In this document: piece after piece, positions 1 through 46,604 of the stretch
Layout of the letters: every line of letters starts with the position of its first letter
How positions within the stretch are numbered: the first letter of the stretch is position 1
Sequence record: OQ243221
Strand: one strand, 5' to 3'
DNA: 46,604 nt
Source of the DNA: Escherichia phage vB_EcoS-UDF157lw
Made by a program: the position numbers and the translations under genes
The notes under the pieces: model-generated
Told to the model about the DNA's origin: nothing
Seen by the model: the letters and a program-made list of their open reading frames with translations, nothing else
Databases searched by the model: none

Positions 1-44
1 TGGATCAAATAGTTGGTTGGTTTTATCGCTCGCGGAGAGACTTC

Positions 45-235
45 TTTATATACGCGTAGTCCGCTGTCTACCGATTGTCGACCGTATCCACATTTACAAT
101 TTATACGCCTTGATACAATCCATATACACTAAAATATCCTTATATATAAAGTACTTAGACTATTATTATTATTATATATAGTATTATGTATATATAGCGT
201 ATCATCTGTACGCTACTATATAGGTTGGTTTGCTT
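45..235. repeat. AT-rich non-coding block homologous to 27079-27270 (direct repeat, diverged)
   Basis: See partner; contains TATACGC-type repeats at 47-54, 101-108, 198-205 (inverted) and an ATTATTATTATTAT tract. Confidence 0.6.
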
Positions 236-435
236 AAATTTCTATTTTTATTCCTACACTGTAGGAATTGTACTACCTTGTAGGAAAATATAAGGGGATA
301 TAGCTAGAACCCCCTCATCTATATGTAGACGCACGTAGACGCCTGTACACACCCAGCAACGATGCGGCATGCAGGGCAAAAAGCGTATCAATTTTAAAAT
401 AAACAAAAAAATACATTTATAGACACGTAAATCTT

Positions 436-459
436 TGCTATAGTCATTTCATCGAAACG
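436..459 (+). promoter_or_regulatory. Extended -10 promoter-like element (TGcTATAGT, 436-444) followed by conserved leader CATCGAAACGA (449-459) upstream of first early gene
   Basis: Read directly: ttTGcTATAGTcatttCATCGAAACGAGG then RBS aacgagagga and ATG at 494. No recognisable -35. Confidence 0.45.
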
Positions 460-493
460 AGGCAACAAACAACAATCAACGAGAGGAATCATC

Positions 494-1036
494 ATGAGCA
501 AAACGACCTTAGGTGAAGTAATTCGATTCATGGCTAAAAAGGCACTCCAGTCAGAAGATAAGGAGTTTAAGGTTCCAGTTCGAGATATTTACCGACAAAT
601 TAGAGGTCATGATTACCCGGAAATGGAGACTGATGATAAAACCGGGGATATTATCAACCTTGGAGAGCGGAAGTTGAGTGAGTTAAAGAACTCATACATT
701 CATAATACATTGTCACGAATGAGAGAGTTGCGTGAGGCTAAGTATATCGCCCGTTATCAATTCATCTGGATTGATGCGGATGGTGAAGATACCACGCCCC
801 GCCAGTATGATGGCGATGGTGCTGATAAATACCTGCTAATCCATCTCACCGAGGGGGTTAAGGAGCCAAAAGCAAAACAAAGAGAGAAAGAAGAAAAGGA
901 GCGGGCTGTTATTGAGAAGTTCAAATCTCGCTTGCTTAAGTTATCACCTAACGTACTGGATTTTGAAGGTGATGAGCTGACTGGCGCAGTTAAGGCTATC
1001 CGCATGTATCAAGAGATGATCAAGGAGTTTAACTAA
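494..1036 (+). CDS. Hypothetical early protein (180 aa), charged/Lys-Glu-rich C-terminal half
   Basis: ORF with GAGAGGA RBS 7 nt upstream; first gene after the AT-rich leader; no motif recognised. Confidence 0.6.
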   Translation: MSKTTLGEVIRFMAKKALQSEDKEFKVPVRDIYRQIRGHDYPEMETDDKTGDIINLGERKLSELKNSYIHNTLSRMRELREAKYIARYQFIWIDADGEDTTPRQYDGDGADKYLLIHLTEGVKEPKAKQREKEEKERAVIEKFKSRLLKLSPNVLDFEGDELTGAVKAIRMYQEMIKEFN

Positions 1037-1596
1037 TGTTTGATTTCGACGAAGATAAGTTAACTGATGACCAGGTGATGGAAGTCGCCAGGCAAGATAA
1101 CCTGCCGCCACTTCGTGTGGCAATCAATACTAATGGATACCGCCAATCATTCAATTTCTGGCCCAGCGCCGAAGAGATGCTGTGCGTCAAGTTGAGCTAC
1201 AAATACGGCGTCGTAGTGAGCATGATTAGACGCCAGGGCTGGAATGGAGTGGTTGGCATTCGATCTCTATACGAGGCAATCCGAAAGGTCCAGCCATTCG
1301 TCTGGCGCGAAGGGATTATGCATGACCTGACAAATAACATCATCCCAGAACTACAGGAGGCGGGAATTGTTTGCCTCATTGGCGATAAGATTTATGTTCA
1401 TCCGGCCCTGGTTGAGATGGATAAGGACGACGTGCAAAACTGGTGCAGTCAGTGCCGATCCGACGCGCCACGCTCAAACTACGTGCCACCGCAAACAACA
1501 ATCCATGGCTATGATGCCGATGAGGTGGAGAAGGCCATACAGTTCTACCGGAAAGCGAAAGCTCTCCTGAATGGTGAATATAGCACAAATTGCTAA
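1036..1596 (+). CDS. Truncated paralogue of the replication P-loop ATPase (N- and C-terminal domains only, 186 aa)
   Basis: Start overlaps previous stop (TAATG). N-terminus MFDFDEDKLTDDQVMEVARQDNLPPLRVAINTNGYRQS matches N-terminus of the 42577-44160 minus-strand protein; C-terminal GVVGIRSLYEAIRKVQPF...CLIGDKIYVHP matches its C-terminus; the ATPase core is absent. Confidence 0.7.
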   Translation: MFDFDEDKLTDDQVMEVARQDNLPPLRVAINTNGYRQSFNFWPSAEEMLCVKLSYKYGVVVSMIRRQGWNGVVGIRSLYEAIRKVQPFVWREGIMHDLTNNIIPELQEAGIVCLIGDKIYVHPALVEMDKDDVQNWCSQCRSDAPRSNYVPPQTTIHGYDADEVEKAIQFYRKAKALLNGEYSTNC

Positions 1597-1623
1597 ACAA
1601 TAAATTGGGTAGTCAGCTATGAT
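1581..1623 (+). promoter_or_regulatory. Composite promoter-like element: TAGCACaaaTTGCTAAA, 22 nt, TATGAT
   Basis: Palindrome TAGCA-N5-TGCTA overlapping the stop of the upstream gene; -10-like hexamer 22 nt downstream; leader ...AAACGAGAGGA before ATG 1655. Confidence 0.5.
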
Positions 1624-1654
1624 TACCCTATCAACCAAACGAGAGGAATAAAAG

Positions 1655-1888
1655 ATGATCTTAATTAACCTATCTGAAAGGCAAGCCAAAGAGATTAAAG
1701 CAGTACTGATGCATTGCATTAACCGAAAGCTATTTAGCTCGTCAGAATCGCTTACAGAGGTTGTAAATCAGATTCGAAATCAGGAGTTTGAAGATATACT
1801 GCCGTGGGAAGAGGACTTGGCCTGGCTTGAGTACGAGCAGGTTTGCACGGCACTATCAGGCTGCCAACTGGCTAGCCAATACAAGTGA
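1655..1888 (+). CDS. Hypothetical protein (77 aa)
   Basis: ORF with RBS aacgagagga; preceded by composite promoter element. Confidence 0.5.
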   Translation: MILINLSERQAKEIKAVLMHCINRKLFSSSESLTEVVNQIRNQEFEDILPWEEDLAWLEYEQVCTALSGCQLASQYK

Positions 1889-2006
1889 CAATCTACGAAC
1901 ACACGTTCAGCAGCAGGGGTATCGATATGCTCTTGCATTACGTAGACGAGAGATACGCCATGTTAATGCAGAAGACGCATGGCGGCACTATAAAGAGGGT
2001 TGAGAT

Positions 2007-2123
2007 ATGTACTACTATATAATTCCTGTTGAAGATTTGATTCGTGATTACAGTCACGGCTACATTGCTGTATGCGACGCTGATACAATGACTGCATATG
2101 TTGACTTTGATTTTGAGGATTGA
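2007..2123 (+). CDS. Small hypothetical protein (38 aa)
   Basis: Hand-translated ORF MYYYIIPVEDLIRDYSHGYIAVCDADTMTAYVDFDFED; RBS agaggg-ttgagat-ATG nearly identical to the RBS context of the next gene. Confidence 0.3.
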   Translation: MYYYIIPVEDLIRDYSHGYIAVCDADTMTAYVDFDFED

Positions 2124-2126
2124 GAT

Positions 2127-2426
2127 ATGAGTAAGTACGAAAAAGAGATTATTGGCCTGGACGGCACCAAGACTACGGTTGATGTATATCGCGTCATCGC
2201 AGCATTTGGCGTAACGGACCCGGCACTACAGCATGCCATCAAAAAGGTACTGTGCAGCGGCATTCGAACACGACATAAGGATTACCCTACCGACATCAAT
2301 GAGGCCATTGTATCGCTTCAGAAGGCCATAGAATTCCATGATCAAAGGGGCGCACATGTCCAGGAACTTATAGACAAGTATCGCAACGGACCTAAACATT
2401 ATCTTGATAGCTGGAGCAACAAATAG
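2127..2426 (+). CDS. Hypothetical protein (99 aa)
   Basis: ORF with RBS gagga 8 nt upstream; the stop codon is the TAG of the downstream TAGCAC motif. Confidence 0.55.
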   Translation: MSKYEKEIIGLDGTKTTVDVYRVIAAFGVTDPALQHAIKKVLCSGIRTRHKDYPTDINEAIVSLQKAIEFHDQRGAHVQELIDKYRNGPKHYLDSWSNK

Positions 2427-2466
2427 CACAAATTGCTAAACATCCATCGCAAGGATGCGTTACCAT
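2424..2466 (+). promoter_or_regulatory. Composite promoter-like element: TAGCACaaaTTGCTAAA, 22 nt, TACCAT (weak -10)
   Basis: Same architecture; spacer holds inverted repeat CATCC...GGATG; leader TATCGAAATGAGACGAGG. Confidence 0.4.
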
Positions 2467-2498
2467 TACTTTATCGAAATGAGACGAGGAAAGATTAA

Positions 2499-2627
2499 AT
2501 GTGTGGATATGATGAGTTGCCAAGTGAATGGTGTAAAAAGATGATGGATGAGGCTAAAGATGGGGATGAAGTAATGGCGTACTTTGAGTTGATGAACATG
2601 TGGCATGAGCGCGAGGAGAAGAAATGA
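2499..2627 (+). CDS. Small hypothetical protein (42 aa)
   Basis: ORF MCGYDELPSEWCKKMMDEAKDGDEVMAYFELMNMWHEREEKK with RBS cgagga; stop overlaps next start (ATGA). Confidence 0.3.
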   Translation: MCGYDELPSEWCKKMMDEAKDGDEVMAYFELMNMWHEREEKK

Positions 2628-2917
2628 AGATTTACGTATTCACTGGCAACTTATTGGCAGCCAACGATTCTGAAGGTGGTGACGGCAAGCGAGCAATTCA
2701 CATGGGGAGTAAGAAACAAACAATGAGGCGCATATCTATTGATGAAGCAATTAAAATTGGTAGCTTCGTTTGCTTGTGGGTATGTGATGGTGAGCTTCAA
2801 GCGGAACAGGTTAGGAATGGTTACGTATATACTGGATATGATGAATATGACGATGAGAGAGAATTGTTTCAGCCTGCATTTTATCTCGACGCTGAATTTT
2901 ACATCGCTGGAGAATAA
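2624..2917 (+). CDS. Hypothetical protein (97 aa)
   Basis: ORF in track; translationally coupled to the upstream small ORF. Confidence 0.5.
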   Translation: MKIYVFTGNLLAANDSEGGDGKRAIHMGSKKQTMRRISIDEAIKIGSFVCLWVCDGELQAEQVRNGYVYTGYDEYDDERELFQPAFYLDAEFYIAGE

Positions 2918-2920
2918 CCC

Positions 2921-3055
2921 ATGATATGGATTCACACGTACTACACTGGCAAGTTCAATAGCGTAATGCACAAACGAATGTATGACAGCTATGAATCAGC
3001 AAAGGCACAGCAGGCAGTCCTAGGTGGCGATATTCAATCTTACAAGAAGGCTTAA
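2921..3055 (+). CDS. Small hypothetical protein (44 aa)
   Basis: Hand-translated ORF MIWIHTYYTGKFNSVMHKRMYDSYESAKAQQAVLGGDIQSYKKA; ends 2 nt before the next ATG. Confidence 0.3.
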   Translation: MIWIHTYYTGKFNSVMHKRMYDSYESAKAQQAVLGGDIQSYKKA

Positions 3056-3057
3056 TC

Positions 3058-3297
3058 ATGTTCGGACTTACTCAACCACAATTTAATGCAGTTCGCGCCC
3101 AAGCTAAGAAACTTAACGAGGCAGTGGATAAGCTGACAAGCAAGCAGAAGCAGGATAATGACATCATGAAGGCGATTATCTGTGAGTTTCATAGCCCAGT
3201 CAGTACAATCATCGAGAAGATGAAGTTTGTTTGGGTTGCAGGCTATCTTGCTGGTCGCGTAGGTAAGCGTGAAGATGGGGAGCAGATTTATGACTAA
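3058..3297 (+). CDS. Hypothetical protein (79 aa)
   Basis: ORF in track; tightly packed with flanking genes. Confidence 0.5.
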   Translation: MFGLTQPQFNAVRAQAKKLNEAVDKLTSKQKQDNDIMKAIICEFHSPVSTIIEKMKFVWVAGYLAGRVGKREDGEQIYD

Positions 3298-3484
3298 ATC
3301 ACTAGGGAAAGTCAGATGCATTGTGTCTTACAATGATAAGAAGTTCAAAACTGGTAAATCTTACAGCATTTTGTCATCACCCGCATATGGTTGGGTTAAA
3401 TGTGAGTCAGAAGATGGGTGTATAGAGATGGTTAAAGATGGCAATGACATTGAGTTTGGTTACTTTGAGGTATTTTATGACTGA
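3290..3484 (+). CDS. Hypothetical protein (64 aa; start moved to internal ATG)
   Basis: ATG at 3290 overlaps the upstream stop (ATGACTAA); the track start at 3269 would overlap 29 nt. Confidence 0.45.
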   Translation: MTKSLGKVRCIVSYNDKKFKTGKSYSILSSPAYGWVKCESEDGCIEMVKDGNDIEFGYFEVFYD

Positions 3485-3541
3485 GCTATCAATCTGGTTC
3501 CTGGCTGGCATGTTGACGTGGATTTATTTCGTCGTCATGGC

Positions 3542-3570
3542 TTGACGAAAATGTTAAAAGTGGTTAGTAT
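3542..3570 (+). promoter_or_regulatory. Candidate sigma70-type promoter (TTGACG, 17 nt, TAGTAT) upstream of the tRNA region
   Basis: Hexamers and 17-nt spacing read directly; lies in a 286-bp non-coding gap. Confidence 0.3.
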
Positions 3571-3770
3571 TAACCACGTAGACGGCAATGACCGTAACGC
3601 TCATCGCGGAGATGCAAGCCGATAGCCGGGCTGGATAAAGATACGAGGCAAATAAAACCGCAGTTAGACATTGAGTGCTTAGCATAGCGCACGCCTTAAT
3701 GCAGTAAGTCGGACTTGACCTTCCGAGGATTGTGAAACCTCCCCGCATTCGGTAAGCGGGACTCATTCTA

Positions 3771-3846
3771 GTTCTGCTGGCGTAACAGGATAACGCAGAG
3801 ACCTCCTAAGTCTCAGTTACTGGTTCGAGTCCAGTGCGGAACACCA
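3771..3846 (+). tRNA. tRNA-Arg (anticodon CCU, reads AGG)
   Basis: Hand-folded cloverleaf: acceptor GTTCTGC/GCGGAAC (one G-U), D-arm GCGT/ACGC with GG in loop, anticodon stem GAGAC/GTCTC with loop CTCCTAA (U33, CCT, A37), T-arm ACTGG-TTCGAGT-CCAGT, discriminator A, encoded CCA. Confidence 0.85.
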
Positions 3847-3862
3847 AGCATGGAGCATCCTA

Positions 3863-4048
3863 GTGAATAACTACGAAGTCCGTTTAACTTCCCGCCTAAT
3901 GGGTCGGCAATGCAAATCTTGCCAGCAATCCTACGAAGGTAGGTTCATTGCTAAAAGCCCTGAAGAAGCAGTTGCAGCCGCAAAGGCAGCATTTAATATT
4001 GACCTGACAGTTCACAAGGTCAGCGTTGATAAAGTATCCCTCGTTTGA
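3863..4048 (+). CDS. Hypothetical protein (61 aa, GTG start)
   Basis: ORF in track; GGAG 7 nt upstream of GTG; followed by a strong terminator. Confidence 0.35.
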   Translation: MNNYEVRLTSRLMGRQCKSCQQSYEGRFIAKSPEEAVAAAKAAFNIDLTVHKVSVDKVSLV

Positions 4049-4076
4049 GATTGGTCATCTCGCAATGCAGTACTTT

Positions 4077-4100
4077 GCCCTCCTTGTGAGGGCTTTTTTT
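4077..4100 (+). terminator. Rho-independent terminator
   Basis: GCCCTC-cttgt-GAGGGC hairpin followed by TTTTTTT. Confidence 0.7.
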
Positions 4101-4147
4101 CGTCCATAGTCATGGTACAATGACTTTTAAAACAGGAGGAATATCAA

Positions 4148-4663
4148 ATGTCAGAAGAGAAAAAGATTCACCAGAAGATTGGCAACTTCAAGGAGCTATA
4201 CAATAAGAAGTATGGCGACATTGCCAATCTAAAGATTAACCACAGGTACACTCCTGAGCAGGTATTCGACATGGCCGTAAGGTATTTCAGCTGGGCTGAA
4301 GAGCAAGCGATTAAGGCCATTGAAACGGCGAGCTTTCAGGGTGTTGTAACGGAAAACCTTGTTCATAAGCCACGAATATTTACGATAACTGGATTCCAAC
4401 TTTTCTGCGGCGTTGGTCATAATGCCATCAGTAAATGGCGCTCTTCGCCTGGATTTGATGAGGTGATGGAGTTTGTGGATTCGGTAATCTTTGAGCAGAA
4501 GTATCAGCTTGGCGTTAACAACATCATCAACCCTGGACTGATTGGCAAAGACCTTGGCATCGATAAGCCGCAAGAGGTTAACATCAACAACGCTTCTAAT
4601 GCGGCAGTGAACGATGAAGAAGCGATCAAGGCTGCTCTCGAATCAGTAATTGATAAGCTATAG
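4148..4663 (+). CDS. Putative terminase small subunit (171 aa)
   Basis: Position immediately upstream of the terminase large subunit; strong RBS aggagga; own promoter-like region after terminator. Assignment is positional. Confidence 0.5.
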   Translation: MSEEKKIHQKIGNFKELYNKKYGDIANLKINHRYTPEQVFDMAVRYFSWAEEQAIKAIETASFQGVVTENLVHKPRIFTITGFQLFCGVGHNAISKWRSSPGFDEVMEFVDSVIFEQKYQLGVNNIINPGLIGKDLGIDKPQEVNINNASNAAVNDEEAIKAALESVIDKL

Positions 4664-4703
4664 CACTAATTGTCAAAACTCATGGATGAGTTATTGATAT
4701 CAT
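4661..4703 (+). promoter_or_regulatory. Composite promoter-like element: TAGCACtaaTTGTCAAA, 22 nt, TATCAT
   Basis: Motif overlaps terS stop; spacer contains inverted repeat CTCAT..ATGAG; precedes HNH gene. Confidence 0.45.
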
Positions 4704-4728
4704 CATTTAATCAATGTTAGGAGGGTTT

Positions 4729-5217
4729 ATGAATTGGCATGATGAATTTGATTATGATGATGGGCTGCTTTACTGGAAGTGCAGCTTAAAAAATGGCTCA
4801 AGAAAGAAAGGCCACGTTGCTGGTAATATTGACGCAAGCGAAGGTTATGTGAACATAAATTTAAAGACTGGAAAGGTTAAAGCTCACCGTGTTATATGGG
4901 AGATGTTTAACGGTAAAATACCTGACGGAATGGAAATTGACCACATCAACCATGACAGAAGCGACAACAGAATTGATAACTTGAGAATGGTTACTAGGTC
5001 AGAGAACCAAAAGAATAAGAGTAGGTTCAAGAACAACACTTCAGGAATATCAGGTGTAACATGGTGTAGTCGCCATTGCAAATGGAGGGCCAGAATCATG
5101 ATTAACGGAAAGTCAAAGAATCTAGGTAGATTTGACACAATAGAAGCTGCGGCAAAGGCTCGCTCAGACGCTGTAGACGCTCTCGGTTTTCACAAGAATC
5201 ACGGAGATAGAAATTAA
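4729..5217 (+). CDS. HNH homing-type endonuclease with AP2-like DNA-binding domain (162 aa)
   Basis: Motifs EIDHINHDRSDNRIDNLRMVTRSENQ (HNH) and GVTW...KWRARI...LGRF (AP2-like). Start moved to ATG 4729, which follows RBS taggaggg. Confidence 0.8.
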   Translation: MNWHDEFDYDDGLLYWKCSLKNGSRKKGHVAGNIDASEGYVNINLKTGKVKAHRVIWEMFNGKIPDGMEIDHINHDRSDNRIDNLRMVTRSENQKNKSRFKNNTSGISGVTWCSRHCKWRARIMINGKSKNLGRFDTIEAAAKARSDAVDALGFHKNHGDRN

Positions 5218-6779
5218 TGATTATATGGGATGAATTAACCAATCAGGAGAGGCTGGCCATTAAGGCAATTTCAGAGCACAGCTTCGAAGGGTTCTTGCGC
5301 TGCTGGTTCTCAATCACTCAGGGGCAGAAGTTCATTATGAACTGGCATGCGAAATACCTTTGCCGGATTGTTGATGAGATTATTGAGGGCAAAAGGAAGA
5401 ACACGATAATCAACGTTGCTCCTGGCGCCTCTAAAACGGAGCTGTTCAGCATCCACTTTCCTGTATATAGCATGATAAAGCTGGGCAAGGTAAGGAATCT
5501 AAACCTTAGCTTTGCCGACACGCTGGTTAAGAGGAACTCAAAGAGAGTCAGGGATTTGATTAGTTCAAGTGAGTTTCAGAGTTTATGGCCTTGCAAGTTC
5601 GGAACATCAAGGGATGATGAGATACAGGTACTTGATGATTCCGGTAGGGTAAGGTTTGAGTCAATATCCAAGGCTATGGGGTCACAGATTACTGGTAGTC
5701 GTGGTGGTTATATTACCGACTCATATAGCGGGTGTATTATGTTGGATGATTGCGAGAAACCCGCAGATATGTTTAGTAAGGTTAAGCGCGAGTCCGTACA
5801 TACAACTCTAACAAACACAGTTCGCTCTCGTAGGGCTAGCTCAGTAAAAGGTAAGGAAACTCCTGTAATATCTATTCAGCAGCGATTACATGTTAATGAT
5901 GCAACGTGGTTGATGAAAGAGGGCGGCATGGGCATGGAATTTGACGTGATTAAGATTCCAGCTTTAGTTACGGAGGAATACGCCAACGAGCTTCCTGATT
6001 GGATTCGTGATCAGTTTTGTAAGGATGTTCTCTCATCTGAATACATAGAGCGAGATGGTGTTAAATACTATAGCTACTTCCCGCAAAAGGAGTCAGTTCA
6101 TGACATAATGAAGCTATGGGATCAAGATAGCTACACCTTCATGAGTCAGTATCTTCAAGAGCCAGTAGCCTTAGGCGGAAACCTGATTAACGTAGATTGG
6201 TTTGTTCGTCTTGACGAGAACAATAGGCCGCCAGTCAAGTATGACTACCGTTTCATTACGGCTGATACTGCCATGACTACTAAGAGTTATAGTGACTACT
6301 CAGTATTCCAGCTATGGGGGCGCAAAGATAACAGGCTTTATCTTCTGGATATGGTAAGGGGTAAATGGGAAGCACCTGAACTTGAGCAAACTCTTCTGGA
6401 CTTTGAGAGTAAGCATAGAGCAGCTAGTAAGACAGATGGTATATTGCGCAAGGTTATTATCGAGAAGAAAGCGTCTGGAATAGGACTTATCCAGTCGGCG
6501 GGTCGGGTAATGCGAACTCCTATCGAGCCTTTCGTTCCAGATACAGATAAGTTAACCAGGGTGATGAGCGCACTGCCACAGATTAAAGCTGGTAACGTAG
6601 TTCTGCCTGACTCTGCGCCATGGCTTACCTCGCTATTAACCGAGTTCTCGGCGTTCACTGCTGACGATTCTCATCCCCATGATGACATTGTGGATACGAC
6701 AACAATGGCCATCAACTGTGAATTGAACTTGAGTGACGATCCGAGAGCCCGCTTAATGAGGCTAGCTGGAGTTAAGTAA
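5217..6779 (+). CDS. Terminase large subunit (520 aa)
   Basis: Size, position before portal, deviant Walker A (APGASKTE) and acidic nuclease-like C-terminal half; start overlaps HNH stop (TAATG). Confidence 0.8.
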   Translation: MIIWDELTNQERLAIKAISEHSFEGFLRCWFSITQGQKFIMNWHAKYLCRIVDEIIEGKRKNTIINVAPGASKTELFSIHFPVYSMIKLGKVRNLNLSFADTLVKRNSKRVRDLISSSEFQSLWPCKFGTSRDDEIQVLDDSGRVRFESISKAMGSQITGSRGGYITDSYSGCIMLDDCEKPADMFSKVKRESVHTTLTNTVRSRRASSVKGKETPVISIQQRLHVNDATWLMKEGGMGMEFDVIKIPALVTEEYANELPDWIRDQFCKDVLSSEYIERDGVKYYSYFPQKESVHDIMKLWDQDSYTFMSQYLQEPVALGGNLINVDWFVRLDENNRPPVKYDYRFITADTAMTTKSYSDYSVFQLWGRKDNRLYLLDMVRGKWEAPELEQTLLDFESKHRAASKTDGILRKVIIEKKASGIGLIQSAGRVMRTPIEPFVPDTDKLTRVMSALPQIKAGNVVLPDSAPWLTSLLTEFSAFTADDSHPHDDIVDTTTMAINCELNLSDDPRARLMRLAGVK

Positions 6780-6791
6780 TCATGATAAACT

Positions 6792-6817
6792 GCCCCTTAC
6801 TCAGGGGCTTTTTTATT
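6792..6817 (+). terminator. Rho-independent terminator between terL and portal
   Basis: GCCCCT-tactc-AGGGGC hairpin followed by TTTTTTATT. Confidence 0.65.
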
Positions 6818-6828
6818 GGAGAAATTAC

Positions 6829-8103
6829 ATGGTAAAAGCAGACAGCTACGCAAACATCTTTCTTAGCGGGAGTGATGGTAGTGAGGTTTACGGAAAGTTT
6901 GGCAGCCTTGGCCTAACAGCGCCAGCGCAGCTTGAGCAACTTTACGTCAGCAGCGCTCTGGTTCGTCGAATTATTGATATCGTTCCAGAGGTCGCACTTG
7001 GCGCAGGCTTTAGTATTGAAGGTATCGACGACGAAGGTGCTTTCTGGTCGCGATGGGATGATTTAGGCCTTTCAGATAACGTAATCGACGCACTAGCCTG
7101 GGCGAGACTATACGGTGGCGCTGCTGTAGTGGCAATTGTGAAGGATGGAAGGGCGCTAACCAGCCCGGTTCGTGAAGGTGCGGAGCTTGAAACGGTTCGT
7201 GTGTACGACCGGCAGCAAATTAAGGTCCAGACTCGCGAGGAGAATCCACGTAACGCGCGTTTTGGTAAGCCATTAACTTACCGCATCACACCAAACGGGT
7301 CGGCAACGTTCTACGATGTGCACTATACACGCTGTCACATCATTGATGGCGAGCGAGTACCTAACAACCTGCGTCGTAATAACGATGGCTGGGGCGCAAG
7401 CGTACTAACTGGTGACTTAATTGACGCGATTGACGACTATCAGAACTGTGAGCGACTGGCTACTCAGTTACTTCGTCGTAAACAGCAGGCGGTGTGGAAA
7501 GCAAAAGGCCTTGCTGACTTATGTGATGATTCAGATGGATTTGGAGCAGCTCGTTTACGTCTGGCTCAGGTGGATAATAACAGTGGCGTTGGTCAGGCTA
7601 TCGGGATTGACGCGGATAGTGAAGAGTACAACGTTCTCAACTCAGATATTGGCGGTATTGATACATTTCTGAGTCAGAAGTTCGATCGAATCGTTGCTCT
7701 GAGCGGTATTCATGAGATTATCCTTAAGGGTAAGAATGTTGGTGGTGTGTCAGCAAGCCAGAACACTGCTCTAGAGACTTTCTACGGTTATGTTGACCGT
7801 AAGCGCAAGGCTGAATTATTGCCTCTGCTTGAGTTCCTGCTGCCGTTCATCGTAACCGAGCAAGAGTGGTCAGTAGAATTTAACCCTCTATCGCAGGTTA
7901 GTGACAAGGATAAATCTGAGATTCTTGAGAAGAATGTTAACTCAGTTGCTGCATTGATTGCAGCTGGAATCATTGACGCAGACGAAGCAAGAGATACGTT
8001 GCGCGCAATTTCAACTGAGGTTAAGATTGGTGAAGGCTCAATTCAAACGGAGGTTGTAATTAATGAATCAGAAGACCCGCTGGATGTATCCGCAAATAAT
8101 TGA
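6829..8103 (+). CDS. Portal protein (424 aa)
   Basis: Size and position directly downstream of terL and upstream of the minor head protein; no catalytic motif expected. Confidence 0.7.
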   Translation: MVKADSYANIFLSGSDGSEVYGKFGSLGLTAPAQLEQLYVSSALVRRIIDIVPEVALGAGFSIEGIDDEGAFWSRWDDLGLSDNVIDALAWARLYGGAAVVAIVKDGRALTSPVREGAELETVRVYDRQQIKVQTREENPRNARFGKPLTYRITPNGSATFYDVHYTRCHIIDGERVPNNLRRNNDGWGASVLTGDLIDAIDDYQNCERLATQLLRRKQQAVWKAKGLADLCDDSDGFGAARLRLAQVDNNSGVGQAIGIDADSEEYNVLNSDIGGIDTFLSQKFDRIVALSGIHEIILKGKNVGGVSASQNTALETFYGYVDRKRKAELLPLLEFLLPFIVTEQEWSVEFNPLSQVSDKDKSEILEKNVNSVAALIAAGIIDADEARDTLRAISTEVKIGEGSIQTEVVINESEDPLDVSANN

Positions 8104-8827
8104 GAGCCAGATTAATCGCAGCCTTTTGGTTGCGGTATCTGAACTTATTGAGCAAATGAAGTTATCTGCAAAGAGGCTAAAAATTGACACAGCGCAGGAG
8201 ATTGAAGAGGAAGATTCAGACCTTTCAGATGTAATCTCAGCGCTGCTATCTGGTTTTGTTTCCACTCTGCCTGCGCTGGCACTAGCAATATATCGTTATA
8301 ACTCGGCGCAATTCCTTAAGGTGGCCAACAACTCCGGAGGTAAGAATAATCCTGTAGTTCTTGCGCTAGGATTGTATGGTATTAACGCGGATGAACCATG
8401 GTGGCTCGACACCAGGAACTCCTGGATTGTTGGCACGCAGTTAAGTGCATCAAAGCTGCTAAACAACATCAAGGATGATTTCATAAACAACGCCATTACT
8501 GCGCAGGCTGGTAACACTGTTGACCTTGATGATAGATACCGAATCTACAGAAAGAGAACAGCAAATATCGCTGCTGGAATTACAGGGTCTCTAAACTCAA
8601 ACCTTATGCGGAGAAGGCTTGAAGATGCCGGTGTATCTCAGTATGTTTGGCGTGGTAGACTTGACGACAAAGAGCGACCATCTCACGTTTTGCGTGAGGG
8701 GGTTAGCTTTAAATCAGATGGTTCGGACGCTGGAAAACTTGACGGCCTTGCGATATTCCCCGGTCAGCAATACGGGTGTCGTTGCTGGGCTGTTCCTAAA
8801 TGGGAGAATTTAATTAATGAAGAGTAA
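8063..8827 (+). CDS. Minor head protein, Mu F / SPP1 gp7-like (254 aa)
   Basis: C-terminal region with GCRCW motif typical of Mu F-like head morphogenesis proteins; GGAGG RBS; overlaps portal 3-prime end. Confidence 0.7.
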   Translation: MNQKTRWMYPQIIESQINRSLLVAVSELIEQMKLSAKRLKIDTAQEIEEEDSDLSDVISALLSGFVSTLPALALAIYRYNSAQFLKVANNSGGKNNPVVLALGLYGINADEPWWLDTRNSWIVGTQLSASKLLNNIKDDFINNAITAQAGNTVDLDDRYRIYRKRTANIAAGITGSLNSNLMRRRLEDAGVSQYVWRGRLDDKERPSHVLREGVSFKSDGSDAGKLDGLAIFPGQQYGCRCWAVPKWENLINEE

Positions 8828-9938
8828 AATGCGTTATGATAGCGCCAAGGTAAAAGCCCGTTTCGATGAGAACGGTTTTCTCGTGGACACCCCAGTGGTT
8901 GCTCGCGTAGGTGTACAAACCTACTATATGCCAGATGGTTCAGAGCGCCGAGAGTTCCGTCCGGCTTCAGAGGTTTTTAAAGCCGATTCGCTGCAAAGTT
9001 ATCAGGGTAAGCCGCTAACTCTTGGCCACGTGGTTGTCAACTCTGAAAATGCTAAAGAGGTGGTTGTTGGTTCTGTGTCTGGCTCAGCTATGCGTCAGGA
9101 CTCCGCAGTGATTGTTCCTCTTACCGTTTACGACAAGGAAGCAATTGAGAAGGCCAAGTCTGGCGTTGCTGGTGAGCTCTCTGTTGGCTACAACACTGTT
9201 GACATTGAGTCTCCTGGTTGGGGTAGTAATGAAACGGGTGAGTACAAGCTTGATGGAGAGTACGCAAGCCAGGATGAGATTCCTGCTGATTGGGTACGCT
9301 TTGATGCGCTACAGACGAATATCGTTGTTAATCATATCGCACTCGTATATAAAGGTCGCGCAGGTATTGCTAAACTCAATCTGGACGCGGAACAGGAAAA
9401 CCCGTATACTGATACCGTTCAATCAAATAAAGAGGATAAATTGATGATTAAGATTAAACTCGATGGCGAACAGGAGTTCGAAATCGCCCCGGAAGTTGCT
9501 AAGCATATCGAAGCTGTTAAGGCTGATGCAGAGCAGGCTAAAGCTAAAGCTGACACTCTGGAAGCTGAGCGCGATGCGCTTAAAGCTAAAGTTGATGCAA
9601 TGCCAGCAGAGATCGAGAAAGCAGTTGCTAAAGCGAAAGCAGACGCAGACGCGCTCGCAACTCTGGTTGCTGTTGCTGCTGAAGCTGGTGTTAAAGCTGA
9701 TGGTCTGGATGCTAAAGGTATTAAAGTAGCTTACGTTAAAGAAGTTTCCGGCCTGGATGTTTCTGAGAAATCTGACGCGTATATTGACGCAGCGTTCGAC
9801 ATTGCTAAAGAATCTGATAAAATGGCTGAAGTTCGTAAGGCTACCGTAGCCTCCGATAAATCTGACAGCAAAGAAGAGTTGACGCTTATTGATCCGCGCG
9901 CTCGAATTGCTAAATCTAAATCCAAGAAGGAGAAATAA
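8817..9938 (+). CDS. Putative prohead protease / scaffolding protein (373 aa)
   Basis: N-terminal globular domain followed by a long Ala/Lys/Glu-rich predicted coiled coil (AEQAKAKADTLEAERDALKAKVDA...), typical of scaffolds; position before capsid genes. Confidence 0.6.
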   Translation: MKSKMRYDSAKVKARFDENGFLVDTPVVARVGVQTYYMPDGSERREFRPASEVFKADSLQSYQGKPLTLGHVVVNSENAKEVVVGSVSGSAMRQDSAVIVPLTVYDKEAIEKAKSGVAGELSVGYNTVDIESPGWGSNETGEYKLDGEYASQDEIPADWVRFDALQTNIVVNHIALVYKGRAGIAKLNLDAEQENPYTDTVQSNKEDKLMIKIKLDGEQEFEIAPEVAKHIEAVKADAEQAKAKADTLEAERDALKAKVDAMPAEIEKAVAKAKADADALATLVAVAAEAGVKADGLDAKGIKVAYVKEVSGLDVSEKSDAYIDAAFDIAKESDKMAEVRKATVASDKSDSKEELTLIDPRARIAKSKSKKEK

Positions 9939-9940
9939 TA

Positions 9941-10435
9941 ATGGCATTTCGTCAAGCAGCATTAGCGGGTATGGTATCTGATACCTCTCTTTACAATATC
10001 GATGGCGCGTGCGTTCTAGGCGGCACCGCTCAGGTGCAGGTTGGTCAGGCAGTTGGTGTTAGCGAAGTTGAAGTTACTGGAACTAGTTCATCTGGTGCAG
10101 GTCATAAAACTGTAGTTGGTTCTGGCATTACGACCGCTAACGTTTATGGCGTTGCTGTTCGCTCGCATTATGAAGCTGTTGATGGCTTCTATCGACCGCA
10201 AGAGGCAATTAACGTAATGACGGCTGGTAGAATCTGGATGAAAACCACACTGTCAGCAGCACCTGCATTCGGAACTGCAATCACTCTTGATGCGACTGGA
10301 ATTGTTGTTTCTAGCGGCGCTGTTGAGCCAGCTGGTTGGACTTTCGCAGGTGGCTTCATTGCTGGCACTGCGGTGCAGGGTCAGTCAGCACCTTATGATG
10401 GTGCACTGATTGAAGTTCAGGTTAAGCAGAAATAA
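9941..10435 (+). CDS. Putative capsid-associated (decoration-like) protein (164 aa)
   Basis: Gly/Ala/Val/Thr-rich beta-type composition; position between scaffold and capsid; followed by terminator. Function is positional inference. Confidence 0.4.
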   Translation: MAFRQAALAGMVSDTSLYNIDGACVLGGTAQVQVGQAVGVSEVEVTGTSSSGAGHKTVVGSGITTANVYGVAVRSHYEAVDGFYRPQEAINVMTAGRIWMKTTLSAAPAFGTAITLDATGIVVSSGAVEPAGWTFAGGFIAGTAVQGQSAPYDGALIEVQVKQK

Positions 10436-10452
10436 TTGACCGTGTAAATATA

Positions 10453-10475
10453 ACCCGCTTCGGCGGGTTTTTTAT
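10453..10475 (+). terminator. Rho-independent terminator
   Basis: ACCCGC-ttcg-GCGGGT hairpin followed by TTTTTTATT. Confidence 0.7.
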
Positions 10476-10529
10476 TGCCAAAATTCTGTTACAATCATTA
10501 AGACTATTAACCGATATGGAGTAAATGAA

Positions 10530-12074
10530 ATGGCTTTAGAGTTTATGGAAGTTGTAGCTAAGACTTATGGCGACCTGGAGAGGCTAGTAAAGGCAAAAAT
10601 GCTAGAAGGATGGATGCCATTTGATAGCTTAATTGACAATAGATTTACTATCGCAATTGTTATGGTTAAGGGTAGTGATGCGCAGCTTACCGACTTTAGG
10701 ATTCTCGGTGATAGCACTAGAGTTAAATTAATAAGCAAGGCTAACAAATTAATTGCTGATGACCCTGAGTGGGAGGTTTTCGGTCACCCTCAAATATTTG
10801 GCGCTGACGATTACATAGTTTCATTATCAAAAGGCTTTAAGGGAACTACTGGTAGGGATGGCATGGCTGGCCCGCAAGGACCGCAAGGACCGCGCGGCGA
10901 AGTTGGCCCAGAAGGTCCGCAGGGTCCAAGGGGTGACGATGGCGCTGATGGGGAAAAGGGTGAGCGTGGAGCAGTAGGCCCGCAAGGACCAATTGGCCCA
11001 CAGGGTATTCAGGGTCCACAGGGAGTTCAAGGGCCAGCTGGATTAAAGGGCGATAAAGGTGATAAGGGTGATGTTGGCCCACAGGGACCACAAGGATTAA
11101 AAGGTGATACTGGAGAGAAAGGCGACCCTGGAGAAGTTGGCCCTGCTGGTTTAACATTCCGTGGTCAGTGGGTTCCTGGCACTGGTTATACAAAAGACGA
11201 TACCGTAGTTTATAACGGATCAACTTACTTTGCGGTTAATGATATTGCAGCTGATGAGGAGCCAGGTGTATCACCTTTGTGGGTGGTTCTTGCCGCTCAA
11301 GGCACGAAAGGTGACAAGGGTGATAAAGGCGACCCTGGAGATATCGGACCTCAAGGGGAGAAGGGTGATACTGGACCTCAAGGTCCGAGAGGTATTCAGG
11401 GTCCGCAAGGTATTCAGGGGTTAACAGGTGAGCAAGGTCCGCAAGGTGAGCAGGGGCCGCAAGGGATTGTTGGGCCGACTGGACCGCAAGGGCCAAAAGG
11501 TGACACCGGACCTCAAGGTATTCAAGGGCCGCAAGGCATCAGGGGACTTACTGGGCCGATAGGACCACAGGGACCGCAGGGAGAGAAGGGCGAAAAGGGA
11601 GATAAAGGGGAAAAAGGCGAAACTGGTGCAACCGGACCACAGGGTCCAGCGGGTCAAAATAATACAAATAATCCAGTTTATACAACTCAACTTACCGTAT
11701 CTACAAGCTACTCAGCTATAGCCATACCAAATAACCCTGGTGTATCTTTTACAATCAGGAGGGTTGGTAATAACATTGAGTACTCTTTTACAGGCAACTC
11801 AATTCCAGGAAGGTATTTTGATGTTGAGGTTGTAAACTTTCCATCAGCTGACGTAGTTAAAAGATACCAGTCAAATCAGACAATTTCAGGTACAAATAGG
11901 TATGTTGTAGGTGATCCTGCTGGTTATACTGGCGGTGGATACAAAAGGATTCAATTCTCAGCTAGAGATTGGGGGGATAAAAACATTATAATGATTGATG
12001 TTTTTCACCTTCAGCGCCCAACTGATACTAGTTTTAGCATCGCAATTAGGATTGAGACATTCAAGCTGCCATAA
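10530..12074 (+). CDS. Collagen-like repeat protein with embedded carbohydrate-binding-like motif (514 aa); putative fibre/decoration
   Basis: Two blocks of uninterrupted Gly-X-Y triplets (about residues 110-205 and 265-385) separated by [26 protein letters not shown]...PLWVV, which resembles CBM5/12 chitin-binding-type motifs; distinct N- and C-terminal globular domains. Confidence 0.85.
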
Positions 12075-12089
12075 GATTAAAGGTCGCCA

Positions 12090-12117
12090 TTGCGCGGTCT
12101 TAAAACTCGTGTATAAT
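12090..12117 (+). promoter_or_regulatory. Candidate sigma70 promoter upstream of major capsid gene (TTGCGC, 16 nt, TATAAT)
   Basis: Perfect TATAAT at 12112-12117 with TG immediately upstream; TTGCGC at 12090-12095. Confidence 0.45.
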
Positions 12118-12153
12118 GTCAACGTACACTGTTAACCAAAAGGATAAATAGGA

Positions 12154-13098
12154 ATGACTATTAAGCTAGATGCTTTCGAGCAGAACAAAATCACCGAACA
12201 CCTGCGTAACATGGGTGTTGAAAAAGCTGATGCAGCTGGCATTTGGACCATCAAACAGCTGACTCAGACGCTTAACCGTAACTACGATCGCGAATATTCT
12301 GAAACATCTGTAGTTAACCTGTTCCCGGTCACTAACGAAATTGGCGCTTACGCTAAATACTTCGAATACGGCGAAATGGATGGTGTTGGCTTAGCTCAGA
12401 TTGTAGCTGATTATTCAGATGATTTGCCGCTGGTTGATGCACTGATGCAAGAGAAGCAAGGTAAGGTGTTCCGTTTTGGTAATGCATTCCTGGTTTCCAT
12501 CGATGAGATTGCGGCTGGCGCAGCTACTGGTCAATCACTGTCTTCTCGCAAGCAGGCTCTTGCATTCGAAGCTCATGACAACCTGCTTGATAAGCTGGTT
12601 TGGAAAGGCTCCGCACCTCACGGCATTAAGTCTGTATTCGATTACGACAACGTAAACCAGGTAGTTCCAAGCGGCGCATGGACTACAGCACAGACTGCTT
12701 ACGCTGACGTTAATAGCCTGCTGGATATTATCGAAACAGCAACCCAAGGCATCCATCGAGCTAACAGGCTGCTTCTTCCGGCATCCGCTCGTCGAGTAAT
12801 GCAAACTCTGGTCCCGAATACTGGTATTAGCTACTTTGAGTTCTTTGCCCGTAACAACAATGGCGTACAGGTGGAGTTCCTGCAACTCCTTGACAACTAC
12901 GATGGCGCAAACGGCAAGGCTGCAATTGCTTATGAGTACGACCCATTGAACATGAGCATTGAGATTCCAGAAGCTACTCACGTCCTTCCAGCTCAACCGA
13001 AGGATTTGCACTTCAAGTTTCCTGTAACCTCCAAGTCTACTGGCCTGATTATCTACCGACCTCTGACCGTTGCAGTAATGAAAGGTATCACCTTCTAA
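12154..13098 (+). CDS. Major capsid protein (314 aa)
   Basis: Size, position after scaffold, dedicated promoter and strong downstream terminator (high-expression signature). Confidence 0.7.
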   Translation: MTIKLDAFEQNKITEHLRNMGVEKADAAGIWTIKQLTQTLNRNYDREYSETSVVNLFPVTNEIGAYAKYFEYGEMDGVGLAQIVADYSDDLPLVDALMQEKQGKVFRFGNAFLVSIDEIAAGAATGQSLSSRKQALAFEAHDNLLDKLVWKGSAPHGIKSVFDYDNVNQVVPSGAWTTAQTAYADVNSLLDIIETATQGIHRANRLLLPASARRVMQTLVPNTGISYFEFFARNNNGVQVEFLQLLDNYDGANGKAAIAYEYDPLNMSIEIPEATHVLPAQPKDLHFKFPVTSKSTGLIIYRPLTVAVMKGITF

Positions 13099-13104
13099 TA
13101 AATA

Positions 13105-13126
13105 GCCCTCTTCGGAGGGCTTTTTT
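13105..13126 (+). terminator. Rho-independent terminator after major capsid gene
   Basis: GCCCTC-ttcg-GAGGGC hairpin followed by TTTTTT. Confidence 0.75.
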
Positions 13127-13188
13127 ACGTCTGTACTAAATGAATCATAAAGTATATAATTCATTTATAGACTAAACAGGAGGAAAGA

Positions 13189-13437
13189 ATGATTAAGTTA
13201 GAACACGTTGGTGCTTGCCTTATTCGATTTGCTGGAAATGATTACCTGCCAGGACAAATCATTGAAGTAGAAGAGTTGAATGACGGTTTTAAGCGATTGA
13301 TTGCTGAGGGTCGACTTGAGGTAATGGAAGACCGCAAGGCAACCAAGAAAGTAATTGAAGAAATTGAAAGCAAGAAGGTTAAAAAGAAAGAACCAAAGAC
13401 TGTAGACGAAGCTGAAAACGGCGGCGAGTACAAGTAA
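13189..13437 (+). CDS. Hypothetical protein (82 aa), Lys-rich C-terminus; isolated transcription unit
   Basis: RBS aggagga; flanked by terminators on both sides; upstream inverted repeat AAATGAAT...ATTCATTT spanning a TATAAT. Confidence 0.5.
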   Translation: MIKLEHVGACLIRFAGNDYLPGQIIEVEELNDGFKRLIAEGRLEVMEDRKATKKVIEEIESKKVKKKEPKTVDEAENGGEYK

Positions 13438-13444
13438 CCAACAC

Positions 13445-13468
13445 GGACGCTTTAGAGCGTCCTTTTTT
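13445..13468 (+). terminator. Rho-independent terminator
   Basis: GGACGCT-ttag-AGCGTCC hairpin followed by TTTTTT. Confidence 0.7.
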
Positions 13469-13483
13469 GTATGGAGATATAAA

Positions 13484-13885
13484 ATGAATGAAGAAGTAAT
13501 CGCATATATAAGGCAGCTGTACCCCCCACTTAACAACCAGCCGGATGATGTTCTTAACGCATGGATTGAGGTGGCGAAGCTTTTTATCTGCTTAGGCAAG
13601 TTTGGTGACAAGCAGGTTCAGGCACTGGCATTCTACACTCTTCACTTGCTTAGCCAGGATATTGCACTCAAGACTGAGAATGATTCAAGCCAGACATCAT
13701 CTGAGCGGGTTAAGTCCTACTCACTTTCAGGCGAGTACACGATTAGCTACGATACAAGCACTGCCGCAGCTAGCTCATCAAACCTTGAGGAATCCTCATG
13801 GGGTAAGCTTTACATTGATTTGATGCGTCGCAAGGTTGGCCGCTGGGGCTTGATTACCTCTGGTGGGTCGAGGTGCTGCCGATGA
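13484..13885 (+). CDS. Putative head-tail connector / head completion protein (133 aa)
   Basis: Position between capsid and tail genes; overlaps next gene. Positional inference. Confidence 0.45.
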   Translation: MNEEVIAYIRQLYPPLNNQPDDVLNAWIEVAKLFICLGKFGDKQVQALAFYTLHLLSQDIALKTENDSSQTSSERVKSYSLSGEYTISYDTSTAAASSSNLEESSWGKLYIDLMRRKVGRWGLITSGGSRCCR

Positions 13886-14250
13886 ATCATGCACTTTTGC
13901 AGCAGCAAATTAAGGCTGGTATTAATCTCCTGTCAGATGGTGATGGAGTTTTCGAAGCTACGACACAGCCAGCCATCTCTATCGTTAATGGCTATGAAGT
14001 GCGCACACCAGGCACTTCCTACACTGTGCGGGGTGTTATTCGTGAATTCAAAGCAAGAGACATTGACGGTGACATCATCAAGTTCGGTGACCGTCGCGGA
14101 ATTTTTACTGCTGATTCAGTTGTATCGGAAGGCGACCGCATCTACATTGACCAGGAAGCCTACACAGTCATTGACCCTAGACCAGTGAAGCCGACCGGAA
14201 CGGTAATCGCCTACAGGCCAGTACTGCGGAGGGCTGCAACATATGGCTAA
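13873..14250 (+). CDS. Putative head-tail joining protein (125 aa)
   Basis: Overlapping ORFs in a connector gene cluster; positional. Confidence 0.45.
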   Translation: MLPMNHALLQQQIKAGINLLSDGDGVFEATTQPAISIVNGYEVRTPGTSYTVRGVIREFKARDIDGDIIKFGDRRGIFTADSVVSEGDRIYIDQEAYTVIDPRPVKPTGTVIAYRPVLRRAATYG

Positions 14251-14671
14251 TGATAACCTGCTATTCAAGCTAAAGATTAATGATTGGGCCGATTCAGTAA
14301 TGGAGGCGATTCCTGAGATTATTGATGATGCCCTTGATAACGCAGCTAGGGATATCGTTAAGTTGTCTCCTGTTGATACTGGAAGGTTTAGAGGTAACTG
14401 GCAAGCTACAGGAAACAGGCCATCACTGATTGGTTTGAACAACTATGACAAGGATGGGGCTGATACAATTAAGTCACTAAGAAGGCAAATCCACGCTCTA
14501 GCTAGAGATAAGGCTACGCATACAATCTATATCACCAATGCGCTAACGTATGCGGTACCATTGGAGTTCGGTTATTCTGGTCAGGCACCAAACGGGGTAC
14601 TTGGTATCGTCACTAAGAGGCTTGGTTTTTACTTTAATGACGCTATAAGGAAAAAGTCCAATGCACTATGA
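14243..14671 (+). CDS. Putative tail completion / neck protein (142 aa)
   Basis: Positional; overlapping starts and stops typical of neck genes. Confidence 0.45.
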   Translation: MANDNLLFKLKINDWADSVMEAIPEIIDDALDNAARDIVKLSPVDTGRFRGNWQATGNRPSLIGLNNYDKDGADTIKSLRRQIHALARDKATHTIYITNALTYAVPLEFGYSGQAPNGVLGIVTKRLGFYFNDAIRKKSNAL

Positions 14672-15059
14672 AATGATGGTTTCAGCAAGAAAGCTGGTTA
14701 GCGATGCGGCAGTTGATATTGCCGGCGGAGTTCCAGTGGCTTATGAGAACTGCGGATTCACCCCACCCAAAAACGGAAGTTTATGGTTGAAGTTTGATTA
14801 CACGGAGGTTGATAGTGTGACATGGGGATTGCAGCGAACATGCAGGTATTACGTAGGCATGGTTCAGGTCTCTATATTCTTTTCACCAGGTGAGGGGACT
14901 GATAGACCTCGCCAATTGGCTGGGCGATTGTCAGAAGCTTTCGCCGATGGTACAATGCTTGACAGCGGATACATTTATGAAGGCGGATCCGTATTTCCTC
15001 CAGTGAAATCGCAATCCGGCTGGTTCATTCCTGTCCGATTCTACGTACGTATGGATTAA
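14661..15059 (+). CDS. Putative tail terminator protein (132 aa)
   Basis: Positional, immediately upstream of major tail protein. Confidence 0.4.
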   Translation: MHYEMMVSARKLVSDAAVDIAGGVPVAYENCGFTPPKNGSLWLKFDYTEVDSVTWGLQRTCRYYVGMVQVSIFFSPGEGTDRPRQLAGRLSEAFADGTMLDSGYIYEGGSVFPPVKSQSGWFIPVRFYVRMD

Positions 15060-15073
15060 TTAAGGAGATTTAC

Positions 15074-15724
15074 ATGGCCCATCTCAGCAATGGCACACAA
15101 ATTTTTTTGCAAGGCTCTAAATCTGAATCGGTAGCCGTAACGGCTATCACTAACGCAGCTCAGCCAGTTATGACGGTAGCTGACGCTTCAATTTTCGCAG
15201 CTGGTGACTTCATTGTTGTTGAGTCATCTTCATGGTCTAAACTTTCAGAGAAACAGTTGCGAGTAGTTACATCAACGGCTACAACAATTACCGTTGAAGG
15301 CATTGACACTACTGACCCGCTTCAGTTCCCAGCTGGCGGAACGGCATCGATCTACAAGGTTCTTACCTGGTATGAAATGCCTTGTGTTCAAGACGTTTCA
15401 ACTGATGGCGGAGAGCAGCAGTTCGTTACTTATCAGTGCCTGGCTGATGACCGTGAGCAGCAGATTCCAACCTATAAGTCAGCGGTAAACACGACCTATA
15501 CGTTTGCTCACGAGTTCACCAACCCGATCTACCCGGTACTCCGTAACTACGACGAGTCTGGAGCGCTGATTGCGATTCGTGCATACGTTCCTAAAGCTGG
15601 CGAAGTTCGACTTTGGACTGGCACTATCGCGTTTAACGAAACTCCAAACGTTTCCGTTAACGAGATCGAAACTGTATCCGTAGCAATTACGGTGCGTGGA
15701 CGCTATAGCTTCCTGGCTGCATAA
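15074..15724 (+). CDS. Major tail protein (216 aa)
   Basis: Position upstream of chaperones and tape measure; followed by strong terminator. Confidence 0.55.
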   Translation: MAHLSNGTQIFLQGSKSESVAVTAITNAAQPVMTVADASIFAAGDFIVVESSSWSKLSEKQLRVVTSTATTITVEGIDTTDPLQFPAGGTASIYKVLTWYEMPCVQDVSTDGGEQQFVTYQCLADDREQQIPTYKSAVNTTYTFAHEFTNPIYPVLRNYDESGALIAIRAYVPKAGEVRLWTGTIAFNETPNVSVNEIETVSVAITVRGRYSFLAA

Positions 15725-15730
15725 CAATCA

Positions 15731-15754
15731 AGCCCCTTCACAGGGGCTTTTTTT
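15731..15754 (+). terminator. Rho-independent terminator after major tail gene
   Basis: AGCCCCT-tcac-AGGGGCT hairpin followed by TTTTTTT; TTATAAT -10-like element directly after. Confidence 0.7.
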
Positions 15755-15797
15755 ATGTTATAATTTCAACTCAAACAAACATGAGAGGATTATTTAA

Positions 15798-16112
15798 ATG
15801 GCGAAATTCAAATTAAAATTAGGCGCGCTCCCTGATTTCAAGCTTCCGGTTAAGTTCCAGATGATCAACGGCGAGGAAGCTGAGGTTATCTTCAATGCCA
15901 AGCACCGTAAGGCTAAGGAGATTCAGGAAGTATTCCAGACCGAAGGCCTTAAGGATTTTGACTTTGTTAAAGAGATTTGCAGCGGCTGGAACCTTGAAGA
16001 AGAATTTAACGACGAGAACATCGAAGAGCTGGTATCTCTGTTCCCATCATCCGTTCTGGCACTGACTAATGCTTACATGCAAGCTCTGGCGGGCCAGCGC
16101 GCAAAGGTCTAA
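15798..16112 (+). CDS. Tail assembly chaperone (G-like, 104 aa)
   Basis: Acidic small protein between major tail and tape-measure genes. Confidence 0.5.
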   Translation: MAKFKLKLGALPDFKLPVKFQMINGEEAEVIFNAKHRKAKEIQEVFQTEGLKDFDFVKEICSGWNLEEEFNDENIEELVSLFPSSVLALTNAYMQALAGQRAKV

Positions 16113-16174
16113 AGCGCGCTGTATACCTACAATACCAAAGAGAGCCAACGGACTCCGAACTTGAAGCTATTGGA

Positions 16175-16429
16175 ATGCGGCGTTCCGATTACGAAGATGA
16201 GGATCCAGAGGAGTTACACTTCGATGATGACATGATGCTGGCATGGACTATTTATCAGGCGACCTCAACTCAATGGCGTGTAGGTATGAACGGCGCTACC
16301 GGAATAGATTATTCAGTACTCCCTTTCCTCTTTGATGTGTATAATGTCAAGGACAAAGAGATGACTTTAAATGACTTGCGAATACTAGAGTGCAAAGCAC
16401 TTGAGATGATGCAAGTAAGGCAAAAATAA
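16175..16429 (+). CDS. Tail assembly chaperone second ORF (T-like), possibly expressed by -1 frameshift
   Basis: This frame is open from 16070, overlapping the last 43 nt of the G-like ORF in the -1 frame; no canonical slippery heptamer seen. Confidence 0.35.
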   Translation: MRRSDYEDEDPEELHFDDDMMLAWTIYQATSTQWRVGMNGATGIDYSVLPFLFDVYNVKDKEMTLNDLRILECKALEMMQVRQK

Positions 16430-16452
16430 CCTCCCTTTGTGGAGGTTTTTTT
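16430..16452 (+). terminator. Hairpin plus T-run immediately upstream of tape measure gene (attenuator-like)
   Basis: CCTCC-ctttgt-GGAGG followed by TTTTTTT; the downstream GGAGG serves as the tape-measure RBS. Confidence 0.5.
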
Positions 16453-16463
16453 ATGGAGGTTAC

Positions 16464-19400
16464 ATGGCAGAATTTGCAGGTATCACACTTGGCGTTGACG
16501 TTCGCCAGGTTGACCAGGGCACAAAGTCCCTGCAAGAATTTAAACGTGCCAATGAACAGGCGGCAGCTGGAGTTAGCGAGTTCGTTAATGCTGAGCTGGT
16601 TGCGAAGAATCAGGCTCGCGACACTGCAAGGTATCTTTCTGAGCAGAGAAGTGCTTTTCAGTCGCTTCAGTCTGCAATTGATCCAACAGCTTCAAAATTG
16701 CGAAAACTTCAAGATGCAGCAAGTTCTCTTGATAAGGCCTTCTCCGCAGGGGTTGTTCCAGAGGCTGAGTTTTACAGGCTTGGTGAAGCATTAGAAACGC
16801 AAACAAATAGGTTAATAAGGTCTAGGTCAGCATTAACTGAGGAGGGTAGGGCGGCTATAGAAGCTGCAAAAAATAAAGAGTCCGCTGAGAGGCAAGCGCA
16901 ATCATTTATTAGGTCGCTTCAAGCGCAGGCTGATGCAGCGACATTAAGTAGGGATGAGTTCTTAAAGTTAAGGGCGGCACGGCTTGGAGTTAGCGATCAG
17001 GCAGCACCAATAATAGATAGAATAACACAGGCATCAAGTAACAATACTAACGCTATAGCAAATCAAAGTAGGGCGTTTCAGGCGGCTGGGATATCGGCAG
17101 GTCAGTACAATCAGGCCTTAAGGTTCCTTCCTGTACAGATCAATGATATCACTAGCTCGATTGCTAACGGTATGCCTTTATTTATGGTGCTTACCCAGCA
17201 AATACCGCAGATTACAGATTCATTTGGTGGATTTTCAAATACATTATCAGCTGCGCAAGGTGCAGTTATAGATTATGTATCATCAATAGGAGAGCTGAGA
17301 AGTTCATTTGCTGATGTTAGGACTCTTGGTGATGAGGCTATCTTAAGGTTTGGTCGTGCTGCAACTATATTTGGTGGCGCGATAATTGCTTCATTAGCTG
17401 TTCTTGGTAAAGCCGCTTACGACTCATTTATTGAGGTTAGGCAACTTAATAACGCAATAATTGAAACTGGAAGGTCGTCGACTTTATCAGTTGCCGCTAT
17501 CAAGGATTACGCTGATCAGCTAAATGAAACATCAAGGGCAACAAAAGGTTCTATTGGTGACATTTACCAGTCGCTAGTATCAAACGGAAGGCTTACTGTT
17601 AGTCAGATTAACTTAATCGCTAAGTCTGTTGCTAACCTTTCAGCTGTTAGTTCAAGGTCTGCGGAATCAATAATATCTGACTTTGATAAGATAGCAAAAG
17701 ATCCAGTTAAGGGGCTGATAGAGTTAGATAAGCAATTTAACTTTCTTAGCGAAGGGCAGTTGACCCTAGTTAACAACCTAAAAGAAACGGAAGGGCAAAC
17801 AGCAGCAGTAACAGCAGCTTTAGAAATATTTGCAGCTAGAAATGAGTCAGTTACAAAGCAGATTGAAGGCTCGCTTACACCTCTTGAATTGGCTTGGGGC
17901 GATTTCCGTAAGTTCGTTTCAGACACATGGGATGCTATAGGTGACAGGACTATAGGAGCTCTAAACCTATTTACTGACGTTATAGCTGCGACTATTGAGC
18001 AAATAAGACTGATAATTGGCACTGGCGACAAGCTAATAAATGATTTCGTAATACGCGGAATAGAGGCTTTACAAAAGATACCAGGAGCATCTGGCGTTGG
18101 TAATGGAATAGCCGAACAACTAAGGAAGGATAATGACGCAATAGAAAAGGAAAACATAAGGCTAGCTAAATCTATCGCTGATAGGGATGCAAGGGTTCGC
18201 AGGGGCGAGACTGGTTACTTGAGTGTTGGAGAGGGTTCAGAAAGTCAAACTGGAACTTCTGATAGAGATTCAGAATCAAGAAGAAAGGCTTTGGCCGATG
18301 AGATTAAAGCAATTGAGGAGAGAAGTAAAAAGACAAAATCTGGAGCAAAAGAAGAGAGGGATTTGACTATAAGTTATGAGTCTGGCGTTCTAGCTCTTCA
18401 GGCTCAGCTTAAGGTTCTTCAGGAGCACCGCCAGATTAGTGATGTTATCAGTAACGAACGCAAGCAGCTTTTTGCGGAGGAAGCTAAGTTTGCAATCCTT
18501 AATGAAAGGCTTGCAGACGGAACCATCACAAAGCAACAGCGATCATTACTGTTGCAGCAGGATAAAATCTTAGGACTTGCTCGCGAGAAGGCTGAGATTG
18601 GCGACCAGATTGTGCTGCAAGAAAGGGCCAATAAACTTCTTGATGACAACATCAAGAAGAATCGGCAGATTAACGCTGAAGCGGCATCAATTAGTGTTGG
18701 AGCAGGATTATCTCAGCGCGAAGCGGAAAGGCGGCGTGAGTTGGCGGCGCTAGAAGCCCAGCAAATTTCTAAAGGTGGCTCCGTAGATGACACTGACTTC
18801 CAGGCTTTACTTCAGGCTCGTCAGAATTTCTACAATCAGGAAGATGCATTACGTGGTAACTGGCTGGCTGGCGTTAAATCTGCGTTTGCTGAGACGGCTG
18901 ATGAATTGGCAAACTTTAATCAGATTGGTTCCGAGCTAGCCATGAGTGCCTTTAACGGATTGACTGACCAGATAACAAACCTGGTAACTACTGGAGAAGC
19001 TAGCTTCCGTGAGTTTACCGCATCGATTCTGAAGCAGATTGCACGCATTGCAACGCAGCTACTTTTAATTAAGGCGATTGAATCAACCATCTCCAGTTTT
19101 GGCGGTAGTGGTGGTGCAATTGGCTCTATTGGTAGCGCATTTGGTTTCGCTTCTGGCGGTTATACTGGAAACGGTGGTAAGTACGAGCCAGCTGGCACGG
19201 TGCATAAAGGTGAATTCGTCTTTACGAAGGAGGCAACCTCAAGGATTGGCGTTGATAACCTTTATAAGTTAATGCGCGGATACGCAAATGGTGGAGTGGT
19301 TGGTGCTGGTCCTGGCTATGCGACTGGCGGGCTTGTTGGTGGAAGTAACGTTAATGTTGGTGGAGTGAATGTTACCGTTCAGACAGGTCTTGGCGGTGGT

Positions 19401-19517
19401 GGCGGTAATGACGCTAAACAGTTAGAATCTGGTATCAGGGTTATCATCGCGGAAGAGATTACTCAGTCCTTCCAGCAGGGCGGAACGGCTTACCAGTTCT
19501 TGCGAGGTTATAGTTAA
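16464..19517 (+). CDS. Tail tape measure protein (1017 aa from ATG 16464)
   Basis: Length, alpha-helical Ala/Gln/Glu-rich composition, Gly-rich C-terminal region; position after chaperones. The track start 16437 is TTG; ATG 16464 follows GGAGG. Confidence 0.85.
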   Translation: MAEFAGITLGVDVRQVDQGTKSLQEFKRANEQAAAGVSEFVNAELVAKNQARDTARYLSEQRSAFQSLQSAIDPTASKLRKLQDAASSLDKAFSAGVVPEAEFYRLGEALETQTNRLIRSRSALTEEGRAAIEAAKNKESAERQAQSFIRSLQAQADAATLSRDEFLKLRAARLGVSDQAAPIIDRITQASSNNTNAIANQSRAFQAAGISAGQYNQALRFLPVQINDITSSIANGMPLFMVLTQQIPQITDSFGGFSNTLSAAQGAVIDYVSSIGELRSSFADVRTLGDEAILRFGRAATIFGGAIIASLAVLGKAAYDSFIEVRQLNNAIIETGRSSTLSVAAIKDYADQLNETSRATKGSIGDIYQSLVSNGRLTVSQINLIAKSVANLSAVSSRSAESIISDFDKIAKDPVKGLIELDKQFNFLSEGQLTLVNNLKETEGQTAAVTAALEIFAARNESVTKQIEGSLTPLELAWGDFRKFVSDTWDAIGDRTIGALNLFTDVIAATIEQIRLIIGTGDKLINDFVIRGIEALQKIPGASGVGNGIAEQLRKDNDAIEKENIRLAKSIADRDARVRRGETGYLSVGEGSESQTGTSDRDSESRRKALADEIKAIEERSKKTKSGAKEERDLTISYESGVLALQAQLKVLQEHRQISDVISNERKQLFAEEAKFAILNERLADGTITKQQRSLLLQQDKILGLAREKAEIGDQIVLQERANKLLDDNIKKNRQINAEAASISVGAGLSQREAERRRELAALEAQQISKGGSVDDTDFQALLQARQNFYNQEDALRGNWLAGVKSAFAETADELANFNQIGSELAMSAFNGLTDQITNLVTTGEASFREFTASILKQIARIATQLLLIKAIESTISSFGGSGGAIGSIGSAFGFASGGYTGNGGKYEPAGTVHKGEFVFTKEATSRIGVDNLYKLMRGYANGGVVGAGPGYATGGLVGGSNVNVGGVNVTVQTGLGGGGGNDAKQLESGIRVIIAEEITQSFQQGGTAYQFLRGYS

Positions 19518-19548
19518 TAAATGGGGCTTCGGCCCCTAAGGATTTTAA

Positions 19549-19899
19549 ATGGCATTAGATACTTTTACATGGTGTACCCAAATTCAAGGTGGATCAGCAA
19601 ACTTTACTAACGCGAATAACGTTAGGGTTGTCAGCTTTGGTAATGGCTACGAGCAAAGAGGTACTGGAGGATACAGGGCCAACAAGCGAACGTACAACAT
19701 GACATACACCAACAATGACTGGAGAGATGTTCTTGAATTCTGCTTCGCGCACATCATTACACCTTTCGCATGGACCACACCGCAGGGTGAGCTTAAGCTG
19801 TTTGTTGTAGCTCAAGATAGCATTAGCGTCACGCCAAATACCAAGGAAGTTCAGACCGTATCAATGCAATTTACTGAGGTTTTCACATCTATGCAGTAA
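19549..19899 (+). CDS. Minor tail protein (lambda M-like, 116 aa)
   Basis: First gene after tape measure in a lambda-like M-L-K-I-J order. Confidence 0.55.
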   Translation: MALDTFTWCTQIQGGSANFTNANNVRVVSFGNGYEQRGTGGYRANKRTYNMTYTNNDWRDVLEFCFAHIITPFAWTTPQGELKLFVVAQDSISVTPNTKEVQTVSMQFTEVFTSMQ

Positions 19900-19900
19900 A

Positions 19901-19943
19901 TAGCACTAATTGCTAAACAGAAATACCAAGGAAGGTTTACAAT
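19901..19943 (+). promoter_or_regulatory. Composite promoter-like element: TAGCACtaaTTGCTAAA, 22 nt, TACAAT
   Basis: Motif begins at the stop codon of the M-like gene; precedes the inserted 71-aa ORF. Confidence 0.5.
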
Positions 19944-19971
19944 TAAAAAACTTAAACAAGAGGTGATTGAT

Positions 19972-20187
19972 ATGAAAATTAATTTGCTTTGCACAAATGC
20001 TGAAGTTGGTGTCTTTGATTTAAATGTTGGTCAAACTTATGTGGCATACTTCAATGATGATTATGGTCATTATGAACTTTCTGATGAAGGTTTTTCTTAT
20101 GAGTTAAGCGAGGTTAGAGGTGCTCCTTTGACTTTCTACTGTAAATCTTTTAGTGGTGGATTGGTGACATTCATTAAAGTAAACTAA
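19972..20187 (+). CDS. Hypothetical protein (71 aa) in a moron-like insertion
   Basis: Own promoter element upstream and own terminator downstream, inserted between M-like and L-like tail genes; RBS agaggtg. Confidence 0.5.
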   Translation: MKINLLCTNAEVGVFDLNVGQTYVAYFNDDYGHYELSDEGFSYELSEVRGAPLTFYCKSFSGGLVTFIKVN

Positions 20188-20207
20188 GACCCTACGGGGT
20201 CTTTTTA
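20188..20207 (+). terminator. Rho-independent terminator
   Basis: GACCC-tac-GGGGTC hairpin followed by TTTTTATT. Confidence 0.65.
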
Positions 20208-20220
20208 TTGGAGAAATATT

Positions 20221-20985
20221 ATGGCTACGCCATTGAGCACTAAGTTTGAGAATCAATTACAAAGCTTGTTCCCTGGTGAGGTTGTCACGTTGATTGAGGT
20301 TGACGGAGGAAAGTTTGGTGCACCAGTTTACCGATTTCATGGGGAGAATATCAGCTATACCCCAGAAGAAATCATGATGGCACAATCAACAGGCCAGCCA
20401 CTACCAGCAAAGACAATTACCTTCCGTGGGCAAGAGTACGGAGCAAGGCCTTTCGGTATTCAGGGGATCAATATGACCTCTGATGGCAAGGCAAATAAGG
20501 TGACTCTAGTCGTATCCAACGTAGACCAGAATATATCTGCGCTTATCCGCACTTACAATGGACTTGTTCAGGCCAAAGTTACTATCTGGATCACCCTCCG
20601 CGAGAATATTAACGAAGATGGCACCATTGCTGATGGGGATTACCGCAAGCTGGTTTACTTCATTGAGCGACCTAAGCAGGTTGATTACAATACAGCCTCA
20701 TTTGAAATAACTAGCCCAATGGATATGGATGGTATTTACATTCCAGCGCGACTTGTTCAGTCTGTTTGTTATTGGGCACAGCGAGGGCTTTACCGATCAG
20801 GCAATGGATGTAACTACATGGGTACTCGATATTTCGATAAGGACAACGCGCCTGTGACTGACCCATCGCAAGACTTCTGTGCCGGAACGGTTCGTGCGTG
20901 CAAGCTAAGGTTCGGAGAAAATAATCAGTTAGACTTTGGTGGTTGCGCTGCTGCAAGCCTGCAAGCTAAAGCCAACCAAAACTAA
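20221..20985 (+). CDS. Minor tail protein (lambda L-like, 254 aa)
   Basis: Position plus C-terminal conserved cysteines (CYWAQ...GNGCNYMG...CAGTVRACK...GGCAA), consistent with the Fe-S-binding region of L-like proteins. Confidence 0.65.
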   Translation: MATPLSTKFENQLQSLFPGEVVTLIEVDGGKFGAPVYRFHGENISYTPEEIMMAQSTGQPLPAKTITFRGQEYGARPFGIQGINMTSDGKANKVTLVVSNVDQNISALIRTYNGLVQAKVTIWITLRENINEDGTIADGDYRKLVYFIERPKQVDYNTASFEITSPMDMDGIYIPARLVQSVCYWAQRGLYRSGNGCNYMGTRYFDKDNAPVTDPSQDFCAGTVRACKLRFGENNQLDFGGCAAASLQAKANQN

Positions 20986-20994
20986 GGAGAGGTA

Positions 20995-21741
20995 ATGTTA
21001 ACGCCTAAAGTTAAGATCGAAATATTTCGCCACGCCAACGAGGTTTACCCGCAAGAATCTTGCGGGGTTGTAACTCAGAAGGGGATGGCGCAGAAGTATC
21101 ACAGGATTACCAACGTATCCAAAACACCAGAGCAATCATTCATTCTCGACCCAATGGAATTCATGGAGATTTCGGACAATGAAAGCGTTGTTTATGTTGT
21201 ACATTCACATACTGGTGATGGCGCTACTACTAGGCCAAGCGCAGCTGATATTTGCAGCTGCAATGAGTGCGAGCTGCCTTATGTTATTGTTTCTATACCT
21301 GAAGGGGACTTGCGGATTATTCAGCCAGAAAAGATGCCGCTTGCTGGTCGCCCATGGGGTCTTGGCAGCTTCGACTGCTGGGGTTTGGTTATGGAATTTC
21401 ACAAGCTACACGGTGTTAAGCTTAACGATTATCGCGTAGATTATCAGTGGTGGACCAATGAATACCCTGACAATATCTACGATGATAATTGGGAGTTAGA
21501 AGGGTTCGAATTAGTCAGAAGCAATGATATTCCAATTGGCTCAATGGTTATGATGCAGATTCAGAGCGAGAAGACCAACCACGCCGCCATATACATTGGT
21601 GAAAATAAAATCCTACACCATTTATATGGTAAGATGAGTAAGGTTGATTTGTACGGCGATTACTATCGTGAGCGGACTGTACGAATCGTAAGGCATAAAG
21701 ATTTACCGGAGGATGCTGGTTATGACCCAGAACGTGATTGA
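20995..21741 (+). CDS. Tail assembly protein (lambda K-like; MPN/JAMM plus NlpC/P60 domains, 248 aa)
   Basis: JAMM-like motif VVHSHTGDGATTRPSAAD and Cys/His hydrolase signature (GSFDCWGLV ... H); lambda-like position. Confidence 0.8.
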   Translation: MLTPKVKIEIFRHANEVYPQESCGVVTQKGMAQKYHRITNVSKTPEQSFILDPMEFMEISDNESVVYVVHSHTGDGATTRPSAADICSCNECELPYVIVSIPEGDLRIIQPEKMPLAGRPWGLGSFDCWGLVMEFHKLHGVKLNDYRVDYQWWTNEYPDNIYDDNWELEGFELVRSNDIPIGSMVMMQIQSEKTNHAAIYIGENKILHHLYGKMSKVDLYGDYYRERTVRIVRHKDLPEDAGYDPERD

Positions 21742-22288
21742 TGTTAAGCTGGGATTAGGCTTAGGCAGGAAGTTTGGAAAGCTACATAAACTGTGCGTTA
21801 AGACAGTTCCAGAGGCAATGCGAGCTCTCTCTGTAAACATCCCTGAATTTAAGGAATTCATGCGTAGCCATGTGGGCCAGAACACAAGGTTTGCTGTATT
21901 CGTTGACGGTAAGAATGTTAACGAGCACAAGATTAATGACCTTAAGACTGTACGTGAAATTAGGATTATGCCAATCCCGCAAGGTCGAAAATCTGGCGGC
22001 TTATTCCAGACCATCCTTGGAGGTGTACTTTTGGTGGCATCATACTTCTTTCCTGTTCTTTTGCCAGTGGCTGTAGGCCTTCTTGCTGGTGGTGTAGCTC
22101 AGTTATTGGCACCACAAGCGACAGGATTGAATGACCAGGCATCACAAACAAGCAACCGAGCATCATACGCATTCGGCTCAGCAGTAAACACCATTGCTGC
22201 TGGCAACCCCGTTTGCTTACCTTATGGATATCGAACTGTTGGTGGTGCTGTGTTTAGTGCAGGCTCGTATGCAGAAGACATTAGTTAA
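21722..22288 (+). CDS. Tail assembly protein (lambda I-like, 188 aa)
   Basis: Position between K-like and J-like; hydrophobic Gly/Ala/Leu-rich C-terminal segment; start moved to ATG 21722 after GGAGG. Confidence 0.6.
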   Translation: MTQNVIDVKLGLGLGRKFGKLHKLCVKTVPEAMRALSVNIPEFKEFMRSHVGQNTRFAVFVDGKNVNEHKINDLKTVREIRIMPIPQGRKSGGLFQTILGGVLLVASYFFPVLLPVAVGLLAGGVAQLLAPQATGLNDQASQTSNRASYAFGSAVNTIAAGNPVCLPYGYRTVGGAVFSAGSYAEDIS

Positions 22289-22295
22289 AATCACA

Positions 22296-22318
22296 ACCCG
22301 CCTAGTGCGGGTTTTTTA
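22296..22318 (+). terminator. Hairpin plus T-run upstream of J-like gene
   Basis: ACCCGC-ctagt-GCGGGT followed by TTTTTTATT. Confidence 0.6.
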
Positions 22319-22368
22319 TTTAGTGTAGAATGGCACAAATGGTTAAACAAACAACGAGGTTATATGAT

Positions 22369-25300
22369 ATGGCCGATTTGCCAAAGATTTATGGAAGCAA
22401 GGGTGGTAGCAAGAAGCCGCACACGCCTGTAGAGCAAGAAGATAACCTGATTTCACTAAACAAGATTAAGGTGCTACTGGCTGTAGCTGATGGAGAGGTT
22501 GATTCTAGTTTCTCGCTCAAGGATGTTTACCTTGCTGACGTTCCGGTGCAAAACCAGGATAACTCATTCAACTATGAAGGTGTGACAGCTGAGTTTCGCG
22601 CCGGCACTCAATCCCAAGATTACATCGCAGGACTAGATGGCGCGGCATCAGAGATTCAGGTTAGTCGTGAAATTAACAACGACACACCTTACATCATCGC
22701 AGTTAACAACAGTCAGCTATCAGCAATCCGCGTTAAACTGTTCTGGCCTCGGCTCGTTAAGCAAGAAGAGAATGGAGATTTAAATGGAACAACATGTGAA
22801 TATGCAATCGATTTATCAGTTAATGGCGCAGCGTACACGGAATATACCAGAGGCGTGGCTAACGGTAAAACTACAACAGGTTACGACCGCAGCATCAGGG
22901 TTAACCTACCAGCCGAGTTTAGCAGCGCTCTTGTTCGTATTAGGAAGTTAACGCCAGACTCAACAAGTAGCACTCTGGTTAACGGAATGCAGATTACAAC
23001 CTATCAGGAAGTAATCGACGCTAAGTTCCGCTACCCTCTTACGGCACTTGTTTATGTGGAGTTCAGTTCTGACCTGTTCCCTAATGGCATCCCAACGATA
23101 GCCATTAAGAAAAAGTGGAAGCTTATCCGTGTGCCGACAAACTACAATCCAGAGACAAGAACTTATAGCGGAGCATGGGATGGAACCTTTAAAATGGCAT
23201 GGTCTGACAACCCGGCCTGGGTTTTATATGACCTGGTGGTTAGCCAGCGTTACGGTTTAGATCAGCGAGAACTTGGTGTTGAGATTGATAAATGGGGTCT
23301 GTATGAAGCAGCGCAATTCTGCGACCAGATGGTTCCTGATGGTAAGGGTGGAATGGAGCCGCGATATACTTGTAACGTTGTCATTCAGCAGAAAGTGGAA
23401 GCGTATCAGCTTATTCGTGACATCTGTTCTATCTTCCGCGGTTTAACCTTCTATGATGGTGAGCAAATCGGGATTGTTGTAGACAGGCCGCGCCAGCCAA
23501 GCTATGTGTTCACTAATGATAACGTTGTTGATGGATTGTTTAACAGGACATTCTCTAGCGACAAGAGCCTTTACACGACAGCCAACGTTCAGTTTGATGA
23601 CGAGCAGAACAACTACCAGCAGGACGTCGAGCCAGTATTCGACTTAGAAGCAACACGCCGATTTGGTTACAACCCTGTAGACTTGACTGCAATTGGCTGC
23701 GTAAGGCGAAGCGAGGCTAACCGCCGTGGTCGCTGGTTGCTGAAAACAAACCTTCGCAGTGAAACGGTAACGTTCACAACTGGCCTCGAAGGCATGATTC
23801 CTATGATTGGTGATGTAATTGCTGTTAATGACCAGGCATGGTCAAGCAACTACACATTAAACCTTTCTGGTCGAATTGTTGAAGCTACAGGTTTGCAGGT
23901 CTTCGTACCATTCGCTATTGATGCTGACCCTGGTGACAGGATTTTAATCAACAAGCCAGATGGGAGCCCAGAGTACAGGACTATCGCTTCAGTATCTGCC
24001 GATAAGTTGACGCTTGAACTGAATACAGCATTCAGCTTCACACCTCAGCCGGATACGGTATTTGCAATCGACAAGCAGAATCTGGCGTTGCAGCAATACG
24101 TTGTGACAGGAATTCAAAAAGCAAACACGGACGGCGAGGATTCATTCCAGTACAGCATCACTGCGGTGCAGTATGACCCGAACAAGTATGACGAGATTGA
24201 CTATGGTGTGAATATTGACGACAGGCCAACAAGTATCGTTGACCCTGACAGGATTTTACCACCTGAAAATATCACCGTTACTAGTTACAGCAAGGTAGTT
24301 CAGGGTTTAAGCGTTGAGACGATGGTTATTGGTTACGACAAGGTGCAGTATGCGAAAACATACAACGTACAATGGCGTAAGAACAATGGTAACTGGATTA
24401 ACGTACCAGAGACGGCTAACACCGAGGTTGATATTGAAGGAATTTACGCTGGCATCTACGACGTAAGGGTTCGTGCCGTAACTGACCAGAAATCAGTATC
24501 TGCCTGGTCTGATATAACGACAGTTAGCCTGACCGGCAAGATTGGGGAACCTTCGGCGCCGCCTGTAATTACCGCATCTGATGATGAGGTTTTCGGGATT
24601 AGGGTTAAGTGGGGTTTTCCTACTGATTCAGCTGACACTGCGTACACTGAGCTTCATCAGGTTCCTGATAATGGTGACGGTACATACAATCCAGAGAGCG
24701 CATCGCTGCTTACACTGGTTCCGTATCCTCAGTACGAATACTGGCACACCACTTTACCAGCAGGTAACGTGAGGTGGTACAGAGCGAGGATTATTGACAG
24801 GATAGGTAACGTATCGCCATGGACTGATTTTGTAAGGGGCATGGCATCTGACGACGTAAGTGCAATAATTGGTGATATCAAGGTTGATATCGAAAACTCT
24901 GATGGTTACAAGTACCTACTTCAGAACGCCATTGATGCAAACACGGATATCCAGAATCAGGCTGAGGCAATTATAGAGAACGCCCTGGCAAACGATACTG
25001 ACGTTCGCGTTATGAAGCGCGAGAATGGCGCAAGGAAGGCTGAATATCGTCAGGCTGTAAGTTTGATTGCTGATGAAACTCAGGCCCGTGTGGACGCTCT
25101 CACGCAGCTTAAAGCGCAGATTGATGATGAGATTGTTGGTCAGATTACGACAATTGAAACCGCGCTTGCTACGGAGACCGAAGCCAGGGCTACAGCTGAT
25201 ACTCAATTAAGCGCAAGGCTTGGTGATAACGAGGCGGCTTTGAATCAGAAGCTTGACTCTTATGCCACTGTCGAAGGGGTTGGTGTTCAGTACGGCGTCA

Positions 25301-25755
25301 AGCTAGGCCTTAAGTACAATGGGGTTGAGTATGGCGCTGGTATGAGCATGGAGTTAACAGGTAGCGGCGGTAATGTTCGCAGTCAGTTCATTTTCGATGC
25401 TAACAGGTTCGCAATCAGCAACGGCATTAGCTCTGGTTCAGGTCAGTGGTCGCTGCCTTTCGTTGTGGAGAATAACCAGGTGTTCATTCAGAGCGCGGTG
25501 ATTCAGGATGGTTCAATTACTAACGCGAAGATTGGTAACAGGATTCAATCAAACAACTATGTTGCTGGTAGTGCTGGTTGGGCAATTGATAAATCTGGTT
25601 TTGCTGAGTTAAGTAACGCTACCGTTCGCGGTAGTTTGTACGCTAACAATGGTAACTTCGCGTTTAACGGAACCAACAATACTGTCGTAATAAACAATAA
25701 CGGCATAACTGTTAATTTACCAAATGGAGGTAGGGTAGTGGTTGGAGTATGGTAA
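22369..25755 (+). CDS. Central tail fibre / host specificity protein (lambda J-like, about 1128 aa)
   Basis: Length and position; N-terminus ...KGGSKKPHTPVEQEDNL resembles J-type N-termini; start moved to ATG 22369 with GAGG RBS. Confidence 0.85.
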   Translation: MADLPKIYGSKGGSKKPHTPVEQEDNLISLNKIKVLLAVADGEVDSSFSLKDVYLADVPVQNQDNSFNYEGVTAEFRAGTQSQDYIAGLDGAASEIQVSREINNDTPYIIAVNNSQLSAIRVKLFWPRLVKQEENGDLNGTTCEYAIDLSVNGAAYTEYTRGVANGKTTTGYDRSIRVNLPAEFSSALVRIRKLTPDSTSSTLVNGMQITTYQEVIDAKFRYPLTALVYVEFSSDLFPNGIPTIAIKKKWKLIRVPTNYNPETRTYSGAWDGTFKMAWSDNPAWVLYDLVVSQRYGLDQRELGVEIDKWGLYEAAQFCDQMVPDGKGGMEPRYTCNVVIQQKVEAYQLIRDICSIFRGLTFYDGEQIGIVVDRPRQPSYVFTNDNVVDGLFNRTFSSDKSLYTTANVQFDDEQNNYQQDVEPVFDLEATRRFGYNPVDLTAIGCVRRSEANRRGRWLLKTNLRSETVTFTTGLEGMIPMIGDVIAVNDQAWSSNYTLNLSGRIVEATGLQVFVPFAIDADPGDRILINKPDGSPEYRTIASVSADKLTLELNTAFSFTPQPDTVFAIDKQNLALQQYVVTGIQKANTDGEDSFQYSITAVQYDPNKYDEIDYGVNIDDRPTSIVDPDRILPPENITVTSYSKVVQGLSVETMVIGYDKVQYAKTYNVQWRKNNGNWINVPETANTEVDIEGIYAGIYDVRVRAVTDQKSVSAWSDITTVSLTGKIGEPSAPPVITASDDEVFGIRVKWGFPTDSADTAYTELHQVPDNGDGTYNPESASLLTLVPYPQYEYWHTTLPAGNVRWYRARIIDRIGNVSPWTDFVRGMASDDVSAIIGDIKVDIENSDGYKYLLQNAIDANTDIQNQAEAIIENALANDTDVRVMKRENGARKAEYRQAVSLIADETQARVDALTQLKAQIDDEIVGQITTIETALATETEARATADTQLSARLGDNEAALNQKLDSYATVEGVGVQYGVKLGLKYNGVEYGAGMSMELTGSGGNVRSQFIFDANRFAISNGISSGSGQWSLPFVVENNQVFIQSAVIQDGSITNAKIGNRIQSNNYVAGSAGWAIDKSGFAELSNATVRGSLYANNGNFAFNGTNNTVVINNNGITVNLPNGGRVVVGVW

Positions 25756-25762
25756 ATGATTA

Positions 25763-25787
25763 AGCCCCTTTCGGGGCTTTTTCTTTT
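25763..25787. terminator. Bidirectional terminator between J and the convergent leftward pair
   Basis: AGCCCC-tttc-GGGGCT hairpin followed by TTTTTCTTTT on the plus strand. Confidence 0.65.
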
Positions 25788-26748
25788 AGTAGAAGTTGGG
25801 AATAAATGGAAGTGCCATTGATATGTTTGTATCAAATGGGAATTGCGCGCCAGTTTGAGTTGAATAGTTACCTATAACAGTTCCTGGGACGGCTCTAACT
25901 GAACCTCCAGACATGCAAACACCCTTGTATCGTAAGTTATTATATCCACCAGTGACTCTAGTTGTCGCTCCGCATCTAAGTATTGGGAAGAACCCACCAT
26001 TCACCGACTGGTAACCATTATTAATCTGCATAAATCCACTTAGAACAAATGGCCTCCTGATGCTAGAGAAAACTATCTGCCCAGCGCTGTTTGATATCGT
26101 TAAACCCGGACCAGCTACTGGAGGTGTATTATTGAAAATAACTAACTGAACGTAAGTACTTGCAGCAACATCATCAATCCCATTGTATGTTATATCCCTA
26201 CACCATATCGTACTACCATCACTTTCAAGGGATACGTTTGGGTTATCCCATTTACCAAAAGGAATGCCGCCAACTGGCAATGATGCAGAGCCATTAACCT
26301 GGATGCCACCAACCCAAGCAGCAGTCATTAATCTGGAATTGCTTGATATCGCTGTAAAGTCAGTCGAGTTCTCAACAAGGACACCGGGGCTTGATTGTGA
26401 TGATGCTGGTAAAATCTCAAAGCACTGACCGCCAAACTGCAATATGCGACCATTAGCGCCGTTAAAGTTACTTAATGTAATCCTTCCAACCCCATCATTA
26501 ACCTTCGAGAACCCATTCATGTAATAAACTTCTGGTATAACATCATATGCATCAACATAAACAGCCTGAGTTGGCAGGCAGAATGCTGTTGAGCCAGGAG
26601 TCATAGTCAGACCGAAATCCCATGATGATGCTGGTGAGCTTAACCCGCTAGTGTTTATTGAACCAGTCACGGCTGGAACTCTCAAGCCAGCTGTGATTTC
26701 CATTGCTGGCCTTCCGTCATTCAAATCTATCAAGATACCTTGAGGCAT
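25786..26748 (-). CDS. Hypothetical beta-rich protein (320 aa), co-transcribed with Cor-like lipoprotein
   Basis: ATG overlaps the upstream stop (TAATG) with AAGGAG RBS; Gly/Ser/Asn/Thr-rich, no signal peptide. Confidence 0.55.
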   Translation of the reverse strand: MPQGILIDLNDGRPAMEITAGLRVPAVTGSINTSGLSSPASSWDFGLTMTPGSTAFCLPTQAVYVDAYDVIPEVYYMNGFSKVNDGVGRITLSNFNGANGRILQFGGQCFEILPASSQSSPGVLVENSTDFTAISSNSRLMTAAWVGGIQVNGSASLPVGGIPFGKWDNPNVSLESDGSTIWCRDITYNGIDDVAASTYVQLVIFNNTPPVAGPGLTISNSAGQIVFSSIRRPFVLSGFMQINNGYQSVNGGFFPILRCGATTRVTGGYNNLRYKGVCMSGGSVRAVPGTVIGNYSTQTGAQFPFDTNISMALPFIPNFY

Positions 26749-26993
26749 TATTTCCACTCCTTTGAGCCGTGATCTGCAACTGAGCCGCCGTAGCCTCCAC
26801 CAACCTTTGACTCAATGCCAGCATAACGAATATCAACCTCTCCAGCTGCAACAATAACACCACCCTTCCATTTAGCTACGCATACACCAGAGGCCTGAGT
26901 TGCACACCATCCGTCAGGTCGCGGGCCAGAAGAACAACCTACTGTCATGATTACTGCTGCTGCGATGATTGCTGATTTGATGAAGTTAGTCAT
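26748..26993 (-). CDS. Small lipoprotein, Cor-like superinfection-exclusion candidate (81 aa)
   Basis: N-terminal signal peptide with lipobox-like TVGC ([22 protein letters not shown]); location downstream of tail fibre genes as for cor in T1/phi80-type phages. Confidence 0.5.
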
Positions 26994-27017
26994 TTTGTAT
27001 TCCTTAGTAAGTATGTT

Positions 27018-27077
27018 TCGTTTCGATGGAGTAACTATAGCAAAGGCTTCTGCTGGAGTCTTTAGCAAATCGTGCTA
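27018..27077 (-). promoter_or_regulatory. Composite promoter-like element on minus strand: TAGCACgatTTGCTAAA, 23 nt, TGcTATAGT, leader CATCGAAACGA
   Basis: Reverse complement of 27018-27077 read directly; drives the lipoprotein operon. Confidence 0.5.
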
Positions 27078-27078
27078 T

Positions 27079-27270
27079 TTGATATACGCGTAACCGATGT
27101 AACTCGATGTATACAATCTCATACGCGGAAAATTGTATACGCTTTTTACGCGAAGATACGCATTAGTTACACTATAGAATCCTTATATAATAAGGGTTTA
27201 GAGTAATTATTATTATTACTATATTTGTTTGTATATAGTGTAACTACTCTCTATGGTTATGTTGGTGTGT
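27079..27270. repeat. AT-rich non-coding block homologous to 45-235, with GATACGC-type iterons and a (TTA)n tract
   Basis: Shared blocks such as atatacgcgta, atccttatata, ttattattattat, gtatatag, ggtt..gtttg with window positions 45-235, same orientation. Confidence 0.6.
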
Positions 27271-27435
27271 TTTTCTAAAAGACTATGTTTGACTTCCTGT
27301 TAAGGAGGAGATGCATATAGATATAGATAGGGTGCAATTGTGGTGGATACATTGGTTACAAGAGTTACAGCCAGTGCTGGTGCGGTTTAGAAGGTAGCGA
27401 ACCGTATTTATGTGCTTTTTACACCGATATACAGA

Positions 27436-27478
27436 TAGCACGAATAATCAAAACTGATTCTTCCTGATTGGTTATAGT
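27436..27478 (+). promoter_or_regulatory. Degenerate composite promoter-like element: TAGCACgaaTAATCAAAA, 22 nt, TATAGT, upstream of Rha-like gene
   Basis: Half-motif conserved (TAGCAC); TATAGT at 27473-27478. Confidence 0.4.
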
Positions 27479-27488
27479 GCACTCACCG

Positions 27489-27512
27489 GCAGCAGTGGTG
27501 CTGCTTTTGATG
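27489..27512 (+). promoter_or_regulatory. Leader hairpin plus U-run (attenuator-like) upstream of Rha-like gene
   Basis: GCAGCA-gtgg-TGCTGC followed by TTTTGATG, between the putative promoter and the start codon. Confidence 0.35.
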
Positions 27513-27578
27513 CAAAAAAATGCACCACAAAATCCGGGAGTGAAAATAATTCAACCCCAAAAACGAGAGATGATAGGT

Positions 27579-28289
27579 ATGAATCTGATTAATATTGATG
27601 AAAACGTAACCATGAGCAGCCTTGAGATTGCTGAATTGACCGGGAAGCGTCACGATAACGTAGTAAGGGATATTAGAGAAATGCTGAATGATAATGAGAT
27701 ATGCTCAGGATTTAGCCAATCTCACTCCTCAAATTTGAGGAGTGAAATTCAAAATGAATCTCGCGGCTCAAATGTGGACCGCCAGATTAAACACCCATTT
27801 GAATCTGAGTACAAAAACTCAAGAGGCCAAACTCAGCCATGCTTCAACTTACCATATCGTGAAACCATGATTTTGATGGTTGGTTACAACAGAAAGGTAG
27901 CCGCAAAGATTGTTGACCGCTGGCTACACCTTGAGCGGGAAAACAAGCTCCTTAAAGAGCACATGAAGAAGATGGTTTCACTTGATGAGGTTAAGGTTTA
28001 CAAAGTTGAGGCGGCATCAGCAAAGGCTGCACAGCACAGAGCTGAGGATAACTATTACGCAATTGAGAAGTTCATGTTTAAGAACATGGATAAGTGCGAA
28101 AATCCTGCAGAACTTGATGAGCAATACTTCGATGTTAAATTCGAGTCAAATCGTTACCATGACTCTCAAGAGTTGGTTTACAAGTACCAGGCTCAGCTTG
28201 AGGTTGCTTGCGAGAAGTTAAAGGCTAAAGATGATCTGATTGCCAATCTGGTGCATAAAGGCGAACCGCTTAAGCTTGGTAAAAAGTAA
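27579..28289 (+). CDS. Rha-family phage regulatory protein (237 aa from ATG 27579)
   Basis: N-terminal motif SSLEIAELTGKRHDNVVRDIREML typical of Rha/antirepressor-type proteins; coiled-coil C-terminus. Track start 27468 spans the leader hairpin and is rejected. Confidence 0.65.
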   Translation: MNLINIDENVTMSSLEIAELTGKRHDNVVRDIREMLNDNEICSGFSQSHSSNLRSEIQNESRGSNVDRQIKHPFESEYKNSRGQTQPCFNLPYRETMILMVGYNRKVAAKIVDRWLHLERENKLLKEHMKKMVSLDEVKVYKVEAASAKAAQHRAEDNYYAIEKFMFKNMDKCENPAELDEQYFDVKFESNRYHDSQELVYKYQAQLEVACEKLKAKDDLIANLVHKGEPLKLGKK

Positions 28290-28322
28290 TCAGTAAACAA
28301 AAACGCTTCCAGTACAGGAAAC

Positions 28323-28364
28323 AAAAATGTTGACTGTACGGTCAATAAAAATGTTGACCGTTAA
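28323..28364 (+). promoter_or_regulatory. Tandem AAAAATGTTGAC repeats with near-palindrome TTGACTGTACGGTCAA (operator-like)
   Basis: Read directly in the 150-bp intergenic region upstream of the 28442 gene. Confidence 0.35.
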
Positions 28365-28441
28365 CTAATAGGCAAAACCAATTGGATAAACTTAGCTACG
28401 GATGTCATAGTTAAACCACATAAACAGAGAGAGATAGAAAA

Positions 28442-28636
28442 ATGGCATACTTCATTATTCAAGAGCGAAATAACCCTATTTTCGGAACATGTTACTACTG
28501 TGTAGATGGCTCAGGTTACACAAGCAATAAATCAGAGGCAGCAAGATTTGAGACAAAGCAGGAAGCTATTGAATACGCCCACGTGACAGATGAGGAGCTT
28601 GGTTCAGTAATGAAGATTATTAAGGTGAAGGAATAA
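28442..28636 (+). CDS. Hypothetical protein (64 aa)
   Basis: ORF with RBS agagagag; upstream of the exonuclease. Confidence 0.5.
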   Translation: MAYFIIQERNNPIFGTCYYCVDGSGYTSNKSEAARFETKQEAIEYAHVTDEELGSVMKIIKVKE

Positions 28637-28639
28637 ATC

Positions 28640-29608
28640 ATGAGCTTCAAGGTTTACACTAGCGACGAGTTAACCAACGAAGCCTACCACAAGGAGTCAG
28701 ACCATGTGTCTGGCTCTGGTCTGGCTCACATCTTCTCAACTTGCCCCGCTGCTTATAAGTTTGCAGAGCATGATGATAGCAATAAGGCGTTAAAGTTCGG
28801 TACATTAGCCCACACGGTTATTCTTGAAAACTATGTATTCGATGCGACTTACTATCGCCAGCCAGCGCAAGAAGAGTTTGAGGATCTGATTACTAGCAAG
28901 ACTGCTTTGGCAACTCGATTGAAGTCGATGGGTATTGCTGGAACATCTGGTAAGGATTATCCAGAATTAATGGAGATTCTGGCGCTGAGCGGTGAATCAC
29001 TTAACGTATGGTGGGATATTCAGCGCTCTAGCGAGGTTAAAGCGAACGGTCGCGAGATTGTATCAGCTAAAGACTTTGACACAGTACATGCGATGCGAGA
29101 GGTGCTGTGCGGCATTCCTGCATACAATGCGATAGTGAACAGTAAAACCGCTCAGCGAGAGTTATCAATCTTCGGTGAGATTAACGAGTGCGGCGTTAAG
29201 GTTCGTCTTGACCATGTCGATGTCGTTGATGATGTAGTTTATATCCGTGACTACAAGACGACTAGCGACGCATCTCCATCTGGATTTGGGAGATTGGCCT
29301 TCAAGCATGGTTACTTGCTAAAAATGGCGCTTCAGCATGATTTGTTTGTTCGCGCCTTTAATGAGAAGCGTCGAGTTGTTGTTCAGCTTCTTTGCCAGGA
29401 AAAGAAAAGCCCATTCCTTCCAATGTGCTACACGATAACAAAAGAGCACTTAAAGGTTGGTAGATTGCAATACATGAGCGCCCTATCCACATACAAGCAA
29501 TGCAAGAAACTTGATATTTGGCCTGGTTACGGATTTGGCGAAACAGAGATGGAACTGCAAGTTCCTGAGTATGAGATGAAGAAGTACGAAGATAGCACGA
29601 ATAGCTAA
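28640..29608 (+). CDS. Recombination exonuclease, PD-(D/E)XK family (RecE/YqaJ/lambda-Exo-like, 322 aa)
   Basis: Motif LDHVDVVDDVVYIRDYKTT (D..D..K-type nuclease core); adjacent to an Erf-family annealase. Confidence 0.65.
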   Translation: MSFKVYTSDELTNEAYHKESDHVSGSGLAHIFSTCPAAYKFAEHDDSNKALKFGTLAHTVILENYVFDATYYRQPAQEEFEDLITSKTALATRLKSMGIAGTSGKDYPELMEILALSGESLNVWWDIQRSSEVKANGREIVSAKDFDTVHAMREVLCGIPAYNAIVNSKTAQRELSIFGEINECGVKVRLDHVDVVDDVVYIRDYKTTSDASPSGFGRLAFKHGYLLKMALQHDLFVRAFNEKRRVVVQLLCQEKKSPFLPMCYTITKEHLKVGRLQYMSALSTYKQCKKLDIWPGYGFGETEMELQVPEYEMKKYEDSTNS

Positions 29609-29635
29609 AACGGTATTAAATCGATGGGGTATAGT
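29593..29635 (+). promoter_or_regulatory. Composite promoter-like element variant: TAGCACgaaTAGCTAAA, 20-22 nt, TATAGT, leader CATCGACAACAAAGAGAG
   Basis: Overlaps the exonuclease stop; hairpin CGATGGGGTA-TAG-TTACCTCATCG spans the -10. Confidence 0.45.
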
Positions 29636-29664
29636 TACCTCATCGACAACAAAGAGAGATAGAA

Positions 29665-30312
29665 ATGAAGACTTCAGAGAGTAACAAAACAGTTTTACAG
29701 GCACTATTTAAAGCTCGCACAGGATTTGCGAAGGCAGCAAGAGACAAGCAGAACAGTCACCTAAAGAATAGATACGCAACACTTGATTCCATGCTGGAGG
29801 CTGTAATCCCAGCACTTGATGATAACGACTTAATGATTATGCAGAGCATGTTAGAAACATCAACTGCTGACAATCTTAACGTAGAGACGACTCTCTATCA
29901 CGTTTCTGGCGAGTGGGTTAGCTTCTTCATGATTATGCCAATCGTTAAGAAAGACCCGCAAGGAGTAGGATCTGCATTTACATACGCTCGGCGTTACTCA
30001 CTAGCGGCGGCTTTGGGAATTAGTCAGTCTGACGATGATGCGCAGATGGCAGTTAAGAGCGTCAAGGACTGGAAGCGCGATATTGAGAAGGCAGAAACTC
30101 GAGAAGAGCTTATCGAAATCTACAAATCATGCAAATCACAAGCTGACACGGCAACGTGGGGTATAGTAGAGAAAGCGATAATAGATAAACAAGCAGAGAT
30201 CAAAATGGCTTCCGCAAGTGGCTTCAACCCAGCTAAGCCAAAGGAAGTTGCTAAAAAAGTTGCAAACGCAACTAATGAAGTAGTAGAATCACAATCAATC
30301 GAGCAGTTCTAA
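29665..30312 (+). CDS. erf: Erf-family single-strand annealing protein (215 aa)
   Basis: Conserved Erf-like stretch LYHVSGEW...FTYARRYSLAAALGISQSDDD; paired with the exonuclease. Confidence 0.8.
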   Translation: MKTSESNKTVLQALFKARTGFAKAARDKQNSHLKNRYATLDSMLEAVIPALDDNDLMIMQSMLETSTADNLNVETTLYHVSGEWVSFFMIMPIVKKDPQGVGSAFTYARRYSLAAALGISQSDDDAQMAVKSVKDWKRDIEKAETREELIEIYKSCKSQADTATWGIVEKAIIDKQAEIKMASASGFNPAKPKEVAKKVANATNEVVESQSIEQF

Positions 30313-30359
30313 ACTAAACGGGGCTTCGGCCCCAAAATCAAACGAGAAGAGAATATAAA

Positions 30360-30782
30360 ATGCATACTTTAACAGGCGTAATTCGTAAGGCTCCTTTCAC
30401 TAAAGATGGTCAGAACGCCAAGGGTAACTGGAAGATGTACGCTATCGAAATGAGCGAATCTTATAAAACACGAGATGGAGAGCGTAAGTATAGTAATTAT
30501 CGAGCTACCTTCTTTGCTAGCGAGGCGCAAATTAGCTGGTATGACGAAGCATTTCAGGAAGGAAAAGTTATCTCTGTGAGCGGCGATTCATTAGCGGTTA
30601 ATGAGCGCGAACATAATGGCAAGACATATATTACGCTTGAGTTGCAGAATCCTCGATTGATGTTTAGTCAGCGAGGAGGTGAATCAGAACAGCAGCAGCA
30701 GCGACAACAAGCTCAACAGCAACAGAGACAGCAGCCGCAGCAACAAAGCCGATTTAGTGATGAAGATGATATTCCGTTTTAA
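30360..30782 (+). CDS. ssb: Single-stranded DNA-binding protein (140 aa)
   Basis: OB-fold-like N-terminal region, Gln-rich linker, acidic tail ending DEDDIPF. Confidence 0.85.
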   Translation: MHTLTGVIRKAPFTKDGQNAKGNWKMYAIEMSESYKTRDGERKYSNYRATFFASEAQISWYDEAFQEGKVISVSGDSLAVNEREHNGKTYITLELQNPRLMFSQRGGESEQQQQRQQAQQQQRQQPQQQSRFSDEDDIPF

Positions 30783-30788
30783 CTCAAA

Positions 30789-30816
30789 AGAAAAAGCCCC
30801 TTTCGGGGCTTTTTTA
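30789..30816. terminator. Bidirectional rho-independent terminator
   Basis: AGCCCC-tttc-GGGGCT flanked by an A-run upstream and a T-run downstream. Confidence 0.7.
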
Positions 30817-31842
30817 TTGTGACGTTACATCACCATTCAAACTCAAAAATACTGATTGTTTTGTCAAATCAACACCACCTTTAAGCGAATAGTATCTTGA
30901 AGCGCAATAATCAGACTCATCTGAATAGCTGCCAACGTAAACACCAAAGCCATATCCAGAGCAAGCTACATCACCAGCGCCTTGACCTGAATACATGGTT
31001 ACATAGTTACCGGCTGTTGTTAGTATAGGTCTGACATCAATATCTATATACTGAGAATCAAATGACCTTCTAACTCTAAATCCAGTATTCAGGTTTAAGA
31101 TGCTCCACCAAACCTTACCAGATACATCAAAACCAAGAGCAATATTGTAAGTACCACCGTTGACCATTCTTGATGAGACTGGCAACACACCTGATAAAAC
31201 TCTTGTTTCACCTGATGCTGATATTAACAATGAGACACTGTGTTCTCCTGATGCCATCACGTTATACTGCAAGTAAAGAGCATTACTACTAACTCCAAAA
31301 CCAGTCCCTATAGCCATAAGGTTAAAGTCTTCAGCAACAGTTATGGTCGGCGATATATTGCATGTAGCGGTGAAACCTAGTGACGGGTCAAATCCAGTGC
31401 ATATAATCTTATCTTTATTTGCCTGTGAAAGCCTTAGCCAATATTGCTGCCCAACTGATGATGCCGCTGCGGCGAATACTGGTGTATTAGAGACCCCATC
31501 AAAAGCTGAAGTGTCGTTTGCTGGCTTAATTCTTGTCTTCCTTTTGTCTATCAGTCCGTTTATCTTCAGGTTTCCTGAATACTCAGCAACATAGTTAGTG
31601 TCCCCTGAGAAATTTGGGCCAAAGTAACCAGATTCAACAACCCCATCGATCACAACATCAGATCTTGAGTCAAGGAATCTGAAGTTGCCAGCGGAAGTTG
31701 GCCTTCCATCGCCATTGTTAGATACATAGTTAAGCCCAACAAAACCATAGATTCTTACAGAGCTATTTGAAAACGAAACGTTATAATCTCTGTAGTTTGA
31801 GTTTATGCTGTTCCTGTTACTATTTAATCCATTAAATACCAC
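30814..31842 (-). CDS. Tailspike/tail fibre C-terminal portion (342 aa ORF; probably the continuation of 31854-33530)
   Basis: No ATG or RBS (GTG in track); reading frame is open 26 codons further upstream and overlaps the end of the 558-aa ORF in another frame; Ser/Gly/Asn-rich beta composition. Confidence 0.5.
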   Translation of the reverse strand: MVFNGLNSNRNSINSNYRDYNVSFSNSSVRIYGFVGLNYVSNNGDGRPTSAGNFRFLDSRSDVVIDGVVESGYFGPNFSGDTNYVAEYSGNLKINGLIDKRKTRIKPANDTSAFDGVSNTPVFAAAASSVGQQYWLRLSQANKDKIICTGFDPSLGFTATCNISPTITVAEDFNLMAIGTGFGVSSNALYLQYNVMASGEHSVSLLISASGETRVLSGVLPVSSRMVNGGTYNIALGFDVSGKVWWSILNLNTGFRVRRSFDSQYIDIDVRPILTTAGNYVTMYSGQGAGDVACSGYGFGVYVGSYSDESDYCASRYYSLKGGVDLTKQSVFLSLNGDVTSQ

Positions 31843-31853
31843 ATTTCTGGAGT

Positions 31854-33530
31854 TTACAATTCTAACACCGTCACCACCGCAATCCTGCGCCCTATAGCTG
31901 ACATGGTGATGTTTTGGCAGTTATCAATCAGGATGCCATAAGCATCATCAAGCTCATTATAAGCCGACCAACCCGACCAAATAAACTTACCGCCAACAAT
32001 CCTACAGTTTCCGGCATTCCTAAGTATTAGACAATTTCTTCCACAGGTGTTTACCTGTATGTTATTCCATGTGAAGTCTGTTGTTTCGTTAATCAATCCG
32101 TCTTTTTTTATGTGCTGAATAAGAACATCATCAAGAACAGGAGAGTAGTTACCAGCAGCAACGAAAATTCCGTAAACATCAAACCCAGCAATGTGAGTGT
32201 TTCTTATCGTTAAGTCCCTTCTAGGGTCAGCACCAGCGTTGAATGGGTAATTGGTTGATAACCCAGTCGGCGTAGGGATGTAAATCCCAGCAGTACCATC
32301 AGTAAACGCCGTGTCTTGCTGGGCTCCAGTGCCGTAAAGAGCAATGCCTTCAATATGAATGAGCGAGCAAGAATCAGATACCTCAATTAAAGAGCCAATT
32401 GATGAACTAAGCTGAGTTATTCTTGATTTGTGCTTGCCAAAACCAATTATAGAGCAAGATTTATTTCTCATTACCAGGTTTGATGCCATGTAGTCGCTAT
32501 CAAGCTTTAATGCCAGCCCAGAGTCTAGGATTTGCTGTATCTGTGTCGTTGAGTCTGATGTCGATGACTTAATAGCTCCAAGTTCGCAAGGCGACAGCTC
32601 CCCGCTACAGATTCTTTCCCAGTAATAACCGGTACTTGATTCAAAAACCAATCCTGAAGATAATCCATATGATAACGATGACTCCGGCTTACAAACAAAG
32701 AACCCACCACCATAACCAAGACCACCAATGTAAGAATCACAATAGACAACCTCTAAGTCATAAATTCTGGCAGAGTTTGTCATTGCTGATACTGATTCAA
32801 ACCTTCTTGTGTAATCCTGTTGAATCCAAAAACCAACTCCAATACCACCTGTAGACTGTGGTGATGAGTTTTGTGGTATGGATTTTGGAACGCTACCAGA
32901 CCAGTAATAAACCGAAACATGATTGTCATTAAAGTAAATTGCAGGCTGAGTTCTTGAGTTTATTTCTCCACCATTTGAGAAATCAACTACAAGAGCAGAT
33001 GACACAGAAGCCGCAGCAGAGCTTGCTATTGTAGCTGAAGAGGAAGCTGAGTTAGCGCTACTTTCAGCTAACTGCCTATCAGAAGATACCTGATCTTTGT
33101 CAGAAGAAACTTGAGCAGCATCAACAGCAACTTGCTGAGATTGCATGTTGACATTATTTACGCTTTGCTGGAAAGAATCAGAATCAAATTGATTAAAAGC
33201 ATCAACTGCCGCTGCAACCTCTGTTTCACGGGACTGATAATAACGAAGTGTCTCAGCAACGTCCTGAGCAAGACCTTGGACAGTAATTCCGTCATGAGCA
33301 AGGATTGAGTACTGAGTCCCAGCTGGCGCAGTAAAACCTTTATCATTGAATACACGAATCTCTGTATCGCTTAAAATCTCAGCGATAGTAACAATGCTTG
33401 TCGGGGTGGTGTTAAAAATCATTGTTGCGCCAACTCGGATTAGCGTTAGTGGTTGCCTCCACGTGGTGCCAACACCAGTTACAGTTCCGTCAGCTGCAAG
33501 CGATGCAGTTCCAGCGTCATAAATTGCCAT
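31854..33530 (-). CDS. Tailspike / side tail fibre N-terminal portion with beta-helix-like repeats (558 aa)
   Basis: GGAGA RBS; N-terminus MAIYDAGTASLAADGTVTGVGTTW; Ser-rich linker; repetitive N/G/I-rich segments consistent with a parallel beta-helix. Confidence 0.6.
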   Translation of the reverse strand: MAIYDAGTASLAADGTVTGVGTTWRQPLTLIRVGATMIFNTTPTSIVTIAEILSDTEIRVFNDKGFTAPAGTQYSILAHDGITVQGLAQDVAETLRYYQSRETEVAAAVDAFNQFDSDSFQQSVNNVNMQSQQVAVDAAQVSSDKDQVSSDRQLAESSANSASSSATIASSAAASVSSALVVDFSNGGEINSRTQPAIYFNDNHVSVYYWSGSVPKSIPQNSSPQSTGGIGVGFWIQQDYTRRFESVSAMTNSARIYDLEVVYCDSYIGGLGYGGGFFVCKPESSLSYGLSSGLVFESSTGYYWERICSGELSPCELGAIKSSTSDSTTQIQQILDSGLALKLDSDYMASNLVMRNKSCSIIGFGKHKSRITQLSSSIGSLIEVSDSCSLIHIEGIALYGTGAQQDTAFTDGTAGIYIPTPTGLSTNYPFNAGADPRRDLTIRNTHIAGFDVYGIFVAAGNYSPVLDDVLIQHIKKDGLINETTDFTWNNIQVNTCGRNCLILRNAGNCRIVGGKFIWSGWSAYNELDDAYGILIDNCQNITMSAIGRRIAVVTVLEL

Positions 33531-33582
33531 GTTATTTCTCCTATTTGATAGATGAAACCTATTGTATCAGATTAAATGCAAT

Positions 33583-33602
33583 AAAAAACCCTCCGAAGAG
33601 GG
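33583..33602 (-). terminator. Rho-independent terminator (minus strand) after primase
   Basis: On the minus strand: CCCTC-ttcg-GAGGG followed by TTTTTT. Confidence 0.6.
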
Positions 33603-33608
33603 TGATTG

Positions 33609-34532
33609 CTATGAATGCTTATCTATCAGATCTTGCGGGTTATATAACCTTCTTTCAAGCCCCATCTTGAAATTGCCACCTTTAGGTATTACGACTTTTA
33701 GACCTCTATCATCAGCAACATAAAGCGACTCCTTTTCATCAGCTAAGCAAGCTATCCTGCACTCTTTATTCCTGAGTTCATAAGCAACCATTTCTAAGTT
33801 GTGGTGAGTTAGGCAGTCGTAAGTTGTCCTTTTTGTGCATGCCGATACATGTAGTGCGTTAATCCAGCCAACAGTGAGGTAGATAGCGCCATCACTACAT
33901 TTACTTACCGGAACAACCGAGCCGCGAGTGTAGTCTTTTGCGAGATATGACTCATTACCCTCTTCATCTATAAACTTTACGTTACAAGGCTCATCTGATA
34001 AACCATCCTCGTAAACCATAAAGCATTGCTCGGCTATAATTTCTTCTCCAGACCCCTTTATTCCTATTTTGTATTCCCGTTCAGTAATAATTGCTTCAAA
34101 TCTCGTAAGCTGTGTCATTTCTACAGACTTGGTGCGAGATATTACCTTCTCGATTGATTCAATGGATGCCTGAGCGCCAAAGTTATATCTCTGAACTCGG
34201 CTCGCTGCTTTGTTTGCCTTCACTATGATTTCGACGGGAGTCAAATTAAGCCAGTCGCCAAGTAAATTTATAGCTTCCGCAAATCTAAGGCCGGAACATT
34301 TCATAACCCATCCTATTCCTGAGTCACTGCCGCACTTAGAGCAAACTGCGGCCCCATTACCTTTTTCGCTTCCTATTTCGTCTGTAAACCTGAATCTGTC
34401 AGTACCAAAGCAATAAGGGCACGGCCCGTGCTTCTTGCTAAGGTGTCTATCATTCCAACCAAGCTCCTTTGCATAAAATGATTTCCACAATCCAGCCATT
34501 TTAGGTATTACTTCATTCTTGTCGTAATTCAT
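33609..34532 (-). CDS. Putative DNA primase (zinc-ribbon type, 307 aa)
   Basis: CPYCFG...CSKCG zinc-binding motif near the N-terminus; acidic motif YVADDRG; located in the replication module. Confidence 0.5.
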   Translation of the reverse strand: MNYDKNEVIPKMAGLWKSFYAKELGWNDRHLSKKHGPCPYCFGTDRFRFTDEIGSEKGNGAAVCSKCGSDSGIGWVMKCSGLRFAEAINLLGDWLNLTPVEIIVKANKAASRVQRYNFGAQASIESIEKVISRTKSVEMTQLTRFEAIITEREYKIGIKGSGEEIIAEQCFMVYEDGLSDEPCNVKFIDEEGNESYLAKDYTRGSVVPVSKCSDGAIYLTVGWINALHVSACTKRTTYDCLTHHNLEMVAYELRNKECRIACLADEKESLYVADDRGLKVVIPKGGNFKMGLERRLYNPQDLIDKHS

Positions 34533-34545
34533 TTTTATTTAATCC

Positions 34546-34578
34546 AATAAAAAGGTTGTACCGATTATGGCACAACCT
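34546..34578 (-). terminator. Rho-independent terminator (minus strand) between HTH gene and primase
   Basis: 8-bp stem AAGGTTGT/ACAACCTT followed by a U-run on the minus strand. Confidence 0.55.
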
Positions 34579-34584
34579 TAATTT

Positions 34585-35058
34585 TTACTCTTTAGCTTTT
34601 CGTGCTTCTTCTCTTTCTTTCTTAACCTTTCGCCATGATTTACGCTGCGGCTTGGTTGCTAACTCAGCTTCTGTAACAACTCGAAGCATCTGACGCTTCT
34701 TGCATCGCAGTGTTAGAGGCTTGCCGTTACCGTCGAACTGTAAATCAGGTCGGCAGAATGTAGCCCTGAACCCCTCTCCAGTTCGCTTATATCGATTATG
34801 CGCAAGCTGTGCGCCGCGAGCTGAAATCATTCCCCGCTTACACCATTCTTCTACAGCCTGGCGCGTAACCTTTAGCTGCTTAGCTAGATTGGCCTTGCTG
34901 CCGTAGAAGTCCAATACAATCTCAAGGCGCGCCCTTAATCCCGCTCTCACTTCATCCTTTAGTACATAGTAACCTGATGGACGCTTACGCGGCTTCTTGT
35001 CTTCTGTGCGAATTGTTCCGTTGTTACCATTAAGAGTACGCTTGTCAATTGAATCCAT
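34585..35058 (-). CDS. Helix-turn-helix DNA-binding protein (Cro/YdaS-like, 157 aa)
   Basis: Motif GSKANLAKQLKVTRQAVEEWCKRGMIS; basic Lys/Arg-rich C-terminus; divergent from the helicase operon. Confidence 0.55.
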   Translation of the reverse strand: MDSIDKRTLNGNNGTIRTEDKKPRKRPSGYYVLKDEVRAGLRARLEIVLDFYGSKANLAKQLKVTRQAVEEWCKRGMISARGAQLAHNRYKRTGEGFRATFCRPDLQFDGNGKPLTLRCKKRQMLRVVTEAELATKPQRKSWRKVKKEREEARKAKE

Positions 35059-35072
35059 TTTCTCACCTCAAT

Positions 35073-35113
35073 AGCACTTTTTGTTAAACATTGGTTTAGA
35101 TGGATGTTATTAT
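35073..35113 (+). promoter_or_regulatory. Composite promoter-like element: TAGCACtttttGTTAAA, 21 nt, TATTAT
   Basis: Lies in the divergent intergenic region; the -10 sits inside the track ORF start, which argues for the downstream ATG 35151. Confidence 0.45.
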
Positions 35114-35150
35114 ATCGCCAATCGAACGAACATTAAAGGCATTTGATATT

Positions 35151-37094
35151 ATGGAAAACCGATTGAAAACAATACAAAAACAGATTGAAGAATTGGGCGA
35201 AGATAAGATTAAAGAGATTCAAACTAAATTCACCTCTTCTAACGGTATGGTTCCGTATAGCTATCAGTGTGTTATGTACAATGAGATTGCAAAGCGCATT
35301 AGTCGCTATGAGCATCCATTTATCGCAATGGCTTCAGTTTCTGCTGGTAAGACTCTGGTTTTTGGTATGGTTGCTAAGCGTTGCTCTGAGCTTGGCTTGC
35401 CTATGCTTGTTCTTGCTCGTCAGGCAGAGCTGGTTAGCCAGAATGCTTCTGAGATTTCTGATTACGGGGTTCCTAACTCCATTTATTGCTCTGGGCTTGG
35501 AATAAAATCATCTTATTTCCCTGTGGTGGTTGGCTCTGAGGGCACAGTAGTTGGCGGGCTTAAGAAGTCACTTGGCGATTTCTGTCCTGCGGTAGTTGCT
35601 ATTGATGAGTGTCACCATATTGATGACCAGGACATAGCGGAGGCAATTGATAACAATGAGACTGCGCAACAGGCATTAGATAAGGGGCGTAGCCAGTATA
35701 CGGTCATCATCCTGACTTTAATGGAGCGCTGCCGTGCTAAGTATGGCAAGAATCTCCGTATCTTTGGACTGACTGGTTCTCCTTTCCGTGGAACTACGCC
35801 AATAGTTGTTGAAAACAAAAAGGAGTTGGGATTTTGGCGTGAGACGGTCACAAATATCGATACAAACTACCTGGTCGAGTTCGGTTCCGTGGTTCCGACA
35901 AACTTTGGTGCTACTGATGGCGTTGGTTACGACCTGTCAGAGTTTGATGCATCATCTGAAGATGGTGTTCAGGATTACACTAAAGCCCAGCTTGAAGCCA
36001 TGGATAAAAAGATTCAGGCATCTGGAACAATGACAGCGGAGATAATGAAGAAAGTATGGCTTGCCGCGAAAAACAGGAATGGAGTTCTGGTAACATGCGC
36101 AGGTGAGCGCCATTGCCACGAAGCCGCAAGTTACCTTCCTGAAGGTGAAAAGTTCTGCATTATAACTGGAAAGACTGGCGAGAAGCAGCGCAAGGAGTTG
36201 CTTGATAAGTGCTTTAGCGGGGAGATTAAATATTGCTTTCAGGTTCAGGCGCTAACCACTGGCGTAAATGTGCCTACATGGGATACAAGCGTTATTCTGC
36301 GTAAGATTGGTAGCCTTACACTCCTGGTTCAGCTACTTGGTCGAGGAATGCGTAAGCTTAAGAAGCTCCATGAAGATAAAGGAATGGTCAAGAATGACCA
36401 TTTGGTACTGGACTTCGCAGGAACGATGGACTCTATGGCATCATTGTACTTCAATCCAATTCTTGAGCAGGCTCAATATCAGCTACGAAAGAGTAATGGC
36501 AAGGAGACTAAGCAGTGTCCAGTATGCGGAACAGAGAACAGCTTCTTTGCTCGACGTTGCATGCATATTGATGAGAATAATAATCGCTGCGAATATTTCT
36601 GGGTTAGTCGCACATGTGAAGACCAGAAAGACCCACGAACCGGAAAGGTTATCGTTAAAGGCTGCGGAGTTCAGAATGACGTTGCAGCTAAGATTTGTAG
36701 GGGTTGCGATTGCACTTTGCTTGATCCAAATCTCAACTTAAGCGGCAAACATTACCGCAAGAACGACTGGTTTGATGTTGTTGACTTTAAGGTTGGGCTA
36801 ACAAAGAACCAATCAGGAATCATCTACAACTACATCCTTGATGATGGCATGGGTGGGACATTCAAAGCTCATGAGGTTTTCTTTGTAGAGTCTGACCATC
36901 GAGTATGTAAAACGCTCTGGTTGAACAATGGAATTAAAGGTCACGTAGTCGACATGAACGCTAAGCGATATATGGCTGCATATCGCAATGCTCGCAAGAT
37001 TATGGAGTATGCGCAGTACATCCATGCCCCTAAGAGGGTAACTCACCGCAAGACCGCTAAAGGTGGCGATAATATTGCTAATAAGGAGTTCTAA
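35151..37094 (+). CDS. SF2 DEAH-type DNA helicase with C-terminal Cys-rich zinc-ribbon region (647 aa)
   Basis: Walker A SAGKT, motif II DECHH, further helicase motifs; C-terminal CPVCG...CRGCDC cluster. Confidence 0.85.
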   Translation: MENRLKTIQKQIEELGEDKIKEIQTKFTSSNGMVPYSYQCVMYNEIAKRISRYEHPFIAMASVSAGKTLVFGMVAKRCSELGLPMLVLARQAELVSQNASEISDYGVPNSIYCSGLGIKSSYFPVVVGSEGTVVGGLKKSLGDFCPAVVAIDECHHIDDQDIAEAIDNNETAQQALDKGRSQYTVIILTLMERCRAKYGKNLRIFGLTGSPFRGTTPIVVENKKELGFWRETVTNIDTNYLVEFGSVVPTNFGATDGVGYDLSEFDASSEDGVQDYTKAQLEAMDKKIQASGTMTAEIMKKVWLAAKNRNGVLVTCAGERHCHEAASYLPEGEKFCIITGKTGEKQRKELLDKCFSGEIKYCFQVQALTTGVNVPTWDTSVILRKIGSLTLLVQLLGRGMRKLKKLHEDKGMVKNDHLVLDFAGTMDSMASLYFNPILEQAQYQLRKSNGKETKQCPVCGTENSFFARRCMHIDENNNRCEYFWVSRTCEDQKDPRTGKVIVKGCGVQNDVAAKICRGCDCTLLDPNLNLSGKHYRKNDWFDVVDFKVGLTKNQSGIIYNYILDDGMGGTFKAHEVFFVESDHRVCKTLWLNNGIKGHVVDMNAKRYMAAYRNARKIMEYAQYIHAPKRVTHRKTAKGGDNIANKEF

Positions 37095-37483
37095 TGGTTA
37101 AGGTTTTTCACGACAAAACAAGCACGGACAAGGCTAAAGAGGTTGTTCACCAAATAAATTCAATAGCTTGGGTTCGCCACAACCATCCAGAGATATTTGC
37201 TTTTCACGTGAAGAATGAAGGTCTCAAGTCTATCGGCACAGCAATGAAGGACAAGCAGGAGGGAGTAATTAAGGGTGTATCAGATATTCTACTGATTGGA
37301 CCAAATGGCTTTGCCGCAATAGAGCTTAAGCGAGCAATAAAATCAGATAGCAAGGTTTCAAAGGAGCAAAAGGAGTTCCTGGAAAAGGTATCAGAAACAG
37401 GAGGTTACGCGGCAATCTGTTATGGGTTTGAAATGTTTAAGTTGGCAATTACAGATTATCTATCAAATAGCACGAATTGCTAA
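37094..37483 (+). CDS. VRR-NUC-type nuclease (129 aa)
   Basis: Motif GVSDILLIGPNGFAAIELKRA (PD-(D/E)XK-like D...E.K); start overlaps the helicase stop (TAATG). Confidence 0.6.
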   Translation: MVKVFHDKTSTDKAKEVVHQINSIAWVRHNHPEIFAFHVKNEGLKSIGTAMKDKQEGVIKGVSDILLIGPNGFAAIELKRAIKSDSKVSKEQKEFLEKVSETGGYAAICYGFEMFKLAITDYLSNSTNC

Positions 37484-37510
37484 AGAGATTTCGCAAGGAT
37501 GCGATATAGT
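37468..37510 (+). promoter_or_regulatory. Composite promoter-like element: TAGCACgaaTTGCTAAA, 22 nt, TATAGT, leader CATCGAAACGAAGAGAG
   Basis: Canonical copy; spacer holds CGCAAGGATGCG. Confidence 0.55.
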
Positions 37511-37541
37511 TACTTCATCGAAACGAAGAGAGAGAAACAAA

Positions 37542-37736
37542 ATGACTACTATCTACACTGAAAAGCTGTACAAGTCACGCAAAACTGGTTATGAATATGA
37601 ATTAGCAATCACCCCTGAGGGTTATATTCTTGATGATGGAGACGGTTACTCATTCGAAGTTAGCCCAACATACAAAGATAATTTAGAGACTGTTAAAAAC
37701 GCATTCGGCGAAAAATTTGATGAGGTGTCAGAATAA
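37542..37736 (+). CDS. Hypothetical protein (64 aa)
   Basis: ATG after the conserved leader and RBS; the track ORF start lies upstream of the promoter element. Confidence 0.45.
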   Translation: MTTIYTEKLYKSRKTGYEYELAITPEGYILDDGDGYSFEVSPTYKDNLETVKNAFGEKFDEVSE

Positions 37737-37954
37737 TGAAATTAACCTTTGATAAGCAATGGGAACTATTTCAGGCAATGGTGGCGCAGGAGTTGAGTAA
37801 AGCTGGATATAAAAATGATGTTTGGGATTTAGCTTGGTGTCTTGATTATAGTTTCGAAGAGGATTATCTGAACACTGACATCGAAACATGGCGCGACAGA
37901 ATGATTGCTGATATCGAAGAAATGAAGAAAGATTGCCCGGAGGATTTTTCATGA
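37736..37954 (+). CDS. Hypothetical acidic protein (72 aa)
   Basis: Start overlaps upstream stop (TAATG). Confidence 0.45.
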   Translation: MKLTFDKQWELFQAMVAQELSKAGYKNDVWDLAWCLDYSFEEDYLNTDIETWRDRMIADIEEMKKDCPEDFS

Positions 37955-38151
37955 TTACTGCGACTTGCGTAATGACGAACGGCTCATTCACCCTGCTCAA
38001 TGAGTATGAATTCAAACTTGACCCGATTAATGACCAGGTTGAAATAGTTAGCGATGACGGATTTGCATGGAAGTTACATAATGAATTTGATGGGTACTAC
38101 GGGTGTAATGATGCGAAAGGTAAGCATGTAAGTTTTCTTGTTTATGAGTAA
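37951..38151 (+). CDS. Hypothetical protein (66 aa)
   Basis: ATG 37951 preceded by GGAGGA and overlapping the upstream stop (ATGA). Confidence 0.45.
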   Translation: MITATCVMTNGSFTLLNEYEFKLDPINDQVEIVSDDGFAWKLHNEFDGYYGCNDAKGKHVSFLVYE

Positions 38152-38153
38152 AT

Positions 38154-38195
38154 AGCACTTTTTGTTAAAACTAAAATACAAGGATGGATTATATT
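38154..38195 (+). promoter_or_regulatory. Composite promoter-like element: TAGCACtttttGTTAAA, 21 nt, TATATT
   Basis: Follows the stop of the previous gene. Confidence 0.45.
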
Positions 38196-38225
38196 AATTA
38201 CATTAGCAAATGAGAGGGTTAAGAG

Positions 38226-38351
38226 ATGAAAATTGTAGACAAAGAGATGTTCGAGATTGCGCAGTCTTTCGCAAATGACGCAGTTAAGACTGGATCTAAA
38301 TATTGCTGGATGTGCGCTCTAGAATCTTTAAAAATGGCTTACGGCCTATGA
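38226..38351 (+). CDS. Small hypothetical protein (41 aa)
   Basis: Hand-translated MKIVDKEMFEIAQSFANDAVKTGSKYCWMCALESLKMAYGL; stop overlaps next ATG (ATGA). Confidence 0.3.
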   Translation: MKIVDKEMFEIAQSFANDAVKTGSKYCWMCALESLKMAYGL

Positions 38352-38587
38352 TAGTTGAAACCGGACGCGCCGCTGTATGGGCGCATTGTGGAGATGCGGG
38401 ATTGCAGGATGACATCAAGATGATAGGTAAATACTTTGATATTGATGACATATCTGTAGTTTTCAATGGGAAGTTTAGTTATATGAACCAGCGGCCACGC
38501 AAGTATGTAAGAGTTCCAGCAACGCCTAGCCTCGCAATGTATCGTGAGGAAGGTAAGAAGATATTTAAGAAAGGTGCGAAGAAATGA
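38348..38587 (+). CDS. Hypothetical protein (79 aa)
   Basis: Translationally coupled chain of small ORFs. Confidence 0.4.
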   Translation: MIVETGRAAVWAHCGDAGLQDDIKMIGKYFDIDDISVVFNGKFSYMNQRPRKYVRVPATPSLAMYREEGKKIFKKGAKK

Positions 38588-38841
38588 ATTTACCTGGTCT
38601 GGATTTTGATGAGAGTAAGTATCAGGTTGTGTTTTTTGGTGAGAAGCCTTATCGGAAGATTCCTTTCTCTGAGTGGATTCCTCCGGACTACCTCGATGTA
38701 CTGGTGCAAATTGAGATTGGTAAAGCTGAGTTGATGTACTATTCGCCAGGTTGCAATATGATGATGCCTAGTGAGTATTCACCAGCAATTTCTGCTTTAG
38801 AAACTGAGTTTCTTGATTACTGGCTAAAAGAAGTAAAATAG
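38584..38841 (+). CDS. Hypothetical protein (85 aa)
   Basis: ATGA overlap with the previous gene. Confidence 0.45.
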   Translation: MNLPGLDFDESKYQVVFFGEKPYRKIPFSEWIPPDYLDVLVQIEIGKAELMYYSPGCNMMMPSEYSPAISALETEFLDYWLKEVK

Positions 38842-38881
38842 CACTTTTTGTTAAAACACATCGCCATGGATGGCGTATAGT
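38839..38881 (+). promoter_or_regulatory. Composite promoter-like element: TAGCACtttttGTTAAA, 22 nt, TATAGT, leader CATCGAAACGAGAG
   Basis: Spacer holds hairpin CGCCAT-gg-ATGGCG. Confidence 0.5.
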
Positions 38882-38908
38882 GTGTTCATCGAAACGAGAG
38901 ACGATTCA

Positions 38909-38977
38909 GATGAAAACATTACTACCGTTGATGGCTATGCCATTAACCTTTATAATCATGTACTTCATAATCTGCTA
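38909..38977 (+). CDS. Putative 22-aa hydrophobic peptide (MKTLLPLMAMPLTFIIMYFIIC)
   Basis: Immediately follows the conserved leader and RBS GAGAGACGA; entirely hydrophobic; too short for the ORF track. Confidence 0.25.
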
Positions 38978-38992
38978 ACAGGAAATTAAATA

Positions 38993-40126
38993 ATGGCTAT
39001 AGCTAAAATCACCAACGAAGAGTTAAAGCAAGAACTGGCTAACGGTATGACTAACAAGGCAATCGCAGAGAAGTACGGTATGAATATTCGTAACGTAGAG
39101 CTGCGTCGCAGCAAGTTGGCTAAGGCTGGGGATGGTCACGGTCGCGATGTGAGTAACCTAATTCCTCAGGGCTACATGGTTAAAGGTGTATCTAGCCTTG
39201 TTGATAATGATGGCAATGTGAAGTTGCAATGGGTTAAGTCCTCTATTGATGCAGAGAAGCTTGAGGAGATGATGAATCAAGCGCGAGAGGCATTCTCTAG
39301 CGAGCTACCAAAAGAAAAAGCAGTTAAATCTGAAGGTCTGAATTTTGATGAAGATACTTTAGCTATGTATCCAGTATTTGACCTTCACATTGGCGCAATG
39401 GCCCACAAGCATGAGTGCGGAGAAAACTACGACACAGCAACGGCAGAGAAAGTAATGAACGATTATTTTGACTACGCCGTACAGAAATCTCCAAATTCAA
39501 AGAATGCTGTACTAGTGCTAGGAGGTGATCTGCTTCATTATGATTCTTTGGAAGCCAAAACTCCAGCCAGTGGTCACATCCTGGACAGTGACAGTCGCTA
39601 CGCCAAGATTGTTTATGTTTGCATTCGAGCGGTTCGCCGCGCAATTCGAAACATGCTTAGCAAACATGAAAACGTAGAGGTTAAAGTTATATCTGGTAAT
39701 CATGATGAAAGTGGTATGGTTTGGTTGCGGGCTGCGCTTGCTGCATTTTATGAGGAAGAGCCACGCGTTAGTATTGATGTTAGTCCCGCGGCAATGATGG
39801 TAACTAAGTTTGGTTCTACAATGCTTGGTTTCACTCACGGGCATCAAATGCGTAAAGCTGATACTCGCCTTTCGGTTATGGCTACTGACTGGCGACGTGA
39901 CTTTGGTTTAAGTGATTATGTATACACCCACTCAGGCCACTGGCATTCACAGAAGATTACAGAGACAAATCTTGGTATTGATGAGGTTCATGGTCAGCTT
40001 GGTTCACCAGATGCATATAGTGCGAATGGTGGATGGCGCTCACAAAGGCAGGCCGCGGTAATCATCTATCATAAAGAGTTTGGTGAGGTTGGTCGCTTTA
40101 TCTGCCGTCCAGAAATGTTCAAATAA
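38993..40126 (+). CDS. Calcineurin-like metallophosphoesterase with N-terminal HTH-like domain (377 aa)
   Basis: Phosphoesterase motifs D-L-H (FDLHIG), GGDLLH, GNHDE, GH.H (HSGHWH); N-terminal about 110 aa with HTH-like TNKAIAEKYGMNIRNVELRRSKL. Confidence 0.8.
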   Translation: MAIAKITNEELKQELANGMTNKAIAEKYGMNIRNVELRRSKLAKAGDGHGRDVSNLIPQGYMVKGVSSLVDNDGNVKLQWVKSSIDAEKLEEMMNQAREAFSSELPKEKAVKSEGLNFDEDTLAMYPVFDLHIGAMAHKHECGENYDTATAEKVMNDYFDYAVQKSPNSKNAVLVLGGDLLHYDSLEAKTPASGHILDSDSRYAKIVYVCIRAVRRAIRNMLSKHENVEVKVISGNHDESGMVWLRAALAAFYEEEPRVSIDVSPAAMMVTKFGSTMLGFTHGHQMRKADTRLSVMATDWRRDFGLSDYVYTHSGHWHSQKITETNLGIDEVHGQLGSPDAYSANGGWRSQRQAAVIIYHKEFGEVGRFICRPEMFK

Positions 40127-40145
40127 TATCACTTTTTGTTAAAGC
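40127..40145 (+). promoter_or_regulatory. Motif variant TATCACtttttGTTAAA without clear -10
   Basis: Upstream half degenerate (TATCAC); no TATAGT-like hexamer at the expected spacing. Confidence 0.25.
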
Positions 40146-40191
40146 CCTTCGAGGCTTTTGAGATGCGTCAGCTACAGATATAGGAATCAAA

Positions 40192-40389
40192 ATGATTACA
40201 GAGATGATTTTAGTTGCAAGCCTTTCATCTCCATTGGTATCTCAACAGTATTGTGAACTTGGAAAAGAGATTTACCATGAAGGAGTGGAATTAAGAACGG
40301 TTGTTGATTGGCTTAATCACAGCACGATGAATATTGATGATAAAAAGATTGTCCTTGAGTGCTATATAGTGGAGTCAAATAAAGTCTAA
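40192..40389 (+). CDS. Hypothetical protein (65 aa)
   Basis: ORF in track; the stop is followed by TAGCAC motif. Confidence 0.45.
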   Translation: MITEMILVASLSSPLVSQQYCELGKEIYHEGVELRTVVDWLNHSTMNIDDKKIVLECYIVESNKV

Positions 40390-40432
40390 ATAGCACGAAT
40401 TGCTAAAACGAAAATCAAAAGATGGGGTATAG
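40390..40432 (+). promoter_or_regulatory. Composite promoter-like element: TAGCACgaaTTGCTAAA, 22 nt, TATAGT, leader ...AAACGAGAGGA
   Basis: Hairpin GATGGGGTA-TAG-TTACCCCATC spans the -10. Confidence 0.55.
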
Positions 40433-40465
40433 TTACCCCATCTAAACAAACGAGAGGATACAAAG

Positions 40466-40651
40466 ATGGCTAAATTCACACAATCAGATGCACAAATCGA
40501 AGTTAAAGATGTTGGTTTTGGTAAGACCTTTAAGATTGCGCAGGCATACGGCTCTAGCGAAGAAGATGTAAAAGTTGACACTATCAATCTTACTGCTAAG
40601 AATGCTCGTGAAATTGCCTACGCAATCCTAGATGCACTTGGAGAGCGATAA
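40466..40651 (+). CDS. Hypothetical protein (61 aa)
   Basis: RBS gagagga; canonical promoter element upstream. Confidence 0.45.
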   Translation: MAKFTQSDAQIEVKDVGFGKTFKIAQAYGSSEEDVKVDTINLTAKNAREIAYAILDALGER

Positions 40652-40839
40652 TGCTTCAAACAATTAAAGCCGACATGGTTAAGGTGGGTGATGAAGTTTT
40701 GTTCTTAAACTGCCCACCGCAGGTAGTTAAGGCTACAAGCCTTGAGTATTACCCTGGCTGTATTTTCGTAATGATTAAGACCATTGGTGGTAACTGCTTC
40801 CCAATTAATGTAAACACACTTATTTGCGTAAACCGTTAA
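40651..40839 (+). CDS. Hypothetical protein (62 aa)
   Basis: Start overlaps previous stop (TAATG). Confidence 0.45.
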   Translation: MLQTIKADMVKVGDEVLFLNCPPQVVKATSLEYYPGCIFVMIKTIGGNCFPINVNTLICVNR

Positions 40840-40851
40840 GAGATTATCAAA

Positions 40852-41025
40852 ATGACTAAATTATTCTGCGTTAGCAACAAATCAAAATCACTGCCTTTCA
40901 CTGTAAACAACCCTTACAGTGGTGAGTACCAGGGGGATGGTAATTATAAGATTTATGGCGATGACATGACTTGGATCTTCGCTCCCATTGATGGAGAGCT
41001 GGTGGAATTCATTATAGCAGACTAA
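40852..41025 (+). CDS. Hypothetical protein (57 aa)
   Basis: Hand-translated ORF MTKLFCVSNKSKSLPFTVNNPYSGEYQGDGNYKIYGDDMTWIFAPIDGELVEFIIAD; followed by terminator. Confidence 0.4.
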   Translation: MTKLFCVSNKSKSLPFTVNNPYSGEYQGDGNYKIYGDDMTWIFAPIDGELVEFIIAD

Positions 41026-41051
41026 CTTATAAGAAACATCAACTTGCAAAC

Positions 41052-41080
41052 AGGCGGCCTTTATGGCTGCCTTTTTTCTT
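41052..41080 (+). terminator. Rho-independent terminator upstream of lysis cassette
   Basis: GGCGGCC-ttta-GGCTGCC hairpin (one G-U) followed by TTTTTTCTTTT. Confidence 0.65.
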
Positions 41081-41139
41081 TTATGTCAAAGTTTAATATC
41101 TGGTATTATTTAATCAAATCAACTTAAAGAGGCCGCAAC

Positions 41140-41355
41140 ATGAAGCATTTCTATGACGCAGCCGCCTTGTCCGGTAGCGGAGTAGCTATGGGTGGCGGTT
41201 TATCTGACAACACAATCATCGGCATTATTGGCTTAGTTATCGCCGTATGCTTTGGTATTTTTGGCGCATGGCTGCGCTGGCGTGACAGTAAGGCGCTCCA
41301 TAAAGCACTTGAAGATGGGGATATTCGAGAGGCAATGAGAATCAGGAGTAAATAA
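41140..41355 (+). CDS. Holin (71 aa; pinholin-like)
   Basis: Small protein with Gly-rich segment and hydrophobic TMD IIGIIGLVIAVCFGIFGAWL, charged C-terminus; directly upstream of a SAR endolysin. Confidence 0.65.
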   Translation: MKHFYDAAALSGSGVAMGGGLSDNTIIGIIGLVIAVCFGIFGAWLRWRDSKALHKALEDGDIREAMRIRSK

Positions 41356-41837
41356 TGAGCATTAAAAATAAGGTAATTGGTTCTGCTGTGGCTGGTGCCA
41401 TGGCTCTGGCGGTTCCGTTCCTTAATGAGCATGAAGGCGTTGAGTACAAGCCTTACAAGGATGTTGCTGGGGTATGGACTATTTGCGCAGGAATCACTGG
41501 TCCTGACGTTATTCTGGGCAAGGTTTACACACAGCGAGAGTGTGATGCACTACTTATGAAGCACTTGTCAATTCATCGTGCCGCTGTTGATAAAGCGTTA
41601 AAGGTTGATGTTCCAGTTAGCACCAGGGCTGCCTTGTATAGTTTCTCATTCAACGTGGGAACTAATGCGATGCGCAAATCAACGGCAATGAGGAAGATTA
41701 ATTCCGGAGATATCTATGGCGGTTGCAATGCCTTAAGGCTATTTAACAAGATTACAATTAATGGTAAAAAGGTTGTATCTAAGGGTTTGGATAATAGACG
41801 TGACGCGGAGGTGAAGATATGCGTTTCGGAGTTGTAG
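41355..41837 (+). CDS. SAR endolysin (lysozyme, P21 R-like, 160 aa)
   Basis: N-terminal Gly/Ala-rich signal-anchor (VIGSAVAGAMALAVPF) followed by EGVEYKPYKDVAGVWTICAGITG...YSFSFNVG lysozyme core closely resembling phage P21 R. Confidence 0.9.
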   Translation: MSIKNKVIGSAVAGAMALAVPFLNEHEGVEYKPYKDVAGVWTICAGITGPDVILGKVYTQRECDALLMKHLSIHRAAVDKALKVDVPVSTRAALYSFSFNVGTNAMRKSTAMRKINSGDIYGGCNALRLFNKITINGKKVVSKGLDNRRDAEVKICVSEL

Positions 41838-42223
41838 TTCTGGCAATTATCTTGCTGACAGGGTGCTCTGCTATGTCAGCCATTTCTGATTTCTTACCAG
41901 TAAAGGATGGCGTAGAGGCAACCGCGCAGGTTGGTGAGTCCAACCAGAAAACAGGAGTTGGATTGTCAAATCAAACAGACAAATCTAGCTCAACAGAAAG
42001 CGACATGCGCAACTCAACTAACAGAGACGTAGATTCATCAAGCCAGAAAAAGACAGCCGCTACAGGACTATCAGCCAACACAATAACAGCTGAAAAGATT
42101 GAAATTCATAGCACTGAAAATTCTGGCTTTGACTCTTTAGTCTGGGGTATTCTGGCTGGATTAGTTTCAGGTTTGCTAACTTACTTCGCTTTAAGATTCG
42201 CAGGAAACAAAAAAGGAGCCTAA
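41819..42223 (+). CDS. Unimolecular spanin (u-spanin, T1 gp11-like, 134 aa)
   Basis: N-terminal lipoprotein signal with lipobox LTGC and C-terminal TMD LVWGILAGLVSGLLTYFAL, the defining u-spanin topology. Confidence 0.75.
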   Translation: MRFGVVVLAIILLTGCSAMSAISDFLPVKDGVEATAQVGESNQKTGVGLSNQTDKSSSTESDMRNSTNRDVDSSSQKKTAATGLSANTITAEKIEIHSTENSGFDSLVWGILAGLVSGLLTYFALRFAGNKKGA

Positions 42224-42238
42224 TGGCTCCTTTATTTT
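42208..42238. terminator. Bidirectional terminator between convergent rightward and leftward operons
   Basis: GGAGCC-taat-GGCTCC flanked by AAAAAA upstream and TTTATTTT downstream. Confidence 0.65.
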
Positions 42239-42572
42239 ACGCGAACAGTTGGTCGTCTGTCATTTCTTTTATGGTCATCATCTCATTGGTGTACTTATCA
42301 CTCTCACCTCCGAGGCACCTAAAGCTAAAACCGAATGGTCGCTTCGTGCTTCCTTTGCTCCAGTAACTGCCATTAACTCCATCGATGTAACCTTCAGTCA
42401 TGCATCTTGCCAGAAACTCCTTTGACGCAGATGATGCAAAGTAACGCGCATTAACTCCAGCTGCCTTAGCCATTCTTTCACATTCTTTGTGGCGGTAAAT
42501 GAATACCGCCAGGTGCTGCCTGTTAAACTTTTCGTAGCTCTCGCAGAACTTGAACACATCAAGGATGAACAT
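42237..42572 (-). CDS. Hypothetical protein (111 aa)
   Basis: ORF in track, last gene of the leftward operon. Confidence 0.5.
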   Translation of the reverse strand: MFILDVFKFCESYEKFNRQHLAVFIYRHKECERMAKAAGVNARYFASSASKEFLARCMTEGYIDGVNGSYWSKGSTKRPFGFSFRCLGGESDKYTNEMMTIKEMTDDQLFA

Positions 42573-42576
42573 TTAA

Positions 42577-44160
42577 TTACCCCAGCAGCCGTGGATTGAT
42601 ATATACCTTGTCACCAATCAGGCAGGTATAGTTTTTATCATCAAGCATCGGGAGTAAGTGGTCTTTAATTTTAGCCATAACACCAGCCTGTGACTCGAAA
42701 GGTCGAACCTTACGCGCAGCTTCATAAAGTGAACGCAAACCCACAACTCCTTTACTGTTCTTGCCTTGCTTGATAAGGATATCAATTAACTTGTTCATCT
42801 CAGCGTTATCGCCAGCATGACCAGCTGCGTTAGCAGAAGATAAGTAAGTCTTGCTAAGTTCTTCAAACATCAATAAAGCCTCCTGCATCGTTTCCAGTCC
42901 AATCTCCCTGGACTTCTGCGGACTACCGCCATTTGGATTAAACCAGTTACGTATGGTGTGAAGAACGGCAGCAAGGCGAATAACCTGTTTATCCATTTTA
43001 CCTAGTGCGCCACGGAGCATTGTGTGTGAATACTTGCCGCCATCCGCAAGGTGTGGCTCCATTTCCTGTCGAGCACGGTTAAGGTGCTTCATTGCTGAGT
43101 TACTAATAGTCAACTTCACATCTTGCTCACTCATAATTTCATGAACAAGACGGAAGTAATCAGCCTTCAACGCTCCGTCAATCGGCTCATATGTTGACTC
43201 GCCATTATCATCGACGAAAACACGCTCACCAAGGAATGACTTTTCACGCACAAGCAAGAAACGTTCGGATACACCAATACCGCGAGCACCAGCATTCATG
43301 ATTGCGACTATTGTTTCATCCTGCGCAATTACAGAAATACACCCCATAGCAATAAAGCTCATGTTGTTCTCTGCGTTCGCACGCGCGATAGATACGTTAC
43401 CAGCATCCCAGGCCTTAAGTACCAGTTCGCTGTTTGTTTTCTTTGTTCCATCACCATAGGTCATGCCCAGCAGTGAGTTGACGCTCGTCGCCTCATCCGA
43501 GATGACAGCGAAGCTACCCTGACGATGGTTAATGCGTGCCAGACCTTCAGGAGTAGTATCAGATACAGGGAATACGATGTCGCAAAGTTTCTCGAGCTTA
43601 TCTTCCAGCTCCTCCTTCTCCTCAAACAAACCAGCCATCTCAGAAGGCGACTTCTCCTGCTTCATTTCTTTAGCCAGAGCCGACAGCTTGGCCATAATCT
43701 TTTTACGGTCACGCTTACGCAGATCGTTTAGTCGCTCAGTCTCTGCAATCATTGGAGCAAGAGACAGCGAGTTAATGGCAGATTTACCAGTTGATGGAGG
43801 CTGGCTGGTCACTACATACAGTGATGTTGGTTGTTGAGTTCCGTGATACTCAACCGTAAAGCGACCTAACATAGCTGCCGAGATGCAACCAAGGAAGTGC
43901 ATATAAGCAGATGATTCAGGAAACTGAACAGAACGAGCAATGTTGCTTGATAGTTTGCCAACTACATCATAGTCGTTACCAAGCGAGATAACAGGATACT
44001 TGTCGCCAGTAGAATCAATCTCAACCGGAGCTTTCCAGAATGATGCGCTCTGGCGATAACCGTTCGCATTAATAGCAACACGTAAAGGAGGTAATCCATC
44101 CTGAGCGGCAACAGCCATTACTTGTTCAACAGTCAATTTGTCATCATTAAAATCAAACAT
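42577..44160 (-). CDS. Putative replication-associated P-loop NTPase (helicase/primase-associated, 527 aa)
   Basis: Deviant Walker A PPSTGKS and Walker B-like FAVISDEATS; RBS GAGAGAG before ATG 44160; N- and C-termini are paralogous to the 1036-1596 protein. Confidence 0.6.
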   Translation of the reverse strand: MFDFNDDKLTVEQVMAVAAQDGLPPLRVAINANGYRQSASFWKAPVEIDSTGDKYPVISLGNDYDVVGKLSSNIARSVQFPESSAYMHFLGCISAAMLGRFTVEYHGTQQPTSLYVVTSQPPSTGKSAINSLSLAPMIAETERLNDLRKRDRKKIMAKLSALAKEMKQEKSPSEMAGLFEEKEELEDKLEKLCDIVFPVSDTTPEGLARINHRQGSFAVISDEATSVNSLLGMTYGDGTKKTNSELVLKAWDAGNVSIARANAENNMSFIAMGCISVIAQDETIVAIMNAGARGIGVSERFLLVREKSFLGERVFVDDNGESTYEPIDGALKADYFRLVHEIMSEQDVKLTISNSAMKHLNRARQEMEPHLADGGKYSHTMLRGALGKMDKQVIRLAAVLHTIRNWFNPNGGSPQKSREIGLETMQEALLMFEELSKTYLSSANAAGHAGDNAEMNKLIDILIKQGKNSKGVVGLRSLYEAARKVRPFESQAGVMAKIKDHLLPMLDDKNYTCLIGDKVYINPRLLG

Positions 44161-44203
44161 TATTATCATCTCTCTCTAAATGCCCCCGAAGGGGCTTGAC
44201 TAT

Positions 44204-44383
44204 TTACTTGATACGAACTTCAATCATCTGGCCTTTATGAGGAAGATACAGCTTTGCGCGACCTCTAATCATTACGGTGATGATATTCTCCTTAAGGTCA
44301 ACGTGAAGTACTTTGCGGAACAGTGGCCCCATTTTTACCATCATGCCAGGTTTGATGTTTTCGATAGTAGTCATGATATCCAT
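44204..44383 (-). CDS. Hypothetical protein (59 aa)
   Basis: Hand-translated MDIMTTIENIKPGMMVKMGPLFRKVLHVDLKENIITVMIRGRAKLYLPHKGQMIEVRIK; preceded by promoter element and CATCGAAACGA leader. Confidence 0.4.
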   Translation of the reverse strand: MDIMTTIENIKPGMMVKMGPLFRKVLHVDLKENIITVMIRGRAKLYLPHKGQMIEVRIK

Positions 44384-44421
44384 TTTTTAGCCCTTTTAAT
44401 GTATTTCGTTTCGATGAAGAG

Positions 44422-44465
44422 AATATATCAATTTTTGTTGTTAAGTCCTTTAGCAAAAAGTGCTA
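44422..44465 (-). promoter_or_regulatory. Composite promoter-like element (minus): TAGCACtttttGCTAAA, 23 nt, TGaTATATT, leader CATCGAAACGA
   Basis: Reverse complement read directly. Confidence 0.5.
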
Positions 44466-44582
44466 TTAAAGACCAACCAGACATTTGCCAACTACAACAG
44501 CGATTGCGCCCATGAAGCCAAAGAAACCAAACTTAATTACTTGTTCCATTACCGCATCAACTGCTTTAGAGATGTTTTTCAT
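44466..44582 (-). CDS. Small hydrophobic protein (38 aa, MKNISKAVDAVMEQVIKFGFFGFMGAIAVVVGKCLVGL)
   Basis: Strong RBS AAGGTGA; C-terminal TM-like segment; the track N-terminal extension translates through a terminator hairpin and is rejected. Confidence 0.35.
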   Translation of the reverse strand: MKNISKAVDAVMEQVIKFGFFGFMGAIAVVVGKCLVGL

Positions 44583-44612
44583 TTTGTTCACCTTAGTTTT
44601 TGTCTTCTTGAT

Positions 44613-44663
44613 GGAAACAAATATACCCGCCGAAGCGGGTACTGTCATTAGCAAAAAGTGCTA
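44613..44663 (-). promoter_or_regulatory. Overlapping terminator and promoter-like element (minus): TAGCACtttttGCTAA, hairpin ACCCGC-ttcg-GCGGGT, TATATT
   Basis: The hairpin and U-rich tract sit inside the spacer between the palindrome and the -10-like hexamer. Confidence 0.45.
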
Positions 44664-44870
44664 TTTTTTTAAGTGCCCTGGCGCATAGCATTTTCCATCC
44701 TTCTTATGCAAAACCCACCCAGCATATTTAAGTTGCCTTGCACAATCAGAAAAGTTCTCGCCCGCAGCGTCCGTATAGTGTGGCATAAAATAAGAACCAT
44801 CATCATTTGACTCAGTTGAGCACTTCTTACAGTCGCAATAAACAGCGATGGAATAACCTGAAACAATCAT
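44661..44870 (-). CDS. Hypothetical Cys-rich small protein (69 aa)
   Basis: CDCKKC ... C ... C pattern suggests a zinc-binding protein. Confidence 0.45.
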   Translation of the reverse strand: MIVSGYSIAVYCDCKKCSTESNDDGSYFMPHYTDAAGENFSDCARQLKYAGWVLHKKDGKCYAPGHLKK

Positions 44871-45220
44871 TTGTAAGCCGCCTCAAACTTATACATCCCA
44901 TAACCCACATCAAAGCCAACTTCTTCATCACGCGTCAACTGCCAGCCCTCGCCGTCTTCATCATAAATATACCCAGCGTTACGACCAAGTGATGCAGTCA
45001 TTGATACCTGGTAACGCTTACCCTTACTGAAACTCTTCTTGAGTGGTGACTTGTGGTTCACGAAAGTGCAAAGCAAAGTCTTGGTCTTGACGTAACGACC
45101 CCGGCCAGTGAGATTTTGCCATTTACCATGAATCTTGATTTGCTCAATACCATCTTTAACGCGAGCTTTAAACAGATTGTTATCTGAGCTGATCCAGTTT
45201 TTAGTGATAGTGGTAGCCAT
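44867..45220 (-). CDS. Hypothetical protein (117 aa)
   Basis: ORF in track; overlapping stop/start with the downstream gene. Confidence 0.5.
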   Translation of the reverse strand: MATTITKNWISSDNNLFKARVKDGIEQIKIHGKWQNLTGRGRYVKTKTLLCTFVNHKSPLKKSFSKGKRYQVSMTASLGRNAGYIYDEDGEGWQLTRDEEVGFDVGYGMYKFEAAYK

Positions 45221-45245
45221 TACTATTTTCCTTTTTGGTTTGTTA

Positions 45246-45548
45246 TTAGTTAGCGTTATGACGTTCGATATAGTCGCGGATTGTTTCGCCTACGCTTTTA
45301 GCGGCACCAAAAGTGCCCTTTGCGTGGCGTGAATCGCGGTACGTCTGGAAGAATTTACGAGCGATGTTTGCGAACATTGAACCAGTCACGCGAGCATCAC
45401 CGAAATTTGTTTCGATAGCGTTGCTAATGCCATCCTTGAACTCATTTTCAGTCATGAACATCTCTGCCATGCCAGCAGTCTCGAAAAGGTTAGCTAATTC
45501 ATTCATGTTGTTATGGTCTTCGGCTGTAAACAGGTTCATGTTAATCAT
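45246..45548 (-). CDS. Hypothetical acidic protein (100 aa)
   Basis: ORF in track; preceded on the minus strand by promoter element and CATCGAAACGAAAC leader. Confidence 0.5.
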   Translation of the reverse strand: MINMNLFTAEDHNNMNELANLFETAGMAEMFMTENEFKDGISNAIETNFGDARVTGSMFANIARKFFQTYRDSRHAKGTFGAAKSVGETIRDYIERHNAN

Positions 45549-45581
45549 CTTCGTGATTCCTTAGTTTCGTTTCGATGAGAT

Positions 45582-45625
45582 GAATATACAATAAAAGCCC
45601 CGAAGGGCTTTAGCAATTCGTGCTA
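45582..45625 (-). promoter_or_regulatory. Composite promoter-like element (minus): TAGCACgaaTTGCTAAA, hairpin AGCCC-ttc-GGGGCT, TGTATATT
   Basis: Reverse complement read directly; the TAG of the motif is the stop codon of the upstream 50-aa ORF. Confidence 0.5.
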
Positions 45626-45775
45626 TTTCTTTGCTGCTTTTGCAATTGCCTTCTGGACGATGTTGAAGCTCTCAATCAAATCTTCTTTGAAGTAGTCACC
45701 AACAGGCCAACCCTTACCGCTGTACTTTGCTATAGTTTCTAGATCGTAATAGTTCAAATCAGATGGTTTAAGCAT
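45623..45775 (-). CDS. Small hypothetical protein (50 aa)
   Basis: Hand-translated MLKPSDLNYYDLETIAKYSGKGWPVGDYFKEDLIESFNIVQKAIAKAAKK; start abuts the upstream stop (TAAATG). Confidence 0.35.
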   Translation of the reverse strand: MLKPSDLNYYDLETIAKYSGKGWPVGDYFKEDLIESFNIVQKAIAKAAKK

Positions 45776-46015
45776 TTACCTCACCTCATCAAAAGTTGCG
45801 ACACCAGGGATAAACATTCCGACCTTCCAACCTGCGATAGCAATCCATCCAGAATCGTGCTTGTGCGGTCGCTCGGCGCCATTAATCACCCACTCGTTCG
45901 GGATTGTCTTGCCGTTAATGATTAGCAGCTCAGCTTCGTATACAGAGCCTTTTACAAATGGCGTCAAAACCTTTTTGTCTGTACTGTTAATAACGTTTGT
46001 GCAGCGAATTTTCAT
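45776..46015 (-). CDS. Hypothetical protein (79 aa)
   Basis: ORF in track. Confidence 0.5.
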   Translation of the reverse strand: MKIRCTNVINSTDKKVLTPFVKGSVYEAELLIINGKTIPNEWVINGAERPHKHDSGWIAIAGWKVGMFIPGVATFDEVR

Positions 46016-46025
46016 ATCTCAATCC

Positions 46026-46205
46026 TCAAATAAATGGTAAACATTCGACGCAGCCAAGTCCATCGCAGCACAGAAATTCATCTTCTGACTGGAATTGCTT
46101 AGCCAAATCAATGTCCAGCTTTCCGCGCAGCACAAGGTTGGTGTAAACTTCGTTAAGTCCAATCAGTGCGCATTCGTGGCGCAAATCGTCTTTATCAATC
46201 TTCAT
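46026..46205 (-). CDS. Small Cys-rich hypothetical protein (59 aa)
   Basis: Hand-translated; C-terminal CCDGLGCVEC; start overlaps the upstream stop. Confidence 0.4.
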   Translation of the reverse strand: MKIDKDDLRHECALIGLNEVYTNLVLRGKLDIDLAKQFQSEDEFLCCDGLGCVECLPFI

Positions 46206-46389
46206 ACCGCTCTACCTCGAAGTTGTATACCATTACGTTTCTATCATGCTTGTTCTTTATCACCATTGACTCAAGCTCTTCGTATACAGCCACTACATTG
46301 TAAACACCACCAGGCTCAAGGCCGTAGAATTCGTATTCTTCATCGTCAAAACCATCCGTTTTACTTAGTGCTGTTATTTTTACCTTCAT
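46195..46389 (-). CDS. Hypothetical acidic protein (64 aa), first gene of the leftward operon
   Basis: RBS GAGGAG; promoter element immediately upstream. Confidence 0.5.
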   Translation of the reverse strand: MKVKITALSKTDGFDDEEYEFYGLEPGGVYNVVAVYEELESMVIKNKHDRNVMVYNFEVERYED

Positions 46390-46417
46390 ATCTATCTCCT
46401 CGTTGTTGATGAGTTTA

Positions 46418-46460
46418 CTATAGCCTTGCCATCCCCATTTTTCTTTAGCAAAAAGTGCTA
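46418..46460 (-). promoter_or_regulatory. Composite promoter-like element (minus): TAGCACtttttGCTAAA, 21 nt, TATAGT, leader CATCAACAACGAGGAG
   Basis: Reverse complement read directly; drives the leftward small-gene operon. Confidence 0.5.
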
Positions 46461-46604
46461 TTCGTCAGATTTATGGATTGTTGCAGGCATTGCGATGATT
46501 AGCATGACTATTACACATAAAGCAATATTTCATCGAGTGCAACAGGTTTATTGATTGTTGCCAGTTTGGCAATGATGGATGGATGGATTGAATGAAAGGA
46601 GGTT

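What the first reader, a model, noticed from the sequence alone, without database searches (positions are those of the whole stretch)
38993..40126. HTH-like domain fused to a calcineurin-type metallophosphoesterase in the early operon
All hallmark phosphoesterase motifs are present (D-x-H, GDxxH, GNHD/E, GHxH) after an N-terminal domain of about 110 aa with an HTH-like segment. Phage phosphoesterases can be protein phosphatases, nucleotide/cyclic-oligonucleotide phosphodiesterases or Mre11-like nucleases, and the substrate cannot be told from sequence. An early-expressed enzyme of this type is a candidate for degrading host immune signalling nucleotides or modulating host phosphorylation.
Basis: partly seen in the sequence, partly recalled or inferred. 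Interest (0 to 1): 0.5.

Follow-up and report, generated by a model that had tools for sequence, protein, structure and literature searches.

The report
Phage DNA-binding phosphoesterase, probable nuclease
This gene of a T1-like coliphage joins a small DNA-binding domain to a metal-dependent phosphate-ester-cutting enzyme; it belongs to a very large phage family that is catalogued but untested, and the evidence points to DNA or nucleotide processing, not to destroying host immune signals or dephosphorylating proteins.

The parts
38993..40126 (+). CDS of the HTH-metallophosphoesterase (377 aa plus stop); identical to Rogue1 gp57 / phrog_704
39014..39124 (+). Three-helix HTH DNA-binding domain (aa 8-44), resolvase / LuxR / sigma-region-4-like
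39164..39304 (+). Family-specific beta-hairpin plus helix (aa 58-104) with P58, G65, S67, G74, W80 and K82 conserved; no structural match found
   Evidence: W80 in 138/145 representatives, K/R82 in 134/145
39305..39346 (+). Variable linker (aa 105-118), lower model confidence
   Evidence: pLDDT 69-72; poorly conserved
39347..40123 (+). Binuclear metallophosphoesterase domain (aa 119-377); it ends at the C-terminus with no capping or Rad50-binding extension
39380..39388 (+). Motif I, D130-x-H132
39524..39538 (+). Motif II, G178-D-L-L-H182 (Mre11-type GDxxH)
   Evidence: aligns in register with T. maritima Mre11 GDLLHS, though the hit itself is not significant
39560..39598 (+). Family-specific conserved block T190-x2-S-G-H195-x-L-D198-x-D200-x-R202 between motifs II and III
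39695..39706 (+). Motif III, G235-N-H-D238
39836..39844 (+). Motif IV, H282-G-H284
39935..39946 (+). Motif V, G315-H-W-H318
38910..38978 (+). Unannotated conserved micro-ORF (22 aa, MKTLLPLMAMPLTFIIMYFIIC) ending 14 nt before the phosphoesterase start; possibly co-translated, function unknown
   Evidence: not annotated in NC_019718
35100..37483 (+). Context: SF2 DNA helicase (35100-37094) and VRR-NUC-type nuclease (37094-37483), upstream on the same strand and syntenic in Drexlerviridae
41052..41082 (+). Context: terminator-like hairpin with T-run that separates the phosphoesterase block from the holin/endolysin/spanin cassette

Best explanation
The protein is a catalytically competent, two-metal phosphodiesterase held on DNA by its own N-terminal HTH. 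It acts without a Rad50/SbcC-type ATPase.

I propose that it hydrolyses DNA phosphodiester bonds, by exonucleolytic trimming and/or endonucleolytic nicking that leaves 5'-phosphate and 3'-OH ends, as in Mre11/SbcD and PolD-DP1. This would break DNA down to 5'-mononucleotides or to clean ends.

Where they are present, the next two genes would finish the job: a PNKP-type HAD 3'-phosphatase and a dNMP-kinase-like kinase, followed by DNA ligase in T7-like podoviruses. They would do so by nucleotide salvage and/or end healing. The window phage carries only the phosphoesterase, and there the most likely role is degradation or processing of DNA during infection, with host-chromosome breakdown the leading candidate.

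Shown: domain architecture, an intact active site, fold relationships, family size and gene linkage. Inferred: substrate, products and biological role.
For: Active site: all seven metal ligands and the motif III His are present and conserved.

DNA binding: the HTH superposes on sequence-specific DNA-binding HTHs and is kept in 143 of 145 representatives.

Linkage: the phosphoesterase -> HAD_PNKP -> kinase cassette is found in 33 of 80 Drexlerviridae loci. It is found in 38 of 79 loci retrieved starting from the HAD gene, always with the same order and strand. It occurs in three divergent T7-like podoviruses, where ligase follows and a 5'-3' exonuclease and EndoVII lie upstream. In marine L092 the HAD and kinase are fused. 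MazG-like or dNMP-kinase genes are directly adjacent in 15 of 72 marine loci. In Drexlerviridae the gene lies downstream of a helicase and a VRR-NUC nuclease.

Host DNA: a T1-like phage (Bas12) is restricted by a defence that fires on m6-dAMP released by chromosome degradation, so such phages release dNMPs from host DNA.

Precedents from my own knowledge: T4 gp46/47 (Mre11/Rad50) feeds host DNA to the gp1 dNMP kinase. T5 A1, a predicted metallophosphatase, is needed for host DNA degradation.
Against: No biochemical or genetic data exist for any member in the library I searched.

The cassette is absent from the window phage and from most lineages. Outside it the gene's neighbours vary widely, including tail genes, endolysin and terminase.

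The phage already encodes a RecE-like exonuclease, Erf, SSB and VRR-NUC, so a further nuclease is not obviously required.

Dhillonvirus carries a homolog yet resists ApeA, a defence thought to sense host-DNA breakdown products.
Confidence: 0.45

Rival explanations
1. It is an end-healing phosphoesterase and not a nuclease. It opens 2',3'-cyclic phosphates or removes 3'-phosphate or blocked termini on broken DNA or RNA (for example tRNA cut by host anticodon nucleases). It would work with the HAD 3'-phosphatase, the kinase and a ligase as a repair, counter-defence pathway, like the metallophosphoesterase module of bacterial Pnkp.
For: The adjacent HAD is of the PNKP phosphatase type (Pfam PF25109, E 3e-18 to 8e-17). 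HAD and kinase are fused in L092, mimicking a bifunctional PNKP. DNA ligase follows in three divergent podoviruses. From my own knowledge, Clostridium thermocellum Pnkp combines kinase, metallophosphoesterase and ligase modules.
Against: The kinase matches dNMP-kinase families (phrog_139; Pfam DNMK for the L136 kinase ORF) and not the T4 Pnk kinase part of phrog_505. As far as I know the Pnkp metallophosphoesterase is lambda-phosphatase-like, and that branch scores poorly here. Two phosphoesterases for one step would be redundant. An HTH fits duplex DNA better than tRNA. The window phage has no HAD, kinase or ligase.
Confidence: 0.2
2. It is a phosphodiesterase for small nucleotides (cyclic mono-, di- or oligonucleotides, Ap4A, NAD-derived signals) that blunts host signalling-based immunity.
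Confidence: 0.1
3. It is mainly a transcription or replication regulator. The HTH binds specific phage or host sites (or RNA polymerase, like sigma region 4), and the phosphoesterase domain acts as a sensor or an accessory activity.
For: The HTH resembles LuxR/NarL and sigma-region-4 domains. One homolog is annotated 'transcriptional regulator' (R4C). The gene often lies at module boundaries.
Against: The catalytic residues are under strong purifying selection (135 of 145 intact), whereas the HTH sequence is the most variable part. No conserved operator was found upstream: the candidate palindromes are not conserved and lie inside a micro-ORF.
Confidence: 0.07
4. It is a protein Ser/Thr/Tyr phosphatase that alters host or phage phosphoproteins, like lambda NinI.
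For: It belongs to the same superfamily, and lambda encodes such an enzyme.
Confidence: 0.03

Closest known systems
Mre11 / SbcD nucleases (double-strand-break repair; T4 gp47)
   Different: There is no capping domain and no Rad50/SbcC-binding C-terminus. No Rad50/SbcC gene is annotated in the phage or found beside the gene in other phages. It carries an N-terminal HTH plus beta-hairpin instead. Identity is only 12-19%, and no profile match is significant.
PolD small subunit DP1 (archaeal 3'-5' proofreading exonuclease)
   Different: 10% identity. No OB fold and no DP2 polymerase partner. T1-like phages encode no DNA polymerase.
T5 pre-early protein A1 (needed for host DNA degradation)
   Same: A phage-encoded predicted metallophosphatase whose distant structural relatives are DSB-repair nucleases and polymerase proofreading subunits. 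It is a possible functional analogue, and T5 pairs it with the Dmp nucleotidase.
   Different: No detectable homology beyond the NHD motif (hhalign probability 0.3%). It belongs to a different PHROG (1745), is 556 aa long and is restricted to Demerecviridae. Its nuclease activity is also untested.
MJ0936 / YfcE / Vps29-type small phosphodiesterases
   Different: These are minimal 165-185-aa domains with no DNA-binding domain. Their physiological substrates are unclear, and Vps29 is non-catalytic.
Lhr-associated nuclease MPE / PdeM (Pseudomonas putida)
   Different: The score is far below the family cut-off (15 against 150 bits). It has no HTH and is much smaller (about 200 aa).
Lambda NinI and other PPP protein phosphatases
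   Same: Same superfamily, and phage-encoded.

Membership tests
Calcineurin-like metallophosphoesterase superfamily | Five motifs supplying seven metal ligands plus the catalytic His: DxH, GDxx, GNH[DE], H, GHxH | tested here: met
   D130/H132, D179, N236/H237, H282, H316/H318; conserved in the family
Calcineurin-like metallophosphoesterase superfamily | Beta-sandwich phosphoesterase fold | tested here: met
Calcineurin-like metallophosphoesterase superfamily | Pfam PF00149 gathering score | tested here: not met
   19.7 bits against 21.5; only 5 of 94 homologs reach E<0.01. The family is divergent, and this does not overturn the motif and fold evidence.
phrog_704 ('DNA repair exonuclease') | Full-length profile match | tested here: met
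   E=1.7e-155, aa 4-376 on profile positions 2-389 of 390. The name is a predicted annotation, not a tested function.
Mre11/SbcD nuclease family | Nuclease-domain motifs, including the motif II His | tested here: met
   GDLLH and GNHD; correct register against T. maritima Mre11 and E. coli SbcD
Mre11/SbcD nuclease family | Significant sequence or profile similarity | tested here: not met
   PDB profile search E about 1; hhalign against SbcD probability 2.7%; no SbcD_C or Mre11_DNA_bind Pfam hit
Mre11/SbcD nuclease family | C-terminal capping domain and Rad50/SbcC-binding region | tested here: not met
   The protein ends with the phosphoesterase core; median C-terminal extension is 2 aa in 145 representatives
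Mre11/SbcD nuclease family | Partner Rad50/SbcC ATPase encoded in the genome or next to the gene | tested here: not met
   None annotated in Rogue1. None beside the gene in 11 annotated phages of other groups or in 171 clustered loci.
Mre11/SbcD nuclease family | Mn2+-dependent exo/endonuclease activity on DNA | not testable with these tools
   Needs biochemistry
PPP protein phosphatases (lambda NinI type) | GDxHG, GDxVDRG and GNHE signatures | tested here: not met
HTH DNA-binding domains (resolvase / LuxR / sigma region 4 type) | Three-helix bundle with a helix-turn-helix | tested here: met
HTH DNA-binding domains (resolvase / LuxR / sigma region 4 type) | Actual DNA binding and its specificity | not testable with these tools
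   Needs EMSA or ChIP; no conserved operator was found upstream
Known anti-defence signal-degrading enzymes / known defence proteins | Homology to a catalogued system | tested here: not met
   No PADLOC hit. The listed top fold matches are metallophosphoesterases and include no anti-defence enzyme. Drexlerviridae are sensitive to CBASS. Homology to MisA of Metis/PUA-Cal-HAD was not tested because I had no sequence.

The most novel reading that the evidence does not exclude
The HTH-phosphoesterase is the unidentified enzyme by which T1-like and many other siphophages, and some podophages, break the host chromosome down to mononucleotides. It would be a Rad50-independent, self-targeting Mre11-like exonuclease. 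It would also be the source of the dNMP and dinucleotide 'danger signals' sensed by defences such as Metis/PUA-Cal-HAD. Mutants lacking it would escape those defences, as denA mutants of T-even phages do.
Probability: 0.22. Interest if true: 0.6.

Novelty: new variant of a known kind. Interest (0 to 1): 0.4.

Why it matters
The family occurs in about 4% of deposited phage genomes (2,016 of 50,697 records) and in thousands of metagenomic clusters. It is a core gene of Drexlerviridae, Guernseyvirinae, Dhillonvirus and many Vibrio and marine phages. Its database name, "DNA repair exonuclease", rests only on remote similarity.

If it is a Rad50-independent, HTH-guided nuclease, three things follow:
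- It would define a new working mode for Mre11-like enzymes.
- It is a concrete candidate for host-DNA degradation in T1-like phages, which recent work links to immune sensing of degradation products.
- With its 3'-phosphatase and kinase partners it would form a compact salvage or end-healing module.

The practical outcomes here are a corrected annotation (the PNKP "kinase" is a phosphatase), an unannotated conserved micro-ORF, and clear, cheap experiments.

Tried and rejected
- **Operator/autoregulation.** Two GCCAT/ATGGC palindromes lie in the 151-nt upstream gap. They are weak statistically and not conserved in other Drexlerviridae, and one is just the M-A-M-P codons of a conserved micro-ORF. 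Rejected.
- **Homology to T5 A1.** hhalign probability 0.3% and a different PHROG. It is at most an analogue.
- **Rad50/SbcC or any universally conserved partner.** None in the annotated contexts or in BLAST clustering of 181 loci. Outside Drexlerviridae only a mobile HNH/EndoVII ORF recurred at BLAST level.
- **Direct sequence match to solved structures.** Nothing significant.
- **Defence or anti-defence catalogues.** No PADLOC hit.
- **Jedunavirus 'HAD' and 'polynucleotide kinase' ORFs near the gene.** Not confirmed by Pfam, so not counted.
- **Iterated search seeded with a dNMP kinase.** It drifted into HAD hits through the L092 fusion. I resolved this by inspecting the ORFs and profiling them separately.
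- **Literature.** Ten searches found no functional study of the family. The old T1 genetics on host-DNA degradation is not in the library. ApeA sensitivity data are mixed and not decisive.
- **Model coordinates.** These are not exposed to scripts, so I could not examine active-site geometry, electrostatics or the HTH/catalytic-domain interface.

Full report
**What is there.** The window is a T1-type siphophage of the genus Rogunavirus (Drexlerviridae). Bases 38000-41000 are 99.6% identical to phage vB_EcoS_Rogue1. The protein is 100% identical to Rogue1 gp57, named "DNA repair exonuclease" in RefSeq and "Phosphoesterase" in UniRef.

Motif IV, H282-G-H284, is there too.

**Is it more than chance?** Yes.
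- The protein matches PHROG 704 over its whole length at E=1.7e-155.
- Pfam Metallophos is just below its gathering score (19.7 against 21.5 bits), and sequence searches of the PDB find nothing significant. The family is therefore a divergent branch.
- An AlphaFold2 model built on 94 homologs is confident (mean pLDDT 89.7, pTM 0.74). Its matches among solved structures are metallophosphoesterase-fold proteins.

**Family.**
- tblastn finds the protein in 2,016 of 50,697 phage records, and 1,949 of those cover at least 80% of it. They are phages of Escherichia, Klebsiella, Salmonella, Vibrio, Campylobacter, Rhodobacter, Ruegeria, Synechococcus and other hosts.
- An exhaustive HMMER search of 1.84 billion cluster representatives gives 4,677 clusters at E<=1e-3 and 997 at E<=1e-30, nearly all 375-420 aa long.
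- Across 145 representatives, 135 keep the nine-residue catalytic set (D, H, D, H, N, H, H, H, H). 143 have at least 30 residues ahead of the hairpin, which is room for the HTH. The median C-terminal extension is 2 aa.
- Family-specific conserved features are the hairpin residues W80 and K82, a block T190-xx-SGH195-x-LD198-x-D200-x-R202 between motifs II and III, R258, and a C-terminal D340-x-YA-xx-GGWRS block.

**Architecture.** The model shows four parts:
- three short helices (aa 8-16, 21-28, 32-44);
- a long beta-hairpin (61-70, 76-85) and a helix (87-102);
- a lower-confidence linker;
- the phosphoesterase core from about residue 119 to the C-terminus.

The window protein's HTH is weak on its own (GerE E=0.038). 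In homologs, however, the same region hits many generic HTH families significantly: HTH_8 at 2.8e-8, HTH_24 at 9.7e-8 and Sigma70_r4_2 at 5.2e-7.

Motif II is GDLLH, and it aligns in register with Mre11's GDLLHS. All identities are only 10-19%. Profile comparisons with E. coli SbcD (probability 2.7%) and lambda phosphatase (0.5%) are insignificant.

The enzyme therefore resembles the nuclease branch most, but it is not a demonstrable member of Mre11/SbcD. It has no capping or Rad50-binding region, and no Rad50/SbcC gene exists in the phage or next to homologs.

**Genomic context in the window.** The gene lies in a rightward block with this order:
- SF2 helicase (35100-37094);
- VRR-NUC-type nuclease (37094-37483);
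- six small ORFs of unknown function;
- a 151-nt gap;
- the phosphoesterase;
- four more small ORFs;
- a terminator-like hairpin (41052-41072);
- holin, endolysin and spanin.

This synteny is fixed in Drexlerviridae. The phage separately encodes a RecE-like exonuclease, Erf and SSB. Nothing in the sequence shows when the gene is expressed.

**Context elsewhere.** Outside Drexlerviridae the position is very variable:
- in an oppositely oriented island inside the tail module, with a superinfection-immunity gene and Ant (Jerseyvirus);
- between the tail-assembly gpI-like gene and the J-like central fibre, on the same strand (three marine loci);
- between endolysin and terminase (Dhillonvirus JL1);
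- before endolysin and head genes (Vibrio K366);
- after tail genes and before the integrase region (R4C and Synechococcus JY40).

BLAST clustering of 4,124 ORFs from 181 loci found no universally conserved neighbour. "Early operon" is thus neither proven here nor a conserved property of the family.

**A recurrent cassette.** Profile searches do show one repeated association.
- In JK06 the gene just downstream is labelled "polynucleotide kinase". It is in fact a stand-alone PNKP-type HAD 3'-phosphatase (Pfam HAD_PNKP, E=7.5e-19; DxDGT motif).
- A homolog lies downstream on the same strand in 33 of 80 Drexlerviridae loci. In 32 of them it is immediately adjacent (offsets of about 1,660 nt are an ORF-calling artefact, as one search shows).
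- It is followed by a P-loop kinase of the dNMP-kinase family (phrog_139, E=3.5e-47).
- The T7-like podovirus phiEa1H has the order 5'-3' exonuclease, EndoVII, phosphoesterase, HAD_PNKP (E=7.6e-17), the same kinase family (E=7.7e-39) and DNA ligase. Two further podovirus contigs keep this order although they are highly divergent: connector proteins 36% identical, phosphoesterases 51-54%.
- In marine locus L092 the HAD and kinase are fused into one ORF that ends 35 nt upstream of the phosphoesterase gene.
- I then ran the test in reverse, starting from HAD_PNKP-type genes in viral contigs. Of 79 loci, 38 had the phosphoesterase 0-44 nt upstream and the kinase abutting downstream on the same strand. 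HAD homologs of 39% identity or less had neither partner.
- In other lineages the direct neighbours include MazG-like dATP/dGTP diphosphohydrolase domains (15 of 72 marine loci, plus R4C) and a T4-gp1-type dNMP kinase.
- The window phage has no HAD_PNKP homolog, and no such kinase is annotated in the near-identical Rogue1 genome.

**Interpretation.** Five lines of evidence converge on a nucleic-acid or nucleotide phosphodiesterase, most likely one that acts on DNA without an ATPase partner:
- an intact two-metal site;
- a conserved DNA-binding domain;
- the fold ranking;
- the helicase and VRR-NUC context;
- the cassette with a 3'-phosphatase, a dNMP-kinase-like enzyme and ligase.

Two roles fit this.
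- **DNA breakdown feeding nucleotide salvage.** This follows the logic of T4 gp46/47 plus gp1, from my own knowledge, and of T5 A1 plus Dmp.
- **Cleaning of broken ends for repair.**

I favour the first for phages that carry the gene alone. The kinase partner is of the dNMP-kinase type, not the Pnk type, and MazG-like enzymes recur beside the gene. In addition, a T1-like phage (Bas12) is restricted by PUA-Cal-HAD, a defence activated by m6-dAMP released during chromosome degradation (related Metis work). This suggests that such phages release mononucleotides from host DNA, and no nuclease has been assigned to that step. All of this is inference.

The protein-phosphatase signatures are absent, and PPP enzymes are poor structural matches. 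On immune-signal degradation, BASEL Drexlerviridae carry the gene (for example bas03_0050). Several Type I CBASS operons of different CD-NTase clades restrict them at least 10,000-fold, and escape maps to the prohead protease. The protein has no PADLOC hit. A narrow activity against other signals is not excluded.

**Novelty and verdict.** The gene and its family are already in the databases, and the window copy is identical to a deposited protein. In ten literature searches I found no experimental characterisation or solved structure. The architecture (HTH plus hairpin plus an Mre11/DP1-like core, with no capping domain and no ATPase partner) differs from every characterised metallophosphoesterase subfamily. 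I rate it a new variant of a known kind with moderate interest. The most useful outputs are the phosphoesterase/3'-phosphatase/kinase cassette, a sharp genetic prediction (loss of the gene should reduce host-DNA degradation and allow escape from Metis/PUA-Cal-HAD), and several annotation corrections.

Noticed in passing
window 38910-38978 (+): An unannotated 22-codon ORF (MKTLLPLMAMPLTFIIMYFIIC) ends 14 nt before the phosphoesterase start. A hydrophobic 22-29-aa peptide with the pattern P-x3-[AF]-x-I-x-Y-x-[IL]-[IV] ends 1-14 nt upstream of the gene in 68 of 81 Drexlerviridae loci, across at least 9 lineages with diverged DNA. It is absent from the marine (0/70) and Jersey-like (0/15) clades and is not annotated in NC_019718.
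   Followed up: partly
L184 5124-5597 (JK06 JK_61); L044 9160-9648; L185 5169-5666: Genes labelled 'polynucleotide kinase' or 'kinase phosphatase' (phrog_415) hold only the HAD 3'-phosphatase domain of PNKP (Pfam PF25109). The kinase is a separate downstream ORF of the dNMP-kinase family, phrog_139. The database name is misleading.
   Followed up: yes
L092 1682-2842: A marine viral contig encodes a single ORF that fuses the HAD_PNKP-type phosphatase to the dNMP-kinase-like kinase. The domain order is the reverse of T4 Pnkp, and the ORF lies 35 nt upstream of the HTH-phosphoesterase gene.
   Followed up: partly
L149 7366-13028; also L150, L157: In three marine viral contigs the HTH-phosphoesterase gene is inserted on the same strand between a lambda gpI-like tail assembly gene and the J-like central tail fibre gene. 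That implies late co-transcription or a moron-like insertion.
   Followed up: partly
L184 3872-5121 (JK06 JK_64/JK_63): In the 2005 JK06 record the phosphoesterase gene is split into two overlapping CDSs, and the helicase genes are also fragmented. These are probably frameshift sequencing errors and not real pseudogenes.
   Followed up: no
window 38000-41000 compared with AHP42, C119, AKS96 and phiKP26: Close relatives differ from the window by an HNH homing-endonuclease insertion within this 3-kb region: 91% query coverage in two pieces, with an HNH endonuclease annotated under the match. I did not determine the exact insertion point.
   Followed up: no
plasmid records CP124687.1 (Paraclostridium bifermentans, 49.6 kb) and CP088689.1 (E. 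coli, 44.1 kb): Two 'non-mobilizable plasmids' of phage-genome size encode full-length homologs (59.8% and 44.9% identity). The first is as similar to the window protein as Klebsiella Webervirus homologs are, yet it is assigned to a Gram-positive anaerobe. They are probably phage genomes or contaminants deposited as plasmids.
   Followed up: no
window 41052-41082 (+) and 42212-42233 (-): A strong terminator-like hairpin (8-bp stem with 6 GC pairs, then a T-run) lies between the last small ORF after the phosphoesterase and the holin gene. A second lies after the spanin, where convergent transcription meets (the latter is annotated in Rogue1).
   Followed up: no
literature: The bacterial defence systems Metis and PUA-Cal-HAD are themselves a calcineurin-like phosphoesterase paired with a HAD phosphatase. 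The phage cassette found here pairs the same two superfamilies. I could not test whether this is more than coincidence because I had no MisA or MisB sequences.
   Followed up: no
L044 6379-7107; L055 6376-7107: Webervirus-type Drexlerviridae carry an ORF of about 242 aa with an NPPY motif between the VRR-NUC gene and the phosphoesterase. From the motif it looks like a Dam-like N6-adenine methyltransferase. I did not profile it, and the corresponding stretch of the window holds only small ORFs.
   Followed up: no

What the first reader, a model, noticed from the sequence alone, without database searches (positions are those of the whole stretch)
41140..42223. Lysis cassette of pinholin-type holin, SAR endolysin and unimolecular spanin
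The endolysin has an N-terminal signal-anchor-release segment and a P21-R-like lysozyme core. It is preceded by a 71-aa holin and followed by a single protein combining a lipoprotein signal and a C-terminal transmembrane domain, the u-spanin layout described for phage T1 gp11. This combination supports the T1-like assignment.
Basis: established knowledge. Interest (0 to 1): 0.35.

Follow-up and report, generated by a model that had tools for sequence, protein, structure and literature searches.

The report
Known T1-type phage lysis cassette

Summary
Three tightly packed + strand genes lie at 41140-42223: a 71-aa holin, a 160-aa GH24 lysozyme and a 134-aa lipoprotein with a C-terminal transmembrane domain (TMD). 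The DNA is 99.7% identical to phage vB_EcoS_Rogue1 (Drexlerviridae, Rogunavirus).

- **Endolysin:** about 50% identical to the crystallised SAR endolysin R21 (E 5e-37), and the alignment includes the N-terminal segment. It keeps the E27/D36/T42 triad and an 18-residue uncharged Gly/Ala-rich N-terminal anchor.
- **Spanin:** 36% identical to T1 gp11 (E 2e-16). It has lipobox LTGC, Ser at +2, no periplasmic Cys and a C-terminal TMD. No second lipoprotein ORF is present. Kongari et al. 2018 list Rogue1 by name in the T1gp11 u-spanin family and say that family sits in pinholin/SAR-endolysin cassettes.
- **Holin:** "Pinholin" is the weakest label. The holin is homologous to T1 gp13 (37%) and copies the S21 layout, but it is not an S21 homologue (hhalign probability 0.2%). 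No experiment on it was found.

Verdict: interpretation supported, already known, low interest.

The parts
41140..41355 (+). Holin, 71 aa (T1 gp13 family, PHROG 2877). It has a charged N-terminus (MKHFYD), a weak Gly/Ala/Ser-rich segment at 7-22, a strong TMD at 25-45, and a conserved basic C-terminal helix (RWRDSKALHKALEDGDIREAMRIRSK, net +3).
   Evidence: 2.7e-36; 37% identity to T1 gp13, 2e-16. No Pfam hit in the local library. Its own cluster carries PF27028.
41355..41837 (+). SAR-type endolysin, 160 aa, a GH24 muramidase of the R21 type. The N-terminal anchor spans residues 7-24 after K4 and K6. The catalytic triad is E27-D36-T42. There is no Cys in the anchor, and four body Cys residues sit at the same positions as in R21.
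   Evidence: PF00959, 5.6e-35; 4ZPU 1.2e-37, 3HDE 5.1e-37, 3HDF 4.8e-36, P1 Lyz only 4.6e-5; 51% identity to T1 gp12; E27, D36, T42 invariant.
41819..42223 (+). Unimolecular spanin, 134 aa, T1gp11 family. The signal peptide carries lipobox LTGC (Cys16) with Ser17 at +2. The periplasmic domain is 89 residues, Ser/Thr-rich and Cys-free. The C-terminal TMD is at 106-125, with a basic tail.
   Evidence: PHROG 1804, 3.4e-46; 977 phage records; 36% identity to T1 gp11, 2e-16; L13, G15, C16, S17, the TAQVG..N.K motif and the AE motif are invariant; Rogue1 listed in the T1 family.
41052..41082 (+). Rho-independent terminator-like hairpin plus T-run, immediately upstream of the cassette. Its position is conserved in T1 and two other Drexlerviridae lineages.
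   Evidence: (-15.5 kcal/mol, z -3.7).
42212..42240 (.). Bidirectional terminator hairpin overlapping the spanin stop codon. It ends both the lysis cassette and the convergent minus-strand operon.
   Evidence: annotated in Rogue1; -15.4 and -14.3 kcal/mol on the two strands.
40852..41025 (+). Neighbouring 57-aa DUF7244 (SH3-clan) gene, the homologue of T1 gp14. It has been proposed in the literature as an accessory lysis-module gene. Its membership of the cassette is not shown.
   Evidence: PF23896, 3.5e-29, full length; T1 ST14 8.8e-29. (PMC13164509).

Best explanation
This is the late lysis cassette of a Rogunavirus (a T1-like siphovirus), and it most likely works by the pinholin / SAR-endolysin / u-spanin route.

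(1) The endolysin is exported by the host Sec system. It stays tethered to the periplasmic face of the inner membrane by its weakly hydrophobic N-terminal anchor. The catalytic Glu27 lies only 2-3 residues from the membrane, so the enzyme is inactive there.

(2) The 71-aa holin accumulates in the inner membrane with its basic C-tail in the cytoplasm. At a programmed time it forms small lesions that collapse the proton-motive force.

(3) Depolarisation releases the anchor from the bilayer. The enzyme refolds, as shown for R21, and degrades the peptidoglycan.

(4) The spanin is lipid-anchored in the outer membrane through Cys16 (Ser at +2 avoids inner-membrane retention) and anchored in the inner membrane through its C-terminal TMD. 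It is held extended by the murein mesh. Once the mesh is gone it collapses and fuses or disrupts the two membranes.

Shown here: the genes, their homologies and all the sequence-level topology features. Inferred from homologues: export without cleavage, PMF-dependent release, hole size and membrane fusion.
For: - DNA is 99.7% identical to Rogue1 gp62-64, annotated holin / endolysin / Rz-like spanin.
- The endolysin is about 50% identical to R21 over 145 aligned residues, starting inside the SAR region.
- E27/D36/T42 are invariant in relatives and in R21.
- The N-terminal segment features match R21's: 2 N-terminal basic residues, 15-24 uncharged residues, 44-62% Gly/Ala/Ser/Thr, no Cys.
- The spanin is homologous to T1 gp11, with a conserved lipobox, +2 Ser and C-terminal TMD. 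There is no periplasmic Cys and no other lipobox ORF on either strand of 41300-42600.
- T1 gene 11 complements lambda RzRz1 defects, and Rogue1 is listed in the T1gp11 family, whose cassettes are described as pinholin plus SAR endolysin (PMC6139136).
- The holin is homologous to T1 gp13. Its layout parallels S21 quantitatively: N-segment KD 1.15 vs 0.63, GAST 0.73 vs 0.60, one strong TMD, tail +3 in both.
- The window's holin gives weak hits, in the same profile register as S21, to the two PHROGs that S21 also hits: phrog_20 at 2.5e-4 and phrog_1350 at 5e-3.
Against: - No experiment on this holin family was found. T1/TLS holins are only 'proposed' to be class II pinholins (PMC11447400), and T1's own record says 'single transmembrane domain'.
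- The holin's N-terminal segment is only about 16 residues at KD about 1.0, joined to the TMD by a 2-4 residue turn. It may never insert into the membrane.
- There is no homology to S21: no BLASTP alignment, hhalign probability 0.2%, no PF04971 hit. T1 gp13 does not hit phrog_20.
- The endolysin anchor contains AxA-type motifs (AMA, ALA|VP), so signal-peptidase cleavage cannot be excluded from sequence alone.
- No sigma-70-like promoter was found between the upstream terminator and the holin, so how the cassette is transcribed is unknown.
Confidence: 0.75

Rival explanations
1. The holin is not a pinholin. It would be a single-TMD (N-out, C-in) holin that forms large, non-specific holes. The endolysin would still be SAR-type, and the holin would act simply as a depolarising timer.
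For: There is only one segment of clear TMD strength, residues 25-45 at KD 2.6. T1 gp13 is annotated 'contains single transmembrane domain'. There is no homology to S21. One family member (P0005) lacks the Gly/Ala-rich N-segment altogether, though it looks like a frameshift.
Against: The Gly/Ala/Ser/Thr-rich uncharged N-segment is conserved in composition in 9 of the 10 aligned family members, despite low sequence identity. That argues it is functional, as TMD1 of S21 is. The family is consistently paired with SAR endolysins. The literature proposes pinholin.
Confidence: 0.2
2. The endolysin N-terminus is a cleavable Sec signal peptide, giving a secreted soluble endolysin like Lys44 of Oenococcus phage fOg44. 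It would not be a signal-anchor-release domain.
For: The sequence has an n-region with K4/K6, a short hydrophobic core and small-x-small motifs (AGA, AMA, ALA followed by VP), with Gly at -6.
Against: The AxA-type motifs are not conserved at a fixed position. T1 gp12 and the Veterinaerplatzvirus enzyme have no such site near the C-terminal end of the segment, where Pro follows (LTLTP, IAAP), and keep only early ones (GAA|L, TAA|A, AAA|I). R21, which by established knowledge (Xu et al. 2004; Sun et al. 2009) is not cleaved, has AIA|I and AIA|S in the aligned columns. In R21 the released SAR segment is part of the active fold, and 3HDF without it is the inactive form (plus established knowledge). 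The catalytic Glu lies only 2-3 residues after the segment.
Confidence: 0.07
3. The 134-aa protein is half of a two-component spanin (an Rz1-like o-spanin, as GenBank records call it), with an unrecognised i-spanin partner.
For: GenBank annotations of Rogue1, AHS24 and others read 'putative Rz1 protein'.
Against: The protein carries its own C-terminal TMD and basic tail. No further lipobox ORF or candidate N-terminal-TMD i-spanin lies in or around it. It is homologous to T1 gp11, which alone complements RzRz1. SpaninDB classes it as a u-spanin.
Confidence: 0.02

Closest known systems
Phage vB_EcoS_Rogue1 gp62-gp64 (also BECP10, AHS24, JK06; Rogunavirus, Drexlerviridae)
   Same: The DNA across the cassette is 99.7% identical to Rogue1 and BECP10, 98.2% to AHS24 and 92.5% to JK06. 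Gene order, overlaps and terminators are the same.
   Different: Essentially nothing in the cassette differs. The spanin protein is 99.3% identical to Rogue1's. Elsewhere the window is a mosaic, closest to BECP10 (97.4% over 92% of the first 25 kb).
Coliphage T1 gp13 / gp12 / gp11 (holin, SAR endolysin, prototype u-spanin)
   Same: The gene order and flanking synteny match, and the protein sizes are nearly identical (71/71, 160/162, 134/133 aa). All three proteins are homologous, at 37%, 51% and 36% identity. The upstream DUF7244 gene and the terminator are also shared.
   Different: The sequences are divergent (a different subfamily). The window's spanin TMD is Gly-rich and less hydrophobic (KD 1.96 vs 2.97). 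The window's holin has an Asp between the two hydrophobic segments, whereas T1 has an uninterrupted 42-residue uncharged stretch.
Phage 21 R (R21) SAR endolysin, PDB 3HDE/3HDF; E. coli DLP12 RrrD, PDB 4ZPU
   Same: About 50% identity, E 1e-37. Both have the E-x8-D-x5-T catalytic triad, four Cys at the same body positions and a Cys-free Gly/Ala-rich N-terminal anchor.
   Different: The window's anchor is shorter (18 vs 24 uncharged residues). R21 has about 6 extra residues (TGPSGN) at the C-terminal end of its anchor, ahead of the catalytic Glu. The window's protein is not the disulfide-caged P1 Lyz type: P1 Lyz matches only at 4.6e-5, and position 36 is Asp, not Cys.
Phage 21 pinholin S21 68/71 (Pfam PF04971)
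   Same: Same size (71 aa) and same layout: a weak Gly/Ala/Ser/Thr-rich N-segment, one strong TMD and a +3 basic tail. Both lie directly upstream of an R21-type SAR endolysin.
   Different: No detectable homology. The inter-segment loop is 2-4 residues against about 11. There is no MKxM dual-start motif. The C-terminal helix (DSKAL..AL...IR) is highly conserved and specific to the T1 family. Hole size has not been tested.

Membership tests
T1gp11 u-spanin family (Kongari et al. 2018) | N-terminal lipoprotein signal with a lipobox and a lipidated Cys; +2 residue is not Asp (outer-membrane sorting) | tested here: met
   MRFGVVVLAIILLTGC with lipobox LTGC, Cys16 and Ser17. L13, G15, C16 and S17 are invariant in 5 diverse members.
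T1gp11 u-spanin family (Kongari et al. 2018) | C-terminal transmembrane domain in the same polypeptide, with a cytoplasmic basic tail | tested here: met
   Residues 106-125 (KD 1.96 over 19 residues), followed by RFAGNKKGA.
T1gp11 u-spanin family (Kongari et al. 2018) | Sequence homology to T1 gp11 (the family was grouped at 40% identity over 40% of length, by linkage) | tested here: met
   36% identity over 121 aa directly to T1 gp11, E 2e-16, and 40% to a Veterinaerplatzvirus member. PHROG 1804 at 3.4e-46. The 99.3%-identical Rogue1 protein is listed in the T1 family, Table 5.
T1gp11 u-spanin family (Kongari et al. 2018) | No periplasmic Cys; last gene of the lysis cassette; no separate o-spanin or i-spanin | tested here: met
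   0 Cys in the 89-residue periplasmic domain, and it is the only lipobox ORF in 41300-42600 on either strand. Its position after the endolysin is shown.
T1gp11 u-spanin family (Kongari et al. 2018) | Functional complementation of lambda Rz/Rz1 (outer-membrane disruption) | not testable with these tools
   Shown for T1 gene 11 only (PMC6139136).
SAR endolysin, R21 type (GH24) | GH24 lysozyme fold with an E-x8-D-x5-T catalytic triad | tested here: met
   PF00959 at 5.6e-35. E27/D36/T42 are invariant in the alignment with R21. 3HDE matches at 5.1e-37.
SAR endolysin, R21 type (GH24) | N-terminal weakly hydrophobic TMD, rich in Gly/Ala/Ser/Thr and preceded by basic residues | tested here: met
   K4 and K6, then an 18-residue uncharged segment with 44% GAST and KD 1.76. 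R21 has 24 residues, 62% GAST and KD 1.39. Four relatives behave likewise. The HMMER alignment to R21 starts at residue 9, inside the segment.
SAR endolysin, R21 type (GH24) | Anchor not cleaved by signal peptidase; PMF-dependent release from the membrane activates the enzyme | not testable with these tools
   Only indirect evidence. The AxA motifs are not positionally conserved, and they are also present in the uncleaved R21.
SAR endolysin, P1 Lyz / disulfide-caged type | Catalytic Cys in the triad and a Cys in the SAR domain, allowing disulfide isomerisation | tested here: not met
   Position 36 is Asp and there is no Cys in residues 7-24. P1 Lyz (1XJT) matches only weakly, at 4.6e-5.
Pinholin (S21 paradigm) | Sequence membership of the S21 family (Pfam PF04971) | tested here: not met
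   No Pfam hit at E<=1, no BLASTP alignment and hhalign probability 0.2%. The only link is weak hits to phrog_20 (2.5e-4) and phrog_1350 (5e-3), two PHROGs that S21 also hits.
Pinholin (S21 paradigm) | Small class II layout: a SAR-like weak TMD1, a strong TMD2 and a basic cytoplasmic C-tail | tested here: inconclusive
   The layout is present and conserved in 9 of 10 family members. However, the N-segment is only about 16 residues at KD about 1.0, with a 2-4 residue turn, so its membrane insertion is uncertain.
Pinholin (S21 paradigm) | Genetic pairing with a SAR endolysin | tested here: met
   The holin lies immediately upstream of, and overlaps (TAATG), the R21-type endolysin. The same pairing occurs in T1, Veterinaerplatzvirus and Webervirus-like phages.
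Pinholin (S21 paradigm) | Forms about 2-nm heptameric pinholes that depolarise the membrane but do not pass endolysin | not testable with these tools
   No experimental paper on T1-family holins was found.
Drexlerviridae (T1-like) phage | Genome-wide nucleotide similarity and synteny with classified members | tested here: met
   The first 25 kb matches BECP10, JK06 and Rogue1 at 94-97%. Rogue1's taxonomy line reads Drexlerviridae; Rogunavirinae. The exonuclease / DUF7244 / lysis / helicase synteny with T1 is shown.

The most novel reading that the evidence does not exclude
The T1-family 'pinholin' may be an independent invention rather than an S21 relative, and its mode of action has never been tested. 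It has a very short or non-inserting N-segment and a strongly conserved amphipathic C-terminal helix. It could work differently from S21, for example as a single-TMD depolariser regulated through its C-terminal helix. In addition, the cytoplasmic DUF7244/SH3-like protein just upstream could be a fourth, regulatory lysis component. That is despite the conserved terminator separating it from the holin, and despite its lack of any export signal.
Probability: 0.12. Interest if true: 0.4.

Novelty: already known. Interest (0 to 1): 0.08.

Why it matters
It matters little beyond correct annotation. The cassette is a textbook-type lysis module of T1-like phages, and near-identical copies are already deposited, annotated and catalogued in SpaninDB. 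It is useful as confirmation that the window is a Rogunavirus. It also corrects the 'Rz1' label used in several GenBank records. Two open scientific questions remain: whether T1-family holins really are pinholins, and what the neighbouring SH3-like gene does. Both belong to the whole family, not to this window.

Tried and rejected
- **Structure prediction.** A single-sequence AlphaFold2 model of the endolysin gave mean pLDDT 36 and was unusable. I did not repeat it, because 50% identity to the solved R21 structures makes it unnecessary.
- **Word-index homology search.** For the holin it returned only its own cluster. The exhaustive HMMER search gave 9 representatives. One of them (P0003, 1518 aa) is a repetitive low-complexity artefact, and one (P0005) looks like a frameshifted N-terminus.
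- **Homology of the holin to S21.** Rejected.
- **NCBIfam.** It gave no specific family for the holin, the spanin or DUF7244. The only hits were sub-threshold ones for the endolysin (BgtA, SpmX) and noise for the spanin (TraV, OmpA).
- **Pfam hit of the spanin to Dsc3_C.** E 0.015, below the curated cutoff; dismissed.
- **Promoter search.** I looked for a conserved promoter between the upstream terminator and the holin and found none.
- **Internal start at Met17 of the holin.** There is a GGAG 5 nt upstream, which might suggest a dual-start or antiholin device. Met17 is not conserved in the family, so I rejected it.
- **Literature access.** The experimental paper on T1 gp11 localisation (PMC6206483) is not held in the library.
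- **47-aa ORF at 42223-42366.** It lies antisense to an annotated minus-strand gene and beyond the terminator. I did not treat it as a gene.
Full report
**Observation.**
- 41140-41355, 71 aa
- 41355-41837, 160 aa
- 41819-42223, 134 aa

They are packed as a translationally coupled unit. The holin stop and endolysin start share a base (TAATG), and the endolysin and spanin overlap by 19 nt. Each start is preceded by a Shine-Dalgarno-like motif. They are not chance ORFs: PHROG 2877 'holin' 2.7e-36, Pfam PF00959 Phage_lysozyme 5.6e-35 / PHROG 7 'endolysin' 1.1e-54, and PHROG 1804 'Rz-like spanin' 3.4e-46.

**Identity of the region.** The 1.4-kb stretch is 99.7% identical to Enterobacteria phage vB_EcoS_Rogue1 and to vB_EcoS-BECP10. 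It is 98.2% identical to AHP24/AHS24 and 92.5% to JK06. In the RefSeq record of Rogue1 (Drexlerviridae; Rogunavirinae; Rogunavirus) the three genes are gp62 holin, gp63 endolysin and gp64 Rz-like spanin. Two terminators are annotated at the 3' end. The first 25 kb of the window matches BECP10 (97.4% identity, 92% coverage), JK06 and Rogue1. The window is therefore a mosaic Rogunavirus genome.

**Comparison with T1.** In T1 (NC_005833) the gene order is:
1. ST16, exonuclease
2. ST15, HNH
3. ST14
4. ST13, holin
5. ST12, endolysin
6. ST11, spanin
7. terminator
8. convergent ST10 and ST9 (helicase)

The window has the same order without the HNH insert. Pairwise BLASTP against T1 gives 37% identity for the holin (E 2e-16), 51% for the endolysin (E 2e-56) and 36% for the spanin (E 2e-16).

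**Endolysin.**
- The best solved relatives are E. coli RrrD (4ZPU, 1.2e-37) and phage 21 R in its active (3HDE, 5.1e-37) and inactive (3HDF, 4.8e-36) forms. P1 Lyz is distant (4.6e-5).
- Identity to R21 is 50% over 145 aligned positions, and the alignment begins at residue 9, inside the N-terminal hydrophobic segment.
- In an alignment with T1 gp12, three other phage enzymes and R21, the residues E27, D36, T42, C44 and C63 are invariant.
- The N-terminus reads MSIKNK-VIGSAVAGAMALAVPFLN-EHEG. That is two basic residues, then 18 uncharged residues (44% Gly/Ala/Ser/Thr, KD 1.76, no Cys), then the catalytic Glu 2-3 residues later.
- The relatives and R21 show the same pattern: 15-24 uncharged residues, 44-62% GAST and no Cys.
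- It is therefore an R21-type SAR endolysin and not the disulfide-caged P1 Lyz type.
- The rival, a cleavable signal peptide, cannot be excluded from sequence alone, because AMA and ALA|VP motifs are present. However, these motifs are not positionally conserved: T1 and the Veterinaerplatzvirus enzyme keep only early sites and have Pro at the corresponding late position. R21, which by established knowledge is not processed, carries AIA|I and AIA|S in the aligned columns.

**Spanin.**
- The protein begins MRFGVVVLAIILLTGC-SA, with lipobox LTGC and Cys16. Ser at +2 implies Lol sorting to the outer membrane by the +2 rule (established knowledge).
- The 89-residue periplasmic domain is rich in Ser and Thr and has no Cys.
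- Residues 106-125 form a TMD, followed by RFAGNKKGA.
- A permissive scan of every frame on both strands of 41300-42600 found no other lipoprotein-type start. There is therefore no embedded, overlapped or separate o-spanin.
- tblastn finds the family in 977 phage records. Most are Klebsiella and Escherichia Drexlerviridae, and many are annotated u-spanin.
- In five diverse members the lipobox, Ser17, a TAQVG..N.K..G motif, several Asp/Ser/Lys positions and the Ala-Glu of an ITAEKIEI-like motif are invariant.
- Kongari et al. 2018 (PMC6139136) define u-spanins by these features and report that T1 gene 11 complements lambda RzRz1. Table 5 lists vB_EcoS_Rogue1, AHS24, AHP42, AKS96, JK06, e4-1c, phiJLA23 and phiKP26 in the 28-member T1 family (supplements).
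- The same paper states that all T1gp11-family members except two lie in cassettes encoding a pinholin and a SAR endolysin.
- The 'putative Rz1 protein' label in several GenBank records is a misnomer.

**Holin.** This is the only part of the interpretation that rests on inference.
- Hydropathy shows one strong TMD (residues 25-45, KD 2.6). It also shows an N-terminal 16-residue stretch that is 75% Gly/Ala/Ser with KD about 1.0. Asp23 lies between the two, and the C-tail has net charge +3.
- T1's record says 'single transmembrane domain'. The TLS paper says two putative TMDs, 'therefore proposed to be class II pinholins' (PMC11447400). The KanT1 paper simply calls it a pinholin (PMC13164509). 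I found no experimental study.
- An exhaustive HMMER search of 1.84 billion representatives found only 9 clusters. In the alignment, 9 of 10 members conserve the composition, though not the sequence, of the weak N-segment. All conserve the C-terminal helix: D49, S50, A52, A56 and A65 are invariant.
- I supplied the S21 sequence from memory and validated it by a full-length PF04971 match at 8.6e-36. Against it the layouts are quantitatively parallel.
- There is no homology to S21: no BLASTP alignment, hhalign probability 0.2% and no PF04971 hit.
- The only link is a pair of weak hits by the window's holin to phrog_20 (2.5e-4) and phrog_1350 (5e-3), two PHROGs that S21 also hits. T1 gp13 does not share these hits.
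- The holin therefore works-like, and is paired-like, a pinholin, but it is not a member of the S21 family. Its hole size is untested.

**Surroundings.**
- Eremina et al. 2026 propose this protein as an accessory lysis-module component.
- It has no signal sequence or TMD.
- It is separated from the holin by a strong terminator-like hairpin with a T-run, at 41052-41082 (-15.5 kcal/mol, z -3.7).
- A hairpin and T-run are found at the same position in T1 and in two other lineages, with different stem sequences.
- The three lysis genes are thus bracketed by terminators. The 3' one (42212-42240) is bidirectional and overlaps the spanin stop.
- No sigma-70-like promoter, and no conserved element, was found in the 60-70 nt spacer. 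How the cassette is transcribed remains open.
- The same spanin family also occurs in Klebsiella podoviruses, in the order spanin-holin-endolysin. The spanin alone is therefore not diagnostic of T1-like phages. The synteny and genome-wide identity are.

**Mechanism.**
1. *Inferred from R21.* The endolysin undergoes Sec-dependent export and is tethered in an inactive state.
2. *Inferred.* The holin accumulates and triggers, depolarising the inner membrane. Small holes are likely but unproven.
3. *Inferred from R21.* The anchor is released and the enzyme refolds into an active muramidase.
4. *Inferred from T1 gp11.* Once the murein is removed, the u-spanin, which bridges both membranes, is freed to collapse and disrupt or fuse the outer membrane.

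Shown here are the genes, their homologies and all the sequence-level topological determinants.

**Verdict.** The cassette is already known: near-identical sequences are deposited, annotated and listed by name in the spanin catalogue. Interest is low.

Noticed in passing
window 40852-41025 (+): A 57-aa ORF is a full-length DUF7244 / SH3-clan protein (PF23896, 3.5e-29), homologous to T1 gp14. A 2026 paper proposes it as an accessory component of the Drexlerviridae lysis module. It has no signal peptide or TMD, so it is hard to see how it would reach the murein before lysis if the holin is a pinholin.
   Followed up: partly
window 41052-41082 (+); T1 locus L003 6782-6818: A strong terminator-like hairpin with a T-run sits between the DUF7244 gene and the holin. 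The same is seen in T1, a Veterinaerplatzvirus and a Webervirus-like phage, with different stem sequences. The lysis cassette is therefore bracketed by terminators, and no sigma-70-like promoter or conserved element lies in the spacer. Expression may depend on read-through.
   Followed up: partly
L006 (Klebsiella podovirus vB_KpP_AttikonH5) 1980-3214: The T1gp11-family u-spanin also occurs in Klebsiella podoviruses, where the order is spanin-holin-endolysin and the endolysin is a longer 200-aa protein. The spanin gene evidently moves between unrelated phage groups independently of its cassette partners.
   Followed up: no
window 38993-40126 (+): The 377-aa 'DNA repair exonuclease' (homologue of T1 gp16) begins with a helix-turn-helix-looking segment. 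Its homologue in Stenotrophomonas phage BUCT705 is annotated 'sigma-70 region 4 domain-containing protein'. It is possibly a DNA-binding or regulatory fusion.
   Followed up: no
window 41819-42223; GenBank records JQ182736, KF771236, MW286156 and others: Several deposited relatives annotate the u-spanin as 'putative Rz1 protein', and others as 'hypothetical protein'. This is an annotation error, because the protein has its own inner-membrane TMD.
   Followed up: yes
window 41188 (Met17 codon of the holin): A GGAG lies 5 nt upstream of an internal in-frame ATG. Starting there would give a 55-aa holin lacking the weak N-segment. Met17 is not conserved in the family, so a dual-start device seems unlikely.
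   Followed up: partly
window 42237-42572 (-) and 42577-44169 (-): These are convergent minus-strand genes: a 111-aa protein with no Pfam hit ('YdbL' in JK06) and a 530-aa helicase-like protein (DUF3987 in a relative). They end at the same bidirectional terminator as the lysis cassette.
   Followed up: no

What the first reader, a model, noticed from the sequence alone, without database searches (positions are those of the whole stretch)
42237..46389. Leftward operon of about 11 small genes of unknown function, several Cys-rich or membrane-targeted
From the promoter at 46418-46460 the minus strand encodes a chain of 38-117-aa proteins with overlapping stops and starts, including two Cys-rich products (44661-44870; 46026-46205) and a 38-aa membrane peptide, ending with the replication ATPase. 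Internal composite promoters overlap terminator hairpins. Such early small-gene arrays typically hold host-takeover and anti-defence functions; none could be assigned a function here.
Basis: inference. Interest (0 to 1): 0.5.

Follow-up and report, generated by a model that had tools for sequence, protein, structure and literature searches.

The report
Small-gene cassettes beside a phage helicase
This is the leftward arm of a Rogue1-type (T1-like) coliphage: ten small genes plus a DUF3987 helicase in four promoter-headed cassettes, an ordinary and already annotated region that matches the Bas11 region holding the CapRel immune trigger Gp54.

Summary
The window is a complete Rogue1-like coliphage genome (Rogunavirus, Drexlerviridae; 99.2% identity). 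The eleven minus-strand ORFs exist at the stated coordinates, with ribosome-binding sites. Seven of them give dN/dS of 0.03-0.21.

It is not one operon. Four copies of the family-wide repeat ATAGCACnnnTTGnTAA head four tandem units: A-D, E-G, H and I-K. Each copy is followed 21-22 nt later by a -10-like hexamer. Two UUCG-loop terminators sit inside the next promoter. The ATPase is not the last gene; K follows it.

In 56 related loci only F, J (DUF3987 helicase family) and K are universal. B is probably widespread. A, C, D, E, G, H and I are patchy cargo.

No small product has a demonstrated function. The anti-defence reading is plausible but indirect. This is a known kind of region and of modest interest.

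The parts
46445..46461 (-). P1 repeat ATAGCACTTTTTGCTAA. A -10-like TATAGT lies at 46422-46417. Heads unit A-B-C-D.
46195..46389 (-). Gene A, 64 aa, acidic (pI 4.4), phrog_14327. Accessory: 11 phage records only.
46026..46205 (-). Gene B, 59 aa, acidic, with a C-terminal CC-x4-C-x2-C...PF knuckle. phrog_9053. Probable ortholog of Bas11 gp50.
45776..46015 (-). Gene C, 79 aa, phrog_4448. Found in Rogunavirus-like phages. dN/dS 0.10.
45623..45775 (-). Gene D, 50 aa, phrog_4548. dN/dS 0.05. Its TAG stop lies inside the P2 repeat.
45583..45626 (-). P2 composite unit: repeat at 45626-45610, UUCG-loop terminator hairpin at 45611-45594 (-10.2 kcal/mol), and -10-like TATATT at 45588-45583. Heads unit E-F-G.
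45246..45548 (-). Gene E, 100 aa, phrog_12926. Accessory (27 phage records). dN/dS 0.08.
44867..45220 (-). Gene F, 117 aa, basic (pI 9.6), all-beta, phrog_2684. Present in all 56 Drexlerviridae loci. Predicted fold matches the Bas11 Gp54 crystal structure.
44661..44870 (-). Gene G, 69 aa, conserved C12/C14/C17...H66, phrog_926. Mobile family found in more than 400 phage records of unrelated families.
44620..44664 (-). P3 composite unit: repeat at 44664-44648, UUCG-loop terminator hairpin at 44642-44623 (-14.6 kcal/mol), and -10-like TATATT at 44625-44620. Heads gene H.
44466..44582 (-). Gene H, 38-aa predicted membrane peptide, phrog_11986. Weakest gene call: only identical copies are known.
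44422..44466 (-). P4 unit: repeat at 44466-44450 and -10-like TATATT at 44427-44422. Heads unit I-J-K.
44204..44383 (-). Gene I, 59 aa, basic, phrog_8121. Homologs at about 46% identity in 157 mostly Klebsiella T1-like phage records.
42577..44169 (-). Gene J, 530 aa, DUF3987 (PF13148) P-loop protein. Walker A PPSTGKS at residue 124 and Walker B FAVISDE at residue 220. Presumed helicase.
42237..42572 (-). Gene K, 111 aa, phrog_2794. Starts 4 nt after J. Universal in Drexlerviridae but a narrow family with no fusions.
42212..42233 (-). Terminator hairpin with a T-run closing the cluster (-14.3 kcal/mol). It sits back to back with the end of the lysis cassette.

Best explanation
The region is the leftward arm of a Rogue1-type Drexlerviridae genome, between the lysis cassette and the divergent control region. 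It is built as four tandem transcription units rather than one operon.

Each unit starts with the family-wide element ATAGCACnnnTTGnTAA, followed 21-22 nt later by a TAnnnT hexamer, a conserved leader and an SD. A unit of this type works as a promoter with host factors alone (inferred from published Bas11 work). Two units have the previous unit's UUCG-loop terminator packed between the repeat and the -10 hexamer.

The content is a mosaic.
- A conserved core: J, a DUF3987-family 5'->3' helicase-type ATPase; K, tightly linked and probably translationally coupled to J; F, a basic two-part beta protein with a Gp54-like barrel; and probably B. This core most likely serves phage DNA replication or its start (inferred).
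- Exchangeable small cargo genes: A, C, D, E, G, H and I. They are swapped among relatives at gene ends and at the conserved promoter units. By analogy with the syntenic Bas11 genes, they are most likely dispensable host-interaction or counter-defence factors, and they are potential targets of immune sensors such as CapRel (inferred, not shown).
For: - Identity: 99.2% to Rogue1, with concordant annotation in relatives.
- Units: the repeat occurs 14 times against 0.2 expected and is always co-oriented with the local genes. In 13 of 14 copies a 4-5/6 match to TATAAT follows at a fixed 20-22 nt. The three long intergenic gaps are exactly P2-P4. The hairpins are stable. The repeat is already published for TLS, T1, Rtp and Rogue1 (PMC11447400).
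- Promoter function: the only intergenic DNA upstream of Bas11 gene 54 is such a unit. The cloned 'native promoter' fragment begins at the repeat (primer TZ-58). It drove Gp54-Flag in uninfected E. coli, and upstream escape mutations lowered expression.
- Core versus cargo: F, J and K are in 56/56 loci and the others are patchy. A census of 44 loci gave 106 ORF families, one of them in at least 90% of loci and 82 in under 10%.
- J: PF13148 at E=2.5e-42, with Walker A and B motifs. A DUF3987 protein is a proven 5'->3' helicase (PMC11724360).
- Synteny with Bas11: K~gp45, J~gp46 and F~gp48.
- Gp54 is non-essential, and deletions covering it and its neighbours are viable.
- Breakpoints fall at P1-P3 and at gene ends.
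- G is mobile across phage families.
Against: - No small product has a demonstrated or homology-inferred function. Pfam, NCBIfam, PADLOC and PDB sequence or profile searches are all negative.
- No window protein is a sequence or profile homolog of Gp54.
- No transcript data exist for timing or for use of the internal promoters and terminators.
- The TTG(C/T)TA to -10 spacing of 21-23 nt is non-canonical for sigma-70.
- The same repeat also precedes genes elsewhere in the genome, so it does not mark an early class.
- Roles of F and K in replication rest only on conservation and linkage. K shows no fusion to any helicase.
- The breakpoint clustering is not corrected for shared ancestry among the compared genomes.
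Confidence: 0.6

Rival explanations
1. The whole cluster is a replication or recombination operon. On this reading the small proteins are helicase accessory factors (loader, origin binder, regulators) and not host-interaction or anti-defence cargo.
For: All genes are co-directional with the DUF3987 helicase. F, K and probably B are conserved across the family. F and I are basic proteins.
Against: A, C, D, E, G, H and I are missing from most Drexlerviridae that keep J. G occurs in unrelated phages without this helicase. In Bas11 the promoter-proximal genes can be deleted.
Confidence: 0.15
2. It is a single early operon driven from the promoter at about 46420-46460, and the internal promoter and terminator signals are non-functional look-alikes.
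For: The genes are tightly packed and co-oriented. P1 is present. The canonical promoter scan is not enriched.
Against: P2-P4 are as well conserved as P1 and have the same geometry. A unit of this type drives expression on its own in E. coli. Stable UUCG hairpins with T-rich tails follow D and G. Relatives' annotations list the same terminators and promoters.
Confidence: 0.1
3. Some of the smallest ORFs, H and possibly A, are not real genes but chance ORFs between regulatory elements.
For: H has only 100%-identical copies. A has ten near-identical copies and one diverged copy. Neither gave an informative dN/dS. Rogue1's own annotation calls a plus-strand ORF in place of H and I.
Against: Both have an SD and an ATG at the standard distance from a promoter unit. 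Both match PHROG families end to end. A has a 53%-identical full-length homolog. H has a plausible membrane-helix composition.
Confidence: 0.1

Closest known systems
Bas11 (Escherichia phage JohannLBurckhardt) genes 45-55, including Gp54, the direct trigger of CapRelSJ46 (Zhang et al., Nature 2024, PMC11578894; PDB 9axb)
   Different: No window protein is a sequence or profile homolog of Gp54. The promoter-proximal cargo differs completely, except for the probable B~gp50 pair. The window lacks the Dcm-like methyltransferase. F is 117 aa and universal in the family, whereas Gp54 is 66 aa and dispensable.
Drexlerviridae direct repeat aaATAGCACnnnTTGnTAAAA described for phage TLS (PMC11447400)
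   Same: The consensus and orientation match, and the repeat lies about 72-85 nt upstream of start codons. The TLS paper states that the repeat also occurs in Rogue1.
   Different: The TLS paper left the role open (stoperator, enhancer or UP element). Here the repeat shows a fixed 20-22-nt distance to a -10-like hexamer. Combined with the Bas11 plasmid construct, this points to a promoter that works without phage factors.
PeSL (promoter-early stem-loop) regulatory cassettes in hyperplastic regions of T4-type phages (Arbiol et al. 2010, PMC2839356)
   Same: Compact promoter-plus-terminator-hairpin units lie between small, mostly non-essential genes. Differences in gene content between close relatives are bounded by these units.
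   Different: The phage family and the sequence are unrelated. Only P2 and P3 carry a hairpin. The spacing between the upstream element and the -10 is non-canonical. Recombination at the units is inferred from breakpoints only, and no mini-circles have been shown.
AgaPH, a PriCT-DUF3987 5'->3' helicase of a mobile element (PMC11724360)
   Same: J has the DUF3987 domain with Walker A and B motifs.
   Different: Pfam detects no PriCT domain in J. The primase is encoded elsewhere in related phages rather than adjacent (Bas11 gene 31). No biochemistry exists for J.

Membership tests
DUF3987 (PF13148) helicase family - gene J | Match to the Pfam model above the gathering score | tested here: met
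   145.8 bits against a cut-off of 27, E=2.5e-42, covering profile positions 3-352 of 364
DUF3987 (PF13148) helicase family - gene J | Walker A and Walker B (DExx) motifs | tested here: met
   PPSTGKS at residue 124 and FAVISDE at residue 220. The motifs are required for activity in AgaPH.
DUF3987 (PF13148) helicase family - gene J | ATP-dependent 5'->3' DNA unwinding | not testable with these tools
   Needs biochemistry
Gp54(Bas11) family (phrog_7421) - genes A, C, F, I | Sequence or profile homology to Gp54 | tested here: not met
   BLASTP, PDB phmmer/hmmsearch and hhalign are all non-significant. The best is the F N-terminal half against the Gp54 family, E=0.026.
Gp54(Bas11) family - gene F | Small six-stranded beta-barrel fold | tested here: inconclusive
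Gp54(Bas11) family | Binds and activates CapRelSJ46 | not testable with these tools
   Even close Gp54 homologs fail to activate it.
Drexlerviridae promoter-associated direct repeat (TLS DR) | Consensus ATAGCACnnnTTGnTAA, co-oriented with genes, about 76 nt upstream of start codons | tested here: met
   Four copies in the region and 14 in the genome. Distance to the ATG is 72-85 nt.
PeSL-like mobile regulatory cassette | Strong sigma-70-like promoter fused to a terminator stem-loop | tested here: inconclusive
   A hairpin is present in P2 and P3 only. The -10 hexamer is good, but there is no -35 at canonical spacing.
PeSL-like mobile regulatory cassette | Gene-content differences between relatives bounded by the cassettes | tested here: inconclusive
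   Breakpoints fall at 44665, 45567-45625 and 46384-46395, but also at plain gene ends. They were not corrected for phylogeny.
Known anti-defence proteins (e.g. T4 Stp, via the 'anti-RM protein stp1' label on a homolog of gene I) | Similarity to a characterised inhibitor | tested here: not met
   T4 Stp gives no alignment to I or to the Roth72 protein even at E=1000. No anti-defence HMM library was available; PADLOC covers defence systems only and gave no hits.

The most novel reading that the evidence does not exclude
The repeat-plus-hairpin promoter units may act as portable recombination joints that shuffle small cargo genes among Drexlerviridae, in the manner of PeSLs. Some of that cargo may consist of uncharacterised counter-defence proteins. 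Two candidates stand out. G belongs to a Cys/His family (phrog_926) shared with Ackermannviridae, Stx phages and Klebsiella siphoviruses. F carries a Gp54-like beta-barrel, a fold that immune sensors such as CapRel have learned to recognise.
Probability: 0.2. Interest if true: 0.6.

Novelty: new member of a known kind. Interest (0 to 1): 0.38.

Why it matters
T1-like phages are common therapy and biocontrol candidates, and about half of their genes have no known function. This analysis separates a conserved helicase-linked core (F, J, K and probably B) from exchangeable cargo. It ties the region to the one experimentally studied counterpart, the CapRel trigger Gp54 of Bas11. That gives a short, ordered list for deletion and defence-screen experiments. 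It also suggests that the long-noted Drexlerviridae repeat is a promoter that works without phage factors and may mark cassette boundaries.

Tried and rejected
- Pfam, NCBIfam and PADLOC scans of all products found only J's DUF3987 domain.
- PHROGs placed every product in a family of unknown function.
- PDB sequence or profile searches for A, B, C, E, F, G, I, J and K found nothing credible.
- A single-sequence homolog search for G returned only itself. It needed a seeded alignment.
- Foldseek against BFVD for F returned only uncharacterised phage proteins.
- An exhaustive search for K found 18 small clusters and no helicase fusions. Pfam scans of the K and F family members gave only noise.
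- hhalign of every window family against every Bas11 family supported only F~gp48, K~gp45 and, weakly, B~gp50.
- F shows no internal repeat at sequence level.
- The label 'anti-RM protein stp1' on one of 176 homologs of I appears to come from AntiDefenseFinder predictions, per the KlebPhaCol methods. It is unsupported by similarity to T4 Stp.
- Rfam found no RNA family in the region.
- The canonical sigma-70 scan was not enriched.
- Literature searches found no transcriptome for a T1-like phage.
Full report
**Identity and observation.** The window is a whole genome of a Rogue1-like coliphage (Rogunavirus, Drexlerviridae). Positions 42237-46526 are 99.2% identical to NC_019718 and 96-97% identical to AHS24, C119 and phiKP26. 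Each has an ATG start and a purine-rich SD-like stretch. Relatives annotate the same genes as hypothetical proteins, plus a 'DNA helicase'. B and G each carry five cysteines, and H has a hydrophobic C-terminal half.

Pairwise dN/dS against diverged relatives is 0.03-0.21 for B, C, D, E, F, J and K. G, I and A have diverged protein homologs. H is known only as identical copies and is the weakest gene call.

There are ten small genes plus one large gene. Only A/B and F/G overlap. K, not the ATPase, is the last gene. The array is not one operon.

**Transcription architecture.** The 17-mer ATAGCACnnnTTG(C/T)TAA occurs 14 times in the genome against 0.2 expected. It is always co-oriented with the local genes. 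Four copies lie in the region, in the only long intergenic gaps (74, 78 and 82 nt) and upstream of A.

In 13 of the 14 copies a TAnnnT hexamer matching TATAAT at 4-5 of 6 positions follows at a fixed 20-22 nt. A conserved leader (CATCGAAACGAAA) and the SD often come next. The stop codons of D and G are the TAG inside ATAGCAC.

Hairpins with UUCG loops sit between the repeat and the -10 hexamer of P2 (-10.2 kcal/mol) and P3 (-14.6 kcal/mol). A third hairpin closes the cluster after K. The units are therefore P1 with A-B-C-D, P2 with E-F-G, P3 with H, and P4 with I-J-K.

The repeat is already published for TLS, with the remark that it also occurs in T1, Rtp and Rogue1. Its role was left open there (PMC11447400). 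A canonical sigma-70 scan is not enriched in the region, and the TTGnTA to -10 spacing of 21-23 nt is non-canonical.

One published experiment bears on the repeat's function. The 75-nt gap upstream of Bas11 gene 54 is exactly such a unit. Zhang et al. cloned gp54 'with its native promoter' using a primer whose phage part starts at TAGCACTTTTTGTTAAAACC. They detected Gp54-Flag in uninfected E. coli, and escape mutations just upstream lowered expression. I infer that these units are promoters that need no phage factor. That is compatible with early expression but does not prove it.

**Core versus cargo.** I fetched 56 Drexlerviridae loci around the helicase. F, J and K are present in all of them, at 34-100%, 51-100% and 40-100% identity respectively. 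A, B, C, D, E, G, H and I are detectable only in Rogunavirus and near relatives.

A census of co-oriented ORFs in the 4.2 kb upstream of J in 44 loci gave 106 families. Only one, F, is in at least 90% of loci. Five are in 50-90% of loci, including a Dcm-like methyltransferase that this phage lacks. Eighty-two are in under 10%. Some of the ORFs counted are probably spurious.

Homology blocks between the window and its close relatives end at gene boundaries and at the promoter units: 44665 for P3, 45567-45625 for P2 and its leader, and 46384-46395 for the P1 leader and the ATG of A. [quoted passage not shown] The resemblance is suggestive only, because the compared genomes are not independent.

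**Individual products.**
- **J** matches DUF3987 (PF13148, E=2.5e-42) and has Walker A and B motifs. A DUF3987 protein, AgaPH, is a demonstrated 5'->3' helicase (PMC11724360).
- **K** starts 4 nt after J. Its family is narrow, with 18 representative clusters of 54-158 aa and no fusions. It has no Pfam or PDB relatives.
- **F** gave a confident AlphaFold model (pLDDT 88.4, pTM 0.80, eleven strands).
  - BFVD returned only uncharacterised proteins of T1-like phages, some of them single-domain and 65-75 aa long.
  - No sequence or profile signal links F to Gp54.
- **G** has homologs in 416 phage records. They include Ackermannviridae (Vi01_032), Stx phage 933W (L0068, in the stretch between exo and xis) and Klebsiella siphoviruses.
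  - A seeded search gave 120 clusters, none named and none with a Pfam domain.
  - C12, C14 and G51 are invariant. C17, W52, A63, P64 and H66 are nearly so.
- **B** shares three features with the Bas11 gp50 family: a GLN(E/K) motif at the same position, a C-terminal four-Cys knuckle and a terminal PF. hhalign gives E=1e-3 over 52 columns. B is therefore a probable ortholog of gp50.
- **I** has homologs at about 46% identity in 157 records, mostly Klebsiella T1-like phages. One of these records labels the protein 'anti-RM protein stp1'. The label appears to come from AntiDefenseFinder predictions, according to the KlebPhaCol methods. T4 Stp has no similarity to it, so I do not rely on the label.
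- **A, C, D, E and H** have no informative relatives.

**Link to known biology.** In Bas11 (MZ501085) the order on the minus strand after the lysis genes is:
- gp45, the K homolog;
- gp46, the J homolog;
- gp47;
- gp48, the F homolog;
- a Dcm-like methyltransferase;
- gp50 to gp55;
- the divergent region.

Gp54 is a 66-aa, non-essential six-stranded beta-barrel that directly binds and activates the CapRelSJ46 defence. Deletions removing gene 54 and neighbouring genes are viable. The authors suggest it may inhibit another defence system (PMC11578894).

The window's cluster is the Rogunavirus counterpart of that region. It has a different promoter-proximal cargo and no Gp54 homolog.

**Conclusion.** The organisation is well supported: four promoter-headed cassettes and a mosaic of core and cargo. 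The functional reading has two parts, and both are inferred:
- a core replication module of J, K, F and perhaps B;
- dispensable host-interaction or counter-defence cargo in A, C, D, E, G, H and I.

This reading rests on conservation patterns, synteny with Bas11 and analogy. Nothing was shown for any small product. The region is a known, already annotated kind of phage accessory cluster and is of modest interest. The most useful new leads are:
- the Gp54-like fold of the universal protein F;
- the widespread, unnamed Cys/His family of G;
- the evidence that the Drexlerviridae repeat is a host-read promoter and a cassette boundary.

Noticed in passing
window 1580, 2423, 19900, 27062(-), 35071, 37467, 38152, 38838, 40126, 40390 (and the four copies in the region): The repeat's core is a small palindrome (TAGCA-N5-TGCTA). 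It sits at a fixed 20-22 nt from a -10-like hexamer, so TTGnTA lies 21-23 nt from the -10. That is too far for a normal -35 element. How RNA polymerase uses it is unexplained.
   Followed up: partly
L062 (Bas11) 40040-40056 and 19 other sites: Bas11 has 20 copies of the same repeat. The copy upstream of gene 54 starts the 'native promoter' fragment that Zhang et al. cloned with primer TZ-58. This experimental link is not made in the TLS paper that described the repeat.
   Followed up: yes
window 44303-44515 (+): RefSeq Rogue1 annotates a plus-strand gp67 here, with its own promoter, in place of the minus-strand genes I and H. I has 157 diverged protein homologs, so the plus-strand call is probably wrong.
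   Followed up: partly
window 44182-44195 (-): A GC-rich hairpin with a UUCG loop (GCCCC-TTCG-GGGGC) lies between I and the helicase start, without a T-run. All the hairpins in the region share UUCG loops. It may be an attenuator or an RNA-stability element.
   Followed up: no
L030:4187-4699, L032:4185-4688, L052:4191-4688: HNH-type endonuclease-like ORFs of 165-170 aa, judged by eye from the motif, are inserted between the F homolog and the gene upstream of the helicase in three relatives. This marks the slot as an insertion hot spot.
   Followed up: no
related loci, e.g. L025:3297-4076; L062 38013-38726: A Dcm-like C5-cytosine methyltransferase lies just upstream of the F homolog in 37 of 44 related loci. 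It is absent from this phage, where gene E occupies that position.
   Followed up: partly
window 3771-3846 (+): A tRNA-Arg (anticodon CCT) gene.
   Followed up: no
window 46426-46554 (+): A 42-aa plus-strand ORF, annotated as a membrane protein in AHS24, overlaps the P1 promoter unit on the opposite strand in the divergent control region.
   Followed up: no
L062 39320-39586 and 40056-40367 (-): Bas11 gp52 and gp55 are paralogs (hhalign probability 94.8%). This shows duplication within the cargo part of the syntenic cluster.
   Followed up: no
window 40126-40160 (+): One repeat copy on the plus strand is followed by a hairpin but has no -10-like hexamer at the standard distance. It may be a terminator-only or decayed unit upstream of the lysis genes.
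   Followed up: no

What the first reader, a model, noticed from the sequence alone, without database searches (positions are those of the whole stretch)
42577..44160. Replication-module P-loop protein with deviant Walker A and its own paralogous terminal domains
The protein has a non-canonical Walker A (SQPPSTGKS, first Gly replaced) and an hhhhDE Walker B, and lies in the leftward early operon. Its exact family (SF3 helicase, primase-associated NTPase or other) cannot be fixed from sequence alone, and the shared terminal domains with 1036-1596 suggest modular domain exchange.
Basis: partly seen in the sequence, partly recalled or inferred. Interest (0 to 1): 0.45.

Follow-up and report, generated by a model that had tools for sequence, protein, structure and literature searches.

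The report
T1-like phage MCM-like helicase, headless paralog
The gene is the ordinary core DNA helicase of T1-like phages, from a family (DUF3987) already known to resemble the MCM helicase, and its odd ATP-binding motif is a family trademark; the one less ordinary point is a small, dispensable second gene that keeps only the helicase's two end domains.

Summary
ORF 42577-44160 (-) encodes 527 aa with SQPPSTGKS and FAVISDEA, and both of its ends recur in ORF 1036-1596 (+).

The claim that the family cannot be fixed does not hold:
- The window is a complete Rogunavirus (Drexlerviridae, T1-like) genome.
- The protein matches Pfam DUF3987 (E 2.5e-42) and phrog_2373 "DNA helicase" (E 3e-255). It is 100% identical to the phiJLA23 protein.
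- RefSeq calls its orthologues "DNA helicase", and 897 phage records carry it.
- DUF3987 was assigned to the MCM-like superfamily 6 in 2016, and one member was shown to be a 5'-3' helicase in 2025.

The "deviant" Walker A is a family signature: Q-P precedes xxxGK[ST] in about 140 of 149 distant relatives. The lysine, the catalytic glutamate and the likely arginine finger are near-invariant.

The 186-aa paralog is the helicase's N-terminal three-helix domain plus its winged helix, without the ATPase. The duplication is old, since synonymous sites are saturated. The gene is under purifying selection but its amino-acid sequence changes 5-27 times faster than the helicase's. Only 102 records carry it, and Rogue1 has deleted it. 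Its function is unknown; it may bind the same partners as the helicase.

The parts
42577..44160 (-). CDS of the DUF3987-family, MCM-like AAA+ helicase (527 aa plus stop)
44026..44160 (-). N-terminal three-helix mini-domain (residues 1-45), shared with the small paralog
   Evidence: Helices 11-21, 25-33 and 36-41 in the model; 69% identical to residues 1-48 of ORF 1036-1596; not covered by the Pfam model, which starts at residue 84
43780..43806 (-). Walker A / P-loop, SQPPSTGKS (residues 119-127)
   Evidence: Translation. Q120, P121, P122, S123, G125 and K126 are invariant in 38 homologues down to 36% identity. In 149 distant representatives Q120 occurs 140 times, P121 139 times and K126 144 times
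43588..43791 (-). Long helical hairpin directly after the P-loop (helices 124-166 and 172-191)
   Evidence: Secondary structure of the model, block pLDDT about 88-96; present in all aligned homologues; lies inside the contiguous Pfam DUF3987 match
43489..43512 (-). Walker B, FAVISDEA (residues 217-224)
   Evidence: Translation. E223 occurs in 147 of 149 representatives. D222 occurs in only 57 of 149, replaced by A in 50 and S in 33
43243..43344 (-). Sensor-1 strand (GCISVIAQDE, Q280) followed by the GVSERFLLVRE motif (R300, likely arginine finger, resembling the MCM 'SRF' motif)
   Evidence: Q280 144/149, G296 144/149, R300 144/149, E306 143/149; strands 273-279 and 301-305 in the model. The motif roles are assigned by analogy to MCM and are an inference
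42973..43026 (-). Lid-domain motif HTMLRGALGKMDKQVIRL (R383 and K388, candidate sensor 2)
   Evidence: K388 144/149, G384 135/149, R383 101/149; helices 380-387 and 389-405. The role is an inference
42580..42813 (-). C-terminal winged-helix domain (residues about 450-527), shared with the small paralog
1036..1596 (+). CDS of the 186-aa 'headless' paralog (phrog_7327; JK_46 / AHP42 gp64). It has the N-terminal three-helix domain (1036-1170), a winged helix (1198-1416) and a paralog-specific tail with a conserved helix (1417-1593)
494..1036 (+). DUF7174 gene immediately upstream of the small paralog. Its stop overlaps the paralog's start (TAATG), and the synteny is conserved
   Evidence: Pfam PF23796 E 2.4e-44; junction sequence; same gene pair in L002, L029 and L031
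42237..42572 (-). 111-aa gene 4 nt downstream of the helicase (phrog_2794, 'YdbL'-like, function unknown), the last gene of the unit
   Evidence: It is not conserved at this position in L029 or L031
42212..42233 (-). Intrinsic terminator ending the leftward unit, placed back to back with the lysis cassette
   Evidence: 9-bp stem, 5 GC pairs, T-run; annotated as a terminator in Rogue1 and AHP42
33609..34532 (-). Phage primase with a T7-type zinc ribbon, the likely working partner of the helicase, encoded 8 kb away
   Evidence: Pfam Zn_Ribbon_Prim E 3.2e-10; annotated 'DNA primase' in Rogue1

Best explanation
ORF 42577-44160 (-) encodes the core helicase of T1-like phages (Drexlerviridae). It belongs to the DUF3987 family, whose ATPase domain is an MCM-like AAA+ module (helicase superfamily 6).

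The protein most likely forms a ring. ATP would be bound between the P-loop (K126, S127), the Walker B glutamate (E223) and sensor-1 Q280 of one subunit, and the arginine finger (R300 in the ERF motif) and lid residues (R383, K388) of the next subunit. The ring would unwind phage DNA at the fork, working with the separately encoded zinc-ribbon primase and the host polymerase.

The unusual Walker A (Q-P in place of the first glycine) is the normal, conserved form in this subfamily. It is not decay.

A three-helix N-terminal domain and a C-terminal winged helix flank the ATPase. They probably dock partners or DNA.

ORF 1036-1596 is an old duplicate that kept only these two flanking domains and gained a short tail of its own. 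It is a real but accessory, fast-evolving gene. It most likely binds whatever the helicase ends bind, and so modulates or competes with helicase loading or partner binding.

Shown here: family, fold, motif conservation, domain sharing, gene distribution and selection. Inferred: ring assembly, polarity, the replicative role, and every function proposed for the paralog.
For: Family:
- Pfam DUF3987, 145.8 bits against a cut-off of 27.
- phrog_2373 'DNA helicase', E 3e-255.
- Orthologues are annotated 'DNA helicase' in RefSeq.
- 897 phage records hold a full-length copy.

Fold:
- AF2 model pLDDT 89.3, pTM 0.87.
- Next come RavA, BchI, Cch, ComM and the SaPI5 primase-helicase.

Literature:
- DUF3987 was linked to MCM/SF6, has a C-terminal winged helix, and was predicted to be a replicative phage helicase (PMC4889955).
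- A PriCT-DUF3987 protein is an oligomeric ATP-dependent 5'-3' helicase that Walker A and Walker B mutations abolish (PMC11724360).

Motifs in 149 distant representatives:
- Q120 140, P121 139, K126 144, E223 147.
- Q280 144, R300 144, E306 143, K388 144.

Genome context:
- A primase, an SF2 helicase, VRR-NUC, ERF, an exonuclease and a gene annotated as SSB in Rogue1 are present.
- No DNA polymerase is annotated.

Paralog:
- BLASTP E 4e-20 and 4e-19 to the helicase ends.
- Paralogous segments have saturated synonymous sites: pN 0.23 and 0.36, pS about 1.0 and 0.77.
- Orthologue dN/dS is 0.15-0.48 against 0.02-0.05 for the helicase.
- A full copy occurs in only 102 phage records.
- Every genome checked that carries it has a helicase at least 87% identical to this one.
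- Rogue1 keeps only a 28-aa in-frame remnant.
Against: - No biochemical or genetic data exist for this protein or any Drexlerviridae orthologue in the papers I could search.
- The gene is not next to the primase, unlike many DUF3987 genes.
- The genome also encodes an SF2 helicase that could do part of the unwinding.
- The Walker B aspartate is not conserved in the family, so the catalytic geometry may differ from textbook AAA+.
- The only tested DUF3987 helicase runs 5'-3', opposite to MCM. MCM is therefore a guide to fold, not to mechanism.
- Neither sequence nor profile searches find any solved structure. The MCM link here rests on a predicted model.
- For the paralog, nothing shows that it contacts the helicase, the primase or DNA.
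Confidence: 0.8

Rival explanations
1. The protein is an SF3 (P4 alpha / D5 / E1-type) helicase or a generic primase-associated NTPase. These were the alternatives the first reader left open.
For: It is a P-loop protein with a C-terminal winged helix, as in P4 alpha. DUF3987 domains can take the place of D5-type helicases in primase fusions.
Confidence: 0.03
2. It is an MCM-like AAA+ motor but not the fork helicase. It could be an origin-melting initiator, a recombination or restart translocase, or an anti-defence factor, with host DnaB or the phage SF2 helicase doing the fork unwinding.
For: The gene lies apart from the primase and recombination genes, at the end of a cluster of small accessory-type genes. 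A second helicase (SF2, next to VRR-NUC) is present. AAA+ relatives such as ComM and RavA are not replicative helicases.
Against: It is a core gene, held by 897 Drexlerviridae-type records, under very strong purifying selection (dN/dS 0.02-0.05). The family is repeatedly fused or linked to primases, and a member unwinds forked DNA. There are no PADLOC hits.
Confidence: 0.12
3. The deviant Walker A marks a degenerate, catalytically dead ATPase that serves only as a scaffold.
For: The first glycine of GxxxxGK[ST] is replaced by Q. The Walker B aspartate varies within the family.
Against: The Q-P substitution is itself conserved in about 94% of distant relatives. K126, S/T127, E223, Q280 and R300 are near-invariant. 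A DUF3987 helicase described as having a Walker A 'with some variation' is active and depends on these motifs.
Confidence: 0.03
4. The shared ends reflect recent modular exchange or gene conversion between the two genes, or the small ORF is a decaying pseudogene of a second helicase copy.
For: Small-paralog N-domains are closest to Rogunavirus-type helicases (about 0.7 identity against a helicase-wide mean of 0.41). In phiEB49 and Sf12 the paralog's winged helix is 61-73% identical to the helicase over 70-91 aa, against 45% here. This hints at conversion or repeated origin. Rogue1 shows that in-frame deletions do occur at this locus.
Against: In this window the shared DNA differs at most third codon positions and synonymous sites are saturated. 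The small ORF stays intact at 174-191 aa in most of the 120 homologue clusters listed, of 288 found, with dN/dS below 0.5 and a conserved tail of its own.
Confidence: 0.1

Closest known systems
DUF3987 (PF13148) helicases, e.g. AgaPH of Seonamhaeicola sp. S2-3 and the phage DUF3987 proteins classed as SF6 by Kazlauskas et al. 2016
   Same: Strong Pfam match, conserved Walker A lysine and Walker B glutamate, a C-terminal winged helix, carriage by a mobile element or phage, and presence alongside a primase.
   Different: There is no PriCT or primase domain at the N-terminus; a 45-residue three-helix domain sits there instead. The primase is encoded 8 kb away, not adjacent or fused. Activity and polarity are untested here.
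MCM helicases (archaeal MCM, eukaryotic MCM2-7, MCM8/9)
   Different: Only 11-17% identity, and no Pfam MCM hit. No MCM-type N-terminal OB-fold or zinc domain appears in the model; the N-terminus is helical. There is a long helical hairpin after the P-loop. The one assayed DUF3987 member translocates 5'-3', whereas MCM runs 3'-5' (my own knowledge).
MCM-like self-loading helicases of staphylococcal elements (SCCmec Cch, SaPI5 primase-helicase)
   Different: They belong to a different family (DUF927) and are much weaker structural matches than MCM itself.
Phage P4 alpha protein and its copy-number regulator Cnr
   Same: P4 alpha binds the origin through a C-terminal winged helix. The structural paper on that domain is titled as showing regulation by homo- and heterodimerisation of winged-helix proteins (reference listed). 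cnr controls P4 copy number. This is the nearest precedent for a small protein acting on a replication helicase's winged helix. That Cnr acts by binding alpha is from my own recollection and was not checked here.
   Different: P4 alpha is an SF3 primase-helicase. The paralog here also carries the helicase's N-terminal domain and a tail of its own. No interaction, DNA binding or regulatory effect has been shown, and no iterons were found in the divergent intergenic region.

Membership tests
DUF3987 (PF13148) | Match to the family HMM above the curated gathering score | tested here: met
   145.8 bits against a cut-off of 27, E 2.5e-42, covering residues 84-436 and profile positions 3-352 of 364
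DUF3987 (PF13148) | Conserved Walker A lysine and Walker B glutamate | tested here: met
   K126 in 144 of 149 and E223 in 147 of 149 distant representatives; both invariant in 38 closer homologues
DUF3987 (PF13148) | C-terminal winged-helix domain | tested here: met
DUF3987 (PF13148) | Fusion to a primase, or a primase gene immediately upstream (frequent in the family, not universal) | tested here: not met
   The primase lies at 33609-34532, 8 kb away in another transcription unit. The immediate upstream gene encodes a 59-aa protein of unknown function
DUF3987 (PF13148) | ATP-dependent DNA unwinding | not testable with these tools
   Shown only for AgaPH
MCM / helicase superfamily 6 (AAA+) | An AAA+ ATPase fold most similar to MCM | tested here: met
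MCM / helicase superfamily 6 (AAA+) | A trans-acting arginine finger after the sensor-1 strand, and a beta-hairpin before sensor 1 | tested here: inconclusive
   R300 in GVSERF is present in 144 of 149 representatives. A strand pair at 255-258 and 267-270 precedes strand 273-279. Roles were assigned by analogy; no residue-level superposition was available
MCM family proper (PF00493 with the MCM N-terminal domain) | Pfam MCM match and an N-terminal OB-fold / zinc domain | tested here: not met
   No MCM hit at E up to 1. Residues 1-97 of the model are helical, with no OB-type strands. The protein is MCM-like but not an MCM
SF3 helicases (P4 alpha, D5, E1, LTag) | Sequence or fold match to the SF3 AAA+ core | tested here: not met
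DnaB-type (SF4, RecA-fold) helicases | RecA-fold core matching DnaB or T7 gp4 | tested here: not met
Cnr-like small regulators of a replication helicase (for ORF 1036-1596) | A small protein that binds the helicase or its origin complex and changes replication | not testable with these tools
   Only the shared winged helix and N-terminal domain are shown. No interaction data exist

The most novel reading that the evidence does not exclude
The 186-aa protein (1036-1596) is a 'headless helicase'. It is an early-expressed, fast-evolving mimic of the helicase's two docking domains. It would compete for the helicase's partner (primase, SSB, a host factor, or neighbouring helicase subunits) or its DNA site. 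Its effect could be to time or limit helicase loading, to poison the replication of co-infecting relatives, or to act as a decoy for a host defence that senses the helicase. This would be a separate-gene, domain-deleted regulator of an MCM-like helicase, restricted to one lineage of T1-like phages and dispensable in the laboratory.
Probability: 0.35. Interest if true: 0.5.

Novelty: already known. Interest (0 to 1): 0.27.

Why it matters
For the helicase, little changes. It confirms with independent structural evidence that the RefSeq label "DNA helicase" on this Drexlerviridae core gene is sound. It shows that the gene belongs to the MCM-like DUF3987 family, and that the Q-P Walker A is a usable family signature rather than a defect.

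This is a reminder that T1-like phages, which lack their own polymerase, bring an archaeal/eukaryotic-type helicase motor to a bacterial replisome.

The ATPase-less paralog is the only lead with some discovery value. If it interacts with the helicase or its partners, it would be a compact natural tool for mapping what the terminal domains of DUF3987 helicases bind. It would also be an example of a phage regulating or sabotaging an MCM-like helicase with a domain mimic.

Tried and rejected
- NCBIfam gave no hit for the helicase, the paralog or their neighbours.
- PADLOC gave no hit, so there is no support for a defence-system role.
- Sequence and profile searches of the PDB gave only chance-level hits. 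The MCM link could not be shown at sequence level with the tools at hand.
- I considered a DnaB-type P-loop because of the P-S-x-G-K-S resemblance. The fold search rejected it.
- I looked for iterons or an origin in the roughly 700-bp divergent intergenic region, using the contiguous AHP42 locus. Only short AT-rich repeats and one palindrome turned up, nothing iteron-like. Promoter-like sites were no more frequent than in shuffled sequence.
- I tested whether the paralog's N-terminal domain co-varies with its own genome's helicase. It does not. L029 and L031 have a divergent paralog N-domain but a standard helicase N-domain.
- The hairpin just upstream of the helicase start is not significantly stable (z -1.6).
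- A Foldseek search of viral models with the paralog found only T1-like orthologues and helicase fragments, none with a known function.
- Literature searches for Drexlerviridae helicase escape mutants, T1 host replication requirements and early-gene transcriptomes gave nothing relevant.
I could not check whether the N-terminal domain and the winged helix touch each other.

Full report
**What the window is.** The right end (42000-46604) is 99.3% identical to phage vB_EcoS_Rogue1. The left end is 97-98% identical to AHP42, JK06 and BECP10. These are Rogunavirus phages (Drexlerviridae, T1-like) with circularly permuted genomes of about 46 kb. The window is therefore a whole phage genome. Its two ends join across a divergent intergenic region of about 700 bp.

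**The observation.**
- ORF 42577-44169 (-) is real.
- The likely start is the ATG at 44160. It has a GAGAGAG ribosome-binding site 9 nt upstream, and all homologues begin MF(D). The product is 527 aa.
- SQPPSTGKS occupies residues 119-127 and FAVISDEA occupies residues 217-224.
- ORF 1036-1596 (+), 186 aa, shares residues 1-48 (69% identity, E 4e-20). Its residues 60-126 match helicase residues 458-526 (45% identity, E 4e-19).

**Family.**
- Pfam assigns residues 84-436 to DUF3987 (E 2.5e-42, 145.8 bits against a cut-off of 27).
- PHROGs assigns the whole protein to phrog_2373 "DNA helicase" (E 3e-255).
- NCBIfam and PADLOC give nothing.
- The protein is 100% identical to that of phiJLA23. RefSeq annotates the orthologues as "DNA helicase".
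- A full-length copy is present in 897 phage records, mostly Klebsiella, Escherichia, Salmonella and Shigella siphophages. It is a core gene of the family.
- A profile search of 1.84 billion representative proteins finds 5520 relatives, 346 of them at E up to 1e-30. Many are about 520 aa. Others are 780-970 aa and match the helicase profile only in their C-terminal part. DUF3987 fusions to primase domains are described in the literature.

**Fold.**
- An AlphaFold2 model built on 38 homologues is confident (pLDDT 89.3, pTM 0.87).
- They are followed by RavA, BchI, SCCmec Cch, ComM and the SaPI5 primase-helicase.
- No SF3 or DnaB-type helicase appears in the list.
- Sequence and profile searches of the PDB find nothing, so the link is visible only at fold level.
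- This agrees with Kazlauskas et al. 2016. They linked DUF3987 to MCM by profile comparison, noted its C-terminal winged helix and primase association, and predicted a replicative role.
- It also agrees with a 2025 study showing that a PriCT-DUF3987 protein is an oligomeric, ATP-dependent 5'-3' helicase that needs its Walker A and B motifs.

**The "deviant" Walker A.** Q120, P121, P122, S123, G125 and K126 are invariant in 38 homologues down to 36% identity. Counts in 149 distant representatives are:

| Residue | Count of 149 | Likely role |
|---|---|---|
| Q120 | 140 | Walker A, replaces the first glycine |
| P121 | 139 | Walker A |
| K126 | 144 | Walker A lysine |
| position 127 | S 127, T 17 | Walker A Ser/Thr |
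| E223 | 147 | Walker B catalytic glutamate |
| D222 | 57 (A 50, S 33) | Walker B aspartate, not conserved |
| Q280 | 144 | end of the sensor-1 strand |
| R300 | 144 | arginine finger in G-x-S-E-R-F |
| E306 | 143 | same motif |
| K388 | 144 | lid domain, candidate sensor 2 |
| T203 | 145 | unassigned |
| E205 | 145 | unassigned |

- QPxxxGK[ST] is therefore a subfamily signature on an ATPase that otherwise looks fully competent.
- The motif roles are my assignment by analogy to MCM and are inferred.
- A long helical hairpin (residues 124-191) follows the P-loop. It is part of the family.

**Context.**
- The gene is the last but one of the leftward gene cluster. The cluster starts at the divergent intergenic region and ends at a strong terminator (42212-42233), back to back with the lysis cassette.
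- Internal terminator-like sites at 44623-44642 and 45594-45611 divide the cluster.
- The other replication and recombination genes lie 5.5-15 kb away. They are:
  - the zinc-ribbon primase (33609-34532);
  - the SF2 helicase (35100-37094);
  - VRR-NUC, ERF and the PDDEXK exonuclease;
  - an ORF at 30360-30782, with no Pfam hit, that corresponds to the gene annotated as SSB in Rogue1.
- No DNA polymerase is annotated in Rogue1.
- "Replication module" is thus true in function but not in position. "Early" is inferred.

**The small paralog.**
- Its model (pLDDT 83.5) has the same three N-terminal helices (11-21, 25-33, 36-41) as the helicase. It also has the same winged-helix order, followed by a tail with one conserved helix at 161-178.
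- It belongs to phrog_7327 (function unknown) and has 288 homologue clusters. Most of the 120 listed are 174-191 aa.
- It always follows a DUF7174 gene, with overlapping stop and start (TAATG), at the head of the rightward cluster.
- A full copy occurs in only 102 phage records. All 14 paired genomes I examined have a helicase at least 90% identical to this one, and a further locus whose small ORF is truncated has one at 87%.
- In Rogue1 an in-frame deletion of about 460 bp leaves a 28-aa remnant. The gene is therefore dispensable for a viable lytic phage.

**Evolution of the paralog.**
- Between the paralogous segments, most DNA differences are at third codon positions and synonymous sites are saturated. 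The duplication is old. The similarity is kept by selection on the protein, not by recent exchange.
- Among orthologues the paralog has dN/dS 0.15-0.48 and dN 0.16-0.60. The helicase in the same genomes has dN/dS 0.02-0.05 and dN 0.02-0.06.
- The paralog's N-terminal domain does not track its own helicase.
- In phiEB49 and Sf12 the paralog's winged helix is much closer to the helicase (61-73% identity). Occasional conversion or repeated origin cannot be excluded.

**Mechanism.** For the helicase I commit to an MCM-like ring motor that unwinds phage DNA together with the phage primase and host polymerase. The two small terminal domains would serve as docking modules. For the paralog the most economical reading is that it binds the same partners or DNA as the helicase ends. 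It would thereby tune, compete with or mimic the helicase. The nearest precedent is phage P4, where the winged-helix origin-binding domain of the alpha primase-helicase is regulated through winged-helix dimerisation and cnr controls copy number. This remains untested.

**Verdict.** The main subject is an already known, correctly annotated helicase of a known family. Its odd Walker A is ordinary for that family. The headless paralog is a modest, apparently undescribed side observation that merits a simple interaction test.

Noticed in passing
window 250-268 and 273-286: A perfect 19-bp palindrome, ATTCCTACACTGTAGGAAT, with a partial second copy (CTACCTTGTAGGAA) 5 bp downstream. Both lie in the AT-rich divergent intergenic region of about 700 bp between the leftward and rightward gene clusters. 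It could be an operator for the Cro-like regulator (34585-35058) or part of an origin.
   Followed up: partly
L003 (Rogue1) 1103-1189, compared with window 1036-1596: Rogue1 gp04 (28 aa) is an in-frame deletion remnant of the small paralog. It keeps the first roughly 12 residues (MFDFSEDKLTDE) joined to the last roughly 15, with about 460 bp lost. The paralog is therefore dispensable.
   Followed up: yes
window 494-1036: The DUF7174 gene overlaps the small paralog's start (TAATG). It is its constant upstream neighbour in every genome examined, which suggests translational coupling and possibly a joint function.
   Followed up: partly
L016 (phiEB49) 533-1075; L015 (Sf12) 1043-1588: In these phages the small paralog's winged helix is 61-73% identical to the helicase over 70-91 residues, against 45% in this window. 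This hints at gene conversion or an independent origin of some small paralogs.
   Followed up: partly
L005 10001-10573 and L008 30-473 (both from phiKP26): phiKP26 shows a full small-paralog gene near the end of the record and a second copy of residues 52-186 at the start of the record. This could be terminal redundancy in the assembly or a real duplication.
   Followed up: no
window 43489-43512 (Walker B), family-wide: The Walker B aspartate (D222) is not conserved in the DUF3987 subfamily (D 57, A 50, S 33 of 149), while the following glutamate is nearly invariant. This is unusual for an AAA+ ATPase.
   Followed up: partly
window 43588-43791: A helical hairpin of about 65 residues is predicted directly after the P-loop helix (residues 124-191). 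It is conserved in all homologues and has no counterpart, to my knowledge, in MCM.
   Followed up: partly
window 44623-44642 and 45594-45611 (minus strand): Two terminator-like hairpins lie inside the leftward cluster. The first overlaps a promoter-like site (44648-44620). The helicase may therefore be transcribed from its own unit starting near 44620 rather than from the far divergent promoter.
   Followed up: no
window 3771-3846: tRNA-Arg (anticodon CCU), as also annotated in Rogue1 and AHP42.
   Followed up: no
JK06 record (hits H19/H20; BFVD entry JK_55P): In phage JK06 the helicase is annotated as several short ORFs (JK_52 to JK_55, 'DNA helicase' twice). This is probably a frameshift or sequencing error in that old record.
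   Followed up: no

What the first reader, a model, noticed from the sequence alone, without database searches (positions are those of the whole stretch)
44613..44663. Terminator hairpins placed inside promoter spacers (overlapping stop-and-restart signals)
At several sites a GC hairpin with a U-rich tail lies between the palindrome and the -10-like hexamer, or spans the -10 itself (44620-44640 ACCCGC/GCGGGT; 45590-45608 AGCCC/GGGGCT; 40415-40440 GATGGGGTA/TACCCCATC; 29621-29644; 38861-38875). The U-tract of the terminator doubles as the AT-rich -10. This compact design would terminate upstream transcription while re-initiating just downstream, and the hairpin could also modulate promoter access.
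Basis: seen in the sequence. Interest (0 to 1): 0.45.

Follow-up and report, generated by a model that had tools for sequence, protein, structure and literature searches.

The report
Promoter cassettes with built-in RNA hairpins
In this T1-like coliphage, a short control cassette repeated between genes combines a promoter with an RNA hairpin; at a few copies the hairpin looks like a true stop signal, a design already described in T4-type phages.

Summary
The hairpins exist at every cited coordinate and are far commoner than chance. The window is a Rogue1-like T1-type phage (Drexlerviridae). Site 44613-44663 (- strand) is one of 16 copies of a ~75-nt intergenic cassette. Each has the upstream stop codon inside a palindromic repeat ATAGCAC-N5-G(C/T)TA, then 21-23 nt (22 commonest), a sigma70-type -10 (TATAGT/TATATT), CATCGAAACGA, a ribosome-binding site and ATG. 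Across nine related genomes, 53% of 75 non-redundant cassettes fold at -10 kcal/mol or better, against 3.8% of shuffles. The stems differ between copies yet stay complementary. They fold better as sense RNA than antisense, so they act on read-through transcripts.

Only two cited sites (44623-44642, 45595-45610) are canonical terminator-like hairpins with a UUCG loop and a T-rich tail. 38862-38875 is borderline. The two hairpins that span the -10 (40420-43, 29621-46) have A-rich tails and are not terminators in the sense direction.

The repeat was already published (TLS phage, 2024, function unknown). A near-identical phage's GenBank record annotates an overlapping promoter and terminator at this site. 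T4-type phages have the same design (PeSLs). This is a variant of a known kind, and function remains inferred.

The parts
44649..44664 (-). Palindromic direct repeat ATAGCACTTTTTGCTA (TAGCA-N5-TGCTA). The TAG stop of upstream ORF 44661-44870 lies inside it.
   Evidence: Matches the published 21-nt repeat of TLS.
44643..44648 (-). -35-like hexamer ATGACA, 17 nt from TATATT. Specific to this copy and conserved in its orthologues.
   Evidence: (10 of 12 match). Annotated as a promoter in AHP42.
44623..44642 (-). GC-rich hairpin GUACCCGC-UUCG-GCGGGUAU inside the promoter spacer. Candidate intrinsic terminator or attenuator.
   Evidence: Conserved in ESCO41, Opt-719, Sd1, Sf12, phiEB49 and JK06.
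44613..44622 (-). T-rich tail ATTTGTTTCC (6 T in the first 8). It overlaps the -10 and replaces the usual TACCCCATCG downstream sequence.
44620..44625 (-). -10 hexamer TATATT, 23 nt downstream of the palindrome. The inferred start site is about 44612-44613.
44468..44583 (-). Downstream small ORF (about 38 aa, membrane-like) served by this cassette. Its end abuts the next cassette at 44422-44466.
   Evidence: Annotated in AHP42.
45583..45626 (-). Second terminator-type cassette: palindrome 45611-45626, hairpin AAGCCC-UUCG-GGGCUU 45595-45610, T tract 45587-45594, -10 TATATT 45583-45588.
   Evidence: TransTermHP terminator annotated in AHP42.
40390..40443 (+). Cassette with a 10-bp hairpin 40420-40443 that spans the -10 (TATAGT 40428-40433). 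It has no U tail in the sense direction.
29592..29646 (+). Cassette with an 11-bp hairpin 29621-29646 that spans the -10 (TATAGT 29630-29635). No U tail.
38838..38881 (+). Cassette with a small hairpin CGCCA-UGGA-UGGCG 38862-38875 ending just before the -10 (38876-38881). Borderline T-rich tail.
40126..40160 (+). Variant palindrome ATATCACTTTTTGTTA followed directly by a weak hairpin AGCC/GGCU and TTTTGAG. No clear -10 at the usual distance.
1580..1633 (+). Cassette with a 9-bp hairpin GGGUAGUCA/UGAUUACCC that spans the -10 (TATGAT 1618-1623).
37467..37510 (+). Cassette with a weak spacer hairpin UCGCA-AGGA-UGCGA.
2423..2466 (+). Cassette (-10 TACCAT) with a weak hairpin.
4660..4703 (+). Cassette (-10 TATCAT) with the weak hairpin AACUCA-UGGA-UGAGUU.
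19900..19943 (+). Cassette (-10 TACAAT) with no convincing hairpin.
27034..27078 (-). Cassette (-10 TATAGT, 23-nt gap).
35071..35113 (+). Cassette upstream of the helicase gene. Its palindrome lies 13 bp from the start of the divergent regulator gene.
38152..38195 (+). Cassette (-10 TATATT) with no convincing hairpin.
44422..44466 (-). Cassette (-10 TATATT) with no convincing hairpin.
46417..46461 (-). Cassette (-10 TATAGT) with weak GAUGG/UCAUC pairing across the -10.
34585..35058 (-). Cro-like helix-turn-helix regulator, 54% identical to T1 Pir (Orf23). Best candidate reader of the palindrome.
   Evidence: T1 experiments in PMC6737242.

Best explanation
The site is one copy of a composite promoter-plus-hairpin cassette that fills the short gaps between co-directional genes of T1-type phages.

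Promoter half (inferred). The 16-nt dyad ATAGCAC-N5-GCTA is centred about 42 bp upstream of the start site. It replaces a -35 element and is probably read by a dimeric phage regulator; the Pir homologue at 34585-35058 is the best candidate. Host sigma70 polymerase uses the -10 found 21-23 nt downstream (22 nt in most) and starts at the CA of CATCGAAACGA.

Hairpin half. The base-unconstrained stretch between the dyad and the start site has been filled with a stem-loop. That stem-loop can form only in RNA arriving from the upstream gene.

At 44623-44642 and 45595-45610 the stem-loop is a GC-rich UUCG-tetraloop hairpin followed by a T-rich run that merges with, or abuts, the -10. Here it most likely acts as a leaky intrinsic terminator or attenuator for upstream transcripts, while the cassette's own promoter starts a fresh transcript just downstream.

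The more common hairpins that span the -10 and lack a U tail (40420-40443, 29621-29646, 1607-1628) also act on read-through RNA. They probably do so as 3'-end-forming or stabilising structures, or as weak attenuators, rather than as canonical terminators.

Shown: the sequence architecture, its statistics, its conservation and its strand bias.
Inferred: the start site, the activator, and termination.
For: Repeat and geometry:
- The palindrome has 16 matches against 0.55 expected.
- It is always co-directional with the genes, and the upstream stop codon is embedded in it.
- 135 cassettes in 9 genomes have TAnnnT at 22 nt (99), 23 nt (25) or 21 nt (11). The hexamers are TATAGT, TATTAT, TATATT and TATAAT, with T39, A40 and T44 invariant in the alignment.

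Promoter function:
- T1 Pir activates the dam promoter fragment (at most 150 bp). That fragment contains a cassette with an annotated terminator hairpin between palindrome and -10.
- Pir represses its own promoter, where the palindrome lies downstream of a consensus sigma70 promoter (PMC6737242).
- The window encodes a 54%-identical Pir homologue with a Cro-like helix-turn-helix.

Hairpins:
- Strong enrichment over shuffles and genomic controls.
- Stems differ between copies but stay complementary: GGGGTA/TACCCC, AAGGCCATT/AGTGGCCTT, GGGAGTAA/TTACTCCC, AGCGGTCGTTG/TAATGGCCGCT.
- A G-C to A-T double change occurs between the near-identical hairpins of TH21/12397V and TH27/phiEB49.
- Covariation score is 0.249 against 0.197 in shuffles (0 of 500 reach it) and is highest at slide 0.
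- 39 of 42 strong hairpins fold better as sense RNA. Internal G:T pairs number 30 against 9 A:C. Base composition alone predicts the opposite sign.

Terminator subclass:
- The scan flags 44642-44623 and 45611-45594 on the gene strand.
- T-rich tails are specific to GC tetraloop spacer hairpins: 5.4 against 3.0 T in 8. When the stem reaches the -10, the downstream sequence turns T-rich.
- AHP42's GenBank record annotates a terminator overlapping a promoter at this site, and a TransTermHP terminator at the 45611 site.
- The T1 record annotates the same kind of hairpins as terminators.
- The same design is experimentally supported in T4-type phages (PMC2839356).
Against: - No 5' or 3' end mapping exists for any T1-type phage in the searchable literature.
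- The embedded U tracts (ATTTGTTT, TTTTATTG) are poorer than those of the stand-alone terminators of the same genome, which have runs of 5-7 T. Termination is therefore probably partial.
- In orthologues of the 45611 site the hairpin is invariant but the T tract decays to TTATGATG.
- About half of all cassettes carry hairpins without any U tail, so termination cannot be the general role of the hairpin.
- Pir as reader of the palindrome is unproven. The T1 hol promoter responds to Pir without a palindrome in the 150 bp upstream. The T1 orf65 promoter, which has a cassette, is reported to be Pir-independent.
Confidence: 0.6

Rival explanations
1. The hairpins, including those at 44623-44642 and 45595-45610, are not terminators. 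They are RNA 3'-end protectors or processing landmarks. Polycistronic read-through RNA is cut in the A-rich leader and trimmed back to the hairpin, which sets different stabilities for the upstream and downstream cistrons.
For: Most cassette hairpins lack a U tail (1.4 T in 8) yet are strongly selected on the sense strand. The hairpin is more conserved than the T tract at the 45611 orthologues.
Against: T-rich tails co-occur specifically with GC tetraloop spacer hairpins, and the downstream sequence turns T-rich when the stem reaches the -10. That pattern is what selection for a U tract would produce. UUCG and GAAA tetraloops with 6-9 bp GC stems are the classical terminator form.
Confidence: 0.2
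2. The cassette is not a promoter. The oriented repeat is a roadblock ('stoperator') or an RNA-level element such as an antiterminator loading hairpin (UAGCA-N5-UGCUA) placed ahead of terminators. The TATAGT hexamer is not a -10.
For: The repeat is oriented with transcription and sits in intergenic gaps, as the TLS authors noted. The GCTA to GTTA variants keep a G.U pair in an RNA stem. Some copies are followed directly by a hairpin with no good -10 (40126).
Against: The spacing to a hexamer is fixed at 21-23 nt (22 in 99 of 135), and that hexamer has the conservation pattern of a sigma70 -10. A conserved CA lies about 7 nt downstream. T1 fragments containing the cassette have promoter activity in reporters. 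Stem sequence is conserved rather than covarying in the palindrome.
Confidence: 0.08
3. The hairpins act as DNA. A cruciform or single-strand hairpin around the -10 would gate polymerase access, analogous to the hairpin promoters of phage N4.
For: Many stems bracket or include the -10.
Against: There is strong sense-over-antisense asymmetry and an excess of G:T over A:C pairs, which duplex-symmetric DNA structures would not show. Hairpin position relative to the -10 varies across three registers. The stems are short for cruciform extrusion. No phage RNA polymerase gene is reported in the family.
Confidence: 0.04
4. The cassettes are maintained mainly as recombination sites for shuffling small genes, as proposed for PeSLs. 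On this view the hairpin and repeat are by-products.
For: Many homology breakpoints against JK06, phiEB49 and Rtp fall within about 80 nt of a cassette. Two small genes lie between cassettes 44649 and 44451 that are absent from ESCO41, Opt-719, Sd1 and Sf12.
Against: Breakpoints tend to fall in intergenic DNA anyway. Recombination does not explain the strand-biased stems, the covariation, or the fixed spacing to the -10. This role is not exclusive of a regulatory one.
Confidence: 0.05

Closest known systems
PeSLs (promoter-early stem-loops) of T4-type phages RB49/phi1, PST and nt-1 (Arbiol 2010, PMC2839356; Comeau 2014, PMC4122927)
   Same: [quoted passage not shown] Both combine a promoter with a stem-loop placed between the upstream promoter element and the -10, or overlapping the -10. 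Both are proposed to stop upstream transcription and restart it. Both are associated with small genes and indel boundaries (window).
   Different: PeSLs carry a consensus sigma70 -35 and -10 with an AT-rich upstream region, and they occur in myoviruses. Here the -35 is replaced by a conserved dyad about 42 bp upstream, which implies a regulator. Only the 44649 copy also has a -35-like ATGACA. One PeSL stem-loop was shown to terminate in a lacZ assay; none has been tested here.
21-nt direct repeat aaATAGCACnnnTTGnTAAAA of phage TLS, also stated to occur in T1, Rtp and Rogue1 (PMC11447400)
   Same: It is the same sequence with the same orientation relative to transcription and about the same distance to start codons (about 76 nt; 78-81 nt here). 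The same three central variants occur.
   Different: The paper leaves the function open (stoperator, enhancer site or UP element). It does not report the fixed spacing to a -10, the dyad symmetry, or the hairpins. Its tables do show two repeats directly followed by terminators (DR12/T62 and DR10/T57).
Intrinsic (Rho-independent) terminators
   Same: The hairpins at 44623-44642 and 45595-45610 have GC-rich stems of 6-8 bp and UUCG tetraloops. They have a T-rich tail on the transcribed strand and lie downstream of a co-directional gene.
   Different: Their U tracts are interrupted and weaker than those of the genome's stand-alone terminators. The hairpins that span the -10 have no U tract at all.
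Activator-dependent promoters with a dyad overlapping the -35 position (class II CRP/FNR; Mu Mor and C; lambda cI at PRM). From general knowledge, not tested here.
   Same: There is a good -10, no -35, and a dyad centred about 42 bp upstream of the inferred start.
   Different: The binding protein and the start site are inferred. The dyad sequence TAGCA-N5-TGCTA matches none of those operators.
Stoperators of mycobacteriophage L5 (analogy raised in PMC11447400)
   Same: Many oriented copies sit in short intergenic gaps along transcription units.
   Different: A fixed distance to a -10 and reporter promoter activity are not stoperator properties. The core here is symmetric.

Membership tests
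Intrinsic (Rho-independent) terminator | GC-rich stem with a short loop | tested here: met
   44623-44642: 8 bp with 5 GC and a UUCG loop. 45595-45610: 6-7 bp with 4 GC and a UUCG loop.
Intrinsic (Rho-independent) terminator | U-rich tract immediately 3' of the stem on the transcribed strand | tested here: inconclusive
   Met at 44649 (6 T in 8) and 45611 (5 in 8). Borderline at 38838 (4 in 8). Not met at 40390 and 29592 (0 in 8). The tracts are interrupted and weaker than the runs of 5-7 T in stand-alone terminators.
Intrinsic (Rho-independent) terminator | RNA 3' ends, or termination in vitro, at the U tract | not testable with these tools
   No Term-seq or in vitro data were found for T1-type phages.
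PeSL-type composite promoter/terminator cassette | Repeated intergenic cassette from upstream stop codon to downstream start codon | tested here: met
   16 copies in the window, with stop codons in or at the repeat and a ribosome-binding site plus ATG 78-81 nt downstream at the two sites measured.
PeSL-type composite promoter/terminator cassette | Stem-loop between the upstream promoter element and the -10, or overlapping the -10 | tested here: met
   48 spacer-type and 78 -10-spanning or overlapping hairpins among 135 cassettes, strongly enriched over shuffles.
PeSL-type composite promoter/terminator cassette | Consensus sigma70 -35 and -10 (early promoter) | tested here: not met
   The -10 is present. 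The -35 is absent at the proper spacing in all copies except 44649, where ATGACA lies 17 nt from TATATT. The conserved dyad takes its place.
PeSL-type composite promoter/terminator cassette | Association with indel or mosaic boundaries | tested here: inconclusive
   Many BLAST breakpoints fall within about 80 nt of cassettes, and there is a cassette-flanked two-gene indel. No control against other intergenic gaps was run.
Drexlerviridae 21-nt direct repeat (TLS DR) | Consensus aaATAGCACnnnTTGnTAAAA, oriented with transcription, about 76 nt upstream of start codons | tested here: met
Class II-type activator-dependent promoter | Dyad operator centred about -41 to -44, good -10, no -35 | tested here: met
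   Geometry follows from the 21-23 nt gap (22 in most) plus the inferred start 7 nt after the hexamer. The start site itself is inferred.
Class II-type activator-dependent promoter | A defined activator binds the dyad and is required for transcription | not testable with these tools
   Indirect evidence only. T1 Pir activates a cassette-containing dam fragment and autorepresses. However, the T1 orf65 cassette is reported to be Pir-independent.
L5-type stoperator | Repressor site that blocks elongation and is independent of promoter elements | tested here: not met
   Fixed spacing to a sigma70-type -10, and promoter activity of cassette fragments in T1.

The most novel reading that the evidence does not exclude
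Across Drexlerviridae, almost every intergenic promoter cassette carries a sense-strand RNA hairpin that overlaps the cassette's own -10 and start site. The hairpin therefore exists only in read-through RNA. The U-less hairpins that span the -10 (about half of the cassettes) may be a family-wide insulator that ends, or marks the end of, the upstream message by a non-canonical route. Candidate routes are hairpin-dependent termination assisted by a regulator bound at the dyad about 15-30 bp behind the polymerase, or programmed processing. If so, the stop of one transcript would be coupled to regulator-dependent restart of the next within about 60 nt. The three central variants of the dyad may then define temporal classes.
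Probability: 0.25. Interest if true: 0.6.

Novelty: new variant of a known kind. Interest (0 to 1): 0.4.

Why it matters
T1-type phages are common contaminants and therapy candidates, yet their transcription programme is essentially unmapped. The 2024 TLS paper found only three sigma70-like promoters and left the 21-nt repeat unexplained.

Reading the repeat as the upstream half of a regulator-dependent promoter would supply the missing 15-20 promoters per genome. Reading the embedded hairpins as signals acting on upstream RNA would explain how about 80 tightly packed genes are split into separately controlled units. It also points to a likely regulon for the Pir-type regulator.

The work also extends the composite promoter/terminator cassette idea from T4-type myoviruses to an unrelated siphovirus family. 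This gives concrete, mutable targets for engineering these phages.

Tried and rejected
- Pattern scan of IMG/VR for the repeat. It returned mostly unrelated contigs and fragmentary loci, so complete GenBank genomes were used instead.
- Literature searches for transcript-end mapping in T1-type phages found nothing.
- The T1 (2004) and Rtp (2006) genome papers are not held, so what they say about 'transcriptons' is known only through the TLS paper.
- A single fixed pairing register across all cassettes gave only a modest signal: 51.5% of cells paired against 47.5% in shuffles. The hairpins use several registers, so the per-cassette folding test is the appropriate one.
- Rfam returned only a tRNA.
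- The repeat's TTGCTA as a -35 was rejected because the 22-nt gap is too long for sigma70.
- TGCTAAAAC as an extended -10 was rejected because it lacks the final T.
- An UP-element reading was rejected as the full explanation. The invariant positions are the GC-containing half-sites, and two of the three central variants lack the T run.
- T1 Orf65 as a general reader of the repeat was rejected because it has no homologue in the window, Rtp, JK06 or phiEB49.
- Chance was rejected.

Full report
**Identity of the window.** The 42000-46604 segment is 99.3% identical to Enterobacteria phage vB_EcoS_Rogue1 and 95-97% identical to AHP24, AHS24, C119 and phiKP26. These are Rogunavirus members of the T1-type family Drexlerviridae. 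Genes run on the + strand over most of the window and on the - strand at 42.2-46.0 kb.

**What is at 44613-44663.** Read on the gene (-) strand, the sequence is as follows:

...cacTTAaaaaaATAGCACTTTTTGCTA-ATGACA-GTACCCGC-TTCG-GCGGGTAT-ATTTGTTTCCATCAAGAAGACAAAAACTAAGGTGAACAAAATG

- The TAG stop of the upstream ORF (44661-44870) lies inside the palindrome ATAGCACTTTTTGCTA (44649-44664).
- An 8-bp hairpin with a UUCG loop (44623-44642) follows.
- The end of the hairpin and its T-rich tail overlap TATATT (44620-44625).
- A 38-codon ORF starts at 44583.
- The consensus scan lists this as both the best sigma70-like promoter of the region (ATGACA-17-TATATT, 10 of 12) and a terminator-like site on the - strand.

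**The palindrome belongs to a repeated cassette.** The pattern occurs 16 times against 0.55 expected. It is always oriented with the local genes. Aligning the copies gives this architecture:

- ATAGCAC-N5-G(C/T)TA(AA), then 21-23 nt (22 commonest)
- TATAGT, TATATT or a similar hexamer, then about 6 nt
- (T)CATCGAAACGA
- a Shine-Dalgarno sequence and ATG

Nine Drexlerviridae genomes were scanned: the window, T1, Rtp, TH21, TH27, two Veterinaerplatzvirus genomes, JK06 and phiEB49. Of the palindrome hits, 135 have TAnnnT at 22 nt (99), 23 nt (25) or 21 nt (11). The hexamers are TATAGT (45), TATTAT (22), TATATT (20), TATAAT (11) and TATGAT (10). In a gapless alignment of 61 non-redundant copies, hexamer positions 1, 2 and 6 are invariant. 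These are the bases sigma70 reads most strictly in a -10 element (general knowledge). There is no -35 at 16-18 nt. The dyad TAGCA-N5-TGCTA would be centred about 42 bp upstream of a start at the conserved CA, which is the geometry of activator-dependent promoters. Klebsiella phage GH-K3 (Webervirus) has the same cassette.

**What the literature says.**
- The 2024 re-annotation of phage TLS reports this element as a 21-nt direct repeat, aaATAGCACnnnTTGnTAAAA. It has 21 copies, lies in the direction of transcription about 76 nt before start codons, and has three central variants. The authors say similar repeats occur in T1, Rtp and Rogue1. They leave the function open (stoperator, enhancer site or UP element), find only three sigma70-like promoters, and find no phage polymerase or sigma gene. 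Their table shows two repeats immediately followed by predicted terminators, without comment.
- In T1, the Cro-like regulator Pir (Orf23) activates the dam and hol promoter fragments and represses its own promoter and that of recE. The fragments were at most 150 bp upstream of the start codon.
- In the T1 sequence, the dam fragment contains a cassette with the annotated terminator 38973-39001 between palindrome and -10. The pir fragment has a consensus sigma70 promoter with the palindrome downstream of it, which fits autorepression.
- Two results argue against a simple one-regulator picture. The hol fragment has no palindrome. The orf65 promoter, which has a cassette, was reported to be Pir-independent.
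- The window encodes a 54%-identical Pir homologue (34585-35058, -) with a sub-threshold Cro/YdaS helix-turn-helix match. T1 Orf65 has no homologue here.

**The hairpins are a general, selected feature.**
- For 75 non-redundant cassettes, the 44 nt around the -10 fold with a mean energy of -10.3 kcal/mol. Shuffles that keep the hexamer give -4.8 (sd of the mean 0.24).
- 53% of cassettes reach -10 kcal/mol or better, against 3.8% of shuffles and 10% of genomic windows anchored on similar hexamers.
- Stems differ between copies but remain complementary. Examples are GGGGTA/TACCCC, AAGGCCATT/AGTGGCCTT, AGGGGAAT/ATTCCCCT, GGGAGTAA/TTACTCCC and AGCGGTCGTTG/TAATGGCCGCT.
- One near-identical hairpin found in four genomes shows a G-C to A-T double change plus wobble-compatible single changes: TCGGTGAGGTGGTG/TATCACCTCATCGA in TH21 and TCGGTGAAGTGGTG/TATCACTTCATCGA in TH27.
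- A single fixed register gives a modest but significant signal. The covariation score is 0.249 against 0.197, with 0 of 500 shuffles reaching it, and it is best at slide 0.

**The hairpins act as sense-strand RNA.**
- 39 of 42 strong hairpins fold better as sense than as antisense RNA (p about 4e-6).
- Internal G:T pairs outnumber A:C pairs 30 to 9.
- Shuffles show that base composition alone would favour the antisense strand: +0.87 ± 0.20 kcal/mol, against -1.29 observed.
- Many stems include bases upstream of the inferred start site. The relevant RNA must therefore come from the upstream gene.

**Two kinds of hairpin.** Among 79 non-redundant cassettes (a slightly different anchoring window gives 79 here rather than the 75), four groups were found:

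| Group | Number | Tail |
|---|---|---|
| GC-rich stems with short loops (mostly 4 nt: UUCG, GAAA, UCCG), inside the spacer or ending on the -10 | 11 | T-rich: 5.4 T in 8, against 3.0 at the same positions in other cassettes |
| Hairpins that span or overlap the -10 | 37 | A-rich: 1.4 T and 3.7 A in 8 |
| Weaker spacer hairpins | 10 | not assessed |
| Little or no hairpin | 21 | not applicable |

In the first group, when the stem reaches the -10 the usual downstream TACCCCATCG is replaced by T-rich sequence such as TTTGTTTCC. That is what selection for a U tract would produce.

In this window the terminator type is represented by 44623-44642 and 45595-45610. Site 38862-38875 is marginal, and 40143-40156 is a weak hairpin after a variant palindrome with no clear -10. 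The type that spans the -10 is represented by 40420-40443, 29621-29646 and 1607-1628.

**Conservation of the cited sites.** The 44649 hairpin (TACCCGC/GCGGGTA) and its ATGACA are kept in JK06, phiEB49 (loop UCCG), ESCO41, Opt-719, Sd1 and Sf12, which span five genera. The 45611 hairpin is likewise invariant, but its T tract decays from TTTTATTG to TTATGATG or TTATGCTG. The embedded U tracts are also poorer than those of the stand-alone terminators in the structural-gene region, which have runs of 5-7 T. These sites are therefore best seen as partial terminators or attenuators.

**Prior annotation of this exact arrangement.** The RefSeq record of AHP42 is 99% identical here. It carries a rho-independent terminator (40384-40410) overlapping a sigma70-like promoter (40389-40417) at the position equivalent to window 44615-44648. 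It also carries a TransTermHP terminator equivalent to 45590-45610. The T1 record annotates several such hairpins as terminators.

**Closest known system.** In T4-type phages, PeSLs are repeated intergenic cassettes of a sigma70 early promoter plus a stem-loop. The stem-loop is most often located between -35 and -10 or overlapping the -10. One stem-loop reduced lacZ expression about as strongly as the rrnB T1 terminator. The cassettes are proposed to stop upstream transcription, restart it, and mediate gene shuffling. The present cassettes share the layout and the logic. They differ in using a conserved dyad in place of the -35. Consistent with the shuffling idea, many homology breakpoints with JK06, phiEB49 and Rtp lie within about 80 nt of a cassette.

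**Verdict.** The 'terminator in the promoter spacer' reading is well founded for two of the five cited sites. It does not apply to the hairpins that span the -10; these are selected RNA structures of still unknown role. The concept is already known from PeSLs, the repeat is published, and the overlap at this very site is already annotated. What is new:
- the link between the repeat, a -10 at fixed distance and the Pir-type regulator;
- the family-wide, strand-biased hairpin signal.

All functional steps (start site, activator, termination) remain inferred.

Noticed in passing
window 15730-15764 (+): A strong terminator, AAGCCCCTTCACAGGGGCTTTTTTT, follows the major tail gene. Its loop and 3' arm carry a -35-like TTCACA, and its T tract runs into TGTTATAAT (extended -10; 11 of 12 sigma70 match). 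This is a second kind of terminator/promoter overlap, without the palindrome.
   Followed up: partly
window, all 16 cassettes (for example 2424-2426, 4661-4663, 38839-38841, 44661-44663, 1594-1596, 29606-29608): The stop codon of the upstream ORF is embedded in the palindrome (TAG of ATAGCAC, or TAA of GCTAAa) or abuts it. Coding sequence and control element overlap.
   Followed up: partly
window 44170-44665 versus L130-L133 (ESCO41, Opt-719, Sd1, Sf12); breakpoints: Two small genes between cassettes 44649 and 44451 are absent from relatives, where the 44649-type cassette directly precedes the helicase gene. Many BLAST breakpoints against JK06, phiEB49 and Rtp lie within about 80 nt of a cassette. 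This suggests cassette-mediated gene shuffling, as proposed for PeSLs.
   Followed up: partly
window 1580, 2423, 4660, 19900 versus 27063-46446: The central 5 nt of the palindrome fall into classes. CAAAT or CTAAT occur in the structural-gene half, and CGAAT or CTTTT in the early and replication half. These may be temporal classes and correspond to the A, G and T groups of the TLS paper.
   Followed up: no
window 35071-35086 and 34585-35058 (-): The palindrome of the helicase cassette lies 13 bp from the start codon of the divergent Pir-homologue gene. The arrangement is the same in T1, where Pir represses its own promoter.
   Followed up: partly
L123 (T1) about 30250-30377: The T1 recE promoter fragment has a consensus sigma70 promoter and no palindrome. 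It still carries the conserved start-region motif CATCGTAAACGA, so that motif is not tied to the palindrome.
   Followed up: no
window 34552-34608 (-): A degenerate palindrome, GAAGCACGAAAAGCTA, lies in the 3' end of the regulator gene. It is followed by a strong terminator (34579-34552) ahead of the primase gene.
   Followed up: no
window 3771-3843 (+): A tRNA gene (Rfam RF00005, 57.6 bits). Related phages are described as carrying one tRNA-Arg.
   Followed up: no
window cassettes 37467, 38838, 38152, 2423; Rtp and phiEB49 homologues: A conserved (A/T)GGATG lies just upstream of the -10. It can pair either with an upstream CA-ended arm (small AGGA- or UGGA-loop hairpins whose inner stem bases covary) or with the CATC at the start site. 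This suggests alternative structures.
   Followed up: no
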